64,000 nucleotides of DNA from Podarcis gaigeae (Eukaryota): the NCBI GenBank assembly GCA_964106915.2, contig OZ066914.1. One strand, given 5' to 3'. Below the pieces are notes generated by a model. It was not told where the DNA came from. It did no database searches and worked only from the letters and a program-made list of their open reading frames with translations. This document shows positions 1-64,000 of this stretch, piece after piece (positions within the stretch are counted from its first letter, which is position 1; every line of letters begins with the position of its first letter). Both the position numbers and the translations under genes were made by a program.

Positions 1-110
1 TGGTAGAGCATGAGACTCTTCATCTCAAGGGTGTGGGCAGAAGATTCCTGCATTGCAGGGGGTTGGACTAGATGACCCTTGTGGCCCCTTCCAATTGTAT
101 GGTTCTTGGA
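1..110 (+). mobile_element. tRNA-headed SINE with CR1-type tail (partial); related pieces at ~4195-4245 and ~37290-37375 (-)
   Basis: TGGTAGAGCATGAGACTCTT tRNA-like head; GGTTGGACTAGATGACCC...CCCTTCCAA tail. Confidence 0.6.
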
Positions 111-1089
111 GATTTAACTGGAAACTAGTGTGCACTATGCAACTTGCACTTTAATGTTTTAAAATATATGATCATTTCCTTTATTTTTTTTAAAAAAGCA
201 TTCCCCTTACAAATGGCTAGTTGCTTGAAATGCTTTGGATCAAAACTGCTTCCAATGAGAACTGGTTAGCAATTTGAGCTTTTAGGGGGAAGAGCTGGGT
301 GTCTGTCTGCTGGCAGCCTTCCGTAATATCCGAAGCATTTAGAATTTCAGCACTGCTGAGTTCTGAACAGATTTTACTTTTACCTTCGATAGCCTGGCCC
401 GGCGGTATCAGCAGTTGGCGATGTTTGCAGGGCTGTGCTTGTGGGTGGCTGTGCTATGGATTAGGAAGGCTGCTTTTTAGATCCCGATATGCAGCGGAGG
501 TGGCAGTGGGCTCCATGCGGCCGCCGTGCCTGATGTGGGGGGGGGGGGCGCTGTGCTGCTTCTCCAGCCTCTGATGTTCGGCTTTTCGCTCGACCACCTG
601 CTGAGTCATTGTAGTAATATGCAGGGGGGGGGGGGCTGGCAGCAGCGGCAAGGCGTTAGGTTTCCATTTTAAGCTCCGACTCTGGTGTTAGCTGAGACTT
701 TAACTCTGCATGCATGAAAACAAACGAACAAACACGGTGCCCGCCGCCCTCCCTAATGTTCAGGCCACAGCGGGAAGAGAGCCTCCTCCGTTTCACACGG
801 CTGCACCAACACTCACAGCACTGCAGCAACCTCTGCACATCCTCAGAAGCATAAGAGCCAACTCCTAGGGGCCGCTGTGGTCCCTTCGCCGCCCCCCTTT
901 ATAAAATATTTGAGCGCCCCCCTCCCAAAAAAAGAAGTTGATGGGCTTTGCCATTCAAATACTGTGCGTGCCATGTGATCGATTATGTGGGTCGGGGCTT
1001 ACCCCCTATATTTCATTCAAGTTGGCACTTCTGCTCAGAGGCGCTTGTTACCCCGCTTCCCACCATACGCAGGCCTAGCAGCACTCAGA

Positions 1090-1930
1090 ATAGGTGCCGG
1101 GGCTGAGCCTTGGCCCCTGTGACGGAAGGGTGCCCCTGCGGCTTGGGGAAGCGAGCCCTGAGCAGCCTGACGCTCCTCCCACCTCCGCTCCCGGCTGGGG
1201 AAAACCCTCCCGCGTCTTGGGGCTGGTTCCTTTAAGAGCCTCCCGCCAAGGACGTGCGCGATTCCGCCGCGCAGCATCCTTGAGCTTCCTGGTTAAGGCG
1301 GCCGGGTGCAGGAGAAGAAAGTTTACGGCCGGCAGGTCCCACCCTGGCGTGACCCAGGGAGTGCGCGGAAGGCTGGGCACGCCCGCCCCCTGGAGGCTGT
1401 CTGCAGCGGCGGCAGCGGCGCCGAGTGGCACGATCTTTCCCCGTCGGCTCCCCGCGCGCTGCGAGCGGAGGAAGGGCGCAGCAAGCCGCGCATGGCGCTG
1501 GTGACCGTCTGTCGCTCCCCGTCGGGGAGCGGCCACTCGACCCCCACCGGCAGCAAGGTGAGCTCGCACGCCGCTTCTAGCCCAGCCTCAAGCCGCCCCA
1601 AGAGAACCGCACCCTGATCCCCCGACGGGACCCACACAGCAGCGGCTCTTCTTTTAGGCACGGCTGCGATCCATCATCCCCTTTCTGGGGCTGGCGGGGG
1701 CTGCTGTTTCGACGGCTGCGCCATCGTGTGCCCCGTTCTCGCCACCTCTCTCTCCCATTGCAAGCCGTATGCTGAGCTGTGCAAGCGACTGCACCTTACA
1801 CCATTTTGGCCCCGAAGGATCTGGCCGTTTGTTCTCGCACCTCCCTGCAGGGGCGCTGTCGGAAGAAGGACTGGCTTGCGCGGGGTGGGGGGCGGTATTG
1901 CGCAGAGAAGGGGGCCCAAGCGCCAAAGAT
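1090..1930. promoter_or_regulatory. CpG island / promoter and first exon of SSH3
   Basis: GC- and CpG-dense stretch around the SSH3 start codon (1492), contrasting with CpG-poor flanks; boundaries approximate. Confidence 0.75.
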
Positions 1931-4900
1931 CAGGCAACAGATTTCCCCGTGTCTCTAGTCTCTTCTTCCCAGTAGAGGGAGCTCCCTGGGGTGAAGCAGT
2001 AGCAGGAGTGGGATAGGGAAAGAAAACGACGGTCTTCCACTCTTATATGTAGGATTTCTTTACCTGCTGCATCAGGGACTCGTGTTTCCCACCTTTGCCA
2101 CTCAAGGTGGGCCAGTCTCAACCTGAAACACGAACTCCACTTAGCTGTTCTGTCATTCAGTGTAAGTCACAGAGTGTCAAAAGGATGGGTTTTTTTGGGT
2201 TTTTTTAAGCCATCATTTGTAGGGGAAGGCCTGTAGATCCTCATGATGGCTCTGTTCTGCCTCCATCCTTCTGAATACCAGTTGCTGGAAACCTCAGCTG
2301 CTGTTGTTGTCCTGCCCCGTTTGCAGGCTTTCTGCAGGCATCTGGTTTGGCCACTGAGAACAGGATGCTGGATTAAATGGGCCTTGGACCTTATCCAGCA
2401 GGCTCTTCTTATGTTCTAGACTGCATCTGCTCCGCCTGCAGGTTCGATTCCCAGAGTTTCCAGGCAGGACTGGGAATGTCCCCTGCCTGACACCCTGAAG
2501 AGGCACTGCCAGACCACGTAGAGATAATATTGAACTAGGTGGGCCAATGGTCTAATTTGGTCTAAGGCAGCTTCCTATGTTAACACTTCTTATGGAGCAG
2601 TATTAAAATGTCCATGCAGAAGCAACTACCTCCGTGCTGGTAGCTGTGGCTACAGAACTAAGGTTACCAGATTTTTTTCAATGAATCCAGGGACACGTTT
2701 CAACTTCAGTCAAATTCAGTGGATTTTGTCAAGGGACTGATTTGTAAATCTGAAACGGGGACATCTGGTAACCTTATTGTAAACAGTTCTGGGTTGCCTG
2801 TTTGCAGGAGAGGCATACAAAGGCATGATCTTGAGTATGTGGCATCCCCAGAAAGGTATGGTGGAGGCATTTTACCAGCATCTTCCTTGGGCTGGGTGCT
2901 TGCACAACTCGTAGCCTTCCTGGATGGGTGGGTGGAATGAGGGGTTCATATAGAGTGGAATAATCTGGCTGTGTGAAGCCAGAATGTTGGAGCTTCACAG
3001 TCCCTCCTCATTGCGACTGTTGTAGAGAGCAGGGGCCAGCTGTGAACACCCATTCAGCTCCTCTTGCTTGAGATTCTCTGCCCCACACAGAGTGCCTTGT
3101 TGTGGGATTCCTTCCCTCCCTGATCAACTCTCTCAATTCTCCATGTAAGGAAGCCTGTCAAAAGCCTGCCACAGTGGTCAATTGCCTTTCCTTGCTTGGG
3201 TCCCCACAGATCTGCTTCCCCCAGTCCTTACTCCTTCCCCCTTTCTTCCTCTAATCAGCTCTTGACAGCTCAAGATCCTGTGCAGAAGAACTGGGCATTA
3301 ATAAGTGACTTGTCAGGGACTTTCACAACTTGCCACTTCCTGCCGGTTCCTTGCAGATTGCAACGTCAGGGGCCTGTGGAAGGCAGCAAAAAATATCCCT
3401 TGCATAATAGCCTCAGAAAAGCAAGATTTCCCCACCCCAGAACACCAACCCTGGGATACCTCTGTGTCCCTTTGCACTGGGGTGCCTAGCGCCAGAGTTC
3501 TCACACCCCAAGCTTGGCAGTTTGCTGGACTGATTGTGTTTCAAGCGTAATTAGATATTGTGCAAGGAGCTGGCAATTAGGAAGTGGCAGGGACAAGGTT
3601 TGTGTTTTTTTCCATGCTTAAAAATGTCACAGGAAATTGCCAACAGACTGGGAATCACATAGATAAGGTTATGCAAGAGCCTGAATTCAAGGCCGCTCCA
3701 GGAAAATATTTGCAACTATTCCAAGGAGACGGGAGACTAGCAGTGTCCTAAAATGGAACCACACTGTGTATTTCCAAGCTGGATTCCCTCCCACCCACCC
3801 ACCAGCCCTCAGCTGTGAAACTGACATTGTGCAGGTCTGCACAGCTTGTGATCCACCAGGGCAAACACAGACCACCAATTGCAGATTGTGAAATGCACAA
3901 GGCTTGATAAATCTTCTAGTTTCTTGCTTATATGGGATATGGACCTACAAAAAACATGGTGGAGAGCACCTCTCAGCCCATAGATGTGGTCTGCAGGGAA
4001 CACTCAGCTTAGTGGGACATAAGATGTCCAGGCTTGGTGCAGAATGCTCAGAATTAGTGTAGTAGTTAACAGCTTGAGCTGCAAAGTCCTTGGTTTGACC
4101 CTTGCCTTAGCAGGGAACTCGTTTGTAGCTTTGGGCAAGACACTCTCTTTTGGCCTCAGCCCCACCATCTACAGTGCAGGGATAATAATACTGGCGACTA
4201 GATGATCCTCAGGGTCCCTTCCGACTCTACAATTCTATGATTCTTATTAATTGGTCACCTTTGTCTTCAGCAAGTGTTCTAGCGTCTTATATAGGCCAAG
4301 AACCAGCAGGTTTACAAAAGCATCCCTTTTATGGCAGAATCCCATATTCACTGTAGAGCCAGCCCTGGTTTTCCACCTGAAGCGAGAATCAATATGGTGA
4401 CCTTCTGTTCACTTCTGAAGTGTTTTTTTTAATGACACGAAGACAAGAAATTGGAGGTAGGAAAATGGCAGCCTTCTGGAATCTGTTGCCCATAGGTCCC
4501 AGATCCAGCCCTGACTTGTAGGCCCATAATGAAAGGCTAGCTACTTCAGCATCTCTTTCAAATAAGGTTGAGAACCAAGCCAGCTTCTGTGAAGGGGGAT
4601 GATTCTCATTCTGTGTCTAATTGTAGCATGCAACCTTAGTATTTGATTAGCTGCATGATGAGACATTTGGGGTTCTTTCATTTACTCCCCCCCCATAAAA
4701 AGAGAACATCTCTAGCCCGTTTGGTGCTGAGATAAATTGGGAACCTGCTTGTGAAATTGCAGAATTCAGAAGGCTGAGCAAGGCTTCCAAGACCTTAGGC
4801 TTCAGTGCTTAGACTCTGTCCTTCTCTCTTCTGAAATAATAAAAAAAAAGATCCAAAACAAACACCAATGCACAAAGTCAGACTGTCGGTTGGGGCCTGT

Positions 4901-7900
4901 AAAATACAGAGCCCTGTATGGAAGTCCTGTTGATGTTCGGGATCAGAGGTGGCATAACAGTTCTGTGCTTGTGGTACAGAAGGGACTGCTTGGAACAGGA
5001 ACATTATGTCATGCTGGGTTTTTCCATGGCAGAGCCAACAGCGCAAACGCAATTGTGAGGTGGTTTGGTTCTTCTGGTATAAAGGAATCGCTCTGAAGTT
5101 GCTATGGAAGGCGCCAGCCACCTGCCCCAGCCATGGGTGTAGCCCGCCAGAACTTGGGCCTTAGCCACACTTACCTTTTGCCCCACTCTTTCCAGGCACA
5201 AGTCTGTGCTTTAAAGCTCTGTGTCCAAGTGTGTTTCTCTCCCCCCCCCCTTATTTGCCACAGAGCTTTCCCTCTGAAATCAGAGCAAATGTCAATTCTG
5301 GTTTTCTGCAGATTGACATGTGCTCTGACTGAATACTAAAGAGCAGGGAAAAGCTCTGGAGGGAAAGCTCTGGAGCAAAAAAAAAGAAAAAGTTGCTTGG
5401 ACACATAGCTTTGAAGCACTGACTGTCCCCGGAAAAGAGCAGAGGAAAGGCAAGTGTGGAGAAGCCCTTAAACCTGTGCTCGCCAGCAGTGCTTTCTTTG
5501 TATGCCTTTTGTGTTGGCAAGTGTGAGCTTAAAACATTTCAGCTGTGCATGAGGTAGATGATTTTAATAATAAATGGTAGAATATTTTATGGTTTTATAG
5601 CCTGCATTTACAATGTTTGTGCATTTCTGTATGTTATGGCTTTGTGGTCTAGACAAATAAACTTATTCATCACTTAAAAGAAAGGCAGCCTATTATCAAT
5701 CCCAAGTCCCACCAAGGTAAAAGCCTCAGTGATTTAATTGGGTCAAACTGTTTTATCCCCAGGCCCATGCAGAGCTTGTCTGAGGCCTGGGGTGGGAGTC
5801 CCCAGTTGGCTAGGAGGCATGACAGTGCAAGTCTGGCAGAGTTTCCCAGCCAGCTTAGCCCTCTGAGGAGTCAGTGCCATTTTTCTAGAAAAAGAGGTTC
5901 TGGAACTCTCCACGAACACCTCCCTCATTCTCTTAGAATGGCAATGGTGCCCACCTGAGAGGTGCCGGGACTGAGTCCCGGAGAGTTCCGGCTGGAAAAA
6001 AAACCCTCTGAGGGCCCCCTTCTTTGTGTGGACCTGCTTACCTCTGGAAGACCTTGGTGGCAGGGCCACCTCTACCGTTGGGCAAAATAAGATGGGCAGC
6101 ATTTGCTGAGGAGTGCAGAGCAAACAGAGCTGAGTGTGCCATGTGATCTGCCTTGTAGCTCCCAAACTAGCCTTCTGCCCTCAGGTCCAAGGGAGGATGC
6201 TGTTCCATCTCCACTGTTCAGGTGATATTCAAGGGCCTGGTTGGCTTTTGCATATGGAATAAGGGGAGCGGCATCTTGCCCCTTTGGCTCAGGAAGCAAA
6301 ATGCCTTGGGGCAGCCCTTGGTGGAAATGACCGTGTCTAGGAGATTGGTGCCACATGTGTGGAAACTTAGAACATTGTTTAATCTGGAGCCGGAGATTTC
6401 TTCTTCTTTGCTCTGGACCAGAAGTGACTGAACTACCTGGAATTCCCTTGCAGGATGAAGATGTTCCTCGGAAGAGACAGCTGCAGCGACGGTAAGGAGC
6501 TAGCCTTTGTAATCCTGTCCCTTCACACATATAAACAAAAAGACCAGGGTCCTCCCAAACCAGCTTCTGGGCTTTTTCACACAATTTATTAAAAAAAGTT
6601 TTGGATTTAGTGTGTTACTCCCAGTAGCAGGAACCCAGCACCAGAGTATCCCCCCGCCTTAAGGCATCAGGGTGGGGGGAAGTTGCACTTTGCAACTTAT
6701 TTTTTAAAAGATGGTTCCAATGCTGGAGCTACATTGTGAAGAAATGCAGAAGGAAGAGAGTATAAATATTCCAAAACAGTGCAGTGGGTAGTGGTGGTGC
6801 AGGAAGGTGGAGCATTGCTTCTTCTTCTAAAATGGCGTACTAAAAAAGATATCATAACAAATTAAACCGTTAAAAAAGCTACAGGTTAAAAAGACAGCAG
6901 TGACCCAGAGTAAATTTAAATCGTGATACCATACTCTGGAATCAAAAAGCAGCAAACATTTAGGAGCATATTCTGGTGCCTTTTTAAGCTGAAGGGGGAG
7001 AGGGTGCCTGCACAGAGAAGACTCTTCTTGGTTACTGCCAAAGACACATAAAAAGTGTGCCATAGCTGATTGTAATGAGCAAGAAGGAGAAGGGGATCCT
7101 TCAGGTAATCAGTTCCAAACTGTTAAGGCAGTATATGTCAAAAGCAAAACCTTAAACCTGGGTCAGTGGCTAAATGACAGCTAATGCAGCTCCTTTAGGA
7201 GTGGTGTAATAGGCATGTGATAAGGCACCCCGGTGAGTTGTCTAATTGCTGCATTTTGCACCAGTTGCAGCTTGCAGGGCAAGCAGGGCAGCCCCACATA
7301 AAGCACACTGCAGTAATCCAAATTCAAGGTTATCAATGCCTGAGCCACAGCAACCAACTGATGTGGGTGTTTGGCGGTGAGGAGGAGGAGAGAGTTGTGT
7401 TCCTCATTAATATCCCATGACATTTGCAAAACCAAATTGTACACCGCAGTCCCAATTGCATTGGAGGGAAGAATTACATTTCCCCAAGAGAAGTGCAATC
7501 TTGAGACAAGATTGTGTGCAGCAAAAGCATAACAACTGCATGTTTGTTGCTCTGAAAAGAGGGAAAGACCTTGCAAAGAAGAGTGGGGAACAGGATAAAT
7601 TATCTTGCAATGGAAAATGTGCACCAAATGAATACATGGGAGGATACTGTGCATTAAATATAAATGTACAGTATACTAGAAAGATCTCTAATTCTGGTGA
7701 ACTGGAAGGATCTAATTCCATCGTCCTCTGTAATGGAACTTGCCATCTTTTCAAACACCTTTGAACTCTGCACTGAGGTGGGGCAGGGGGGTGAGGTGGA
7801 CATAGAAATAATGGCTGCGGGAACGGCTACTGCCCACTCCCCCTACTGCTCCTCCACTCTAAATCGCTTCCCCTAGATAATCTCTGCTTTTAAAAAAATG

Positions 7901-10900
7901 ATGGGAGCACCGTTAAACACGCTAGTGTGTAGCATGTAGGGAGTATTACAGCCTTTCTGTCTAAATTAGTCATGGGTTGGCAGTCATTTTTAGAGCACAC
8001 ATCTCTGTTTAAAAAGTGTGAGAAAAGCGGAGATTTGGCAAATAGTTTTTTAAAAATATTTTGAAAGGGCTAAGGGCACTCTTGGGGGGGAATGCCTTAT
8101 ACAGTACTTTGTGTGTGTGTGTTTTTAAGTAGGTAATAAATCAATCTTGACATTTTTTTAAAAAAGAGTTTGCAATTTCTAAAATGCTTGCTTGTATTCC
8201 AGCTGAGTATAGCTAATATTGGTTATATATTCCTTAGAGTCAATGTTTTTCAACATTTTATTTTAAAATCTGATGTGATTTTCCAATGTTCTGCCACCTC
8301 TGTATACATTTAATAGGCCTTAAGGCTTCTAGCTAGCACAATCTACTTAGTTTCCCTTGATGGCTAGGCCTGCCTCTCTTGGACTACTTCAGATTTTGTG
8401 ACTGTTCTGTAATTGCGAATTGCTCCCAAGCGTTCATGGGGAAGGGCCGTAGTTCAGTGGTAGAGCACCCCCTTTTATACAGAAGGTCTCAGGTTCAGTC
8501 CCAGGCGCCTCCAGGTAGGGCTGGGAGAGATTCCCAGCCTGAAACTCTAGAGAGCTGCTGCTGCTGCTGAACAGTGTAGAAAACGCTCAATTCAATGGAT
8601 CATTGTCAGGGTAAGGCAGCTTCTTGCATTCCCCTTTGAATGAGGAAGGATTTAATGCTCCTTCTGGAGCAAGAGGGTTTTTCTACCTATCTCCATTTCT
8701 TTCCCTTTTCAGCCACAGCTTCGTCATGGTCAAAGGAGCTGCTTTGCTCCTGCAGGAAGAAGAAAAGCTGGAGTCCGTGCAGGAAGGCCCAGCCACCCCC
8801 CTGGACCACAAGCCTAAGAGTGAGAATGCCGCGGCTGAACAACAGGAGCAGCACTTACAGCAAATGGTGGGGTTGATGCGGCCAGAAGACAGCATCCGGC
8901 TGGTGAGACTGTGAGGGCAGGGAGATACGGCAGAGTGTGGATGAGAAGAGACAGGAAAGCAATTGGCCTGACCACAAAATGTGCCTCTTCGGATAAAGAG
9001 TCTGGAGCAGGCAGTTATGGAGTTCAGTGTTTTTACTGCCTTGTAAAAGAGTTTGCTTGGGGCAGGGCCTTTGCCCTTTTCCCTCCTCCTGTTCTGGAAT
9101 CAGCACGGTCTCCATTTCCACCCACTCAACCCTGCCAAGGCCCAACACTCAGGGCAAATTCCCTTCTCTGCCTGGCTCAGCATTGCTTACTATTGGAACA
9201 AAAAATATTCCAGCTTTCTGCTGCCAAGCCAGGCCAGTTTAAGGTTCATTCTGTTCATCAAATGATCTTATCTACCAGAGTTGACCTTCTGTAGTAACAC
9301 CCACAGATTACAATTAAAGCACATGGTTTCACCCACCCCAAAGAGCCCTGTAGGTTGGTGCTGTTTACTATAGGTCTGTGATTGGTAAACTATTTGTTTA
9401 TTACTTATTAAATTTCTATACCACCCCCCATCCGAGGATCACAGAGTGATTTACAATATAAAAACACAAAAAAATACATAGGACAGTAACAAACAAATAC
9501 AATAACATCCTCATCACCACAGAGCATTTGTTTTATTTATTGCAGCTTCCATGGGAAGTTGTGGCTATTAAGATGGTATAGCTGTGCTTTAAACGTATGT
9601 TAGTGGGATTCCTTTCCTTAATGGCATAAGTGCTTTCCTGCCCTCCTGTCCAGAACCACCAGCTGTACCCAGTGTGCCTTGCTGCTGTCCTACAGGCCTG
9701 GTTAGGCAAGCCGTGCCACAAGAGACAACTGTTCTGAAATGAAAGAGGGCTATTTTCTGCAGACAATATTTCAGAAAAGGGAGGTGTGTGCCCTCAGGCT
9801 CCGGCCTAGTTCTAAGAGGCAGTAAACCTGTGTCTAGACAGTATCACTTCAGGCTGTGGGTGGGATTCATATGACTGAATCCTTCCATCGTGGGATCGCA
9901 TCTGAAGCCTGAAAGGGCACAAGTTTACTGCCTCAGTGAGAACGCCTTAGTGACCCAGATTTCTCCCAGGCTAGTTCATCTGGTCTGTGGAGTGCACACC
10001 CGACTATTAACTCCTTCCTCTTCCTCTTGACCTTGATCTTCACCTTTCTCCTCCTCTCGGTGTGATTCTAGAATCTGTGTTGCCTCTTGCCTGGGAGTCC
10101 TGTGATAAACTGATTCCACTTTGCCTTCCTGCTGCAAAACTCTGTGCTGGAGAGGTCTGGCTTCTGAGAGCCTCATTGTCCATGCTTGTGGAGGCTCAGA
10201 GCAGGGCGGCAAGGGATTCCTCTCCTTGAGGAATGTGGTTTTCAGGCAGACATTCAGCCAGGAGCTGCAGCCACTTCCCCATTTATGGCCTGCGGGGCTT
10301 TTGCTCTCTTGGGCAGACAGCCAGAGCTGGCGTCTCTGCCGAGTCTGATCCCGGCTTTGGCTTTGGGGACTCTGCTGGGAGATTTCCAAAGTAGCATGTA
10401 CTGGGTTTTCTTTCTTTTCTAGAGAGTGAGTCACAACAGCCTCCAAGTACCTGGGGCAGTTCCTGAAGGCAGCGGTTCTCATGCTGCTTTCTGGTAGCTG
10501 CTGATGTTCTCGGGAGCTTAGCAGACGTGGCTCGTTCGGAAGTTCAGTAGCAGCAGACAAGCTGCCCTAAAAGATAGCTTGCTCCCCACTGCGGATCTTC
10601 CCTTGCAGTGTGGAAAATGGAGAATTAAATAAATAAACGTGCATCTGTCCAGTATACTCTCAGTTCAGGCAAGTCAATACTGAGGTCTCATATGCTTGTC
10701 TAGTGGTCCACAATAACACTCCCTGCTCCCTCTCTGTGTGTGTCTTCCTATAACATGCCCCAAACCCCTTGGCAAAACTACTGAAGATCTATGGCATTTG
10801 CAAATGTGGAAAGTGTGCAGAAAAATATGAAAAACACTCCCATAACACTTAGGTCCAGAGGCTCTTCCCTCTGATCCTACCACATGATGCCAAACTGCAT

Positions 10901-13900
10901 TCACTTAATCTAGGGGTAGGGGGCCTTTTTCTGAAATTCTATTTTCCTAATGATTTTGTGCTAAAAGCCTTGTATAATATAATTTTCAGTGGATGATTTA
11001 ATAGCTTTGAGAACCTCAGTGCCAGTGCTCTTGGACTCAGAGATGAAAATGTGACACACTTATTTCTGGATAAATGTAAATGGAGTTTCTCCTCAAAACC
11101 TTTTTTCTCGTACTGAAAAGTGCACAAATGCCTACTGACAAGAAACAAGGGGCACTCCTTAGGCCTACTTGGATTATCCCAAGTTGCTATCTTATGTTAT
11201 TTCCACGCAAGTAACAATATGATACTTAGCTATGGCACTGGTCTCAGGAAACATGGAATTTTTTTCAGAAGTTGCTGGTGGTGCTAAACAAAGAACTATA
11301 CCTGCATCTGCCAAATGCACCACCAACAGTTATGTGGAATCTTATTGTCATATGTGTGGAGGTGACACACACAAGTCTTGCAAGGACTGTATGTTTGTTT
11401 CCCTCCTCCAGGCTGTGAGGCTGGAGTCGGCTCGAGCTCACCGGATCCGGTACTTGCTGGTTGTGTCAGCAGCAGAGGTGGAGAGCAAGAGTGAGATGGT
11501 GCTGCTGGGAGTTGACTTCCCTGAAGAAGGGTGAGAGAACAAGGGAAGGAGCAGGAAGATGCAGAAGGGGTGGGGCCCAGGCACTTCTAAGCTAGAAAGC
11601 TTCCAGCAGTCTATACTGTCCTGCCTTGTATCTTCTGCATGATGTATTTCATCAAAGCTTGGACCAAAATGAGATACCCAATAAGGCTGCTATCCTTGAC
11701 CCACTTGCCTGAGAATAAGCCCCATTTAATTATATAGGACTTGGTTCTGAGTAGACATGACTAGGATTGTGCTGAAAGTCTCTTAGACTGCAGGCTGATG
11801 CACACTACTTCCTTGAAAGTAAGTCCCATTGAACGCGGTTGATCTTACTTCTGAACAAACATGCACAGGGAACAGGCAACATTCTCTGCTTCAATAACCA
11901 AGGTTGTGTTCCAAATTACCATTAGCCGAAGGCGAGTACCGTTGAAATTAATGGGGCATGCTTCCAAGAAAATGCACTTGGAAGAACACAACCCCTTTTC
12001 TCTCTGCATGATGTTTGTTTAAAACCCTTATCGAAAGCATCTTTGCTTCAAAGTGCTTTCTTTCTGTCCTTCACTGTGTGTGTATATCTAAACACCTTAA
12101 TGTATTTTACTCCCTGGTTGAACTGGTTTGGCAACCCTTCACCCAGTCTTTCCTCTCCACCCCATTCCCAATGTCTGTGCTCCAGAAGAACCTTTGTTTA
12201 TGTATTCAGTAAGGGCACAGGCACTCGAGCATGCCGCAGGAAGACGTCCAAATCAAGGAGCTGAATGGAAGATAGCAATGCAGTTCGCCAAGCACCTCTG
12301 TCACAGCTCTGGAATGCTTGCTTGGCTTTGCTATCAGTGATTTTTACAATGCTGATCGAGCTACAGTATTGGAAAAGCAGGTTAAGAGGCGAGTGCAGAT
12401 GGGGTGAATGGGGAAGGTTTGTAAGACAAGCACAGGGACTATAACAGGGGCCAGCAAACTTTTTCAGCGGGGGGCCGGACTATGTTTGGGGGGGGGAATG
12501 AACGAATGCCTATGCCCCACAAATAACGCAGAGATGCATTTTAAAGAAAAGCACACATTCTACTCATGTAAAAACACACTGATTCCTGGACCATCCACTG
12601 GCCGGATTGAGAAGGCGATTGGGCCAGATCCAGCCCCCGGGCCTTAGTTTGCCTACCCATGGACTATAATAACCCCTTCAGTAGCTACCTGATCTCTTCT
12701 CTCTTTGCCTCCCAGCTCGGCTGCCTGCACGCTGGGGATGGTGCTTCCGCTTTGGAGCGACACTCAGGTCTTCCTTGATGGCGATGGGTAAGAGACATAC
12801 CTAACCCCCACCAGGCACCCACAATGCTCCATGTGATAGTAATCCTCATATAAGCTTTGTGCTTTGCAAACGAACTAGGATACTCAAACAGACTGAGATA
12901 GTGAGAGGCCATTTTTTTGGTGTGTGTTTATTTTTCTCCTCGCCCAGTTTCACCAACACTGCCTGCTCTCTCATCTGACTTGAAAATGGTCTCCACAGAC
13001 TACAAACCACTTACGTCCTGAATAGCTACGGGAGGGTTTGGGTTTTTTTGCTGTCTCTCCCTCCTGTATTAAGTGGAAACCAAGCATTCTTTTCTGCATG
13101 GTCTCTTTTTCTTAAAAAGTCTCCTTGAGAGCCTGCCCCATGCTGTGTCTCATCTTATGGTTGTTGTTGTTGTTAATGATAGCTATGTAGCACCACTAAT
13201 GTGCACAGCTTTATTTCAGTGAGTCATTCTTGTGTTTGGTTCCATGATGGAAGAGGACTGGGGTATGTGTGTTCATGCCAAACTTTTCACAGGAAAGGTA
13301 TGTTTTGAAGGAAATCCAAGAAGGTCTACTTCACACAGATTTCCTGGAGAACAGTTCTAGGCATAAGGGGCAAAAGGGGGTAAAGGGCAGAGTCATCTGA
13401 GTTAGCAGGAGAGCTTCAGGCAGTTGAAGGTGGTTGAGCTGGAGGCACAAAGGCCTTGAGTGGCCATATTTTGGGATAAAAGAGCAAAGAGATGGACCTC
13501 TGGGCCTTAATTAGCCGTGTTTAGGGAAGTTTTTAATTTTTGATGTTTTATTCTGTTTTTAATTTGATGGGAGCCGCCCAGATTGGCTGGGGAAACCCAG
13601 CCGGATGGGCGGGGTATAAATAAATTATGATGGTGATGATCATGATGATAACAAAATTAAAAAATTCCTTCCAGTAGCACCAGTAGCACCTTAGAGACCA
13701 GTAGCACCTTCAGATACATTGAGTGTATCTGCAGAAGTGTGCATGTACACGAAAGCTCATACCAATAACAAACTTAGTTGGTCTCTAAGGTGCTACTGGA
13801 AGGATTTTTTTTTATTTTGTTTCCACTACAGCAGATCAACATGGCTACCTACCTGTAACTAGATGATGATGATGATGGAGGGCTAACTAGGGTTCAGGGC

Positions 13901-16900
13901 CAACCCAATGTATTTTGGAGGTTCAGGCAAAAAAAATACATAAATCCAAATTGTACCTTCCAACGAAAAAATAGATAAATAAAAAGCAGACACTTTGCCA
14001 CCCTTCAGTGGCAATCTAAGTCTGCTGCCTGAGGCAATCCACCACCCCAGCTAATGGTACTGCCAACTGTTCGCAACCCACTGCAAGCTTAAGCCACTTA
14101 ACTCTGCACTGAAGCATAGACTTCATATTCACCGTGTCTGGCCCAGTCCAGGATTTATTAAAGTCAGGGTTATGGGATCAAATCTGCCATGAATATTATA
14201 CACTGATCGCATTTCTCAGCAGGCAACTCAAAGAGAACTCCTTTGACTAGGGCCAGCCTGGATGTTCAACAGCCAGTCCTACTGACTGTGTTCCATCTTC
14301 AGTAGTGGCTGTATTGTAGGTCATTTTAAGGTGAACAAGGTTTTAGAAAGTATTTATCCTCACACCTCCCTTTCAAAATGTGCCTGTCCCACAGTGATGC
14401 AGAGATAAGCACTACAATCCAGGGACACAGACCTAGGCTTGAACTGAAAACCTTCAACTTTGTAGTTAAAGCTTTAGGTTTGTGTTTCCCAAACTTGAGT
14501 CTCCAGCTGTTTTTAGACTACAGTTCTCATCGTCTCTGACCACTGGTCCTGCTAGGTAGGAATGATGGGAGTTGTAGTCCAAAAACAGTTGGCAACCCAA
14601 ATTTGGGAAACACTGCTGTAGATTGCCATTCTCACAATTAGGACCTCACTGGAGCAAACAAAATAGCTATCAGTGCTAAGAGCTGTTACCCATGGGTGTA
14701 GCCAGGATTTTTTTGGGGCGCCAGAACCAATGTGATTCGTCAGTTAAGTATTTCTATTGTTTTGCTTGATCTAGAGGGGAAGCTGCCCCCCTTGGCTATG
14801 CCCATGCTGTTGTCTCAGTCCCCATGCACCCCAGTCATGTGTTCTGTTAGACAATGCATTTGCCATTTCAAAAAAATCAGAACTCCTCAAACAGGACACT
14901 GGCCAGTCACTAAACCACAACTGCAAGCAATCAGACTTTCAGGTTTCCTTGTCCAGAAGGGAAATCAATAGCTCCCTGAAACTCCGCACTAGTTTACACT
15001 GCATAGTCAGGAAAGTCACAGGAGCATTCCAACAGCTGAAGGGCAAACCCACAATACAGGCCTCATCGTAATACCGCACATAAAATACAATTGTCTGTTT
15101 AACTTCCAGAGTTACACAGATATCGCTTTGCAACTTACTTTTCTGGCTCCCCGCCCCCTCCTGAGGAAAAGTAATCACAGACTAAATCAGTGGGGCCTGA
15201 CAACTGGCCTGGTCTCAGTAGAGTTGTTAGAATTTTCCATATTTAACTTGTCCCCTGCAGAAAACTTTATGGTTACAATGAGGGAAGAATAATTTATTTG
15301 CTAAGACTGAGAATTTTTAGAAGGATTAAGCAGTGCAGAAGAAGCGTACCTAAAATATTGACTTCAGCTGGCGCCATCCTTTCTAGAATGCGTAGATTAA
15401 GGTTGTTGCCATTGCACAAGACAAGAAGCAACACCATCCTGACTTTTAGATCTCAAGAGCAGAAAAGGATCAGATTCTCTTTTTTGCTTACAAATGGAAC
15501 CTGGCACCATGGAAGATCTCAAACTAGTTTCACAACCGTGCCAAGTACTGCACTGTTATTTGCTTCTTTCCATATATCTGCATCTCAGGTGGAGCACTCC
15601 CAAGTTACTTGTGACACTGCTCTCCCTTTCTCTTTCCCCAGGGGCTTCAGTGTGACGTCTGGGGGGCAGACCCGTATCTTTAAGCCCATTTCAGTCCAGA
15701 CCATGTGGTAAGCAAGGCTGTCAGTCAGGGTGAAAAGCTCAAGGACATGTGTGGGAAGGGATGAATGTGGGGAACAAGGATATAGTTGCCACTATTGCTT
15801 TTGGTAGGCTGGGAGAGGGGCATTATGGAGGAAAATGGGAAGAGAGATGTGCATTCTCTGATGGCAGTGGTAGCCTCCAGAGGATTTTTTTAGCGCATCT
15901 CTGATGTCTGATTGTCATCTCTGCTCTCAGGTCAGCGCTGCAAGTGCTGCACAAGGCATGCAGCGAAGCCATCTGCAACAACCATTTCCCAGGAGGCAGT
16001 GCGTTGAGCTGGACCGAGTGGTATCAGAAGGCTGTGAACTCGGAGCAGAGCTGCATTAATGAATGGCTAGCCATGTCCGACTTGGAATCTGTGCGGCCCA
16101 CTTCTCCTGCAGCCTTCTCTGACCAGTCAGTGATGGCCCTTCCCCTCCTAGGGCTGGTTATAGGCTGTGAATGATGTAGTCAGCAGAGCTGCAGTGGTTC
16201 AATACCATGCAGTAGTCCAAAGCACAGACATTTCAGGTGGCCCTGCTAGCCAGTTTTAGGGACTACTGTGCAGAAAGTGCTTCTTCTGTAGGTCATGAAA
16301 GGGAGGGGTCCTTGTTTTTTTTGTAATAATAAGGGAGGGAGGGAGATGCTGATCAGAGACACAGATCAGAGCAGAAGCCCACCCCCAGTTTAGGTCACAT
16401 AGCATCATTTTTTGTGGTGCACTGGAGTGGAGTGGTTTGGGTACCAAACTAGTACTTGAGAGAGACCCAGGTTAACATTCTCACCTAGCCATTGAGTTCA
16501 CAGGGTGATATTGGGTCAGTCAGAGCCTAACCTACTTCACAGCAACTTGTGAGGATAAAATTGAGCTGGGGGGGGGGGGAGTAATCCTTAAGGCCCTCAG
16601 AGGAAGCTCAGGACATACATGCAATAAATGAACAAGCATGTTTACAAATGCGTAAAAGCTATCCAGGGAAATGCAAAACTTTGGCATGGTGTCAAGATTT
16701 GTAACCCTACTGCCAATGGGGGAGGGATGCTCTAGGCGTGCCATGGTATCTGGGGCAGAGTCTGGCGAGCCAAGAGCTTTGCCGACCCTCCGTCTCTGTG
16801 CCTCAGGCCGACAGCACAGGAGATGACAGAGCGGATGATCCGGGCCAAGCTGCGTGAGGTGATGGCCACCACTGACCTGGAGAACATCACCTCCAAGGAG

Positions 16901-19900
16901 GTGGGATGTTGGGCCAAGGGGGTGAGGGAGGAGGGGGCAGGGGAGAGAGAATGTGGGGGAATGGAGACGTGTGTGAGGGGGGGTGTGAGAGAGAGAGAGG
17001 GTATGGGAGCAAGGTATGTAAAACAGGGACTGGGAAGGGAATGTGGGAAAGCAGGGGTATGTATAGGGGTTGGAGTGATGGGTGAGGGACAGGGAATGGG
17101 CATTCATTAAAAAGCAGCCAGGCTCAAAAGCGACCACAGGCACTCACAAGCTCCCTCCCTCTCTTCCTGCAGATCCGTACAGAACTGGAGCGGAGAGCCG
17201 GTCGGAGCCTGAACGACTATAAGGAGTTTATTGACAATGAAATGCTTCTCATTATGGCTCAGATGGATCGGCCCTCCAGGATTTTTGACTATCTCTACTT
17301 GGTGAGGAAGTACAGGAGAGGGACCCATGATGCCAGCAGACTGGAGCTCCAAGCCCCTAAAAATGGCAGTCCCTCCTCTCAACTTAAGAGTCCTCAAAAT
17401 TCTTTCCTGGAATGGCAGGAAGATGGAAGCCTTGCTGTTATTTTGAGGCCTCCAGGCTTTGCCTTCCCTTCCACCATAAGAGGACGCAAAGCCCCCTGTA
17501 AAGCCTTCCCCTTATACTACCTACAGGGCCTTCTTGAGAGATAGCATGGGGCAGCAGATTTATATTCTTTACTTCATACAAAGTTGAAGATCACAGCAAG
17601 CAGCTAAGGCTGCAATTCTAAATGGATGGTTTGCACTGAAAAGGCTCCATCTTTGGTGGCCATCAGTCTAGCCTCAACAGGTGGTGGAACGTACAGAACA
17701 GCCTTGGAAGCTGACCTAAGAAACTGGACAGGCGCTATTAAATTAGTATACTGCCCTATACCTGTAGGTCTCAGGGCGGTTCACAGTTACTCCCTCACAT
17801 AAAAATCACAACCAAGCACATCAGGAAGATGACTCTCTGCTATCTTTCTACATGCTGGCAATTTTTCCTGTTGGGGACATATTCAAAACTTCAGTTCCTT
17901 CACCCGCCCAGTCTGCAATGGTATAAGCTAGGAGGGACTCTTCCACATGATTTGGCTAAATGTGTTCAGTTTTGAGTATTTAATGAGCAATTGCAGGATG
18001 GCTGAATGTTTGTGAACTATTTGCACTTGCCTGGGACTGAGCTCTGTGCATGGTGTTGTTCCTTTTTGTCCCAGGGATCTGAATGGAATGCAGCCAACTT
18101 TGAGGAGCTTCAAAGGAACAGGTATGTCACCAAAAGATGCTGCTCAGAGAGCAAGACTAGTACCTTCGGGAACTTCATCTGATCTGGATTCCTTGGACAC
18201 TGAGATGACCATTTGGCACACCTCTCTGTGTAAACTTGCCTTCTAGTCAGAAGGGATTTCTACTATGCATTCCAACCCGACTCTGAGATACTGAGCAACT
18301 GCAGTGGGGGATGTTTAGGAAATGGGACATGGTTTAGTTAGTGGAGGCCATGCTAAAAACATGGTGGAAAAGAGCTGCTCACATTCTCTGTCGATTACTC
18401 CTTGCCTTGCCTTACAGGGTCAGCCACATCCTTAATGTCACCCGTGAAATCGACAACTTCTTCCCAGAGCACTTTACGTACATGAATGTCCGGCTCTATG
18501 ATGAGGAAACCTCACAGCTGCTGCCGCACTGGAAGGAAACCTACAACTTCATTTCGGCTGCCTGGTGAGAAGTGGACACCAAGGTGGTAGTTGTGATTTC
18601 AGCTGCAGCACTTGTGTATTGCAAGCTAGGCTTACCAACATGGTCCCCAGCTAGTCAACGGGATTGCAGGCACAGAAATGGGCTTTTCAGTGGGAATCCA
18701 AAGGCTGAGGTAGAAGAGAAGGGCTCTTGCCACAAAAAGCCCCCACCTCCCTGAATGAAATGTCAGCTGTTGTTTGAGAGGGCCTGTGATACCAGGTAGG
18801 ACTGTCAACCCATTCTCTCCTCCCAGAAGATTTTGCAGGTGAGAATTTGGCACAGCCCATGATGATGATGATGATGATAATCCCATCAGACTGGGTTGCC
18901 CCAATACATCCCCTACTTCATTAAGAAGTACGATGCCATCAGTTCCTAGCTTTTGATCTCTGTCAGATTTGACACAGCCAGTTACTCATTTGGAAGAGCA
19001 AGCAGCTGAATTCATCCATCTCCTCCCAGCACTCTAACCACTACACCACACTGGCTGTTGAACAACCATAATGTTTTCCGAGCAGCAATGATAGTCACTT
19101 GCTTGGATTCATCATGATCACAGCAGAGTGGCCTCAGCATAATATAACTAATCTGTGCCTTGGCAAGTGTTGAGTTAGGCCAGGAAGCTGGGGTATCCTA
19201 CTCTTGGGTGAGGGTACAGCAACTGGATGCTGAATTTCATGACTGTCCTGGGTGATGCTGTAGCTCTGCTTATAGCAAATATTCATTCCCCACAGGGCAC
19301 AAGGCTCTCGGGTGTTGGTGCACTGCAAGATGGGCGTGAGCCGCTCTGGCTCCACAGTGATTGCATATGCCATGAAGGAGTACGGGTGGTCACTTGAGCA
19401 GGCCCTTTCCCATGTACGGGAACGACGCCCAATTGTCCACCCCAATCCAGGATTCATGAGACAGCTGGAGCTTTACCAGGGCATTCTGGACGCAAGGTAA
19501 ATCCAAGGGGAGGGAGAGCAGGTCTGGTCACTGTGTATGTATGTGGGGAGGGCAAGGGAGACTGATGGGAGCTGCAGCTGACCAGCCTGATCAGACCACA
19601 GCAGAAGGCTTTGTTTTTATTGTCCAAGAGCCAAGCTACATGTTACATGCAACAGCATGATGATCCTCTTAGACTGGAAAGTCTACTTTCAGTGGGGCTA
19701 TTGGGATCAAAGAAGATCTCCCCTTCCTGGGATTCTAAGCACCTGTGTGCAAAGGCAAACAGGAAAGATTCCGTGTGGAAAAAAATGATGGGGGTGCCAA
19801 AGAGTGGCAAGGAAAAGATCCGGCATCCATGCCATCTGCTCCATTTCCAACTTCCACTCCAAAGCACTTCTTCCAGTTAAAAAGGGCTGTTTCGTATTGT

Positions 19901-21280
19901 TATGCACACGATATTTAATCTTAAACAGGGAGCCACTGATAGCAAAATTGTCCCACACTAATAGTGCAGCAAAAATTAAATAGACATTGTGATTATCTTT
20001 AATATGTGTAATTAATGCTTCTCACTGTAATTCAAAGTCCATTCTTTATTTGGTTCTTTATTTAGCATTCCTTGCTGAATAATCTCTTACATTGTTCGCC
20101 TCATGTTACTACACAGCCGACACAGCAGCCTATGGGAACAAAAGGCAGGAGATGCCCACTCAGAAGATTCTCCAGATATAAGTGATGCCAGCAGTGATCC
20201 TTCAGGAAGCCCATACTACGAGACTTTAAGCTCAGAAGAAGAACCAGAGGAGCCAGTGACAACCCCCCAATATTGCTTTCGTCCTTTGCGGGAACCTCCT
20301 GAAGAACCTCACCATCCCGTTGACCCTACTGATAGTCCCAGGCTCAGTCTTCAGGCCACAGAAGAACCTGGGGCATCGGATGACTCTGGAGCTGAGGAAG
20401 TGCGAAGACACCTGGCTACGATGAGAGTGCCAGAGAAGCCAGCCACGCTCAGACGGGAACGCATCAATCTCTATGCTGTCATGCGCAGCATCAGTGAAAT
20501 GGACAGCCCAGAACGCCACATCTCTGTACCAGAGTGTGCTGCTGAGGAAGAGGTAAGAGGGTCATGTAAGGGCATGCTCCCAGAGAGAGGCAAGTGGAAA
20601 GAGTGAGGGAACTTATAATGGAGCCTCAAGGCATACAAGGGAAACAAAAATGGCAATGCATAAATCAGTGGATCTGAAACCTCAGCTAATGCGAAGATAA
20701 ATGGTAGAGGCAGGATGAAGGAAAATCCTTTGTAATTGCTGGCCCTCATTCAATCTACCTCTTCTTCCTCCAACAGGTATTTCTTCATGATGAAAAGAAG
20801 AAGACTGTGACCTTTGAGCCATTTCCCCAAAATGAAGAGAATTCAGGGTCAGGAACAGACTCTACAGCAAAGGTGCCACTGCCAGAGGAAGAGGAGGCTC
20901 AGGGTCGCAGGGCCAGGCGACGTGGGCGGAGGGCTCACCGGGGACGTCGCCATGTCTGCAAGCAGCTTTCATACTACCCGGCACCAGGCAGGGTGCGCAA
21001 AGTTGTCCAGCGCATGGAGGGCCCTGTCCCATTTGGCCGCAGGCCCGCCTTACAACACCGGCTCTCTGTGGCTCAGCTGGCTGATGCTGCCCTGGTGGTG
21101 AGCCGGGCCAAGGAGTTTGAGGGACACACAGATCCCGAAGGACCAGACAAGCTCCGGTCCCCTTCTCCTCAGGAATCCAAACCTGAGGAAAGCACTACCC
21201 TCTGTTCTTCCTTGCCCTGCTCCCGGTCCCGGCGGATGGTTCGCCAGGCCAGCGTAGACATGGACCCCAACTCAGGGTGA
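1492..21280 (+). CDS. SSH3: Protein phosphatase Slingshot homolog 3 (767 aa, 14 coding exons)
   Basis: join(1492..1557,6454..6491,8713..8902,11412..11530,12716..12787,15642..15707,15931..16125,16807..16900,17173..17301,18075..18121,18418..18564,19296..19496,20117..20552,20777..21280) = 2304 nt, all GT-AG and phase-consistent. Shows the Slingshot N-terminus [10 protein letters not shown], the A/B domain motifs ([25 protein letters not shown]; [22 protein letters not shown]), a DEK-C-like region and the DSP catalytic loop [11 protein letters not shown]3-type C-terminal motifs are [12 protein letters not shown] and [13 protein letters not shown]4 is nearby, as in human 11q13. Confidence 0.95.
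2660..2775. mobile_element. MITE with 14-bp TIRs
   Basis: TAAGGTTACCAGAT...ATCTGGTAACCTTA. Confidence 0.6.
7181..7380 (-). mobile_element. L2-clade LINE ORF2 fragment
   Basis: Peptide [18 protein letters not shown]...[15 protein letters not shown]...ITPLLKELH resembles the L2/CR1-group post-RT region. Confidence 0.75.
8438..8625 (+). mobile_element. tRNA-derived squamate SINE (Squam3-like); partial copy at ~2440-2580
   Basis: GGGAAGGGCCGTAGTTCAGTGGTAGAGC A-box, GGTTCAGTCCC B-box, body CCTGAAACTCTAGAGAGCTGCTG and end AAGGCAGCTTC. Confidence 0.65.
12445..12662. mobile_element. hAT-type non-autonomous element
   Basis: CAGGGGCCAGCAAACT...AGTTTGCCTACCCATG termini typical of squamate hAT MITEs. 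Confidence 0.55.
13520..13630 (+). mobile_element. LINE 3'-end (L2-like), same family as 39997-40147
   Basis: AGGGAAGTTTTTAAT...GGGAGCCGCCCAGATTGGCTGGGGAAACCCAGCCGGATGGGCGGGGTATAAATAAA plus a (GAT)n tail. Confidence 0.7.
13655..13860. mobile_element. Penelope-like element remnant with inverted terminal segment
   Basis: AAATTCCTTCCAGTAGCAC..CTTAGAGACCA is inverted relative to TGGTCTCTAAGGTGCTACTGGAAGGATTT; GAAGTGTGCATGTACACGAAAGCTCAT core typical of squamate Penelope ends. Confidence 0.6.
14482..14615. mobile_element. Palindromic hAT-type MITE
   Basis: GTGTTTCCCAAACTTG...CAAATTTGGGAAACAC termini with internal inverted GACTACA / TGTAGTC segments. Confidence 0.65.
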
Positions 21281-21938
21281 AGCCCTTGCTGTGGCATTTC
21301 TCCCTTTCTTCTGTTCATAAGTGGAGTGATAAATGGAGCCCTGAAGGCCAAACAGGTTCACTTCCTATTGTTGGGGGCTTCTTTCCTCTGCCTGAAGCAC
21401 TATTGGCAGCTGGTGTGGGAAGTGGCAATTTAAAGCTGCCTGGGAGAAGGGCAGGAAAGAGGAGGAAGGGAGACCATCCCTTTAAGAGACTATAGTGCTT
21501 CACAGGCTCTCCATCTCTTTCCATAGCTATGGAACTGCACTGGGGGGCAACCAGCGCTCTTATGGGGCTCTGTCCCATCCACTTATTTCAGACCTCTAAA
21601 TGGCCTTGATTTATACTGCAGGCACTTCTGCTGCTTCCTTCAACACACTTTTGATAACACTACCCTTTGTTAAAGCCGGGGGGTCCCTGTGGGCTCCCAA
21701 GATGTCGCTGGGCTCTTAACTCTCTCCAGCCCTACCAGCATGGTGAATGGTCAGAGGTGATGAGAGTAGCAGTCCAGCACATGAGGAGGGCTCTGGGCTC
21801 CCCACATCCCTGCTTTATGAGGTGGGACCAGGGAAGTAGTATCTCACTGTGATCATAACCGGGGAAGAAATGCCCCCTGTTTACTTTTGCACACACATAC
21901 GCAACCACTGTGCCATTGCCAGCTTCACTCTGCTTGGG

Positions 21939-21944
21939 AATAAA
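21939..21944 (+). terminator. Probable SSH3 polyadenylation signal AATAAA
   Basis: AATAAA ~660 nt after the stop codon, followed by GT/T-rich downstream sequence. Confidence 0.65.
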
Positions 21945-23099
21945 AGAGTTGGTTAACTTTCCACTTGCTGGAACTCTGGTCTTGTCCTTTTCTTTGAAAT
22001 GTGTGCCCTAATGCTTGGGACCTAATCTGTGACCACAAACTCGCCTACCTGAGGGAGGGAAACAGGGGAGTCTTTTCCTCTGGCTAGGCTACTCAGTATC
22101 CACACAGCTGTGGGGCTCTGTTAAAGACAGTGTGGCTGCGTGGTAATAGCTGGCCATTTGCGTTAGGTGGAACAACGGGTCAGTAAAGAATCCCACAACA
22201 TCTGGCTGTTTGCAGAATCAGTTTTCTGTGGGCCCCTCGATCATGCCGTGAGCTGAGTTTTACCTATGCAGAATGAGGGCGCAGCTCACCATGTGACCAG
22301 TAGAGTGTGCAGACAGCAAAGCACATAGTCACACTCGCCCCAACTTCTCTGAGTGGTGACGAATCCCAGGGAGAATTGGCGAGCCTGGTTTCATTACACG
22401 TAAGCATCAGAACCTCTAGCGGAGGGTGGGGAGAAACTACAGTTACCAGCACCCCTTTCGGTCCGCTTCCTGCTTGCGCCATGGCGTCGTTGCGTAATTT
22501 TGCGTCGTCGCCATCTCATGCCTGCTAAAAAGAACAGAGCTAGGAACTTAATAGAGTAGCTTGTCTCATTGTCAGATATGAGGAAGCTGGATGTACTTTT
22601 TTTTTTGTCTCCAGCTGAAAGCGAGAGCTGCCCTTGGTAATTGACTGTGAGATTCAAGATTTCAGCGTGGTTATTTACTGAGAAGCAGAACCAGAAAGTA
22701 TTCAGAGAGACAGCAGCTGATTCAGGCCTTACTTCGCGTGGAAATGAGTGCCCTGCCAGTGCTAGTACAGTCCAATATTACAGAGGAGCATGGCTTTCAG
22801 CAGCCTTGCAATGTAGAGTCACTGAATGAAGGGTGGAAGCAGGACTGAGGCTGCCTTAAATTTCCAGGCCAAAGTCCAATCAGGTTCATAGCGGTCAATG
22901 TTTCCCTTTTTTTAAGGGAAATTCCCTTATTCTGAATAGGATTCCTCGCAAGAAAAGGGGAAAGTTGACGTCTATGATCGGGTTTCAGTATGAGTGGCAC
23001 GTTAATTGGATTGTGCCCCCAGCAGCTGCACTTCAGAAAAGTTGCGCACAGAAGCCCTGCGTTTACTAACTTGTAGGCAGAAGAGTTGCACTGTTAAAT

Positions 23100-24000
23100 G
23101 TTAAAGCAAATCTAAAATACCGGAAGTAGATCCCTGTATGTCACTCTAACCAGTGAAGTCTATGCTACCTAGCGAGTAACTGTCTCGTTCTCGCCGCTAG
23201 GTGGATGTTGAAACAAAACTACCGTGACCATCATGCCCTGCGGCCACGGCAAGGGGGCGGGGACTAGGACACATGCGCAGAACGCTCTTTCCTTGTTGCT
23301 ATGGGAGCCTACGGCAGGACAGCTGCTGGGAAGAGGTAGAATCCGCGTTCTCTTTTGTTCCTCCGCTGCGACGGCGGCATTTTGGCACCTGTCGCGACTC
23401 TTTCCCGGCTGGGGTTTGCGCCGGCGGCGGCCCCTCGTTGCCATGGCGACGTTGGCGTTGCCTCTCGCGTTCTAAAGATGCGCCGGGAGACGGCGAGGGA
23501 GGCAGCGAGGCCTCCGCCTGGGAGGATGTCACGTCCGCAGATCATCCACAGCGGCCACTTCATGGTGTCGGAGCCCCACGCCGACCCGGACCCGGACCCC
23601 GAGGCGGCTCTGAGCCAGCCAGGCCAAGGCGCCCCGCCGAGCGCGGCGGAGCGAGCGAGAAGGGCCGGCTCCGCGCGGAAGGCCGCGGCAGGGAAGGCTG
23701 GTGACGGGGCCCAGCTGGCCTCCGCCGCCGCCGCCGCTTACGACTTCGACACGGTGGACGAGGCCGCGTGCCTGTGCTACCGCTACGGGCCTCGAAGCAG
23801 CGGAGCCCTCAGCATCGACCCTTCGCTCACGAAGCTCTTCGAATGCATGACGCTCGCCTATAGGTAAGGGCGGGGCGGGGCGGGCAGGGCAGCCCCCGAG
23901 CCAACGGGGGGCAGCGGGAAGTGTGTGTCTGGGGGGAAGGGATAGAGAAGGGCCCGCCCGGAGGCTGCCCTTTCTTGCCTCCGGCCCTTGCCTCTCGGGA
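23100..24000 (+). promoter_or_regulatory. CpG-island promoter of the Mondo-family gene (ETS, GC-box, NRF1-like and RFX X-box motifs)
   Basis: ACCGGAAGT (~23119), GGGGCGGGG (~23253), CATGCGCA (~23272), GTTGCTATGGGAGC (23295-23308) and near-palindromic GTTGCCATGGCGAC (23437-23450) lie in a CpG-rich region covering exon 1. Confidence 0.65.
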
Positions 24001-27000
24001 TGCATTCAGGGAACCAGACTATGCCTTGGGAACTGCAGCACGACGAATTAGCCTGCCATTCATACGCAAGATATACTAGTATGCATGCAGATAAACGATA
24101 CTAAGAGAATCCAAATGCAGGTAACTTGGCATCGTTAAGTAAAAGCCTCGGATTCCTTGTAACTACAGACATAAAAGGAATTTTCACCCAAGAAGGCATT
24201 TCAAAGGCGCAGCTTGCCTTTGTCGTGTCTGCCATGCCAAGTTGAAATCTAAATGAGTGTATAAATCTAGATTTGTAGCTGCCAGTTAAGAAGTGCTCCC
24301 CTACAATCTTTCCTTCCACTTTAAGAACTTTCACTTATGAGAGGGAGGTTCTCACGCATCATGTGTGAGAACAGAGTAGTCAAGGAACGAAACTGACATT
24401 TTAGAGTCAGAAACGCATACATCTGTTGAAACCAACAAATCCAGTTTTGTAGTTAAAAAAAAGCAGGGGGCCTAGATATGACATAGAGTTGTGCCTAGTT
24501 CTCCAGCATTCTACTACCACTTGCTTTCTGGTACAGTTTTATTTATTTATTTACTCACTCACTCACTCTGGTTGCAGTTCTACACACAAGGGATTAGAAT
24601 CAATGAATAAGTCTCATTGAACTCCGTAGGAGTTACTTCTGAGAAAAGGTGCAGAGGATTGCACTGCTACTTATTTTACTGTGTTTGCAAGGTGCCCAAT
24701 AGCGTCTCTAGTGGCATATGGGAATATGTTCATATAAGCATAGCATAGAGGAGGGGAACTGACACTAACTTTAGTCTTCCCAGAAAATCATGTCAGAAAA
24801 GCACATTTTGCTGCTTAGACAGTGCTTCTGACCCATACATATTACTTTGGTTTTTATCTAGCCCATTTACAGTGTATCTCATACCCCAGTTGACTTGTTC
24901 ATTAAGCTGTCAAGTCCTTTAATCTACTCCTTTAATGTGTGGAAAGGAGAGAAAGTCTTAAATAACAGAAATTTCTATTTGACAGAGTGTAGTGGATAGA
25001 TAGTTATCATGAGTATTAAAGTGAGAAATGGACCGTGACCCAAGTTGCCCTGCCAGATGCTAGAGACATAATATCAAAAAGCTGTCTGGGTTATGTGGGA
25101 TTAAATATCATAAAGTATATCCACTGTGGTAAAGGTCTGTTTTGTCCCCTTTCTGATAGTAGTGTTGCTAAAGCATAAAAACTTGGCAAATTATATAAAC
25201 AGGAAGTTTTCACAGGACATGTATTTCTTCCTGTGCTCCCTTTAGCTTCTTAATAGAATTTTAATGTGAACTCTTGTGTAGAATTTTAATGATTTATGTT
25301 AAGGAACTAATTGGCTTGTTTTGCACAGTCTAGTTTTAATTATTGTTACCTGTGCTGTACTACGTTGAAAATTAATACATGCCCTGAATTTTTTGAATTG
25401 GTTGCCCCCCCCCCCAAACTTTTCTGTGAAGTAGGAAAGAAACTTGAGCAATGAAACAGGCTGCTTAGGGAGGTAATGAAATTTGCTTCGTTGGAAACTT
25501 TCAAAGAAAGGCTGGGTGGGCAACTCTCTGGAATGTTTTACATTACTGTGCTTAAGGGCATAACTTGGACTAGATTAGGGATCAAAAACTTGCAGTCTGC
25601 TCGCTGCATATGGCACCCAGAACACTTGATTGCTGGCTGTGTGCCTCTTAAAGTTTAGAAATTCTAGTGTTTCTTTTTTAAAGTAACATTTGACATGATT
25701 GCATAGACCATTTTGGACATGTGATGGTAAAACAACAACTCTCTTTTCTGGTTCTTGGTGCCAAACAGCCTATCCTGCACTGGTCTTGACCTTTGGGATT
25801 TCTCCTAGTTCTAAAAATAATTAAAATAAAAAGTACCACACTGTTTTAACCAGTATCCCTTTCCCAGGAATGTCTGGCCTTGATGTTAGCATATAGAGTT
25901 TTGAATTAAATAGCTGTAGTCCTTTCATATAAAAGTTGTATTCTTACCAGAGTTGCACATTCAGCAGTATGTTGCAGACTAGCTTCCCAACCAATATATT
26001 TGCTGCAAAATTACTGCTTCTGCCATTGAGATCATCTCCTTGTAAATATATATCTATGAAGCAGCTTTAAATCAAGAAAAAAAGTGTCCCAGCATTTTCA
26101 GCAACCTAGTGAACTGGAATAGATCCGCAGAACTGGTTTTTTTGGGTCGGTTCTTTGACTTCCAGCATTATGACATTTCAGACGTTGACTCCTTTAGGTA
26201 TTTTCTAGTTAATCTCCCACAACATTATGAGATGTCATCTTGGACTAAGCAAAAGGACAAAGGTAGTATGAGGAGTTTGAATGCCTGAAGAAATCCCCGC
26301 AACAGAGTCCTTTTTGACATTAACTTTGTCAAAAGTTCAGTTTACCATATACCTGAGCCCACTGGTTTCAGCTGGCAGTGCAAGCCTCTGCCCCCAGCCA
26401 GTGAAATAGACATTACATTTTGCTCAGTAGTAACAGAGAATCATATATTGTATCTTTCACAGCTATGCATTAGAACTGTGACTGATCTATCTTCCTGGGA
26501 TTATTCATTATTCATTCTGTCTCAAGCAGGTGCAATTTTGAATAAGAAGCTGTTGTGGCAGAATAGCAAAGGGGCATGGGTTCTGAACAGTATCTTGTTT
26601 GTTCTTTTACACAACTGTTCAGTGAAACAGCTGCCATGTTTGAAATGTAATGGGGCAGGGTGCAATAGGGTGGCATGAGAGTGTGGTCCAATACGCTTAG
26701 TGTGAGGATTTTTATGTGGGATGTTTGTGCACCTTCAAGTGAACTTCTGTAGGGCAGAATATGAGTGTGTGTTGCTGCTGATTAAACAGGGTGCGTGGGT
26801 GGAATGCAAGCTGCCAGTGTATGCCTGTATTCCTAAGGAGATGCTGGCTCATTATAATTTCTTCTCCTTCGTAAGAACATACAGATGAGGCACAGTTTTA
26901 CTTTAGCGGTGGAAGAAATAAACCCCTGAATTAACCTTCTAAGATGTTTTTAATCATTTGGATTACTCAAGTCAATACTATATTTCTCTGTTGTAGAGAT

Positions 27001-30000
27001 ACACTAACAAATTGGTTATTAATAGCAAAACACAAATCATTTAACTGGATGTGTTTTAAATTATGCTGCATTTCTTCAGAATAATTGAATTACCATAGGT
27101 TCTGTCCAGGAAATAGTTGTCCAGCACTCACTGACTCTTCGTAGATGGGGTTCTGCAACAATAATGAATGGGGAAGACCCCTTATAGTAAGGCTGGGAGT
27201 GGGGGTTATTTCCAGATCTGCCACCTAAAGCCAGGGCTATTTTTTCTTCTGTCACAATTGCCACATGGAGTTCCACCCCAAGGCTGGTATCTATAGCATA
27301 CTTTTTAAAAGGAAGATTTTGTCCTTTGTTGAGGAGCTTCATCAGAAAAACAGGAAGGCAGTATACATAGAGAGCCATGTAGTTCTGTGGGCAGAGCTTC
27401 TGTAATCAACACAGCTTCTTATCACCTCTATAATTATGTTCTACACTTATCAGCATATGCTACTTCTAACCTGTTCATTTTTCTCCTTCTCCCACAGTTT
27501 GCTCTAAAAAGTTGAGGAGGAATCAACATCCAGTGAGAGGTTTAGAATAAAGCAGGCATATTGGGTCAATCTGTGCAAAAGGTGAACATTTGTAGACATC
27601 TGAGTAGTTTACAGTTTATGGTTTTTAGTGCAGAATTTAGTTTTTTTGGCACAGATTAGTAATAAAGTGTGGCTATAGAATAGTCAAGCTTATTAAAGAG
27701 ATGTTCCTGTTCAGTGTGTTTTGAGCTGCCTTCTTCTTCTTTGGGTGTTGCCTGGCCCTGTTTCCCCTTGAAAGCCAGATATACTTGGTATTACAAGAGG
27801 TGGTTTTTTTGGCTTTCTCATTTGTAGTGAGAAACTTGTCTCTCCCAAATGGAAAACCTTCAAAGGGCTGAAACTGCTACAGCGTGACAAGATTCGACTC
27901 AATAATGCCATCTGGAGGGCCTGGTATCTGCAGTGTAAGTAGCCTGGAAGAAGGTATTTAAAACACAACAACAAACCAGCCATATAAAAGGTGATCCAAT
28001 ATGGGCAGATTAGGTGGGAACCACCAAATTCTGTGTATAAATTCAGAAAAAAATGGGTTCTTCCTCCATCCCTACACGTGTTTTCCATGACTTCCTCAAC
28101 CAAGGAGATTGTTTCACACAGAATTATGTATTGCAAGTTTGCAAAGCTTTATGCTAGCAAAAGTCACATATTAATTGCTTATGGATTTAAAGCTCTTCAG
28201 CTCTACTGCCTTATTTAGTGGATGCTGAAATGGGAGCGACTGCCAGCCAGCCAGCAAGTATTTTCTCTGTTTGGTCCTGCTTGAAGCTGTACTGCAGATT
28301 ACAGCCCCTTTTCTGCTATTTCATTCTGGATGCAGATGTGGAGAAGCGGCAGAACCCAGTGTGCAGTTTTGTGACCCCACTAGAGTGCAGTGATGTAGAT
28401 GTGCACCGCAAGCCTGAGGTGAGCAAAGGTTACTTGGGCCTTTCTTACTTAAGAACGTACAAAGAAGACAGATTACACATTTCTGTAAGTGACCCCTGGC
28501 TGCACCTTTATTTGGCAGGCTGTCATCATGGAAGGAAAGTACTGGAAACGCCAAATTGGGGTTGTCATCAGGGAATATCACAAATGGAGGTTGTTTTCCT
28601 ATACCCAGGTAAATGTCTTCTCCAGCAAGATGTGTTGTACTTCATATTGCTCCCCTTCACCCCTAGATGACATGTTCCACCCAAGCTCATACAGTCCTTT
28701 TTAGTGTCAACCAAGGAAATCAGGTAGCTCCAGCCAGAAGCACCTTGGAACTCCATTGTAAGAAGGTGGATTTTCTAGATGCTTCTTGCCGGGCTATCAT
28801 AGTCTGGATCTGGTGGTTTTGAGGTGATCTGGTACTAGACTGGTGAGGCTACATTTCTGTCTTACTCTGATGGGTGCCTTGGCCTATAGACTCATTTCCA
28901 CAGCTGCCAAAGGCTCTCATTCTCTTGGCCTCTCTCTCACTTCCACAAAGACACACACTGGTCACCCAGCTATCCCTGTGTGATTATTGTGGTCTGTGAT
29001 GGCTTTCTGAGGCCTCAGGTGTTCATTGTTGTTGTAGCAGTAGTAGTAGTAATAATAATAGTACATTATACCTAGCCCTTCCTCCCAAATGTGTCCAGGG
29101 CAGCAATGAGCCAGATAGGATTTTATTTAGCCACCTATGGTTTTTCTCTAGCTAAGTATTGTAATTGTAGTACTTTCAGTGGCCTAATCCTAAACATTTT
29201 GTGCATTTTGTTATAGGCTTCAAAGAAGATGGATAAACCCGTCTATGGTTCAGCTCAGGTGCTATTTTAATGCCTTGTTCCTATACTGCACCCTCCAGAT
29301 TCCCCTTTCCCCATGGCAGAGGGTGGAATTAAAAACGCTTGGGGGTTGTCCACAGCCATTCAGTATTCCAGCCCCTCATTTGAGTTTGCCTATAGTTGGA
29401 GTTCACAGCTCTTTCTCTCCCATTCTGGACAGGAAGTAGCTGATGACGTTCCAAGGGCAGAGCTGAAAACGGATGGAACAGATGCATGCCCCATGGACCT
29501 CGACCCCTTGCATGACCTGGATGCACTTCTGGACACCTTCATTTCTAGCCGCAACCCTTATGGTGGCCCCAACCTCCGTGGCCTTGGTGAGAGGCCTTGC
29601 TTTGTGCTCATTCCATCTATCTCTGGATCTGTCCCTTTCTACCAAGAAACCCTTTAAGTTTTCTCCACTGTCCCCAGAGGCTAGTACAGATGCCTCTAAA
29701 GGGTGGAGAGAGGTTTTGAAGTATCTCCATGTGAGAGCCAGTCCCTTGCTTGTGAACCAGAGAACAATTGCCATGGAACAAAGTAACAAGCGAGTGATAT
29801 TATTTCTCATTTTGTGTCTTCAGCTCACCAGGGAAATGCAGATATGATCCAGCCCACCCTGACCCAACTGCACCCTATCTTTGGGGAGGAGTTTATGGAC
29901 TTGGACCCCATTCAAGGTAACAACAGAGGTTTATATGGCTGTACTTAGTGGTAAGGTGGCGCATCTCAAAGCTGAAAGACATCCTCTGAAGCACTTTGTA

Positions 30001-33000
30001 TGGCTTCTTAAGACCACTCCAGACTGTGTTTAAATTATGTATCCATACTGTACACACTTGAAAGTATTCCGTTTGTTTATAAATGCTACTGAGTACATGC
30101 TGCTAGGGTCTCCTGATCAGCTGCAATTCCCTGCAGTGCTTATCTGTAAAAGAGCCCTTGGATTCCTCACAATTGCAGCTTGCATATTTACTAAACTCAC
30201 TGTTAGGGAGAAAACTGAAAAATGTGTCACTAAAGCCCAAAAATCAAATAGAAACATTTATTATTATTATTATTTTAAGCCCACAAGTTAATCACCAGTG
30301 TTGAAAGATTAACTTGTGACCTCAAGAGTAAATAACATCTGAGTCTGGGTCACCAAAGTGGGCTGAAAGCTGTCACTGGTGAGAGGAGACTATTTCCAAA
30401 CTGACATTGATGAAATTCTAGTTCACCCAAGGCCAGAGCAGAATGCTGCTGAGCAAACATGGTATGTCCTGGTAAGACCAGACATTATTTAAATTAGTCA
30501 GCATGCACGTAAAAATCCTCTTTTGGGCGTCCAGTGCTCTAATAGAAGACTCATTCTCCATATAATCACATGCATACTGTGCTTTATATATTGTTTGTCC
30601 CCTATCCCATTTTCTGAATCAGCCAGGACAAATTCTTCAGAGCCACTGTTTATCCCCTTTTCACAGGAAGAATAAAGTAGGCAAATTAATCTTGTATGAA
30701 TTCTTAATTTGAAAAATCTTAAACTTACAAGTTGGTCATCTCAAAATTTCTACTTGCAAGTATAGCATCTACATATTGAGCCTATTTCAGTCTCATTCCT
30801 GCCACTCCGACACATAACTCTGAAATCAGCAGTCCCCACCTGCAGATTGCTCCTGTTCTTGACTTGAGTTTCTCTACCAGTTGAGATATCCTGGATTTTA
30901 GGTCTCATCTTTCTTCGAAACCACCAATTGATGTCTTCTTGTATGGTGGATGTGAATGAATGAATGTTTATTATTACGACCAAACAGCCAACATGCTACC
31001 TGTATGGTGAAATCCTGATGATTCCTTGCTTAGTTGATTCAGACACACCAGCCAGTTATCTTCTGCCAGTTGCTCTTTATCTCCTCCCAGCCTTTTAAAT
31101 CTTTGCTTTCTTTTCACAGAATTCATCAATTCCTGTCGTTCTCAGCCCATGAACCAGGTAAGGAGAATAAATTTATCTGATAGCTTACAAACTCCTTGGG
31201 CTTCTGCAGCCCCTGATGCTTATTGCAGATACTGGTCTGTGCTTGATTTTGATTTTGGAAAGGCAATAGCCTTTTCTCAGCATTGCAAAAAAAAATGAGC
31301 AGTGAGAGTGCTCCCACTTGTATGATTTTCAGTGCAGCCATCTCCAGCCTGGACTCAGGAGTTGTGTTTGATTTGCACTCTCTTCTCCCCCCCCCCCCCC
31401 AGGCTCCTGCAGTAACGGATACTAGTGCTTTGAACCAGTGCAACCCAGATACACCTCTCATTGCCCCTGAGACCAAGGATCTCCCACCGCCCGGAGACTC
31501 TCTCAACCCCATTCCCATCTCACTGGATGTGGAGCCGCCTGTACCTTTGAATGGACAGCAGACCTTCCTGCCATTCTTCCCCACCTCCCCACTGAGGATC
31601 AGCCCGCCGCCTGTCTCTCCCATCTTGCGCATGCAGCCTCAAACCACTTTGGTCTTCTCTGTCATCACGCACACAGGATCAGAAACAAATTCTCCGTCTG
31701 TATTTCGGGACACTTTTGCTGTGCCAGTCTCTGCTCCTCCACCCAAGGATGGGAAATGCAGACACCTGCAACGGATTGCTCCAGCACCCTCCTCTAGCCA
31801 GCAGCCAACCCTTCCCGGTGCTCCGCTCCCCTGCCTGCTTGCAACTGGTATGTCCCTGCAAGGACAGGCTCTCTGCAGGGGAAATTGAGGCATTGCTTAC
31901 CTAGACTACAATGCTTCTCTAGATCCATTTGGAGTTTTAAGTCATACTGCAGAATTCTCCTTTCTTTTTGGTTGTTGTTTTCTGAAGCAAATCTCACCAG
32001 GATCAATTTTTGGAATCCCTAATTTAAACAACTGCATGCATTATTAGTGTTTATTTTGATATAATTATCTGAAGCTGGAGTTTAGCTTCATACTTTGGAA
32101 TCACTGGAAGCAAAAGCATTTTTCTGTACTGGAAAAATAAAATATGTGGTCCAGGGAGATAGTTTTTTGTGTTACTGCAGAATTTTTAAATTGTATACAA
32201 TGGTACCTCGATTTTCGAATGTAATCTGTTCTAGAAGACCGTTTGAGTTCTGAAGCATTCGAAAACCGAAAACTCAGTATAGAATTTTTTTGATGTGGTT
32301 TATTTATTGTTTATGACTTTTGTAATTATGTAAATCTTGTTATGCTGTAAGCTGCCTTGAGAATTGTTTTTTTAACTGTGGAAAGGCGGCATACAAATAA
32401 AAAAAAATGATGATGAAGAACTGAGTATGGAAAACCAATACGGAAGCCGCGTGGCATGTTCGACTTCTGAGGCATGTTTGAAAACCGAAGCATTTATTTT
32501 CGGGTTTCTGGCGTTCAAAAACTGAAATGTCTGTCAACAGAGACGTTCAAAAACCAAGGTACCACTGTATCTGACTTGAGCTGATAGGCATTACGTAACA
32601 GTGCCTGCATCTCCTTCAGTGGATTTAGGGTTTAGCCTTGCAGAAATTGTGTGTCAAAACTATGTACTGACTAGTCTGTAGAAGAGTAAAATGGTTAGTC
32701 CACAGGTATTGGAGACGGATTTAAGGTGGCATTCTTACTTGCAACCATACATATGTGTAAAGATGTCTGGGAGCTGCTGTTTGGAAAGGGAGAGAAAAAG
32801 TCCCCTATGTCCAGATTCCTGCTTTCATCCCCTTCTTGCTTCTCTGGAGTGTAGTTAAGCTTTTTGTTTTGATGCAGCCAGCAGTTTGAACCAGGTAAAT
32901 CAAGCAAAACTGCAAATGTCAACATTCGTCCAAATGCTTCATAGTTAAACAGAAAACCTTCAACTCATTAGTAGAAGTGAAAGGACAGCTCATTAATATA

Positions 33001-35900
33001 ACTATGTATATTTACTATCTTTTTAAAGTTAAATTTTAATTTTTCTTAGATCTACAAGTGAGCACAGATTTTCTTTACCCATTTCAGAACAAGGCTCTTG
33101 TGCCTTGTAGCTTTTTTGAACGGGGAAAGTTGTCAAGAGCTGTAGAGTCTTCTAATGTGCAAGCATTATGAAGAGAGAATCTGTAACTATGAAACTTTCC
33201 TCTCTACTCCATTTAAAACTCACACATAAAGGTCCAGAAGTCCTATCCTCTGTGTCTGATGGCAAAGTGGGTACCAAACAGTTGATGTCAGATTGGCTGG
33301 TACATGCAGGAATTTTATGAGATGCTAATGGTTATGGTGAAACCAGGCCTAGGTATGTTTTGGAAGGGATCCGAGGCAAGGATGCTCATTGGCCTCTCTG
33401 TTGGGTAGGGTGCCATGCATTTAAGTAGAGATTATTGACCCGAATTGTATTTTCAGTTGTGGTGGGTGGGATTTCATAAAGCAGCAGACTCCTTTTCATT
33501 AAATAAATTCTGCCACATTCAAAAACTTGGTCTACCGGTGAGCAGCTAAACTGAAGCTGTGTAGTTACAGGGAGTGAGTGATGCTGCTTTAGCCAGCCAA
33601 GTTTTGTACATGCATTGAGGGTTAATACATAGAGGCTGGGAAAATAAGAACATCTCTTTCATCTCTAGGTCCTGCCCCACTGCCCCTCACTCCAGTCATG
33701 AACTCTGTGCAGGTAAGGATGCTCTCCTCTGCCACCTTCCGTCTGCGAGGCCTCCTATCTGTGTTCTGCTTTTTGCCTCCTTGGAGTTGACAGGTGGCGT
33801 ATTTTTCTATCTTTCTGTTTGGCTGCTCTCTCTTTCTCTCAACCCTGCTTTTCCTCTCCCACAGGTGTGTGGCTTCCCAAAGCCCCCTGCGAATATGCTG
33901 AACTCATTCTCGGCAACGGTGAAGTCTCCTCCGCTTGCCTCTGCTGCTGCTTCCCCTGACACTGGTAAGCTGGCTCAGGAGTGTGCAAAGTCACTCGGCC
34001 TCTCTTCTTAGCAATATCTCATCCGCTTTCACTGGATTGGTCTATATGCCGTGCCAAAGTAGAAACTGAATACACACCTTAAGAGGAACTCACCTACCCC
34101 AGTATTTTTGGGATTATTTCAGGTGCCAAAACCAAGGAGAGAGCTGAGGACAACACTCTCTGCAAACCCCAGGAAGTGGACAAATGCTGTACTGCCAAGG
34201 TAATAAGAATACCCACACCACTGTACCCCATCTTGTTGGCTTGAGCGTTGTGGGAGAAGACATCTTTTCTCAAAGATGATAGCCAAAGGTGTAGTCGCCT
34301 GGCAGTGTCTCAAATCATGGCTTGATTGGCTCTTGCAGGGAAGTCGCAGATCAACACTTACCTCGGCTGACTATGCCCGCCGTAGGGTCATCAGCTCCGG
34401 CTTCAACACTCTTGCCACTCTGGTGTTGACAGGACCTGATCAAAGCAGCACTAAGGTATGCATCCCCCCCTGTACCAGAGGGTGGAAGGGCACATATTCT
34501 CTGCTGTTTGTCCAGTCCTCCCAATTTGCTTTGTGAACCTGCTGGAGCCATTCTTGTGGTCTTTGCCCTCCCAATCCATTTTACGCCTTTACTCCACCCC
34601 CTCACCTCCCCAGTTCAGCAAAGCGATGCTCCTGCAGAAAAGTGCAGCACATGTGGAAAGACTGCAGCAAGAGCGCCGACAAGCTCAGGAGACAGTTGAA
34701 AGACTACGTGGGGAAATCAAAGAGCTGAGCACTGCCATTGAGTGAGTTGCGGGGCTGGCTTAAGGGGTTTTCATTGGATCAGGGATACAAGTTAAAAGGT
34801 GAGAGGGGAACTCCTGTCAACAAGTTGTGGCTTTTCTCTTCCCTGCAGTGACTTTCAGCGCCAGCTTCCACCTACGGGAGCTCCTGTGCTGCCACCACAG
34901 TCAGATCAGGCTTCTCAACTCTATGAAGAGTATGTGCGCAAGCGCACCCTGCAGGACTGGCGCTTCTGGCTTGTATCCACCAGCGAGCATGTGGGATGGG
35001 ATGGGATGGGACAGGTTAGGGTGCAAGAAAGCAAGCCAGGGGAGGTATTTGGCATGGCATTAGTGGCCTGCTGGGTGCTTAAGGGGAGCAAGGAGACTTG
35101 GCTGCATAGGCTCCTTAACCTCTTCCAACCTGCAGTTCAGCATGGTGATTAAGCCACTCTTTGAGAGCTACACCAGGACAGTGAGCACAGGCAACGTCAA
35201 GGAATTCTGTGACTCAGTGTTGAGCTGGTTGGAGCAGCACTGCACCCTGCCCATCTTGCGCCCTGGTATGGATCAACAGGGAAATCTAGAAATGTCTTTC
35301 CCTTCACTGACCCATCTCTCCCCCCCCCCCCCATGGCTTTTAATGATCCTTGCCTACCTTCTTCTCTGAAATCTAGCACGTGCTTGTGTATCATTCACCC
35401 ATCCTACTCCTGCTTGAAGTACTCTTATGTTCACACATAACTAAGAGAGTGGAGCAGAACCATGGCTTACCAATTATACTCCACATTCCCGATTCCCTTT
35501 TCATGCCTTGCTAAGTTACTAGACACAGTTGCCCATCACTATGATCCTTTCCTTGCCCTGAAGCAAGATTATTGGGTACTGCCTTAAAGCAAGGCCCAGA
35601 TGTGACCTTAGGAGTTACCTGGCTTTGTGGTGTTTAGGAAAAATCTAGCTGGAGATGCCAGCTGTTCTCAAAAGTCTTCTATTCCTGATACTTCCAGAAG
35701 ACTTGAAAGGATTCTCTTTCTAAGAATTAGGAGAAAGGGTCTGCATTGAGTTCATTGTTTTGGTTTTTTGTCCCACAGCTATCTCTGGCTCCCTCCTGCA
35801 GCTAAGCAAGATCACATCCATACTGACTCGGCCAACCCAGTTGCGTGAACAAGCCCTGCAAGCAGTAGCTGGCCCTCCACACTACAAGAGCAACAGCTAG
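23478..35900 (+). CDS. MondoA/ChREBP (MLXIP/MLXIPL)-family bHLH-ZIP protein, divergent paralogue (759 aa, 17 coding exons)
   Basis: join(23478..23863,27828..27934,28336..28418,28519..28608,29217..29258,29433..29586,29824..29916,31120..31157,31403..31847,33669..33712,33865..33964,34123..34199,34339..34455,34614..34741,34849..34972,35136..35265,35779..35900) = 2280 nt, open and phase-consistent. Mondo conserved regions: IIHSGHFMVS (MCR1), IDPSLTKLFECMTLAYS (MCR2), KLVSPKWKTFKGLKLLQRDKIRLNNAIWRAWYLQY (MCR3), VCSFVTPL...EGKYWKR...REYHKWR (MCR4), NADMIQPTL (MCR5). These are followed by a Pro-rich middle, the HLH-ZIP (SKAMLLQKSAAHVERLQQER) and the DCD/WMC (QLPPTGAP...RTLQDWRFWLFSMVIKPLFESY...WLEQHCTLPILRP). 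There is an alternative in-frame start at 23526. The small middle exons are less certain. Confidence 0.9.
32196..32569. mobile_element. Tc1/mariner-type MITE with an internal LINE-tail fragment
   Basis: TA-CAATGGTACCTCG...AAGGTACCACTG-TA termini; internal TGTAAGCTGCCTTGAG...AAGGCGGCATACAAATAAA LINE-like 3' end. Confidence 0.65.
34973..35135 (+). other. U12-type (minor spliceosome) GT-AG intron
   Basis: 5' site GTATCCAC; branch point TCCTTAAC at 35112-35119, 16 nt before the intron end; lies between the RFWL and FSMV codons of the DCD. Confidence 0.75.
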
Positions 35901-38409
35901 GATGAAGACCAGGTCCAGTGCTATATGGACATCCTCACACACTACCAGGAAAGCCAGCAGCAGGGACCTCTATCTCAGGAATTCATTTGCCATGCAACAA
36001 AGAAGCTTAAGTTAGACAGTATTGGGGTTTAGATTGCCAGAGCAGAGAATCTCTGAGTATTCATTTTGGTGCTGGACACCTCTTAATACTCTCTTTTTGC
36101 AGAACTTCAGGTAGTAGAGTGGGGGATGTGGGGGATAAGGCAAGACACAGAGCCAGAATGCAGATTTAATTGCCAGATGTAGGATGCCAGCCATGGCTTT
36201 AGCCTCTTTCTGGGGTGAAAGATTAGCCGCATAAGAATTAGTGTGGCCTCCATTTCCTGTGTTTTCCCACCAGAGGGCAGTGAAAGTGGTTCTTGCAGGC
36301 CTTCTCAATACATAGAGAGATACTTCCTCTGTATGATTCATGGCTTTGTTCCTCACTAAATTTGAGTGTTTGTGGCTAAGTGTCGTTGACCACCCCCCCA
36401 TATACAGTATATTTTGATGGCAGATTTTACCTATGCAACCATACCCATGAACCCTTTCTGGGGTGTAGAGGATCAATTTCTCCCATCTTTCTTTTTAGCT
36501 CAGAGACCTTTTGTAGGACTGTGTATTTTCTGTAGATCTGCTGAATTTTTACAGGAGGTGGAATCTGACTTCAGCTCAGTATTTGATGGTACAATCCTCA
36601 GAGCAAACAGTATCATCACACCTTCAGTCTACAGCATAGCCTATGCCTGCCATTCTCCATCCCCTATGCTCATGTTTCTTTTCTCAAGTTACATATTAGC
36701 TTGGCGTGGAATCTGGAGTTTATTTATGCATAACATATCCTGTATTATGTTTGCCAAACTTTGTTCTAGGCTACCAGCTAATGTACAACAACTCTTGACA
36801 TCTGACCACAAGGAGGTTGTGTGATGGGGAAGACACCACCTAACCACTGATAGGCAACCTGTTCTGTCTCCACTACTGTAACTGTATGATTGCATAACCT
36901 TCTGCAAATGGCAATACCTCATTCCAAACTCCCAAGTTAGTCATAAAGCTAATGTCTACAGGAACAGGAGCCTAGCTGACTAAACTAGGGCAAAGGCTTT
37001 TTTACCCTTTCCAGAGTTTTGAGTAATATCTGAAGTAGCTCTGGACATTTTGGCACCTGATAACAGAGAATCCAAATGTCACACCTCTATCCCCCCACCC
37101 CACCCTCCCCCAGTTAACAGGTACAACCATTGAAACTAGCAGGAACTGTGGCGGTGCATAGATCCTTTTCATTCCTGATGGGTAAGCTCTATAGCTTTAT
37201 CTTTCATTACCAGATGAAAGCCTTTGATGATTGGAAATTGCTCTAGCTGCTTGCATACAAGATATTCTAATACTTATGTGTTCAGAAATACACGAGAGAA
37301 AGAGTTGGAAGGGACCACGAGGATCATCTAGTCCAACCCCTTGCAATGCAGGAATCTTTCACCCAATGTGGGGCTCGTTGTTGAGATCTGGCCTAGGTGT
37401 ACGTGGTTTTCTTTTCTTTTTACTGATTTATTATTTCTTCATTCTGCTACAGGCCCAAAACCTTCAGCAACAAAGCCAAAAAAGCTATTCTATTATCATA
37501 TAGGAATATAGTAATAGTATGGCAGTTTTCCATCAGCCACTTTAACCAAGGAATGGACAACTGATTGATTCCCATGGGAGACTCACCTCAATATACAAAA
37601 TCTACTTCAAGCCCAGGTGTGCTTTCTGTCTGTGGGATGTTAATGTCCCTTTTCTGTACCTCCTTTACTCATGAATGATGGTGGTGCTTTTTAAGAGTCC
37701 GCATTAGCTGAAGGTAACCACTCTGCATTTATGTGAAGTTAATGCACAATACAGCTGACCCTTTCACTGTTCAGCATGGGAGGTTTACTGCAGAAAAGAC
37801 TTCCAGTGCTTGCTCACCTAGATGTAGTTACTGATAGCACTTTACTTCCTCCAGTCCTGTAGGATTTCTTCAGTTAATGTGTATTAAAAAAAGAATGAGA
37901 GCACACCTGAATTATGAATTCAATCTTGAAAAATATTCAGTGGACCATTTGAGATTTCTTGTGTTTCTATATCATTTTGTAATTTTAGCACTATTTCTGT
38001 ATGTTCCACATATGTCACTAAAATACATTTGAGTAATCTTTAAGTGGTGTTTTCCTTTTTCACAATTAAGAAACTCCAATCTTTTCATACATGTAGGCAG
38101 CTGCCAGCCTTTGCAGTTCCATCTTTCAAAAGCATCCCACAACCAACTTCTGCCCAGACATCCCCACTGCTCAGCTGCTAAGGCCTAGGGATAGGCAAAT
38201 AGCACTTCAGTTGTGGGGGGGGGGGAGCACACTATTCAGTTGTTCATAGTGTTAATTCAGCTGGGCAGCAGGCAGAGAGGTATGCAATAGATCTCTCTGT
38301 GTGGTTGAAGAGTCTGTACATCTTCCCTGAGCAGGGTGGGGAGAATAATGCGTCACAAACTATTCAGATGTGGCCCCAATGACACATGTAGCTGTTAGAT
38401 GTGCAAGTG

Positions 38410-38415
38410 TTTTAT
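38410..38415 (-). terminator. Probable POLD4 polyadenylation signal
   Basis: TTTATT on + (AATAAA on -) ~380 nt downstream of the POLD4 stop. Confidence 0.6.
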
Positions 38416-38797
38416 TTCTCAGTCAATTAACTTGAAAGCCAATTCAACAAACCAAGCAAGTTTGCAAAGAGCACACAACAGTAAAATAAACAGGATGCAG
38501 TGCCATACTAAGCTTGGCTTCCAAGAACTAGTCACCCAGTTTTGGGGATTCTGTTCCCCAGCACAGCATATTGATCCAAATCAATCCTCACCTTCATTTG
38601 ACCTCAGCCATCTAAGTACTCCCTAAGAAGCTTTGATTAGGGCCAGAACCCATAAGTGGAGACCAGCTAGTAGACCTTGGCATCTTTTTAGGGCTGTTAC
38701 GTCCAAGCACAGAATCTCCACGATACGAATGAAGGAGTTATCCAATAATGTCAAAACTCAGGGACTTCTCAGGCTGAGATACCATCACATTTTCCTC

Positions 38798-39995
38798 TCA
38801 GAGGCAATATCCATGCCACAGGCTGCAATGGAAGCATATGGAACATGGTTACTGTCTGAAAGAATCCTGACTTTGCATCTTACATGCCTCCTCCACCTAC
38901 TGTGCCAAACAGCAGGCATGGGCAGCACAACAGCAGCAATTGTACATGTTTTACAGTCAGTAAGCAAATGATCTGTGGGGAGGCCACAGCTCTCAGCTTT
39001 CAATTCTAGGAAATTATTGGCCAGAGAGAAGGTGGCGAGTAGGAAAAGGAATACATAGGAAGGAAGTGGGGGAAAGGATAAGTGGGAATACCTGCTACTG
39101 AGCGTGTCCACATTTCTTACATGTAAGCCTTTTTAACCCTTTAAAATTTTTGTTGCCCCCTTAAAGTTGGGCCCTGAGCTGCTTTCAGAGACTCTAGTGA
39201 GCATAAGAATGATGGGCCAAAGTCATGTCTGGATGTGAGACAAGGAAGCCCCATGTAAGCTATTCGGTGCTTCCTAAAGCAAGTAAACTGTAAATACATA
39301 CTAAGGCTTCAGTGCTCAGTGCTTCAAATGGAGTCGTAGTAAATGATGTGGGTTGGAAGTACAGCAAAGGTGAAGCAAAAATCTCATTCTTCTGTAAGGT
39401 TCTCACACAACATGCAAGCTGACTGCCAAATGTCAACTTCGTAAGCGCCTCTGCTTCATGACAATCTTGGCCACTAGGACTTCCAACCATGAAATGGCCA
39501 GGACAGTCTGCCAAACACCCTGACAGAAGCTGCAAATAAAGGAGAACTTGTTCTTGGCAACTGATCCCTTTCCTATTCTAATCCCTGATAGGTGAGTTAT
39601 GGATTTTATACTTGACCTTTGCTAAGCTCATACTTCCATTTGCCCAGTTCATTTTGTGTATTACCTCTTGCGATACAGTACTCCTCATTCATACAGTTGT
39701 GAATAAAAGATGCCCAGAGCTTAGCCAAATTATCATGTGACCTGCTTAGCACTGCCATGGCCTTGCACCACCAAGCCCAACCTCAATAGTCTTCCTCTTC
39801 CAGATAGATCTCATTACCCTAGAATAGATGCTTCCACCCAGTGCCTGAGAAGGACAGAGCAGCTCTTCTATACTAACCTGTATGTAACCAGAGGGTCCTT
39901 GTTGTGCTTCTCTAGCAATTCCCGCACCATAGCAGGGGGGTTGAGACCCAGTAACTCTGCCCTCTCCCAGCGTTGCAAACGGGTGATTCCTATCA

Positions 39996-40043
<48 letters not shown>

Positions 40044-42360
40044 TATTATTTGTACCCCGCCCATCTGGCTGGGTCTCCCCAGCCACTCTGGGCGGCTTCC
40101 AACAAAGATGAAAGATACACTAAAATGTCACATATTAAAAACTTTCCCTGTCGGGAAAAAAGGTCTCTCAAAGTGGCCTCTTCAACACCAGCGATCTTCA
40201 ACCATCTTCCTTGCAAGTCTATTGCCACTAGATGGACTTGAGAATTAACTAGGAGTCCCCTTACCTGGTATGCTGCCACTAATTATAACGTAACACTTTA
40301 ACAGAGCATAGGGAGACTGGTCCCTGCCCCATGGAGGTATATCTATAATTGTGCATGGAGGGAGGCAGGGAAAACCTATGCTTTCATTGTAGTGATGTGT
40401 ACTTTGGCTCAGTTGTAGTAGCAGCATGATTGGAAGTTCTTACCTGTACAGGGGCCGTACTGCCAGCTGAGGTCAAATTGCTTTAGTGTCTCCAGCTGGT
40501 CTGGATGTGCAGCATCTTGGACTTCCTGGACTGTCACTGCATCTGATCAGAGAGAAATGGATGATCATCACTGCATTATGGAGAGCCCTTGTATGAAATG
40601 AGTGTGCAGGAAAGGGTTAACATAATTCTTTAGCCAACCCCATTACATTAGTTATCTCTGGTTTGCTCTACAACCCGTGTAACTCTGCCTGTGTTTTTTT
40701 AGCATCTCTTCACCCACACTTCAATCTCATGTAAATATGAACACACACAACATGTGCTGACTGAAGGACACAACACTAACATAATTAATCCATTGCTCAT
40801 TGAGAATGCTCTTCTGTGGAGGGTTCCCAGCTTTTTGGGAGTATATGTTTCATATAATTTTACTTCCTGCTAAATGATTTTTCAAATACTTCACTTTCAC
40901 AGCAATCCTGTGCAACAGTTCATCACCACTGTACTATAGCAACTTGCTAGCTAAGCAAGTGGCAAGCCTATTACTGATTAACCCTCACTTGCATAACCGT
41001 GGTATTGAGTTATGTGCAGATCCAACAAACAACCTAGGAGACGACCAAAGCAAGAGCGTGCAGGGAAAGAGTTTGCAAGAACTGATGTATTGCAAAGCTC
41101 AAGGGCCACTCCAAAGGGCATCCATCTACTCCCCACCTAAAGCTGCTGGATTTTCACCCTTTCCCCTCATTCAGATTATCTACCTATTGGTAACAGAGGT
41201 GTCACCTTGTGGTGAGTGGGCTTGCACATGCCTATGACCCTTGTGAGCGAAGCCGTCGGGAGTCTCGTACTCCCAACAGGGTCACCTAAGGTGGCAAGGT
41301 CAAAGGGGAAGAGCTAGACAAAGAATGATCCAAGAAGTCATCAACAACAGAGCAGGTGGCAGATAACAAGTGGCATGTTACATCAGCTGTGAAGGCGGAT
41401 GAAGGCTGCAGCAGATAAGACAGAGCCTTCCTGCGAAGCGTGCACTGATCTACACACATGAAACAAATTCACACACAAGCATCTTCCAAAAACCCATACC
41501 AAACCCAAACCCATAAAACTCCCATGGCGATCGGCAAATGGTAATGGTGTCTCCGAAAATTTTTACACATCACTTGGGAAGACAGGTGAACTAATGCCGG
41601 TGTACTGGAAGAAGCAAAGATCACCAGTGTTGAAGCAATGATTCTTCAGCATCAACTATGTTGGACTGGTTATGTGCGGATGCCTGATTATCGTCTTCCA
41701 AAGCAACTACTCTATTCCGAACTTAAAATGGAAAACGTAATGCTGGTGATCAACAAAAGAGGTTTAAAGACTCCCTCAAGGCAAATTTTTAAAAACGTAT
41801 AAAAACTGACAATTGGGAAACACTGGCCTGTGAGTGCTCCACTTGGAGAACAGCCTTTACCAAAGGTGTCATGAACTTTGAAGGTGCTTGAACTCAGGAT
41901 GAAAGGGAAAAACACAATAAGAGGAAGACACATTTGGCAAACCCTCACCATGATCAACTCCCACCTAGAAACCTATGTTTCCACTGTGTGGATCCAGAAC
42001 TGGCCTCACAATCGCTTACGGACTCACTGTTAAGATTGTGTTCTTGGAAGACAATCTTACTCGGCTACGGGAGATCGCCAAAGAAGAAAAAGGATTTACG
42101 GGAGCACGACCAAATCAGTTGCACTGGGCATGGAGCCTTGGGGGTGCTGCAGGGAATGCTGAAAGTATGATTTAGAATGAAGTGAGAGAGGTGAGGGGTG
42201 CTGAATTTTTGTGTCGCACCAGGTGCTGCTGAAATTCAAGCATCCCTTCCTAGCAATACTCACCGTGCAGCGGACTCTGAGCCTTCTTTGTTTCCTTACT
42301 GTCTCTTTTCCTCTTCTTCACCACTTGGAAGGAGTCTGTGATTAGCCGTTTCCTGCCCAT
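38798..42360 (-). CDS. POLD4: DNA polymerase delta subunit 4 (p12), 110 aa
   Basis: complement(join(38798..38822,39878..39989,40444..40542,42264..42360)) = 333 nt. Translation: MGRKRLITDSFQVVKKRK...QLETLKQFDLSWQYGPCTGITRLQRWERAELLGLNPPAMVRELLEKHNKDPLVTYSLWHGYCL*. The N-terminal PIP-box/degron and the FDLxWQYGPCTGITRLQRW signature of p12 are both present. Confidence 0.95.
39997..40147 (-). mobile_element. Short LINE 3'-end (L2-like) with (TAT)n tail abutting the POLD4 exon 3 acceptor
   Basis: GGAAGCCGCCCAGAGTGGCTGGGGAGACCCAGCCAGATGGGCGGGGTACAAATAAT(ATT)n on -; another copy of the family lies on + at ~13520-13630. Confidence 0.75.
41520..42090 (+). mobile_element. RTE-clade LINE 3' fragment in POLD4 intron
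   Basis: Degenerate RTE ORF C-terminus (ITWEDR*TNAGVLEEAKITSVEAMILQHQLCWTG..RMPDYRLPKQLLYSEL) ending in a short (GAA)-type tail; 41235-41520 may be further element sequence. Confidence 0.75.
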
Positions 42361-43049
42361 GATTCCATGGGGCAATGCTCACGGAGCATTAACAGGCTGC
42401 TCTAAACAAGGAGCTGAGGAGAAGCAGAGACTGTTAGACAAGCTGCTGACTAGGACCTTCAATCTCCAAATCTACTGTCCTAACACCAGCTACCAGTCAA
42501 AACGACTTTATTTCTGGGAGAAAAACCCCGCAAAAAGGTGTCTGGACTCTCCAAGCTGGTGGCCTTCTCCCATATGGAAGTTCTTTGCCTCCAAACACAT
42601 TAAAGAGCCTAAGTTTATGTAAAGGAGAAGTATATTCTGTGCATGGTCAGAGACCCTACACTCTTTATAAATGCATTTGCATTTTCCAGGACTGTGTGTT
42701 GACACTGAAAAATTCTCAGTCCGACTCCAAGGCAGGGCAAAATCCCTTCCCTGAGCGGGAGGCTATTCCTCTGTCAGGAAGTGCGACAGAATCTCTTGTG
42801 GTCCCCATCTTGGACTCTGCTTCCTCCTGCAGCCATCAAAGCAATGCACGATTCGGCCCTCTCCTCATCCAGACCTCGAGAACAGACTCCCCGGTTCCTG
42901 CTCTAACCACTGGTTACTCTCCCCCACACCCAAGAATCCAAGAGGCCTGGGGATCAAAACGATCCCTCCCCCTCACCCCTCTGAACAAATAGATACATCA
43001 CCCTCACGTTCCTTCTATAGCAGCCACGTTCCAGTTTTTGGACCCTTCC

Positions 43050-44030
43050 TTTCCAGACGCCCCCCCCCCCCCGCAGCCTTTTCGAGACGCCCCCTCGAGT
43101 TCCCTCCCCTAATGCCCAAACGCGGAAGGGTAGGAGAGTCTTTCTCCTCCTGTCACCCCGGAAAAACGGCTCCGCGAGATCTCAAGAAGCAGCTGCGTCC
43201 TTACTAGGAGCCGGGGGCTGTCCGTGCTCCCCCCCCCCAATGTCTCTTGGGGGCGATGCGAGGACTGCGGGGTGGGAGCTGCTGGCACGAACGGCTTTCG
43301 ATTCCCCCCCGGAGTCGCTCTGGGTCTCCCCGGAGCAGCCGCTTGTTGTTTTTGCACGGATCGGCCAATGGCAGCGCTGCTTTCGCTTTGCGTTCAAGGC
43401 GGCGGCAGCAGAGGAAGCGCCCCTGGCGGCCGATCCGGGGAAGGACGGCGGGTTAAGGCGTCGCAGGTGGCGCCTCTTGCTCTTCGGGACCCCGCTATTC
43501 TCCCGGCTGTTTCCTCGCTCCCCGCACTCCATCCCCCAGTCCCGCATCTATGCGCTCTCTTCCTTTTGCTCGAGAGATTTTGCCGCGATCAGAGGAGCAG
43601 AAGCCACAGAACCGCCAGAGGTAGCAACGAGACGCCTGCCGGTTAATAGTAAGGCACGGGGCATGTCCGGGCCAAAACGCTGATCCGGAGACGGACCAAG
43701 AAAGGAGCGGGGCGTCCAAACGAGGAAACGCCGCCATAGCAACTTGCCTGCTGCGCTAGCTTAGCCGCTGTTTGGGCAAGGAGTGGGGAAATGGAGCAGA
43801 AAATAAATGCTTTACCTGGAGACAGTTTTTCCCAAAATCACTGAACTAGAGAGCAGCTTCCAGCAGCAGCGGTCCTCTCCCTTATAGCTCCCTCGATCCC
43901 TGCTCCTCCGCGATCTCCTTCAGCACCACCTGGTGGGAGAGGCTTGCAGCCGGCAGAAGCTTCAGCTGAACCTCCCGTTCTATGGAAGCGGACTCGCCTC
44001 TTTTTCATTCGGAGAATCGGCCAATTAATC
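43050..44030 (-). promoter_or_regulatory. POLD4 CpG island, probable non-coding first exon (donor after 43816) and TATA-like/CCAAT motifs
   Basis: CpG-rich 43050-43760; CAG|GTAAAG donor on - at 43816/43815; CTATAAG on - at ~43881-43887; CCAAT at ~44021. Confidence 0.55.
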
Positions 44031-44058
44031 TGGATCATCCAGATCACATCCCACTGGG

Positions 44059-44800
44059 ACAGCTTTCAGAGATAAGGAAGCTTCTCTTGGCTTCTTTCAA
44101 AATCAATTGCATTATGAGAAGGATGAGTTCAGGAGTCACAACTGGGAAGCGTTAACCCCACCTCAGCCCACCCCACCCACACACGTTAGCTGCAACCTAT
44201 TGAAAATTTTCTCCATGCTGCTAGGCTTCAAAAAAGTGTCTATTGGTTGCAGTGGAAGGTGTGAGGATTTTAAGATCCTGTGCCAAGATTTGGAATTTGT
44301 GTTTCAAACGTGAATGCGGGTTCTGGGTCAAATTCTAGTTCATTTAAAAATCTTGGACTTAGGGGTACAGCCTGGAGCAGGAGTTCATTTCTACAGAAAA
44401 ATATAGTGACTGTTTCACAGAACAACAATTACAAACAGCATACAGGTGTCTTTTATTATTTTTATGTTTCCTTAAATAATAATAATAATAATAATTATTA
44501 TTATTATTATTATTTCTGAATTTCTTAGTCACTTTATCTTACACAGGGCAACCCAAAGCAACTTAAAAAGAAAAGAACAAGAGTGAGAACTAGTGCTTTA
44601 ATGAAAAATTATACTGCATTTTTTTTTTACCATTCTCCATTAATGAAAAAAGAAATTGCATTCAAAAATTGCAAAAAAGAGAGAAAAAATTCAGAGAATC
44701 CTCATGGGTTGGATGCAAAGTTTTTTTCTCCAATTGTTTTTTACATTTAGTTTACTCTCTATAGACCTTTCCTAATAAATATAAGAATTCTCTCATTATT
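44059..44800 (+). repeat. Third, more diverged copy of the GLYATL upstream segment (others start at 46384 and 59581)
   Basis: All three copies start ACAGCTTTCAGAGAT(A/G)AGGAAGCTTCTCTTGG and run co-linearly to GAATTCTCTCATTATTC. Confidence 0.88.
44476..44514. repeat. (AAT)n-(ATT)n self-complementary microsatellite
   Basis: An AAT run followed directly by its reverse complement. Confidence 0.85.
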
Positions 44801-44805
44801 CCCCT

Positions 44806-45145
44806 TCTCTGAATGAAAAAGAAACAAACCCATCACTACCCCAATCCTGGAGTTTGCTGTCCGTCTCTTAAACATATTGGTTTTAAAAAATATTTCACAT
44901 AAGGCACCTTAAGCCATATATCAAGAATGGTCAACCAGCCAAGCAATGGTCTAATGATATAATAGTGAAATATTAGCTTTTCCAATACTTTGGGGGGGGG
45001 GGGTTGGTTTGTGTGTTTGTGTTTTGTTTGTTTGTTCTTGCTTTTATTATGTATTTTGTGTTTTTATGTAGTTTTTTATGTTGTGAGACGCCCTGAGATC
45101 TATGGAAGAAGGGTGGGTATACAAATTTAAGAAATAATACATAAA
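44806..45145 (+). repeat. Orphan copy of the gene A 3' UTR/flank (paralogous to ~51837-52175)
   Basis: TCTGAATGAAA..AAACCCATCACTAC..GAGTTTGCTGTCC..CATATTGGTTTTAAAAAATATTTCACATAAGG..AAGAAATAATACATAAA occurs at both sites. Confidence 0.85.
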
Positions 45146-47876
45146 GCATTTAGAAGCCTGTTCTAGACATATTTAAAATTAAATTGAAATACATAGCAAA
45201 GCAGCTATTGCGGCTACTTTTCATATCCGATAAGAATTAAGGTTAAAGTTAGTCCTGATGGATATTCAGTTAGTCTAAAACACATTTTCCCTTCTGTCTC
45301 TTTTAAGTCAATCATAAGACTCTTTTTTCAGTCTCTTTGAGACAACACTTTGGACACAAATATATCTTGTTTGGATGCCATCACGATCTAAGCATACCTA
45401 CAGAGGCACCTGTAGGCAGGGCTCGTCATATTTATCTCTCCCACACGGTGCCCAGTTTCATCAAACACATACAATGCATTTGAGACAGACATATATCAGT
45501 GACGCAAATGCTGGTTGAGTTGCCTGTCGCCCCCTGCCCAATACTGCAGATATTATTATTTACTAAAGCATCACATCCATTTAATCATTCATTCACTTGC
45601 CTCACGTAAAGAGGGTAAATACCTTGTAAAGCATTGTAACATTACTAGGGATCTTTCATTCGGAGAATCAGCCGATTATTCTGTATCATCTGAATTACAT
45701 CCCACTGGGCCTGCGGCTGCAACCCAAGAAATAATTCTGTGGAGTGAATGAACCATTTAGTATAACATATACATAACACTACCATCACTCGTGCCCCAAA
45801 GCAAAGCCCCCCTTAGACAGACCAAGCTGGAGAAGAGACACACAGTAGCTGGGTGTTCAGCTTTGGTTTCTCATTCCTAATCTGCTTTTACCAACAGGAA
45901 GACCACAACAGCGTAGCTGAAAGCATGGTGGAGCATCAGTAGCTCTTATAAGACCATGTTTTTGGTCTATCATGAGCACTGAGCACTCCTATAAGCTCAG
46001 GAGCTGTGCCTTGTTGCACCTGTGTTGAAAATAAATCCCTAATTTCAGGCTGTGTACACACACCAACATTTAAAGCCTATTCACACATCCCAATAATCCT
46101 GGGAACTTTAGTTTACCCATTGCAAATTTTGCTCAATATATTGTTGTGCATGGCATACAACTTTTGAGCAGAATAATAAAATACAAAGTTGATTGGAAAA
46201 CAGAAGAATGCATAGCTTTGCAAACTGCTGTGCCTAAACAACAGTTTAAATTGCCAAATATGTTTGACCGGTTTTTCAACAGTGGCAAATACTGATAAAT
46301 TAATGCAGAATACACAGTGAACTGGTTCACACATAACTTTAAACCATAGTTATGGTTCCTAAGACTGGAAGCAGACCTGAGTAACAGCTTTCAGAGATGA
46401 GGAAGCTTCTCTTGGCTTCTTTCAAAATCAACTGCATTAAGAGAAGGATGAGTTCAGGAGTCACAACTGGGGAGGGTTAACTCCATACAAACACGCACAC
46501 TAGCTGCAACCTACTGAAAATTTCTTCCATGCTGCTAGGCTTCAAAAAAGTGTTCTATTGGTTGCAGTAGAATGTATGAGTATTTTAAGATCCTGTGCCA
46601 AGATTTGGGTCTGGAACTGTGTTTCAAACGTGAGTGCAGGTTGTGGGTAAAATTCTGGTTCATTTAAAAAGCTTGGACTTAGGGGTACAGCCTGGAGCAG
46701 GAGTTCATTTCTACAGATAAATGTAGTGACTGTTTCACCGAACAACACTTACATACAGGAGTCTTTTATTATTTTTATGTTTCCTTAAATTGGAAATTAT
46801 TATTATTATTTACTCAATTTGTTAGTCACTTTATCTTACATAGGGCAACCCAAAGCAACTTACAAAGAAAAGAACAAGAGTGAGAACTGGTGCTTTAATG
46901 AAAAATTATACTGCATATTTTTTCCATTCTCCATTAGTGATAAAACAAATTGCAGAGAAATCCTCATGGCTTGGATGCATTGTTTTTCTCTCCAATTGTT
47001 TTTCCCATTTAGTTTACTCTCTGTAGACCGTTCCTAATAAATATAAGAATTCTCTCATTATTCACCTTTACCACATTTTAAAATTTATCCCTCCAGAAAT
47101 TGGAAGATCAATAAAGATATCTAGTTTAATTATGCTTCACATAGAAACTAGAACATAAGAGCCTGCTGGATCGGGTCAATCAAGTCCAGCATCCTGTTCT
47201 CATCATGGCCAACCAGCTTATTTATATACATTTACCAAACAAAATATCTAAGATAAGTCATTCTATGTCAATATGTAAGTTCAAGTCCATCCAATTTATC
47301 GAAATATATTTCCTCACAAAATATCTTAGATACATCCTACAGACATAAGAATGAATTATTTCTCCAAGACAAAAAGGCAGCACAACAATATTCAAACAAT
47401 CTTCAAACCTGGTACAAGTACAGTTTTTCCCCCTGGCTAGCCCGAAGTGGATTTATTTAAAATTTGACATATGCTTAGAGTGTCAGTATCAGATTTGCTT
47501 TCCAACACGTTATGGAAACAATTCTAGCTGCCAATTCTAGCTGGTGGAAGAGAAATGTATCTTTATCAGAGATGCAAGTTGCTGGAAGTTTTGCAGCCAT
47601 GGAGGGAAAACCAGCTTACTTCAATCCCAAGCCCTACCAATACCCTCCCCAATGGTTCACTAATTGTAATTGACAACAGAACTATTTAAATAAGCCCTGT
47701 AGGTCTGTTAGACTTGTTACAGAATGATTAAGCCAATGACTGAACCCTCTTCTGAGTCCAACCTTCATACCCACGCATAAGCACGTTAATACTCAAGATC
47801 AGTTTTACGGATCATTTGAACAGCATGACAGGGACTGTCAGTAAATCATATATTGCTCAGGTGATCATTAACTGTT

Positions 47877-48131
47877 TACAGTGGACCCTCTGGTTATGAA
47901 TTTAATTTGTTTCGGGGGTCCGTGTAGACCCCAAAAATTCCGCAACCAGAAGCACCGCTTCTGTGCACGCATATGGCACGATAGAGCGTTTCTGCGTACG
48001 CACCCGGCGTGCAGAGCGCTTCTGCGCATGCGCAGGCGGCAAAATCCGGAAGAATACACTTCCGGGTTTGCCGCTTTCGCAACCCGAAGATTACATATTC
48101 AGAGCGGTATGTAACTGAAGCGTCTACTGTA
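47877..48131. mobile_element. Tc1/mariner-type MITE (duplicate copy at ~61804-62045)
   Basis: TA-CAGTGGACCCTC...GCGTCTACTG-TA termini; CpG-rich interior. Confidence 0.7.
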
Positions 48132-48324
48132 GTTTAAGTTGCCATTCTTCTTTAGCTGGGACTTTGCTTGCTTTTCAAATCCTCCATTATTTCCTTCAAC
48201 TCATCCTGGTGAAAGAAGCTGCAGCAAACCCACCTCATTCTTATCCAGGAACACAGCCAATTCTTCTGCATCCGTGGGATCCAATTCCACAAGGCCTGCG
48301 GCTACAATCGCAAGGAACGATTAT

Positions 48325-48443
48325 GTTAATGGTTCACTCACTCTAGTATAAATCCCCCCTCCTAATCATAGCAGTCCCTAAAGTTACCAAGCTGGAGAGA
48401 GGACTCCAATTGAAAAGGTCCGTGTTACTGTTTTGGACAGCAG
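48325..48443 (+). promoter_or_regulatory. TATA promoter and non-coding exon 1 of GLYATL gene A (second copy at ~62266-62384)
   Basis: HNF1-like GTTAATGGTTCAC at 48325-48337, TATAAA at 48347-48352 and donor CAG|GTGAGC at 48443; acceptor near 48733 precedes the ATG. Confidence 0.55.
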
Positions 48444-48794
48444 GTGAGCAGTGTAAGAGAGCTTCTTGCCTGTAGTTCACAAGAGAAGGTTTTTGTTCAT
48501 CAGAATTGAGCTAGAAGGAAGGCGAGGGCTTTCGTGTTACAGTTAGAAGCCCAGGGGGAGCTGTGCCATCTGACAATGGGGTGTAGACATAGGGGTTAGA
48601 TAAGCAATAATAAAAATAATTTTATTATTTGTACTCTGCCCATTTGACTGGGTTGCCCCAGCCACTTCAATTACATAGAAGACTTCTCAGTTTGGGGATT
48701 CTGGTGAGCAACAAAGAACTGATCTCTCTCCCAGGTGCTCATCACAGGCATTGTTTCTGCTGGTACCAGCCCATCCGCTTTCACCTCCCAAGCT

Positions 48795-51783
48795 ATGTTG
48801 ATCCTATCCTGTGCGTCCAAGTTGCAATTGCTGGAGACGCTGCTGAAGAGAAACCTCCCTCAGACAGTTGCGGTAATCTTGAGCTTTGTAATCTGGTTTA
48901 AGAGCTAGGAATGGGGGCAGGTTCCTGGCAACATCTCTTGATCTTTCCAAAACTCCACATTTTGAAGCTGAGAACATTGTTACATGTTACATTTTTAGGT
49001 GCATGCCTTAAGTTTTTATGTTCAACAAGCAGGTGCTTGAAAATGTGTGTATCATGTTGATATGCTCAGCAGAGAGCTAGGATTCATGAGAAATACGTGT
49101 AATATGAGACACGGCCTTGTGGGCTCCTAGATTTTGTTAATCAGCTGATAAACAGGAAGTCCTCAGTCAAGGTAATACCATTCAAGGGCTAGTCGCTAAC
49201 AGTGGGGATCCATGCAGCAGATCAAAATCTGAATTAGGGGCCACACCACCGATTCTCTCCTCAAAAGTTTTTCTTAGGCTGCTTCTTTCAGCTGCAACAC
49301 CAAGGGAAATCGACAGATTCTCCTGTCCCTTGTGCTCACTCGGATCAGGACACCCCACTCAAGGCATGCAGCAGACACAAGCCTGACACACCAGACCGCA
49401 CACATTTCTCCCAGGCTGTCTCCTTCAACTGCAGCACCAACTCTGACACCCTATGACTTTTGACAGGTCTATGGTGCAGTCGTGAATATAAACCGTGGGA
49501 ACCCAGTGGGCCATGAGGTGATTGTGGATTCTTGGCCGGATTGCAAAGCGGTCCTGACTCGTCCACGGACAGAGGTAGTAGCCTTTGGGGATTTTGTGGG
49601 AGGTGCTTTGTGGGATGTCAGCAGGAAATGCTGCGTGTTCTGTTTAGGAGGCAGACCAGGGCGCCGGCCTCTAAGGGCCGCCCCAGCAAGTGGGGGAGCT
49701 GCGTGGTTTTGCTGGCGGCCTCCCCTTTCCCTGCATGCCTGCCAGCTGTGCCCGCAGAGGCTTGGGATGGAAGCTGTGCCCCGCCAACTATATGGCTGGC
49801 GGGTGCGCAGCCTCTGTGGGGATTGCTCTCCTGCTGCAGCTTGTGGGAGAGTTAGCCCCCCCCCCACTATCCGTGGTAATTTGGGGGCACGGGGAGGATA
49901 TTTGAACCCTGGCACTGCATCTGCTAAAGACGACCCTGTTAGGACGGCACCTTTGGCATTAGAGCAGGTCAAACTTCACCCGTCACTTCATCTCAACATC
50001 AGGAAAAACTTTACCTGTTAAAGTGTCAGGAAGCATAGGAATTTTACCAGAATAAAGTTGGCAGCCTGAGAAGAACTGGTTAGAGATGGGCATGGCAGGG
50101 AGGCTATCCTAATGAGTTCCATTTCTCTCTCTTTTAGGCCGATACAGACAATACAGATTTGTATAAAAACATATATGCAGCCTTTTACTGGGATCTTGAT
50201 GTGTACCGGAGACTGTTGCTGGACACAGATGCTGTCAACTGGAAGCAAACCTTTCGTCTCTTTGGTAGAAGGCAGTTCTTTCGAAGGGAAAAGTTATGAT
50301 ATGAGAGAGTCCCCCCCCCCCTTTTTTAAATGACATTACTGTAATTAATGTAAACTGTGGTGGCTGGTTCTCATTGGAACTGGTAGCACAGAAGGCAGGG
50401 AGACCAACATAGGTGGATCCAGAACCCATAATAGGCAGCATTTGCTTTCTACGAGAGGCAAAACTGAGACTGAGGAGGAGGAAGCTGATAGAAGTGCCCC
50501 CCCCCACACACAGATTGGATAAAAATAAAAAGCAGGTGGTAGGAGCTAGCTGTGGGCAGATAGCGATTGAAGAAGCAGGCCCCATTCACCCTGAAAGACC
50601 AGCCTCCACTGAATATAAAGTGCCGGACCAGCACAGCCATCAGGCGGAGTGAGGCAGTGGATGCCCGAAGGTGGTACCCTCGCTTGCCCCAATAATAATA
50701 GTAATAATAATTATATGAATGCTTTTAAAATGTCAATATAGATGGGTAGGGGGCTTTAACAATTTGCCCCCTACTGTGGTCCTGATGCACTGAACAACTT
50801 CTTGCCCTGTCCTCAAAACACGCACACAAATATCCTTCTCTTCATTGTTGAATATTTTACTATTCTACAGGGAACCAGAATGGGATCTATGACGTCTCTA
50901 AAGATGCTGCTGCCACCAAGAAAATTCATCTGACTGCAACTCCCCACTTCACCTACCTGAACCCTAACCCAGATAAAATGCCTCAGCGCCAGTAAGTGTC
51001 CACCTTGCTCCCCCCTTTCTTCCTTTCTGCTTGAGGCACTGGTTAACCTGTGGTGCTTCCAGTTGGAGAATCTCCATAGCCAAAATACTATGGTCAAACC
51101 TTGCATTCACTCTTTCCAAGTCTGCCTTCTCCTGGTTGGCACAGCAAAGCACCAAAGGTGGCACTACAAGTTTCCTAAAGATGTTTTGTCTATTAATGGC
51201 TATGTTGACACCATAAAGCAGCCCATATGTGCAAAAGCAAACTGGTTTCCTGCTTGCGACTTATTCAGGTTGCTGGCCAGTGTTAACATGTGTTGGACTA
51301 GATGATCTGAGCCAAAAAGGTGGTTCCTGGGTTCTTCCAACATCTCTGTCTATATTGTTCTTGTCTGTCTTTTCTTCTAGACTAGATCCTGCCTTCACAA
51401 TTTCCACCTTGAAAAGCTCCCATGTTGACATCCTAAATGAAACATGGCACCATGGGGGCAATGAACAAAGCCGACAGTACCTGGACAACATAGTGAAATG
51501 CTTCCCCAATATCTGCATCCTGGACAGCAATGGTCATCCTATCAGCTGGGGCATGACAGATCCTCTTGGTGCACAAATACATGGCTACACCCTTCCATCC
51601 CACCGCCGAAGGGGCTACTTAGCTATAGTGTTGAGGGCACTGTCCATGAAAAGCCATGTGGCAGGGTGCCCTGTATATGGCCATGCTGCCTTGAATAATG
51701 TCCAAATGCAGAGGTTGCTGGAATATATGGGCTTCCAGAGATTATCTGAATTGTGTCATCTCTGCATACATTCTTCAGTTTAG
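48795..51783 (+). CDS. Glycine N-acyltransferase-like protein (GLYATL3-like), gene A, 278 aa
   Basis: join(48795..48872,49467..49574,50138..50264,50871..50991,51381..51783) = 837 nt, intact. Motifs: [27 protein letters not shown]...[50 protein letters not shown] (GNAT acyl-CoA motif). Confidence 0.9.
49652..49938. mobile_element. hAT-type non-autonomous element in gene A intron 2
   Basis: CAG...CTG ends; 8-bp TSD TTAGGAGG/TTAGGACG (49644-49651, 49939-49946); empty site TTAGGAGGGCACC in the duplicate at ~63637. Confidence 0.75.
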
Positions 51784-52190
51784 TAAAGGGAGGAGGAGAG
51801 AGTCCCAAAGTATCTCCTCTCTTTGACTTCAGTAGCTCTCTGAATGAAAGAGAATCAAACCCATCACTACACCAATCCCAGAGTTTGCTGTCCCTCTCTT
51901 ATACATATTGGTTTTAAAAAATATTTCACATAAGGTACCTTAAGCCATATATCAATAATGGTCAACCAGCCAAGCAATGGTCTAATGATGTAATAGTGAA
52001 ATATTGGTATTTCCAATACATTTGGGGGGGGGGTGTTGGTTGGTTTGTGTGTGTTTTATTTGTTCTTGCTTTTATTATGTATTTTGTGTTTTTATGTTGT
52101 ATTTTTATGTTGTGAGCCACCATGAGATCTATGGATGAAGGGTGGGGTATACAAATTTAAGAAATAATACATAAATAAATACCATTAGGC

Positions 52191-53570
52191 CAGCAGTGTC
52201 CAAAATTTTCAAAGAGGGCCAGATTTGATTAAGTCAAGAGGCAGAAGGGCCAACCAAAGTTGTTGATGGTGGGGATGCAAGGTGGGGATGCCTGGGCCCA
52301 TAACCTCTTGAAAGATTTATTGCTTTATTACTTGGCGCCCAGCCACGCTTCTCCTGCGGGCCTCTGCCGCTTCTGTTTACGCAGTTTAGCTTTGGAGCAT
52401 CGTAAAGCGATTAGCAGAATTGCACAGCGTCTTTGTGTAGAAAGGGCAGTAAATCAGTCCAGACGTTACTTCTATCCTAGTATCTCTTAATTGGAAACAA
52501 ATAGCGTATTTACAATCCATAACAGCCATCAGACTCCAGCTGCATCGTCTCTGCGTCCTTTCTCTCTCAGTGCAGCGACTGATCAGAGTGGAAATCGAAA
52601 GCACTCTGCTCACAGCATAACAAGCTGTTTGCGTCATGTCCTGGCTTACTTCCCTTGTAAGCCCGTCCCCTCAAGCACGAGGCATAGAAGGTTAACCCTT
52701 CACTACACCCAACAGGTGGTAAGACAATTTTGGAATGAGATAAATGAGGAGATTCTCAGGAGCTCTATTTCGAAAAAAGCAGTCATACTTATTGAGTCTA
52801 TTAACAAACAACATCCCCAAGGACAAAAGGAACATATTTTTGTATATAACTGCAGATGCAAGAATACTTACGGCAAAATATAGGAAAACAGAAAAAGTAC
52901 CACAACTGACAGAATGGCAAATTAAGATTTGTGAGTTTGACGAGATGGCAAAAATGACTGCATCACTCAGGGACTGCTCCAAACAAAAACGTTATACAGA
53001 ATGGGAATGCATAGGGAAATACATGAAGAAATATGGTGTTAAAGCAGAACTTTTAATAGGCAATTGTTAAGCGTGTAAGGACAAAAGAAGTAATTATAAT
53101 TTTACAGTTTTCATGTTATTCTATCTTATTTAAGCAACTGAGGGGGGGAGGAAATCTTATGACGGGAAGAAGAGGGGGGGAGGGGAGGGTTAGATTGAAT
53201 TCAGGAAGCAAAATAATATACGGGACAGCAAAGGATATAATAGATTCTTATAGAATAGTAATATATGGTAACCAGAATAGAAATTTAAAAGCGGAAGTAA
53301 ATGAATTTTTAGTATTTTTATTATTGTAATAGTTATTATTATTTCTTATTGGTAGGAGGCAATGTTAATTTAGGCTTCTTTGTTTTGCTGTCTGTATAAT
53401 TTTCTTAAGACAATAAAAAAAAGATATGCAAAGTTGTTGACCTTTTTTTTAGGATTGAAGCTGCTGAGCTTTTTTGAGGATTTTACCCCAGGAAATAAAC
53501 TGCCATAGGGGCAGGATTAAACCGACCGGTAGGCCGGATTAGACCCCGAAGCAGACTTTGGATATGCCTG
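52191..53570. mobile_element. hAT-type non-autonomous element interrupted by an L1 insertion
   Basis: Perfect 8-bp TSD CATTAGGC (52183-52190, 53571-53578); imperfect TIRs CAGCAGTGTCCAAA / TTTGGATATGCCTG. Confidence 0.8.
52267..53428 (+). mobile_element. 5'-truncated L1/Tx1-type LINE nested in the hAT element
   Basis: 12-bp TSD CAAAGTTGTTGA (52255-52266, 53429-53440); ORF2 C-terminus-like peptide LYITADARILTAKYRKTEKVPQLTEWQIKICEFDEMAKMT; AATAAA plus A-tail at ~53412. Confidence 0.75.
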
Positions 53571-53919
53571 CATTAGGCCAACCAAAATATCACAATATAT
53601 TGCGCATGTTTTTGAGTTCTCCCAAAAGTCACAGGTTGGCAATGGTGGCCACTCTTTTTTGGGACCATGGGCATATTTGCAAACCTGATAAAATGTCATT
53701 GACAACTGCTCACATTTGCCCTGCAGCCACACACTCATCCTAAACCCTACCCACCCGCAGTCCCACCAGCAATTAAACTTGAAAAAGGCATTTTCTGTTT
53801 TTAAAAATGTAACACCAGGGGTGATCTTTTTGGAGAGCGCACCAGCGGAAGAGTTAACCTTTCATCTTCCTGCAATTTCCAGGAAGATCATCCCACAACA
53901 ATTACATTGGAGCCAGTAG

Positions 53920-54075
53920 CAGTGGCGTAGCGTGGGTTGTCAGCACCCGGGGCAAGGCAAGTAATTTGCGCCCCCTCTGCCCTAGGGTCTGAGAGCTGCG
54001 AGTGAGAGCGCGCCCCCCCCAGATGTTGCGGCCGGTGCAGCCGCCCCCCCCTGCACCCCCCACACTACGCCACTG
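53920..54075. mobile_element. hAT MITE
   Basis: TIRs CAGTGGCGTAG / CTACGCCACTG; perfect 8-bp TSD GCCAGTAG (53912-53919, 54076-54083). Confidence 0.85.
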
Positions 54076-54411
54076 GCCAGTAGTATGCTTTGTTTCCAAA
54101 TCTATTTGGAACAGAAGAGGGGCAATTTTGGAAATCGCATCTGGAGAGGGAAGAGTTAACCCTTTCTTCCTCAGCTATGCCCCCCATCACCTTTTCCCAT
54201 ACCAGGTCAGCTTAATCACCTTCTACTATGGAAGGCTTTCTCATCTCTAAAAGGAAAGGACTGGTTGTTACTCAGGTCTGCTTCCATCCTAAGGTGAACA
54301 TTAAATCATAGTTGAGTTTTAACTGTGGTTTAAAGTTACCGGTATGTATGAACCAGCTCACTGTGTACTCTGGATCGACTTATCAAAATTTGGCACCAAG
54401 ACAGAAGATAT

Positions 54412-54640
54412 ATACAGTGGTACCTCTGGTTACATACGCTTCAGGTTACATACCCTTCAGGTTACACACTCCGCTAAACCAGAAATAGTGCTTCAGGTTA
54501 AGAGAAACAGAAATCGGGCTCCAGCAGCACAGCGGCAGCAGGAGGCCCCATTAGCTAAAGTGGTGCTTCAGGTTAAGAAATTTCAGGTTAAGAACGGACC
54601 TCCATAACAAATTGAGAACTTAACCTGAGGTACCACTGTA
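54412..54640. mobile_element. Tc1/mariner-type MITE
   Basis: TA-CAGTGGTACCTC...GAGGTACCACTG-TA termini. Confidence 0.8.
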
Positions 54641-55739
54641 TATATACCCCTGGTGTATAACTTGGAGTGCATTTTCTTGGATTCTTACTGAAACAGATTG
54701 AAAGGGAGCTTTTACCTCACTGGGGATGTTGGGCATCCTGACTTTTGCATGTTGTCAGAGCTCATCCCATTACCACATTGCAGTGAAATGAGAAAGGGAC
54801 CCTGGTCAATGAATACCTAGCTGTCCTGCTCTGAACTTGAAACAAAGGAGATCTGTGCAGGGTTGAGAAGACTTGGCCAAGTGTAAGCAGGGGCGTACCT
54901 AGGGATTGGTTAGGTTGGCCCCGCTCCTAGAGGGGCATCACACCCCTTGACTCTGGCTTGGAGGGGTGGAGCGCCCAGCAGGGCGGCTTCAGAGTTGATG
55001 ATACAGCTCCTTGCCAAGGGCGCATGGAAGCCTGGACATAAGTCATAGTATATGCCAAATCTCTCATGTTCTCTGGACTTGTGACCATCTGAGTCAAGCA
55101 AAAGCATTTTGCAGCCAAACTTCCTTCTCTGTTGAGACACTGGGAAAAAGGCCAAGGCACCAGCCTGTTAATGGCTTATTGCTTCAGGAATTTAAAAAAA
55201 TATATGCTTAAGTGGATTAATTGTCTCAGCAAGGATGGCATTCCATATCATGCCAGCAGCCCAGCAATAGGCTGCTACCTTCTTCTCAAAGGCAGACGTG
55301 TCCCTTCAGGTAAGCACTGCAGCTGTCATTGTGGACCTCTGAAGGGGACAACCTAATCCCCCTAAATAAGTGGGACTCAAATCTTCTTGCCCACCAATTC
55401 AGCTCTGCCTCAGTGCTAGAAAAATGAGGATGTGGTTTGACTAGCTGCAAAGGGGAGTTGGGACTGTCTGAATGAGGGGCAGCCAGTGTCGATCTCCTCA
55501 GCCGGAATAGGAATCAACTCCATATATCCCTGATCTACAGACATAATTAGTGAAGTAATTTGAGTACTAGAGATTTCATGAGAAATGGCAAGTCATTCTG
55601 GTTGTGGATTGTCCGGTAGCACTGAGTGTAAGGGTCCGATACATTTCTTTCTGTGTTTCTTCCCCTTCAAGTGCTTCCTTCCCCCCCACGTTATCTTTCC
55701 TGGAACCTGACGTAGCCCCCAGCCCTTCTTTGGCCAGCC

Positions 55740-56570
55740 ATGCAGATCCTGACCTGCCCCTCCAAGTTGAAGCTGCTTGAGACTGTGCTGCAACGGCACC
55801 TGCCCCAGGCTCTTCCGGTAATTCTCGCTCCTCTACTGCCGCCCCCTTTCCCCATCAATTTAACAAATGGCAATTCCTACCATTTTCTCATGCAGCAACA
55901 TGGATTTTTGCTCTAGCTAACTCCCCTCCTTTCCTTGGCAGGCCAACGGAGCTGTGATGCACATCAACCGTAGAAATCCAGCTCAGCACGAAGTGGTGGT
56001 GGACTCTTGGCCGGAGTTTAAAGTTGTCCTTACCCGCCCACGTAAGGAGGTGAGAATTCTCCCATAAAAAAAGCCCAAGAGACGGTAGCTTCTGAGGCTG
56101 GAAAGCCATTGGAGATGCACTCCGTGGTGGTGCTGGGCCTGTTCCTGCCTCCTTTGCCTTTCTTTTGCTCCTGCTCTCCGTCCTTCATAAGACCCAACCA
56201 ACCCCTGCTTCCTGCGTCCTGTCAATAGCCAAATGACTGTGCCACGTTCTGCAGGTGGTGAAAGACAAGCAGGATTGCTACTCCAACTTTCATACTGCTT
56301 TCTACTGGGATGTAGACGCCTGGCGAACACTGTTGGAAAATGCAGAAGCCATTGACTGGGGAAAGGCCTTTCAGCTTCAAGGTAATGATCCTCATGCTCT
56401 ACCTATTTCTGGAATAGCAAAGCTAGTATCCTGGTAAGGTGATGAGACATTGAGAGGTACCAAGGAAGTGGCTCTGTGTGAGATGGGAAATGCGTGGGTA
56501 GTTAGAAAATGGGTGGGCAAAGGCTGAGTTGAGAGCAGATAGTTGGAGTGATGTGAGCACATTAGCAAGC

Positions 56571-56607
<37 letters not shown>

Positions 56608-58281
56608 CAATGTTTGATTTCTGTTTGAATAGAAGGCTGTGACCATGGGGGAAGCAAGTCCCTTTTAGGGTGTTAATACTGCTCAGGTTGTGTATATGTG
56701 TAAATAAACCACATGCCACAGAGGCACCACAGTCTCTGCTGTACCTCATTTCAAAGGAAACATCAACCCTGGCTAAGTGCCTGGAATCCCTGGAATCTCG
56801 CACAGCTCAAATACTGGGCTGGCACACAACACTATAATCATACAATACCAAGAGAGGTGCAGACACAGAGCATTAGAAAATATAATTCCTCACCCCCAGG
56901 TTGACATCTCATTTTCATTGTGTGTAGGGCTCCAAGATGGCTTATATGAAACTGCCAGAGAGATTGCAGAGTCCAGACGTGTCAATCTTAAGCCATACTT
57001 CTACCGGGCATTCCTGCATCCTGACCCATCTGCCTACTGTCAGAGCCGGTTAGTGAGTGCATATTATTTGTGGACTGAAAATAACAACAGCAAATATTCA
57101 GTATTCATTGGACTGTTTTCTGTTCTGGAAAAGGGCTGACTAGGTGAACACCAGCAATTTCTGCTTCTATTTTCATCAGAATTCTCAAACATTCCTCCTC
57201 ATAATCAGTAAGCAGTGAATTGTAACCCAACACAAAGTTCCACATCTGATTGCTATGTCCTGGCTTAGTTCTGTCCACAAAACAGGAGGAGAAAGTCACA
57301 GAGTCACTTCCTAAGCTTTCTCTTGCAACTTCCTGATCCTTTGTTCCAGTTGATGGTGATGAAATACTTTTTAAGCCTACGGGATGCTTTCAGTCTGCTC
57401 AACCGCCATCACTGCCGCGCAGCAGTAAATTAATCATAGCAAAGTCTTCTTTATAAACAGAATAAAACTTTACTGAAGAAAAAAAACTTATTCAGAAACC
57501 GCATAGTTAAAGAGCATACACAGAGTACTCATAGCAGCTATCTGACTCTTCACAGAGGTCCTGGAGCCACTCTGTCTGCCTTAGCTTTACATGGCAACAA
57601 CAACAGCACTGTTCCACAGACTACTCCATACAAAATCCATACAGCTCTCTGAGTGAGGCCCATAGAGAGGCTGGCTACTTTTACAGAGAGAATGAGTTTT
57701 CACCCAAGATGAGTCACGAGTCACAGTGACTTAGCAGTTTGCTGTTAACAGTTAGCAGCCTTAGGCTTGAATGATTGTGTAGGCCTTGTAGGCCTTACTG
57801 CTTCTTCTGCTCTCAAGAACCTTTCTCTCATGACAATCACTGCCTCTCTTTGTATTTCAGGTACAGAAGTGGCCTCTTCCATTTCGGCAGCCTAAACTCC
57901 TCCCATTCAGCTCTGCTCAATGAAAACTGGAGTGTTGGGCGCAATGATTGGAGCCTGCGCTATCTGGACAGCCTGATCCACAACTTCCCTAGTGCTTGCC
58001 TCCTGGACAAAGAAGACCAGCTGGTTTCCTGGTGCCTTAGTGATCCAATGGGAAGTTTGGCGCATGGCTACACCCTCCCTCAGTACCGAGGTCAAGGCTG
58101 TGTGGCAGCTGTGACAAGGGCAACAGCTGTGAAGTTGCACGCATGTGGGTTCCCCCTGTTTGGTGGGGTTTTGGCAGACAACCAGCCTAGCAGACAGACG
58201 TTGAAGCGGCAAGGATTCCACATCTTGCCCTTGGCGAAGTATGCGCTTTTCTTTACACCAAGCCTCCAGCCCACAAGATAG
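55740..58281 (+). CDS. Glycine N-acyltransferase-like protein (GLYATL3-like), gene B, 284 aa
   Basis: join(55740..55817,55942..56049,56255..56381,56928..57048,57861..58281) = 855 nt, intact; first four exon sizes (78/108/127/121) are identical to gene A. Motifs: [49 protein letters not shown]. Confidence 0.9.
56573..56605. repeat. (GA)n microsatellite
   Basis: Pure GA dinucleotide run in gene B intron 3. Confidence 0.9.
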
Positions 58282-60520
58282 CACACTGCAACCTTTCACT
58301 CCCAGAACTGTGCACTTCAGGGTTAGTTAACATCATGGCCAGATTTAATAGCCTGCTCTGGAAATATTAAAAAATTAAATTGAAATATATAGCAAAGCAG
58401 CTATTGCGGCTACTTTTCATATCCAATAAGAATTAAGGTTAAAGTTAGTCCTGATGGATATTCAGTTAGTCTAAAACACATTTTCCCTTCTGTCTCTTTT
58501 AAGTCAATCATAAGACTCTTTTTTCAGTCTCTTTGAGACAACACTTTGGACACAAATATATCTTGTTTGGATGCCATCACGATCTAAGCATACCTACAGA
58601 GGCACCTGTAGGCAGGGCTCGTCATATTTATCTCTCCCACACGGTGCCCAGTTTCATCAAACACATACAATGCATTTGAGACAGACATATATCAGTGACG
58701 CAAATGCTGGTTGAGTTGCCTGTCGCCCCCTGCCCAATACTGCAGATATTATTATTTACTAAAGCATCACATCCATTTAATCATTCATTCACTTGCCTCA
58801 CGTAAAGAGGGTAAATACCTTGTAAAGCATTGTAACATTACTAGGGATCTTTCATTCGGAGAATCAGCCGATTATTCTGTATCATCTGAATTACATCCCA
58901 CTGGGCCTGCGGCTGCAACCCAAGAAATAATTCTGTGGAGTGAATGAACCATTTAGTATAACATATACATAACACTACCATCACTCGTGCCCCAAAGCAA
59001 AGCCCCCCTTAGACAGACCAAGCTGGAGAAGAGACACACAGTAGCTGGGTGTTCAGCTTTGGTTTCTCATTCCTAATCTGCTTTTACCAACAGGAAGACC
59101 ACAACAGAGTAGCTGAAAGCATGGTGGAGCATCAGTAGCTCTTATAAGACCATGTTTTTGGTCTATCATGAGCACTGAGCACTCCTATAAGCTCAGGAGC
59201 TGTGCCTTCTTGCACCTGTGTTGAAAATAAATCCCTAATTTCAGGCTGTGTACACACACCAACATTTAAAGCCTATTCACACATACCAATAATCCTGGGA
59301 ACTTTAGTTTACCCATTGCAAATTTTGCTCAATATATTGTTGTGCATGGCATACAACTTTTGAGCAGAATAATAAAATACAAAGTTGATTGGAAAACAGA
59401 AGAATGCATAGCTTTGCAAACTGCTGTGCCTAAACAACAGTTTAAATTGCCAAATATGTTTTGTCCGGTTCTTCATCAGTGGCAAATACTGATAAATTAA
59501 TGCAGAATACACAGTGAACTGGTTCACACATAACTTTAAACCATAGTTATGGTTCCTAAGACTGGAAGCAGACCTGAGTAACAGCTTTCAGAGATAAGGA
59601 AGCTTCTCTTGGCTTCTTTCAAAATCAACTGCATTAAGAGAAGGATGAGTTCAGGAGTCACAACTGGGAAGCGTTAACCCCCCCCCCCCCCACACACACA
59701 CATGTTAGCTGCAACCTACTGAAAATTTCCTCCAGGCTGCTAGGCTTCAAAAAAGTGTCTATTGGTTGCAGTAGAAGGTGTGAGGATTTTACAATCCTGT
59801 GCCAGGGTTTGGAATTTGTGTTTCAAACCTGAGTGCAGGTTGTGGGTCAAATTTGTTAGTCACTTTATCTTACATAGGGCAACCCAAAGCAACTTACAAA
59901 GAAAAGAACAAGAGTGAGAACTGGTGCTTTAATGAAAAATTATACTGCATATTTTTTCCATTCTCCATTAGTGATAAAACAAATTGCAGAGAAATCCTCA
60001 TGGCTTGGATGCATTGTTTTTCTCTCTAATTGTTTTTCCCATTTAGTTTACTCTCTGTAGACCTTTCCTAATAAATATAAGAATTCTCTCATTATTCACC
60101 TTTACCACATTTTACAATTTATCCTTCAGAAATTGGAAGGTCAATAAAGATATCTAGTTTAATTATGCTTCACATAGAAACTAGAACATAAGAGCCTGCT
60201 GGATTGGGTCAATCAAGTCCAGCATCCTGTTCTCATCATGGCCAATCAGATTATTTATATACATTTACCAAACAAAATATCTAAGATAATTCATTCTATG
60301 TCAATATGTAAGTTCAAGTCCATTCAATTTATCCAAATATATTTCCTCACAAAATATCTGAGATACATCCTACAGACATAAGAATGAATTATTTCTCCAA
60401 GACAAAAAGGCAGCCCAAGATTGCAATTTGCTGGTCATTTCGCAATTGTTGGGTGTAGCACCAATATTCTTCAAACCTGGTACAAGTACAGTTTTTCCCC
60501 CCTGGCTAGCCCAAAGTTGA

Positions 60521-61379
60521 TTTGCGTGGACAGGTGGAGTCCCCAGATCCCGTGCGGTCCCCCCGTCATGTGGAATAACGACTCAAGACAACGTTCTATG
60601 GGATTAAATTGGCCACAACTTTATAAATTTCAAATGTGGGTAGACCTTGGCTCAGGCATTGGGCGTTCTCCCTCCCCAGTCCCCAGCCGGGGACCTAGGG
60701 AGCATCAGGGTTATCCAGTGTGGGGGGGGGATGGGCTGGCTCTGGAGAACATATGTTCAAGCAGAGATAGCCGCCCCCGTAACACCGTCGCCACAGGGGA
60801 GAGCAATGACAACCTTTCGGCGTACGGTCAAAGCCTCCCTTCAGAAAACCCCTTTAATGGGGAACCCTGGTATCGCCGCCGCAAAGAGGAAGATGGACAA
60901 AAGGATTCCGCCCAAGGCCTGATACCGCCAAAGTTGTGACGTTTTGCTACGGGAAAGGCGAAACCTGCCAATGCAGGGAAATTGCTTTCCGGCCCTTTAA
61001 CAGCGACCTTAACGTAGCAGCGCCCGCATACCTGTGAAGAAAAGTTAACCTGCAAAACCTGTGAGGAAAAATTAACCTGCAAAATAAGACATTAACTGAG
61101 GGTGGGTAGGGTGGGAGAAGCTCTGGAGCCAAGTGAGAATTCCCAGGTAAGATCCTCCCTCTATTGTGTGGGCAAGTAATCCCTCCCCTACCTGGCCTGG
61201 TCTCCTTGGCAACGCTTCCCCCAGGTGGGATTGGACAACTGACTGAGGTAGGCGGAGACCTCCAGGTATCCCACCTGAGGGAAGGCAAAGCCAAGCCTAT
61301 GCTGTTGGAGCCGCTCCAGATCTAGGGGCTGCACGCGTCCACGCAAAGGGCGCCCCCTGTTTTAAGCGGGGAGCGGTCA
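60521..61379. mobile_element. ~860 bp non-coding insertion with asymmetric inverted repeats (Helentron/Helitron2-like or DIRS/Ngaro-derived)
   Basis: Absent from the paralogous site at ~47450 (GATTTATTTAAAA). 37-nt imperfect inverted repeats at 60521-60557 and 61311-61347, GC-rich hairpin at 61351-61375, inserted in a T run with no 4-6 bp TSD. Confidence 0.75.
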
Positions 61380-62735
61380 TTATTTAAAATTTGACATATT
61401 CTTAGAGTGTCAGTATCAGATTTGCTTTCCAATATGTTATGGAAACAATTCTAGCTGCCAATTCTAGCTGATGGAAGAGAAATGTATCTTTATCAGAGAA
61501 GCAGGTTGTTGGAGGTTTTGCAGCCATGGAGGGAAAACCAGCTTACTTCAATCCCAAGCCCTACCAATACCCTCCCCAGTGGTTCACTAATTGTAATTGA
61601 CAACAGACCTATTTAAATAATCTCTGTAGTTCTGTTAGACTTGTTACAGAATGATTAAACCAATGACTGAACTCTCTTCGGAGTGCAACCTTCATGCCAA
61701 CGCACAAGCATGCTAATACTCAAGATCAGTTTTACGGATCATTTGAACAGCATGACAGGGACTGTCAGTAAATCATATATTGCTCAGGTGATCATTAACT
61801 GTTTACAGTGGACCCTCTGGTTATGAATTTAATTTGTTTCGGTGGTCCGTGTAGACCCCAAAGAATCCGTAACCAGAGGCGCTGCTTCTGCGGACGCAGA
61901 AAGCATGATAGAGCATATACACCCAGCGTGCAGAGTGCTTCTGTGCATGCGGCAAAAACTGGAAGAATACACTTCCGAGTTGGCCGCTTTCGCAACCCGA
62001 AGATTACATATTCAGAGCGGTATGTAACTGAAGCGTCTACTGTAGTTTAAGTTGCCATTCTTCTTTAGCTAGGACTTTGCTTGCTTTCCAAATCCTCCAT
62101 TATTTCCTTCAATTCATCCTGGTGGAAGAAGCTGCAGCTAGCGCTTCTCTCCCAATCTTTTGAAGCAAACCCACCTCGTTCTTATTCAGGAACACAGCCA
62201 ATTCTTCTGCATCCGTGGGATCCAATTCCACAAGGCCTGTGGCTACAATCGCAAGGAACGATTATGTTAATGGTTCACTCACTCTAGTATAAATCCCCCC
62301 TCCTAATCATAGCAGTCCCTAAAGTTACCAAGCTGGAGAGAGGACTCCAATTGAAAAGGTCCGTGTTACTGTTTTGGACAGCAGGTGAGCAGTATAAGAG
62401 AGCTTCTTGCCTGTAGTTCACAAGAGAAAGTTTTTGTTCATCAGAATTGAGCTAGAAGGAAGGCGAGGGCTTTCGTGTTACAGTTAGAAGCCCAGGGGGA
62501 GCTGTGCCATCTGACACTGGGGTGTAGACATAGGGGTTAGATAAGCAATAATAAAAATAATTTTATTATTTGTACTCTGCCCATTTGACTGGGTTGCCCC
62601 AGCCACTTCAATTGCATAGAAGACTTCTCAGTTTGGGGATTCTGGTGAGCAACAAAGAACTGATCTCTCTCCCAGGTGCTCATCACAGGCATTGTTTCTG
62701 CTGGTACCAGCCCATCCGCTTTCACCTCCCAAGCT

Positions 62736-63515
62736 ATGTTGATCCTATCCTGTGCGTCCAAGTTGCAATTGCTGGAGACACTGCTGAAGAGAAACCTCCC
62801 TCAGACAGTTGCGGTAATCTTGAGCTTTGTAATCTGGTTTAAGAGCTAGGAATGGGGGCAGGTTCCTGGCAACATCTCTTGATCTTTCCAAAACTCCACA
62901 TTTTGAAGCTGAGAACATCGTTACATGTTACATTTTTAGGTGCATGCCTTAAGTTTTTATGTTCAACAAGCAGGTGCTTGAAAATGTGTGTATCATGTTG
63001 ATATGCTCAGCAGAGAGCTAGGATTCGTGAGAAATATGTGTAATATGAGACACGGCCTTGTGGGCTCCTAGATTTTGTTAAACAGCTGATAAACAGGAAG
63101 TCCTCAGTCAAGGTAATACCATTCAAGGGCTAGTCACTAACAGTGGGGATTCATGCAGCAGATCAAAATCTGAATTAGGGGCCACACCACCGATTCTCTC
63201 CTCAAAAGTTTTTCTTAGGCTGCTTCTTTCAGCTGCAACACCAAGGGAAATCGACAGATTCTCCTGTCCCTTGTGCTCACTCGGATCAGGACACCCCACT
63301 CAAGGCATGCAGCAGACACAAGCCTGACACACCAGACCCCACACATTTCTCCCAGGCTGCCTCCTTCAACTGCAGCACCAACTCTGACATCCTATGACTT
63401 TTGACAGGTCTATGGTGCAGTCGTGAATATAAACCGTGGGAACCCAGTGGGCCATGAGGTGATTGTGGATTCTTGGCCGGATTGCAAAGCGGTCCTGACT
63501 CGTCCACGGACAGAG
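62736..63515 (+). CDS. GLYATL3-like gene A' (near-identical duplicate of gene A), exons 1-2 only; remainder expected beyond the window
   Basis: join(62736..62813,63408..63515) encodes the same peptide as gene A exons 1-2, with one synonymous ACG/ACA change seen; offset 13941 bp. Confidence 0.8.
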
Positions 63516-64000
63516 GTAGTAGCCTTTGGGGATTTTGTGGGAGGTGCTTTGTGGGATGTCAGCAGGAAATGCTGCGTGTTGTGTGCTGGGACTTCCTCTA
63601 AGCCAGGCTCAAACCGAAGGGGATGTTGGCTTTTGTTTAGGAGGGCACCTTTGGCAGGGGTCATTCCACATCAAATCCACTCAAAAAACAAGGGTTTCAT
63701 CACCCACTGTCTTGGATTTTGATGAAACTTGGTGTACACCCTTCCTTTATGGTTGAAAGAAACCCCCTTAAATTTTCCCCCTCTATCTCAAATGGTTTTA
63801 ATTTTATAGCACTTCAAAGTTTTGTGAAATCTGCGCTGTCTGTCCCTCTTGAGACCCTCGGCACATGTACATTTCATTTTTTTCTCCATAAACAATGATC
63901 AGATCAGTTTTTCTAGTGTTGAAGTGGTTTTGATCAATTGTGTTTGATCTGTGCACATCCATTGTGAAAATTCAATTGGATTACTTCCTGATAGCCAATT

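What the first reader, a model, noticed from the sequence alone, without database searches (positions are those of the whole stretch)
23478..35900. Candidate third vertebrate Mondo paralogue (neither MondoA nor ChREBP) between SSH3 and POLD4
Seen: a complete, open 17-exon MLXIP/MLXIPL-family gene with its own CpG-island promoter, directly between SSH3 and POLD4. Established: mammals have two Mondo genes (MLXIP 12q24, MLXIPL 7q11), and human SSH3 and POLD4 lie close together at 11q13 with no Mondo coding gene that I know of. The SSH3 paralogue SSH1 is also on 12q24, like MLXIP. Inference: this is a whole-genome-duplication ohnologue kept in squamates and lost in mammals, adding an unstudied node to the Mlx glucose-sensing network.
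Basis: partly seen in the sequence, partly recalled or inferred. Interest (0 to 1): 0.88.

Follow-up and report, generated by a model that had tools for sequence, protein, structure and literature searches.

The report
Third vertebrate Mondo gene, lizard copy
This lizard carries an intact, transcribed third relative of the sugar-sensing transcription factors MondoA and ChREBP, part of an old gene lineage shared with lungfish, salamanders, caecilians, turtles, crocodiles and some birds, not found among annotated mammal proteins, and changed at the residues that normally read DNA.

Summary
Window 23478-35900 (+) holds an open 17-exon, all GT-AG Mondo-family gene of 759 aa. It has a CpG-island 5' end and lies between an SSH phosphatase gene (+) and POLD4 (-).

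The protein is 97.6-98% identical to Podarcis proteins that NCBI names 'MLX-interacting protein-like'. It is under purifying selection (dN/dS 0.23 against Lacerta agilis). RNA of a close relative is spliced at nine modelled introns.

In a site-heterogeneous ML tree it sits deep in a well-supported third clade (100/99) of lungfish, caecilians, salamanders, turtles, crocodile, tuatara, squamates, ostrich and emu. This clade lies outside the MLXIP and MLXIPL clades (each 100/100). Nesting among sarcopterygian MLXIP is rejected (AU p about 1e-49).

Ostrich, Microcaecilia and several turtles each carry all three genes on different contigs. The SSH-gene-POLD4 order recurs in emu, python and Lacerta.

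So the reading as a third paralogue holds, but the gene is not squamate-specific. Its sister relation is unresolved. Loss in mammals is shown only by absence among annotated proteins.

The glucose-sensing module, HLH-zipper and C-terminal dimerisation domain are kept.

I found no paper describing this lineage.

The parts
23200..24000 (+). CpG island over the 5' end and exon 1 (likely promoter)
   Evidence: GC 0.68, CpG o/e 0.95. No transcription start was mapped.
23478..23863 (+). Exon 1: start codon, MCR1 (QIIHSGHFMVSEPH) and MCR2 (SIDPSLTKLFECMTLAY). A second in-frame ATG at 23526 matches where many orthologues start.
27828..27934 (+). Exon 2: MCR3 (KWKTFKGLKLLQRDKIRLNNAIWRAWYLQ)
28336..28418 (+). 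Exon 3: start of MCR4 (NPVCSFVTPLE...HRKPE)
28519..28608 (+). Exon 4: MCR4 (EGKYWKRQIGVVIREYHKWR). The basic cluster that follows it is weakened.
29217..29258 (+). Exon 5
29433..29586 (+). Exon 6, MCR6-like region. An alternative acceptor at 29409 would add 8 aa.
29824..29916 (+). Exon 7: MCR5 (GNADMIQPTLTQLHP)
   Evidence: The junction to exon 8 is seen as a loose end at 31118 in RNA.
31120..31157 (+). Exon 8
   Evidence: spliced reads
31403..31847 (+). Exon 9: proline-rich middle region, the least constrained part (dN/dS 0.44)
33669..33712 (+). Exon 10
33865..33964 (+). Exon 11
34123..34199 (+). Exon 12
34339..34455 (+). Exon 13: altered basic region plus helix 1. Leu at the His site is 34357-34359; Asp at the Glu site is 34369-34371.
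34614..34741 (+). Exon 14: helix 2 and leucine zipper
34849..34972 (+). Exon 15: start of the C-terminal dimerisation and cytoplasmic localisation domain (DCD)
35136..35265 (+). Exon 16: DCD
35779..35900 (+). Exon 17: end of the DCD and the stop codon
8717..21280 (+). Context: upstream slingshot phosphatase gene. It is SSH3 by synteny with ANKRD13D and POLD4. Only the exons seen are covered, and the 5' exons lie further upstream.
   Evidence: DEK_C, DSPc; the same neighbour in emu, Lacerta and python
39871..42360 (-). Context: downstream POLD4 (three coding exons seen). A CpG-rich stretch at 42800-43900 may be its promoter.

Best explanation
The gene is the lacertid orthologue of a third vertebrate Mondo lineage, called C3 here. 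C3 is distinct from MLXIP (MondoA) and MLXIPL (ChREBP). It separated from them before the crown-gnathostome radiation of those two genes, most likely as an ohnologue of the early vertebrate genome duplications. It has stayed at the ANKRD13D-SSH3-[C3]-POLD4 locus. Shown: it is retained in lungfish, caecilians, salamanders, turtles, crocodilians, tuatara, squamates and palaeognath birds. No copy is annotated in mammals, frogs, ray-finned fish, coelacanth or cartilaginous fish in the database searched. It is a working gene: intact, spliced, transcribed and under purifying selection. Inferred mechanism: the protein keeps the N-terminal Mondo module (MCR1-5). In MondoA and ChREBP this module mediates 14-3-3 and CRM1 binding and the glucose-metabolite response. 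It also keeps the HLH-zipper and the C-terminal domain that pair with Mlx. Tetrapod members replaced the two residues of the basic region that read the E-box: His became Leu, Phe, Pro or Ser, and Glu became Asp. A C3:Mlx dimer is therefore predicted not to read a canonical CACGTG half-site on the C3 side. It would act either as a nutrient-regulated competitor for Mlx that dampens MondoA and ChREBP output, or as a factor with a new half-site preference. The invariant Asp-x-x-Arg-Arg suggests that the region still has a function.
For: Gene model and integrity. Clade membership: one search gives C3 100/99, tetrapod C3 100/100, MLXIP 100/100 and MLXIPL 100/100, and the internal C3 topology follows the species tree. 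rejects C3 nested with sarcopterygian MLXIP (AU p 1.7e-49). In one search the lungfish C3 pair alone still lies outside both clades. Three genes in one species on different contigs: ostrich P0176/P0229/P0372, Microcaecilia P0190/P0269/P0350, Carettochelys P0164/P0245/P0344, Chelonia and Emydura. Synteny: emu has ANKRD13-SSH-C3-POLD4-GLYAT-CLCF1-like, Lacerta agilis, python, loggerhead turtle, and this window. Constraint: dN/dS is 0.23 overall, 0.14 in the N-terminal part and 0.12 in the C-terminal part, with dS 0.07. Transcription: stranded RNA-seq and spliced contigs from four studies. Basic region: none of about 70 tetrapod C3 proteins keeps Glu, whereas all 255 MLXIP/MLXIPL proteins do, and lungfish C3 keeps both His and Glu. 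The Pfam HLH match starts only at profile position 8-12 and scores 20-27 bits, against 40-46 bits over positions 1-53 in the canonical proteins. The review PMC8431614 says that Glu at position 9 makes the strongest DNA contact and that all bHLH factors binding the CA core have it.
Against: The deep branching order is weak. C3 outside (lamprey,(MLXIPL,MLXIP)) has 93/90 support, and MLXIPL+MLXIP only 81/47. AU does not reject C3 as sister of MLXIP (p 0.16) or of MLXIPL (p 0.58). C3 evolves about four times faster than MLXIP by my sum of branch lengths, so long-branch effects could push a younger duplicate outwards. C3 was found only in sarcopterygians, which a genome-duplication origin explains only through several independent losses. 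The constrained trees used for AU came from unfinished searches under LG+F+G4. No binding to Mlx or to DNA was tested. Asp might still allow weak E-box contact. RNA evidence is from a close relative, not shown for this individual, and covers exons 7-17 only. Canonical MLXIP and MLXIPL were not retrieved for this genome.
Confidence: 0.8

Rival explanations
1. C3 is a younger duplicate of MLXIP made in stem sarcopterygians. It then evolved fast, and its position outside the MLXIP clade is a long-branch artefact.
For: C3 was found only in lungfish and tetrapods. Lungfish C3 scores about the same against MLXIP (622 bits) as against tetrapod C3 (602 bits). The C3 stems are long, 0.41 to 0.81. C3 as sister to all MLXIP is not rejected.
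Against: Nesting with sarcopterygian MLXIP costs 97-186 log-likelihood units and is rejected at p 1.7e-49. The site-heterogeneous PMSF tree, which resists long-branch attraction, still keeps MLXIP monophyletic at 100/100 without C3. The gene sits next to SSH3/ANKRD13D, the paralogues of SSH1/ANKRD13A that are linked to MLXIP in human (map positions from my own knowledge). A late small-scale copy would not be expected to land there.
Confidence: 0.12
2. It is the species' own MLXIP or MLXIPL orthologue moved to a new place.
For: NCBI names some members 'MLX-interacting protein' (Pogona, Anolis carolinensis, Chelonia, Zootoca). No canonical squamate MLXIP was retrieved here.
Against: The protein does not nest in either clade. 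A squamate (Rhineura) has a separate ChREBP. Turtles, a crocodile, the ostrich and a caecilian have separate MLXIP as well as C3. The locus is the same from emu to python.
Confidence: 0.01
3. Mechanism rival: despite the Glu-to-Asp change, C3:Mlx still binds ChoRE-type E-boxes. On this view C3 is simply a third glucose-responsive activator with its own tissue profile.
For: Asp keeps the carboxylate. Arg-Arg and helix 1 are conserved. The glucose-sensing module and MCR5 are kept.
Against: Glu at position 9 is conserved in all bHLH factors that bind the CA core. Factors without it bind other half-sites or none (PMC8431614). The His is lost as well. The whole basic stretch fails to match the Pfam HLH profile. 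The change has been fixed in all tetrapod members found.
Confidence: 0.25
4. It is a decaying or untranslated gene copy.
For: The middle region is loosely constrained (dN/dS 0.44). The king vulture product is flagged low quality.
Against: The 17-exon frame is open here and in dozens of species from lungfish to birds. dN/dS is 0.12-0.14 in the domains. The RNA is correctly spliced.
Confidence: 0.02

Closest known systems
MondoA (MLXIP)
   Same: The same 17-coding-exon plan. MCR1-5, HLH, leucine zipper and the C-terminal DCD all align. It keeps the YDFDTV stretch between MCR1 and MCR2, as MondoA does. It is linked to an SSH and an ANKRD13 paralogue.
   Different: It forms a separate clade. It is about 150 residues shorter, mostly in the middle. 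It evolves about four times faster. His and Glu of the basic region are replaced in tetrapods. The basic cluster after MCR4 is weakened. It lies at a different locus, SSH3-POLD4.
ChREBP (MLXIPL, MondoB)
   Same: The domain plan. The loop length of the HLH resembles ChREBP and ancestral Mondo more than MondoA.
   Different: It forms a separate clade. ChREBP of amniotes lost the YDFDTV stretch, while C3 keeps it. The basic region differs. No evidence was sought for a ChREBP-beta-like alternative first exon.
HLH proteins with a non-canonical or missing basic region (Id proteins; bHLH-PAS partners of ARNT such as HIF1A, SIM and AHR)
   Same: The E-box-reading Glu at position 9 is lost while dimerisation helices are kept. 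This offers two models: sequestering a partner (Id) or reading a different half-site beside a canonical partner (bHLH-PAS with ARNT) (PMC8431614).
   Different: There is no homology beyond the HLH. C3 keeps a basic stretch with an invariant Asp-x-x-Arg-Arg, unlike Id. Nothing was tested experimentally.

Membership tests
Mondo family (Mlx-interacting bHLH-ZIP factors) | N-terminal Mondo conserved regions MCR1-5 | tested here: met
   In the alignment, MCR1, MCR2, MCR3, the core of MCR4 and MCR5 are all recognisable and highly conserved. N-terminal dN/dS is 0.14.
Mondo family (Mlx-interacting bHLH-ZIP factors) | Helix-loop-helix plus leucine zipper | tested here: met
   Pfam HLH scores above its cut-off in the Podarcis orthologue P0130 (23 bits against a cut-off of 20.7), tuatara and turtle. 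The zipper heptads align.
Mondo family (Mlx-interacting bHLH-ZIP factors) | Canonical basic region H-x-x-x-E-x-x-R-R that reads CACGTG | tested here: not met
   The window has L-T-S-A-D-Y-A-R-R. None of about 70 tetrapod C3 proteins keeps Glu, against all 255 canonical proteins. The Pfam match skips profile positions 1-7 or 1-11. Lungfish C3 does meet this feature.
Mondo family (Mlx-interacting bHLH-ZIP factors) | C-terminal dimerisation and cytoplasmic localisation domain (DCD/WMC) | tested here: met
   Aligned throughout. C-terminal dN/dS is 0.12.
Mondo family (Mlx-interacting bHLH-ZIP factors) | Heterodimerises with Mlx and responds to glucose metabolites | not testable with these tools
   Needs co-immunoprecipitation and reporter assays.
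Mondo family (Mlx-interacting bHLH-ZIP factors) | 17 coding exons, as inferred for the MLXIP/MLXIPL ancestor (PMC4766361) | tested here: met
   17 GT-AG exons. The paper's statement was read.
MLXIP orthologue group | Nests within the gnathostome MLXIP clade | tested here: not met
   MLXIP is monophyletic at 100/100 without it. Nesting among sarcopterygian MLXIP is rejected.
MLXIPL orthologue group | Nests within the gnathostome MLXIPL clade | tested here: not met
   MLXIPL is monophyletic at 100/100 without it. The constraint for nesting inside sarcopterygian MLXIPL was written but not run.
Ohnologue of MLXIP/MLXIPL from the early vertebrate genome duplications | Diverged before the gnathostome radiation and lies in a paralogous chromosome block | tested here: inconclusive
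   The tree and AU test fit a divergence before crown gnathostomes. The locus next to SSH3/ANKRD13D/POLD4 is conserved. The paralogy of that block with the MLXIP region rests on human map positions from my own knowledge. No copy was found in a shark or a ray-finned fish.

The most novel reading that the evidence does not exclude
Most non-mammalian tetrapods run a three-member Mondo network. In it the third member senses glucose metabolites and pairs with Mlx, but cannot read the E-box. It would then be a natural, nutrient-regulated brake on ChREBP and MondoA, or a factor with a new DNA half-site. On this reading mammals, and perhaps frogs and most neognath birds, lost that arm.
Probability: 0.4. 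Interest if true: 0.8.

Novelty: new variant of a known kind. Interest (0 to 1): 0.7.

Why it matters
The two dedicated evolutionary studies of this family state that vertebrates have only two Mondo genes (PMC3177325, PMC4766361). Work on sugar handling in birds and reptiles considers only MLXIPL and MLXIP. A conserved, expressed third member with an intact sensing module and an altered DNA-reading head would change how the Mlx network is modelled outside mammals. It offers a natural experiment on what the basic region of a Mondo protein does. It can also mislead orthology calls, because databases name it 'MLX-interacting protein', 'MLX-interacting protein-like' or 'ChREBP-like' at random.

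Tried and rejected
- treekit's AU test under the PMSF mixture did not finish in three calls. I replaced it with IQ-TREE LG+F+G4 constrained searches. These also did not finish on the single CPU, so the AU test used their checkpoint trees. The size of the rejected difference (97-186 lnL) makes that conclusion safe. The two non-rejections are soft.
- The constraint 'C3 inside sarcopterygian MLXIPL' was written but not run.
- The look-up of encoding contigs found nothing for isoform proteins P0176 and P0144, and gave no DNA for Microcaecilia because the gene is longer than 100 kb. No amphibian or lungfish synteny was obtained.
- A paper search for the run id of the lungfish transcript gave nothing. 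I take P0193 for a lungfish only because it is 73% identical to a Protopterus protein.
- Scan notes hold no entry for MLXIP, MLXIPL or ChREBP elsewhere in this genome.
- The joined (spliced) protein model was not sent to any search tool. Searches used exon 1 by reference and database proteins. The joined model was built only inside scripts from the window file, for alignment, trees and dN/dS.
- No human or other mammalian DNA was searched.
Full report
**What is in the sequence**

The + strand between 23478 and 35900 carries Mondo hallmarks that can be read straight from the ORF list (IIHSGHFMVS, LTKLFECMTLAY, GNADMIQP and a zipper-DCD tail).

Using the Podarcis raffonei protein P0130 as a guide, I mapped 17 coding exons. 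All have GT..AG introns and there is no internal stop. Exon 6 has two possible acceptors 24 nt apart. The downstream one (29433) has the better pyrimidine tract and matches the orthologues, giving 759 aa.

A second in-frame ATG at 23526 is where many orthologues begin.

The 5' end is a CpG island: 23200-24000 has GC 0.68 and CpG o/e 0.95. The window has no N.

**Neighbours**

- Upstream on + are slingshot phosphatase exons. DEK_C lies at 17170-17322. The DSPc catalytic exon lies at 19294-19497 and scores 79.7 bits.
- Downstream on - is POLD4. Its exons are 42360-42304, 40504-40436 and 39990-39871, and PF04081 scores 45.4 bits.
- A scan note places ANKRD13D just before the window.

**Is it a working gene?**

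- All 17 exons align without gaps to the Lacerta agilis locus L004.
- Nei-Gojobori dN/dS is 0.23 overall. It is 0.14 for the N-terminal module, 0.44 for the proline-rich middle and 0.12 for the bHLH-ZIP-DCD part.
- dS is 0.07, close to the intron divergence of 0.06. The counts are small (37 synonymous and 28 non-synonymous differences).
- On window 30000-35950, a stranded raw RNA-seq run and three small contig sets (guessed to be RNA) were laid. They come from a species about 1-2% diverged and represent four studies.
- Depth sits on the exons. The first mates lie on the - strand, which in the usual stranded design means RNA of the + strand.
- Spliced joints match introns 8 to 16 of the model to the base. 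A loose end at 31118 carries the end of exon 7. One contig of 3605 nt spans many exons.
- This is presence and splicing in a close relative, not a tissue profile. Exons 1-6 were not covered by the call.

**What lineage is it?**

I searched exon 1 (by reference) against 1.84 billion representatives. This found full-length relatives of about 770 aa in an agamid lizard and the axolotl, ahead of MondoA and ChREBP proteins.

I then searched with the agamid protein. That gave a block of about 85 clusters from the following groups:

- squamates and tuatara;
- many turtles and Crocodylus;
- ostrich and emu;
- three caecilians and two salamanders.

A score gap (566 to 476 bits) separates this block from canonical MLXIP. 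A lungfish transcript and a Protopterus protein join the block. A king vulture 'low quality' protein groups with ostrich and emu in a FastTree on a long branch.

No mammal, frog, ray-finned fish, coelacanth or cartilaginous fish protein scored above MLXIP level. This is absence among annotated proteins of 426-1354 aa, not absence from genomes.

**The tree**

The careful tree used IQ-TREE with LG+C20+F+G4 by PMSF on 65 rows and 712 columns.

| Clade | Support (bootstrap / SH-aLRT) |
|---|---|
| C3 (lungfish, amphibians, sauropsids) | 100/99 |
| Tetrapod C3 | 100/100 |
| MLXIP, including chimaera, shark, ray and ray-fins | 100/100 |
| MLXIPL, including ray-fins and coelacanth | 100/100 |
| C3 outside (lamprey,(MLXIPL,MLXIP)) | 93/90 |
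| MLXIPL + MLXIP | 81/47 |

- The window protein is sister to Podarcis. The internal order of C3 follows the species tree.
- AU test: C3 nested with sarcopterygian MLXIP is rejected at p 1.7e-49.
- C3 as sister of all MLXIP (p 0.16) or of all MLXIPL (p 0.58) is not rejected.
- With the fast tetrapod C3 rows removed, the two lungfish rows still stay outside both clades.
The exact sister relation is open.

**Three genes per species, same locus**

| Species | C3 | MLXIP | ChREBP |
|---|---|---|---|
| Ostrich | P0176 | P0229 | P0372 |
| Microcaecilia | P0190 | P0269 | P0350 |
| Carettochelys | P0164 | P0245 | P0344 |

- In these three species the three genes lie on different contigs. Chelonia and Emydura also have all three.
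- Crocodylus has C3 plus MLXIP. Rhineura, a squamate, has C3 plus ChREBP.
- The emu locus reads ANKRD13 - SSH - C3 - POLD4(-) - GLYAT(-) - CLCF1-like(-).
- Lacerta agilis and python read SSH - C3 - POLD4(-).
- The loggerhead turtle reads C3 - POLD4(-).

From my own knowledge of the human map (not tested here), ANKRD13D, SSH3, POLD4, CLCF1, KDM2A, CORO1B, PITPNM1 and CDK2AP2 lie at 11q13.2. Their paralogues ANKRD13A, SSH1, KDM2B, CORO1C, PITPNM2 and CDK2AP1 lie at 12q24 with MLXIP. This is the pattern expected of an ohnologue rather than of a late local copy.

**A feature that bears on function**

In invertebrate Mondo, lamprey, MLXIP and MLXIPL the basic region reads H-I-S-A-E-Q-K-R-R-F-N-I-K. 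This holds in 255 of 255 proteins checked.

- Lungfish C3 keeps the His and the Glu.
- Every tetrapod C3 protein with a recognisable basic region (about 70) has lost the Glu. It is Asp in all but emu, which has Asn.
- Nearly all have lost the His, which is Phe, Leu, Pro or Ser. Arg-Arg stays.
- In the window the two sites are Leu at 34357-34359 and Asp at 34369-34371.
- Pfam's HLH profile matches tetrapod C3 only from position 8-12, with 20-27 bits. It matches positions 1-53 with 40-46 bits in horse MondoA, gorilla ChREBP and lungfish C3.
- A review states that Glu at position 9 makes the strongest DNA contact and is present in all bHLH factors that bind the CA core. bHLH-PAS members without it read other half-sites, and Id proteins lack the region (PMC8431614).
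I reached it independently and tested it across the clade.
- Two other notes fit the alignment only in part. One says the basic cluster after MCR4 is weakened (KKRLQK becomes TQASKKMDK here; turtles keep KKK). The other says the MCR6 region is shortened by four residues in lacertids.

**Mechanism (inferred)**

MCR1-5, the HLH-zipper and the DCD are the most constrained parts. The simplest reading is therefore a protein that is still regulated like a Mondo protein and still pairs with Mlx. Its own half of the dimer no longer reads CACGTG. Two outcomes are possible:

- It competes for Mlx and dampens ChREBP and MondoA output.
- It reads a new half-site beside Mlx, as bHLH-PAS proteins do beside ARNT.

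The invariant Asp-x-x-Arg-Arg over roughly 350 million years argues that the stretch is not free to drift. This slightly favours a retained, altered DNA or partner contact. None of this was tested.

**Novelty**

Two phylogenomic papers state that vertebrates have two Mondo genes in single copy (PMC3177325; PMC4766361). Searches for a third Mondo paralogue under several names found nothing. The gene models exist in NCBI annotation under inconsistent names, so the sequences are public. The lineage and its altered basic region appear undescribed in the library I could search.

**Limits**

- The joined protein model was not sent to any search tool. It was used only inside scripts.
- No mammalian DNA was examined.
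- No amphibian or lungfish synteny was obtained.
- Canonical MLXIP and MLXIPL were not located in this genome.
- The AU trees came from unfinished searches.

Noticed in passing
window 49464-51774, 55740-58230, 63405-64000 (+): There are three glycine N-acyltransferase-like gene copies in tandem. ORFs at 48629-48901 and 62570-62842 are near-identical, which points to a recent segmental duplication about 14 kb long. In emu a single GLYAT lies beside POLD4 on the other strand.
   Followed up: partly
window 29409 vs 29433: Exon 6 has two in-frame AG acceptors 24 nt apart. The upstream one would add 8 residues (LFLSHSG...). Podarcis isoforms use the downstream one. The reads call did not cover this place.
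   Followed up: no
window 23273-23431: The Zootoca vivipara model P0129 has a 60-residue N-terminal extension. It matches this stretch, but in a different reading frame from exon 1 in the window, so the extension is probably an annotation artefact or lineage-specific.
   Followed up: no
window 32189-32586 (intron 9): RNA contigs and reads of both directions pile up here, with many loose ends. This looks like a dispersed repeat rather than an exon.
   Followed up: no
L003 (emu) 10001-18744; P0070 (king vulture): Emu C3 has Asn instead of Asp at the Glu site, and bird C3 proteins have a skewed composition. A king vulture 'LOW QUALITY' protein groups with them on a long branch. Neognath birds may therefore keep a hard-to-assemble or decaying copy.
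   Followed up: partly
database names of P0119, P0138, P0145, P0170, P0187, P0479: The same lineage is named 'MLX-interacting protein', 'MLX-interacting protein-like' or 'carbohydrate-responsive element-binding protein-like' in different genomes. Name-based orthology for MLXIP and MLXIPL in reptiles and amphibians is therefore unreliable.
   Followed up: partly
window 42800-43900: A CpG-rich stretch (GC 0.60, CpG o/e 0.77) lies just upstream of the first POLD4 coding exon on the - strand. It is probably the POLD4 promoter.
   Followed up: no

What the first reader, a model, noticed from the sequence alone, without database searches (positions are those of the whole stretch)
34339..34455. bHLH basic region has lost its E-box-reading His and Glu: possible Id-like dominant-negative Mlx partner
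Seen: the basic region reads SRRSTLTSADYARRRVISSGFNTL. It aligns without gaps to ChREBP NRRITHISAEQKRRFNIKLGFDTL (from memory), giving His->Leu (codon 34357-34359), Glu->Asp (34369-34371) and QK->YA. Established: His5/Glu9/Arg13 make the base contacts to CACGTG in Myc/Max/Mlx-class proteins, and Glu9 is critical for E-box binding. Helix 2, the zipper and the DCD remain intact. Inference: the protein can still dimerise with Mlx but binds ChoRE/E-boxes poorly or with altered specificity, so it could titrate Mlx away from MondoA, ChREBP, Mxd and Mnt.
Basis: partly seen in the sequence, partly recalled or inferred. Interest (0 to 1): 0.85.

Follow-up and report, generated by a model that had tools for sequence, protein, structure and literature searches.

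The report
Third Mondo paralogue with non-canonical basic region
This lizard exon belongs to a third, apparently undescribed sugar-sensor (Mondo) gene that mammals lack, and its DNA-reading segment has carried the same unusual residues (Phe/Leu for His, Asp for Glu) in nearly all 43 land-vertebrate species compared, so it probably reads DNA differently from ChREBP and MondoA rather than being broken.

Summary
Exon 34339-34455 (+) encodes a basic-helix1-loop segment. Leu (34357-34359) sits where Myc/Max/Mlx-class proteins have His5, and Asp (34369-34371) where they have Glu9. The two arginines at positions 12 and 13 are kept.

The gene is neither ChREBP nor MondoA. It is a 17-exon third Mondo paralogue lying between an SSH3-like gene and POLD4. 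Databases auto-name it "MLX-interacting protein-like". It occurs in squamates, tuatara, turtles, crocodilians, ratites, caecilians, salamanders and lungfish, next to canonical ChREBP and MondoA genes in the same species.

- **Conservation:** across 43 tetrapod species position 9 is Asp in 42, position 5 is Phe or Leu in 35, and Arg12, Arg13 and Ile16 never vary. A lungfish member still has His and Glu, so the change dates to the tetrapod stem.
- **Activity:** the gene is transcribed and spliced as predicted, and dN/dS is about 0.2.

The "Id-like" reading is only partly supported: an Id-like null would not keep an invariant Asp and arginines. I favour altered or weakened half-site reading in a heterodimer with Mlx. 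Dominant-negative titration of Mlx is the main rival. Mlx pairing and DNA binding are untested.

The parts
34339..34455 (+). Exon 13 of 17: basic region, helix 1 and loop of the third Mondo paralogue
   Evidence: Splice sites and translation. RNA joints 34199|34339 and 34455|34614. Alignment A1.
34357..34359 (+). CTT, Leu at basic-region position 5 (His in canonical Mondo, Max and Mad)
   Evidence: In 43 tetrapod orthologues this position is Phe 29, Leu 6, Ser 4, Pro 3, His 1.
34369..34371 (+). GAC, Asp at basic-region position 9 (the Glu that contacts DNA bases in canonical proteins)
   Evidence: Asp in 42 of 43 tetrapod orthologues and Asn in emu; the lungfish member keeps Glu.
34378..34383 (+). 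Arg-Arg at basic-region positions 12 and 13, retained
   Evidence: Invariant in alignment A1 and in 43 of 43 orthologues.
23478..23862 (+). Exon 1: start codon and Mondo conserved regions I and II
   Evidence: 97.7% identical to Podarcis raffonei P0123.
27826..27933 (+). Exon 2: Mondo conserved region III (the 14-3-3-binding region in ChREBP and MondoA)
   Evidence: 30 of 35 residues identical to MondoA and to ChREBP.
28338..28596 (+). Exons 3 and 4: conserved region IV and the following conserved block. Boundaries are approximate and an intron lies at about 28419-28518.
29214..29915 (+). Exons 5-7 at about 29214-29240, 29427-29585 and 29820-29915; the last carries conserved region V (GNADMIQP). 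Boundaries are approximate.
31120..31157 (+). Small exon 8
   Evidence: The loose-end consensus of RNA reads lying before 31399 was located here with 3 mismatches, flanked by ag| and |gt.
31399..31847 (+). Exon 9: proline-rich central region
   Evidence: RNA depth, read ends at 31399 and joint 31847|33669. tblastn.
33669..34199 (+). Exons 10-12 at about 33669-33708, 33861-33964 and 34123-34199
   Evidence: RNA joints. tblastn.
34614..34741 (+). Exon 14: helix 2 and start of the leucine zipper
   Evidence: RNA joints 34455|34614 and 34741|34849.
34849..34972 (+). Exon 15: end of the zipper and start of the DCD
35136..35265 (+). Exon 16: core of the DCD (dimerisation and cytoplasmic localisation domain)
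35779..35900 (+). Exon 17: C-terminus with stop codon TAG at 35898-35900
   Evidence: RNA joint 35265|35779.
16823..21280 (+). 3' part of the upstream Slingshot-type phosphatase gene (SSH3-like): DEK_C exon and long tail exons
   Evidence: Pfam DEK_C. The orthologous loci have a 757-767 aa gene with PH_SSH1-like, DEK_C and DSPc domains directly upstream.
39871..42375 (-). POLD4 (DNA polymerase delta subunit 4), convergent downstream neighbour
   Evidence: ORFs. Pfam DNA_pol_delta_4 at 46.4 and 19.2 bits. Same neighbour in L003-L006.

Best explanation
The exon encodes the DNA-contacting segment of a third vertebrate Mondo paralogue, called M3 here. M3 is a sister gene of MondoA (MLXIP) and ChREBP (MLXIPL). 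It lies between SSH3 and POLD4, survives in lungfish and non-mammalian tetrapods, and was not found in mammals. On the tetrapod stem its basic region changed from the canonical His5/Glu9/Arg13 to a new fixed state: Phe or Leu at 5, Asp at 9, Arg12 and Arg13 kept. That state has been held by selection ever since.

Shown: the gene is intact, has 17 coding exons, is transcribed and correctly spliced, and is under purifying selection. The N-terminal glucose-sensing module, helix-loop-helix, zipper and DCD are all conserved.

Inferred: the protein still pairs with Mlx through the HLH-zipper-DCD. In that heterodimer Mlx reads a canonical CAC half-site. The M3 arm keeps backbone and Arg13 contacts, but Asp is one methylene shorter than Glu and cannot make the normal contact with the CA core. 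The dimer should then prefer asymmetric or relaxed sites, or bind classical ChoRE/E-boxes more weakly. It would act as a glucose-regulated modulator with its own target set, not as a null Id-like trap.
For: - **Separate paralogue.** Three gnathostome clades each have 100% SH-aLRT support. The MondoA clade includes sharks and excludes M3. An AU test rejects M3 as a sarcopterygian-specific duplicate of MondoA (p = 0.0005).
- **Coexistence.** Canonical ChREBP and MondoA occur beside M3 in ostrich and Microcaecilia, and canonical ChREBP occurs beside M3 in Rhineura, Dermochelys, Chelonia and Rhinatrema.
- **Synteny.** The order SSH - M3 - POLD4 holds in two lacertids and a skink. Emu has ANKRD13 - SSH - M3 - POLD4 - GLYAT-like - CNTF-family gene. 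The window shows the same neighbours.
- **Fixed state.** Asp9 in 42 of 43 species; Arg12, Arg13 and Ile16 in 43 of 43; Ser7 and Met14 in 38 of 43; position 5 is Phe or Leu in 35 of 43. Lungfish P0186 keeps His and Glu and matches the whole Pfam HLH profile at 40 bits, against 23 bits from position 12 onward for the lizard orthologue.
- **Expression.** Stranded RNA-seq reads and transcript contigs show every predicted junction from exon 9 to exon 17.
- **Selection.** dN/dS summed over exons is 0.20, 0.22, 0.26 and 0.18 against P. raffonei, Lacerta, Tiliqua and emu. For the bHLH exon against Tiliqua, pN is 0.139 and pS 0.389.
- **Precedent.** Glu9 makes the strongest base contact, and all bHLH factors that bind the CA core have it. 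bHLH-PAS partners with Ala or Ile at position 9 bind non-canonical half-sites together with ARNT (PMC8431614). Glu9 is held in place by a salt bridge to a neighbouring Arg (PMC3714592). The invariant Asp9 and Arg12 could preserve such a pairing.
Against: - No binding data exist. DNA binding, Mlx pairing and transcriptional output were not and could not be tested here.
- The N-terminal half of the basic region (positions 1-6) is loosely conserved. It carries prolines in salamanders, caecilians, crocodile and ostrich, which fits reduced major-groove engagement and favours the dominant-negative rival.
- Asp9 and Arg12/13 could be kept for reasons unrelated to DNA, such as helix capping or nuclear import.
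- The trees used the 'quick' search and M3 sits on long branches. The branching order of the three clades is unresolved (support 80 or lower).
- The match to human 11q13.2 gene order rests on my memory of that map.
Confidence: 0.55

Rival explanations
1. Id-like or dominant-negative partner. M3 dimerises with Mlx, but the heterodimer cannot bind ChoRE/E-boxes productively. M3 would then titrate Mlx away from MondoA, ChREBP, Mxd and Mnt, possibly in a glucose-dependent way because the sensing module is intact.
For: His5 and Glu9 are both absent, and Glu9 is the key CA-core contact (PMC8431614). Positions 1-6 of the basic region are variable and often contain proline. The Pfam HLH profile no longer matches the basic part. 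HLH, zipper and DCD are conserved. An engineered dominant-negative Mlx is an established tool in this network (reference 8 listed in PMC11900861). NCBI gene models in snakes and turtles include isoforms that skip this exon in frame (P0130, P0132, P0156, P0152, P0170, P0172).
Against: Asp9, Arg12, Arg13, Ile16, Ser7, Met14 and Ser17 are invariant or nearly so across 43 tetrapods. A functionless basic region would be expected to drift, as positions 3-6 do. The protein is about 760 aa with a full regulatory N-terminus, unlike small HLH-only Id proteins. No skipping joint (34199 to 34614) was seen in the RNA laid here, though depth was low.
Confidence: 0.27
2. Functionally near-normal Mondo factor. 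Asp9 substitutes adequately for Glu9, for example through a water-mediated contact, or because the ChoRE heterotetramer tolerates weak inner half-sites. M3:Mlx would then activate ChoRE genes much as ChREBP does, and the paralogue would differ mainly in where and when it is expressed.
For: Asp keeps the carboxylate, and Arg12 and Arg13 are intact. Some teleost MondoA proteins also have Leu or Phe at position 5 while keeping Glu9, so His5 is not indispensable in this family. The conserved glucose-sensing module and the purifying selection suggest an ordinary sensor role.
Against: According to the review, no bHLH factor that binds the CA core lacks Glu9. MondoA and ChREBP keep Glu9 without exception in every sequence inspected, from lamprey to mammals. 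The switch coincides with a long tetrapod-stem branch (0.34-0.38 substitutions per site), which suggests a change of function.
Confidence: 0.15
3. Artefact or decay: a sequencing error, a private variant, a pseudogene, or simply the lizard's ChREBP or MondoA orthologue misread.
For: Automated annotation calls these genes 'MLX-interacting protein-like'. Bird copies look degraded: emu has Asn9 and has lost the upstream arginines, and the king vulture model is flagged LOW QUALITY.
Against: The same residues are found in 43 species and the same sequence in RNA contigs of related lizards. The reading frame is intact across 17 exons. dN/dS is about 0.2. The clade and locus are distinct from both ChREBP and MondoA.
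Confidence: 0.02

Closest known systems
ChREBP (MLXIPL, MondoB)
   Same: Same domain plan: conserved regions I-V, central proline-rich region, bHLH-zipper and DCD. The basic-helix1-loop exon aligns without internal gaps. Same 17-coding-exon plan that PMC4766361 describes for the ancestral Mondo gene.
   Different: Separate clade and separate locus, and canonical ChREBP coexists with it in the same species. ChREBP has His5, Glu9, Gln10 and Lys11; this gene has Leu/Phe5, Asp9 and a variable 10-11. Identity in the bHLH exon is 20 of 39 residues.
MondoA (MLXIP)
   Same: The N-terminal exon is more MondoA-like, including the YDFDTV motif (49 of 128 residues identical, against 38 of 128 for ChREBP). 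The DCD is similar.
   Different: The MondoA clade, including sharks, excludes it, and the AU test rejects nesting inside sarcopterygian MondoA. It lies between SSH3 and POLD4, not in the BCL7/CLIP/VPS37 neighbourhood that PMC3177325 describes for Mondo genes. The basic region is non-canonical.
Lungfish member of the same clade (P0186, nearest named relative Protopterus annectens P0352)
   Same: Sister to all tetrapod members with 100% support. Shares the helix 1 and loop signature GF.TLASLVLP.
   Different: Keeps His5 and Glu9 and matches the whole Pfam HLH profile. It represents the state before the switch.
Id/Emc class D HLH proteins and engineered dominant-negative Mlx
   Same: The idea of a partner that dimerises but cannot contribute a working basic region, and so removes the common partner from DNA.
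   Different: Id proteins lack a basic region altogether and are small. Here the region is basic, and half of it is invariant across tetrapods. The protein is about 760 aa with sensor and localisation domains.
bHLH-PAS class I partners (HIF-1alpha, SIM, AHR) paired with ARNT
   Same: A partner lacking Glu9 but keeping Arg13, paired with a canonical Glu9 partner, gives an asymmetric dimer on a non-canonical half-site (PMC8431614). This is the best analogy for how M3:Mlx may work.
   Different: No PAS domains and a different family. Those proteins have Ala or Ile at position 9, not Asp. This is an analogy only, not membership.

Membership tests
Mondo family (MondoA/ChREBP-type bHLHZ glucose sensors) | N-terminal Mondo conserved regions I-V (glucose-sensing module) | tested here: met
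   All motifs can be read in exons 1-7. Exon 2 is 30 of 35 residues identical to both MondoA and ChREBP.
Mondo family (MondoA/ChREBP-type bHLHZ glucose sensors) | Helix-loop-helix followed by a leucine zipper | tested here: met
   Pfam HLH scores 23.0 bits (cut-off 20.7) on the full-length lacertid orthologue P0123, covering profile positions 12-53 only. Helix 2 and zipper exons are about 50% identical to MondoA and ChREBP.
Mondo family (MondoA/ChREBP-type bHLHZ glucose sensors) | C-terminal DCD shared with Mlx | tested here: met
   Exons 15-16 align with 19-23 identical residues out of 41-43 to MondoA and ChREBP, including the W.FW and KPLFES motifs.
Mondo family (MondoA/ChREBP-type bHLHZ glucose sensors) | Canonical class-B basic region (His5, Glu9, Arg13) | tested here: not met
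   Leu5, Asp9 and Arg13 in the window. Asp9 in 42 of 43 tetrapod orthologues.
Mondo family (MondoA/ChREBP-type bHLHZ glucose sensors) | 17 coding exons | tested here: met
   Seventeen exons located by tblastn, RNA joints and motif search. The ancestral count comes from PMC4766361.
Mondo family (MondoA/ChREBP-type bHLHZ glucose sensors) | Obligate heterodimerisation with Mlx and binding to ChoRE | not testable with these tools
   Needs co-IP, EMSA or a complex model with DNA. Structure prediction here folds single chains only.
ChREBP (MLXIPL) orthologue | Groups with ChREBP in a tree and is the only ChREBP-like gene of the species | tested here: not met
   Separate clade with 100% support. Canonical ChREBP is present in the same species, for example Rhineura P0346 beside P0117 and ostrich P0269 beside P0169.
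MondoA (MLXIP) orthologue | Groups with MondoA in a tree | tested here: not met
   The MondoA clade (sharks to mammals) excludes it, and the AU test gives p = 0.0005 against nesting with sarcopterygian MondoA.
Id/Emc-type dominant-negative HLH | No conserved basic region N-terminal of helix 1 | tested here: not met
   Arg12 and Arg13 in 43 of 43 species, Arg2 in 36 of 43, Asp9 in 42 of 43, Ser7 in 38 of 43.
Id/Emc-type dominant-negative HLH | Blocks DNA binding of its partner | not testable with these tools
   Needs EMSA and reporter competition assays.

The most novel reading that the evidence does not exclude
An ancient third Mondo sugar sensor evolved a new DNA half-site specificity on the tetrapod stem (Asp9 with Phe/Leu5). 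Jawed vertebrates inherited it, and among the species sampled it survives only in lungfish and non-mammalian tetrapods. With Mlx it would form an asymmetric heterodimer comparable to HIF/AHR-ARNT. It would then control a glucose-responsive set of genes, separate from the ChoRE set, that mammals have lost.
Probability: 0.3. Interest if true: 0.85.

Novelty: new variant of a known kind. Interest (0 to 1): 0.68.

Why it matters
The Mlx network is normally described with two Mondo partners. [quoted passage not shown]

A third, selectively maintained partner would compete for the single Mlx protein. Its DNA-reading residues were replaced in one step and then held fixed. That changes how sugar sensing should be modelled in reptiles, amphibians and ratite birds.

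It also offers a natural experiment on what Glu9 and His5 contribute to E-box reading. The pre-switch (lungfish) and post-switch (tetrapod) proteins are both available for direct comparison.

Finally, it is a warning that automated "MLXIP-like" labels in sauropsid and amphibian genomes do not mean ChREBP.

Tried and rejected
- **PDB search with the exon alone:** gave only a spurious WD-repeat hit. A longer piece of the orthologue was needed.
- **Pfam on single exons:** mostly coiled-coil noise.
- **Two calls (7, 10):** failed on frame errors and were corrected.
- **The look-up of encoding contigs:** no record for P0169, P0117 or P0137, so ostrich, Rhineura and turtle synteny was not obtained. 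Emu, a skink and two lacertids were used instead.
- **Species of P0186:** a paper search for the run accession SRR6291289 found nothing. The lungfish assignment rests on its 73% identity to Protopterus annectens P0352.
- **Literature on Glu-to-Asp substitutions in bHLH basic regions:** nothing in the held library.
- **Literature on a third Mondo paralogue:** nothing found.
- **Exon-skipping isoform:** looked for the joint 34199 to 34614 in the RNA and did not see it, but junction depth was only 2-8 reads.
- **Pseudogene, private variant or mislabelled ChREBP/MondoA:** considered and rejected (see rival explanations).
- **Structure prediction:** not run, because the tool folds single chains without DNA and could not separate the hypotheses.
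- **Joined exons:** the window's exons were never joined into a spliced protein for any search or script. They were used one by one by reference, and database orthologues P0123 and P0124 served as full-length proxies.
Full report
**1. The observation.**
Window 34339-34455 (+) is a clean exon (ag|…|gt, phase 0) of 39 codons. Leu falls under His, Asp under Glu, and Tyr-Ala under Gln-Lys; the following Arg-Arg is invariant. phmmer against PDB sequences aligns the same stretch of the lacertid orthologue to Mad in the Mad-Max-DNA entry 1nlw_A. The Pfam HLH profile sees only positions 12-53 in this protein: 13.3 bits for the exon and 23.0 bits for full-length P0123. It sees positions 1-53 in a squamate ChREBP (50.1 bits) and in the lungfish relative (40.1 bits).

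**2. What the gene is.**
The exon is exon 13 of a 17-exon gene on the + strand, running from 23478 to 35900. The gene encodes:
- the Mondo conserved regions I-V;
- a proline-rich centre;
- basic-HLH-zipper;
- the DCD.

Each was searched by reference.

Exon 1 was searched against 1.84 billion representative proteins. The best long hits were full-length proteins of about 770 aa. A search with the best of them (P0002) showed a well-populated group that databases auto-name "MLX-interacting protein-like". It includes squamates, tuatara, turtles, a crocodile, ostrich, emu, caecilians and salamanders. These score 530-1460 bits, against about 470 bits for true MondoA.

The window's exons are 95-100% identical to Podarcis raffonei and Lacerta agilis proteins, so the window comes from a lacertid, most likely a Podarcis species.

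Canonical ChREBP and MondoA genes exist beside this gene in the same species:
- ostrich: P0269, P0222 and P0169;
- Microcaecilia: P0247, P0383 and P0183.

Canonical ChREBP exists beside it in:
- Rhineura: P0346 beside P0117;
- Dermochelys, Chelonia and Rhinatrema.

Maximum-likelihood trees give three gnathostome clades, each with 100% SH-aLRT support: MondoA (including sharks), ChREBP, and this third clade, which I call M3. Their mutual order is unresolved. An AU test rejects M3 as a sarcopterygian-specific duplicate of MondoA (p = 0.0005).

The sister of all tetrapod M3 proteins is P0186, a transcript-derived protein. Its nearest named relative is Protopterus annectens, at 73% identity.

**3. 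Locus.**
Upstream in the window is a Slingshot-type phosphatase gene (DEK_C exon and tail exons). Downstream on the minus strand is POLD4, followed by two GLYAT-like genes.

| Species | Gene order |
|---|---|
| P. raffonei, Lacerta agilis, Tiliqua | SSH - M3 - POLD4 |
| Emu | ANKRD13 - SSH - M3 - POLD4 - GLYAT-like - CNTF-family gene |

From memory, human 11q13.2 reads ANKRD13D-SSH3-POLD4-CLCF1 with nothing between SSH3 and POLD4. ANKRD13A and SSH1 lie on 12q24 with MLXIP. Both points fit a 2R ohnologue lost in mammals, but this step rests on recalled map positions, not on a tool result. A sister note of this scan (s1-704120) makes the same third-paralogue claim, and my tests agree with it.

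**4. Is the odd basic region private, erroneous or decaying?**
No. The residue counts at each basic-region position across 43 tetrapod species are:

| Position | Residues |
|---|---|
| 5 | Phe 29, Leu 6, Ser 4, Pro 3, His 1 |
| 7 | Ser 38 |
| 9 | Asp 42, Asn 1 (emu) |
| 12, 13, 16 | Arg, Arg, Ile in all 43 |
| 14 | Met 38 |
| 17 | Ser 39 |

Positions 1-6 are looser and sometimes contain proline. Lungfish P0186 still has His5 and Glu9. The switch therefore happened on the tetrapod stem, a branch that is also long (0.34-0.38), and the new state was then kept.

NG86 counts were made per exon and summed without joining sequences:

| Window compared with | dN/dS |
|---|---|
| P. raffonei | 0.20 |
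| Lacerta | 0.22 |
| Tiliqua | 0.26 |
| Emu | 0.18 |

For the bHLH exon against Tiliqua, pN is 0.139 and pS 0.389.

RNA evidence comes from a stranded RNA-seq run and three transcript-contig sets from related lizards. They show junctions 34199|34339, 34455|34614, 34741|34849, 34972|35136 and 35265|35779, and the upstream ones. First mates lie on the minus strand, as expected for a + strand mRNA. One contig covers 34337-34453 with no differences.

**5. How it probably works.**
Established background:
- Glu9 makes the strongest base contact, and all bHLH factors that bind the CA core have it.
- The exceptions are Id proteins, which have no basic region, and bHLH-PAS partners such as HIF-1alpha, SIM and AHR. 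These carry Ala or Ile at position 9 and bind non-canonical half-sites together with the canonical partner ARNT (PMC8431614).
- Glu9 is oriented by a salt bridge to a nearby Arg (PMC3714592).

In M3 the carboxylate is kept but is one methylene shorter. Arg12 and Arg13 are intact, and position 5 is hydrophobic.

My inference, at about 0.55: M3 still pairs with Mlx through its conserved HLH-zipper-DCD and still lies on DNA. It cannot read a canonical CA core, so the heterodimer has an altered or relaxed half-site preference and weaker affinity for classical E-boxes and ChoREs. The near-invariance of Asp9, Arg12/13, Ser7 and Ile16 argues against a functionless, Id-like region.

It is supported by the loss of both base-reading residues, the proline-bearing N-terminal half of the region, the precedent of engineered dominant-negative Mlx (reference list), and predicted exon-skipping isoforms in snakes and turtles. 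Near-normal ChoRE binding stays possible, at about 0.15. Artefact or pseudogene is excluded for squamates.

**6. Comparison and novelty.**
The protein meets every structural criterion of the Mondo family except the canonical basic region. It fails the tests for being ChREBP or MondoA. It is not Id-like by architecture or by conservation. In mechanism it most resembles the non-Glu9 partners of ARNT.

The papers I could search describe two Mondo paralogues and single-copy Mlxip and Mlxipl genes. None mentions a third one or an Asp9 basic region. The sequences are public but mislabelled. I rate this a new variant of a known kind.

**7. Limits.**
- Trees used the quick search and include long branches.
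- Absence from mammals, frogs, most neognath birds, ray-finned fishes and sharks is inferred only from their not appearing among the top database hits.
- The tissue of the RNA runs is unknown.
- Mlx pairing and DNA binding are untested.

Noticed in passing
Proteins P0190-P0227, not in the window: MondoA of many neoavian birds (Corvus, Grus, Calypte, Apus, Buteo and others) appears to lack one residue inside the basic region, reading HIS-EQKRR or HLS-EQKRR instead of HISAEQKRR. That would shift the register between His5 and Glu9. Anseriform MondoA keeps the normal length but has Arg for His5. Ostrich and turtles are canonical.
   Followed up: no
Proteins P0194, P0205, P0208: Some teleost MondoA proteins (Xiphias, Toxotes and an unnamed Logan transcript) have Leu or Phe at basic-region position 5 while keeping Glu9. 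His5 is therefore not invariant even in canonical Mondo proteins.
   Followed up: no
Proteins P0130, P0132, P0156 (snakes) and P0152, P0170, P0172 (sea turtles); equivalent to skipping window 34339-34455: Database gene models include isoforms that skip the 117-nt basic-helix1-loop exon in frame and join the preceding exon directly to helix 2. No such joint was seen in the lizard RNA laid here, but depth was low.
   Followed up: partly
Proteins P0180 (emu), P0070 (king vulture), P0145 (Pelusios): Bird copies of the third paralogue look eroded. Emu has Asn at position 9 and has lost the upstream arginines. The king vulture model is flagged LOW QUALITY and lacks helix 2 and the zipper. The turtle Pelusios has His at position 5 again.
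   Followed up: no
window 39871-42375 (-) and about 42900-43750: POLD4 lies tail-to-tail with the Mondo gene. A GC-rich island (GC about 0.55) sits at its 5' end. The P. raffonei annotation draws POLD4 as overlapping the 3' half of the Mondo gene.
   Followed up: partly
window 51229-51783 (+) and 57775-58281 (+): Two tandem glycine N-acyltransferase-like (GLYAT) terminal exons (Pfam Gly_acyl_tr_N and Gly_acyl_tr_C). Emu has a GLYAT-like gene at the same relative position.
   Followed up: partly
window 49482-50021 (+), 63423-63722 (+), and 55983-56330 (-): The two + strand ORFs begin with the same roughly 50-residue peptide. The third ORF, on the - strand, ends in a peptide that resembles one in a - strand ORF overlapping the first copy. 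This is probably an interspersed repeat.
   Followed up: no
window 23273-23431 (+): The Zootoca isoform P0122 has an N-terminal extension matching an upstream ORF here (88.7% identity over 53 residues). This suggests an alternative upstream start or an annotation artefact.
   Followed up: no
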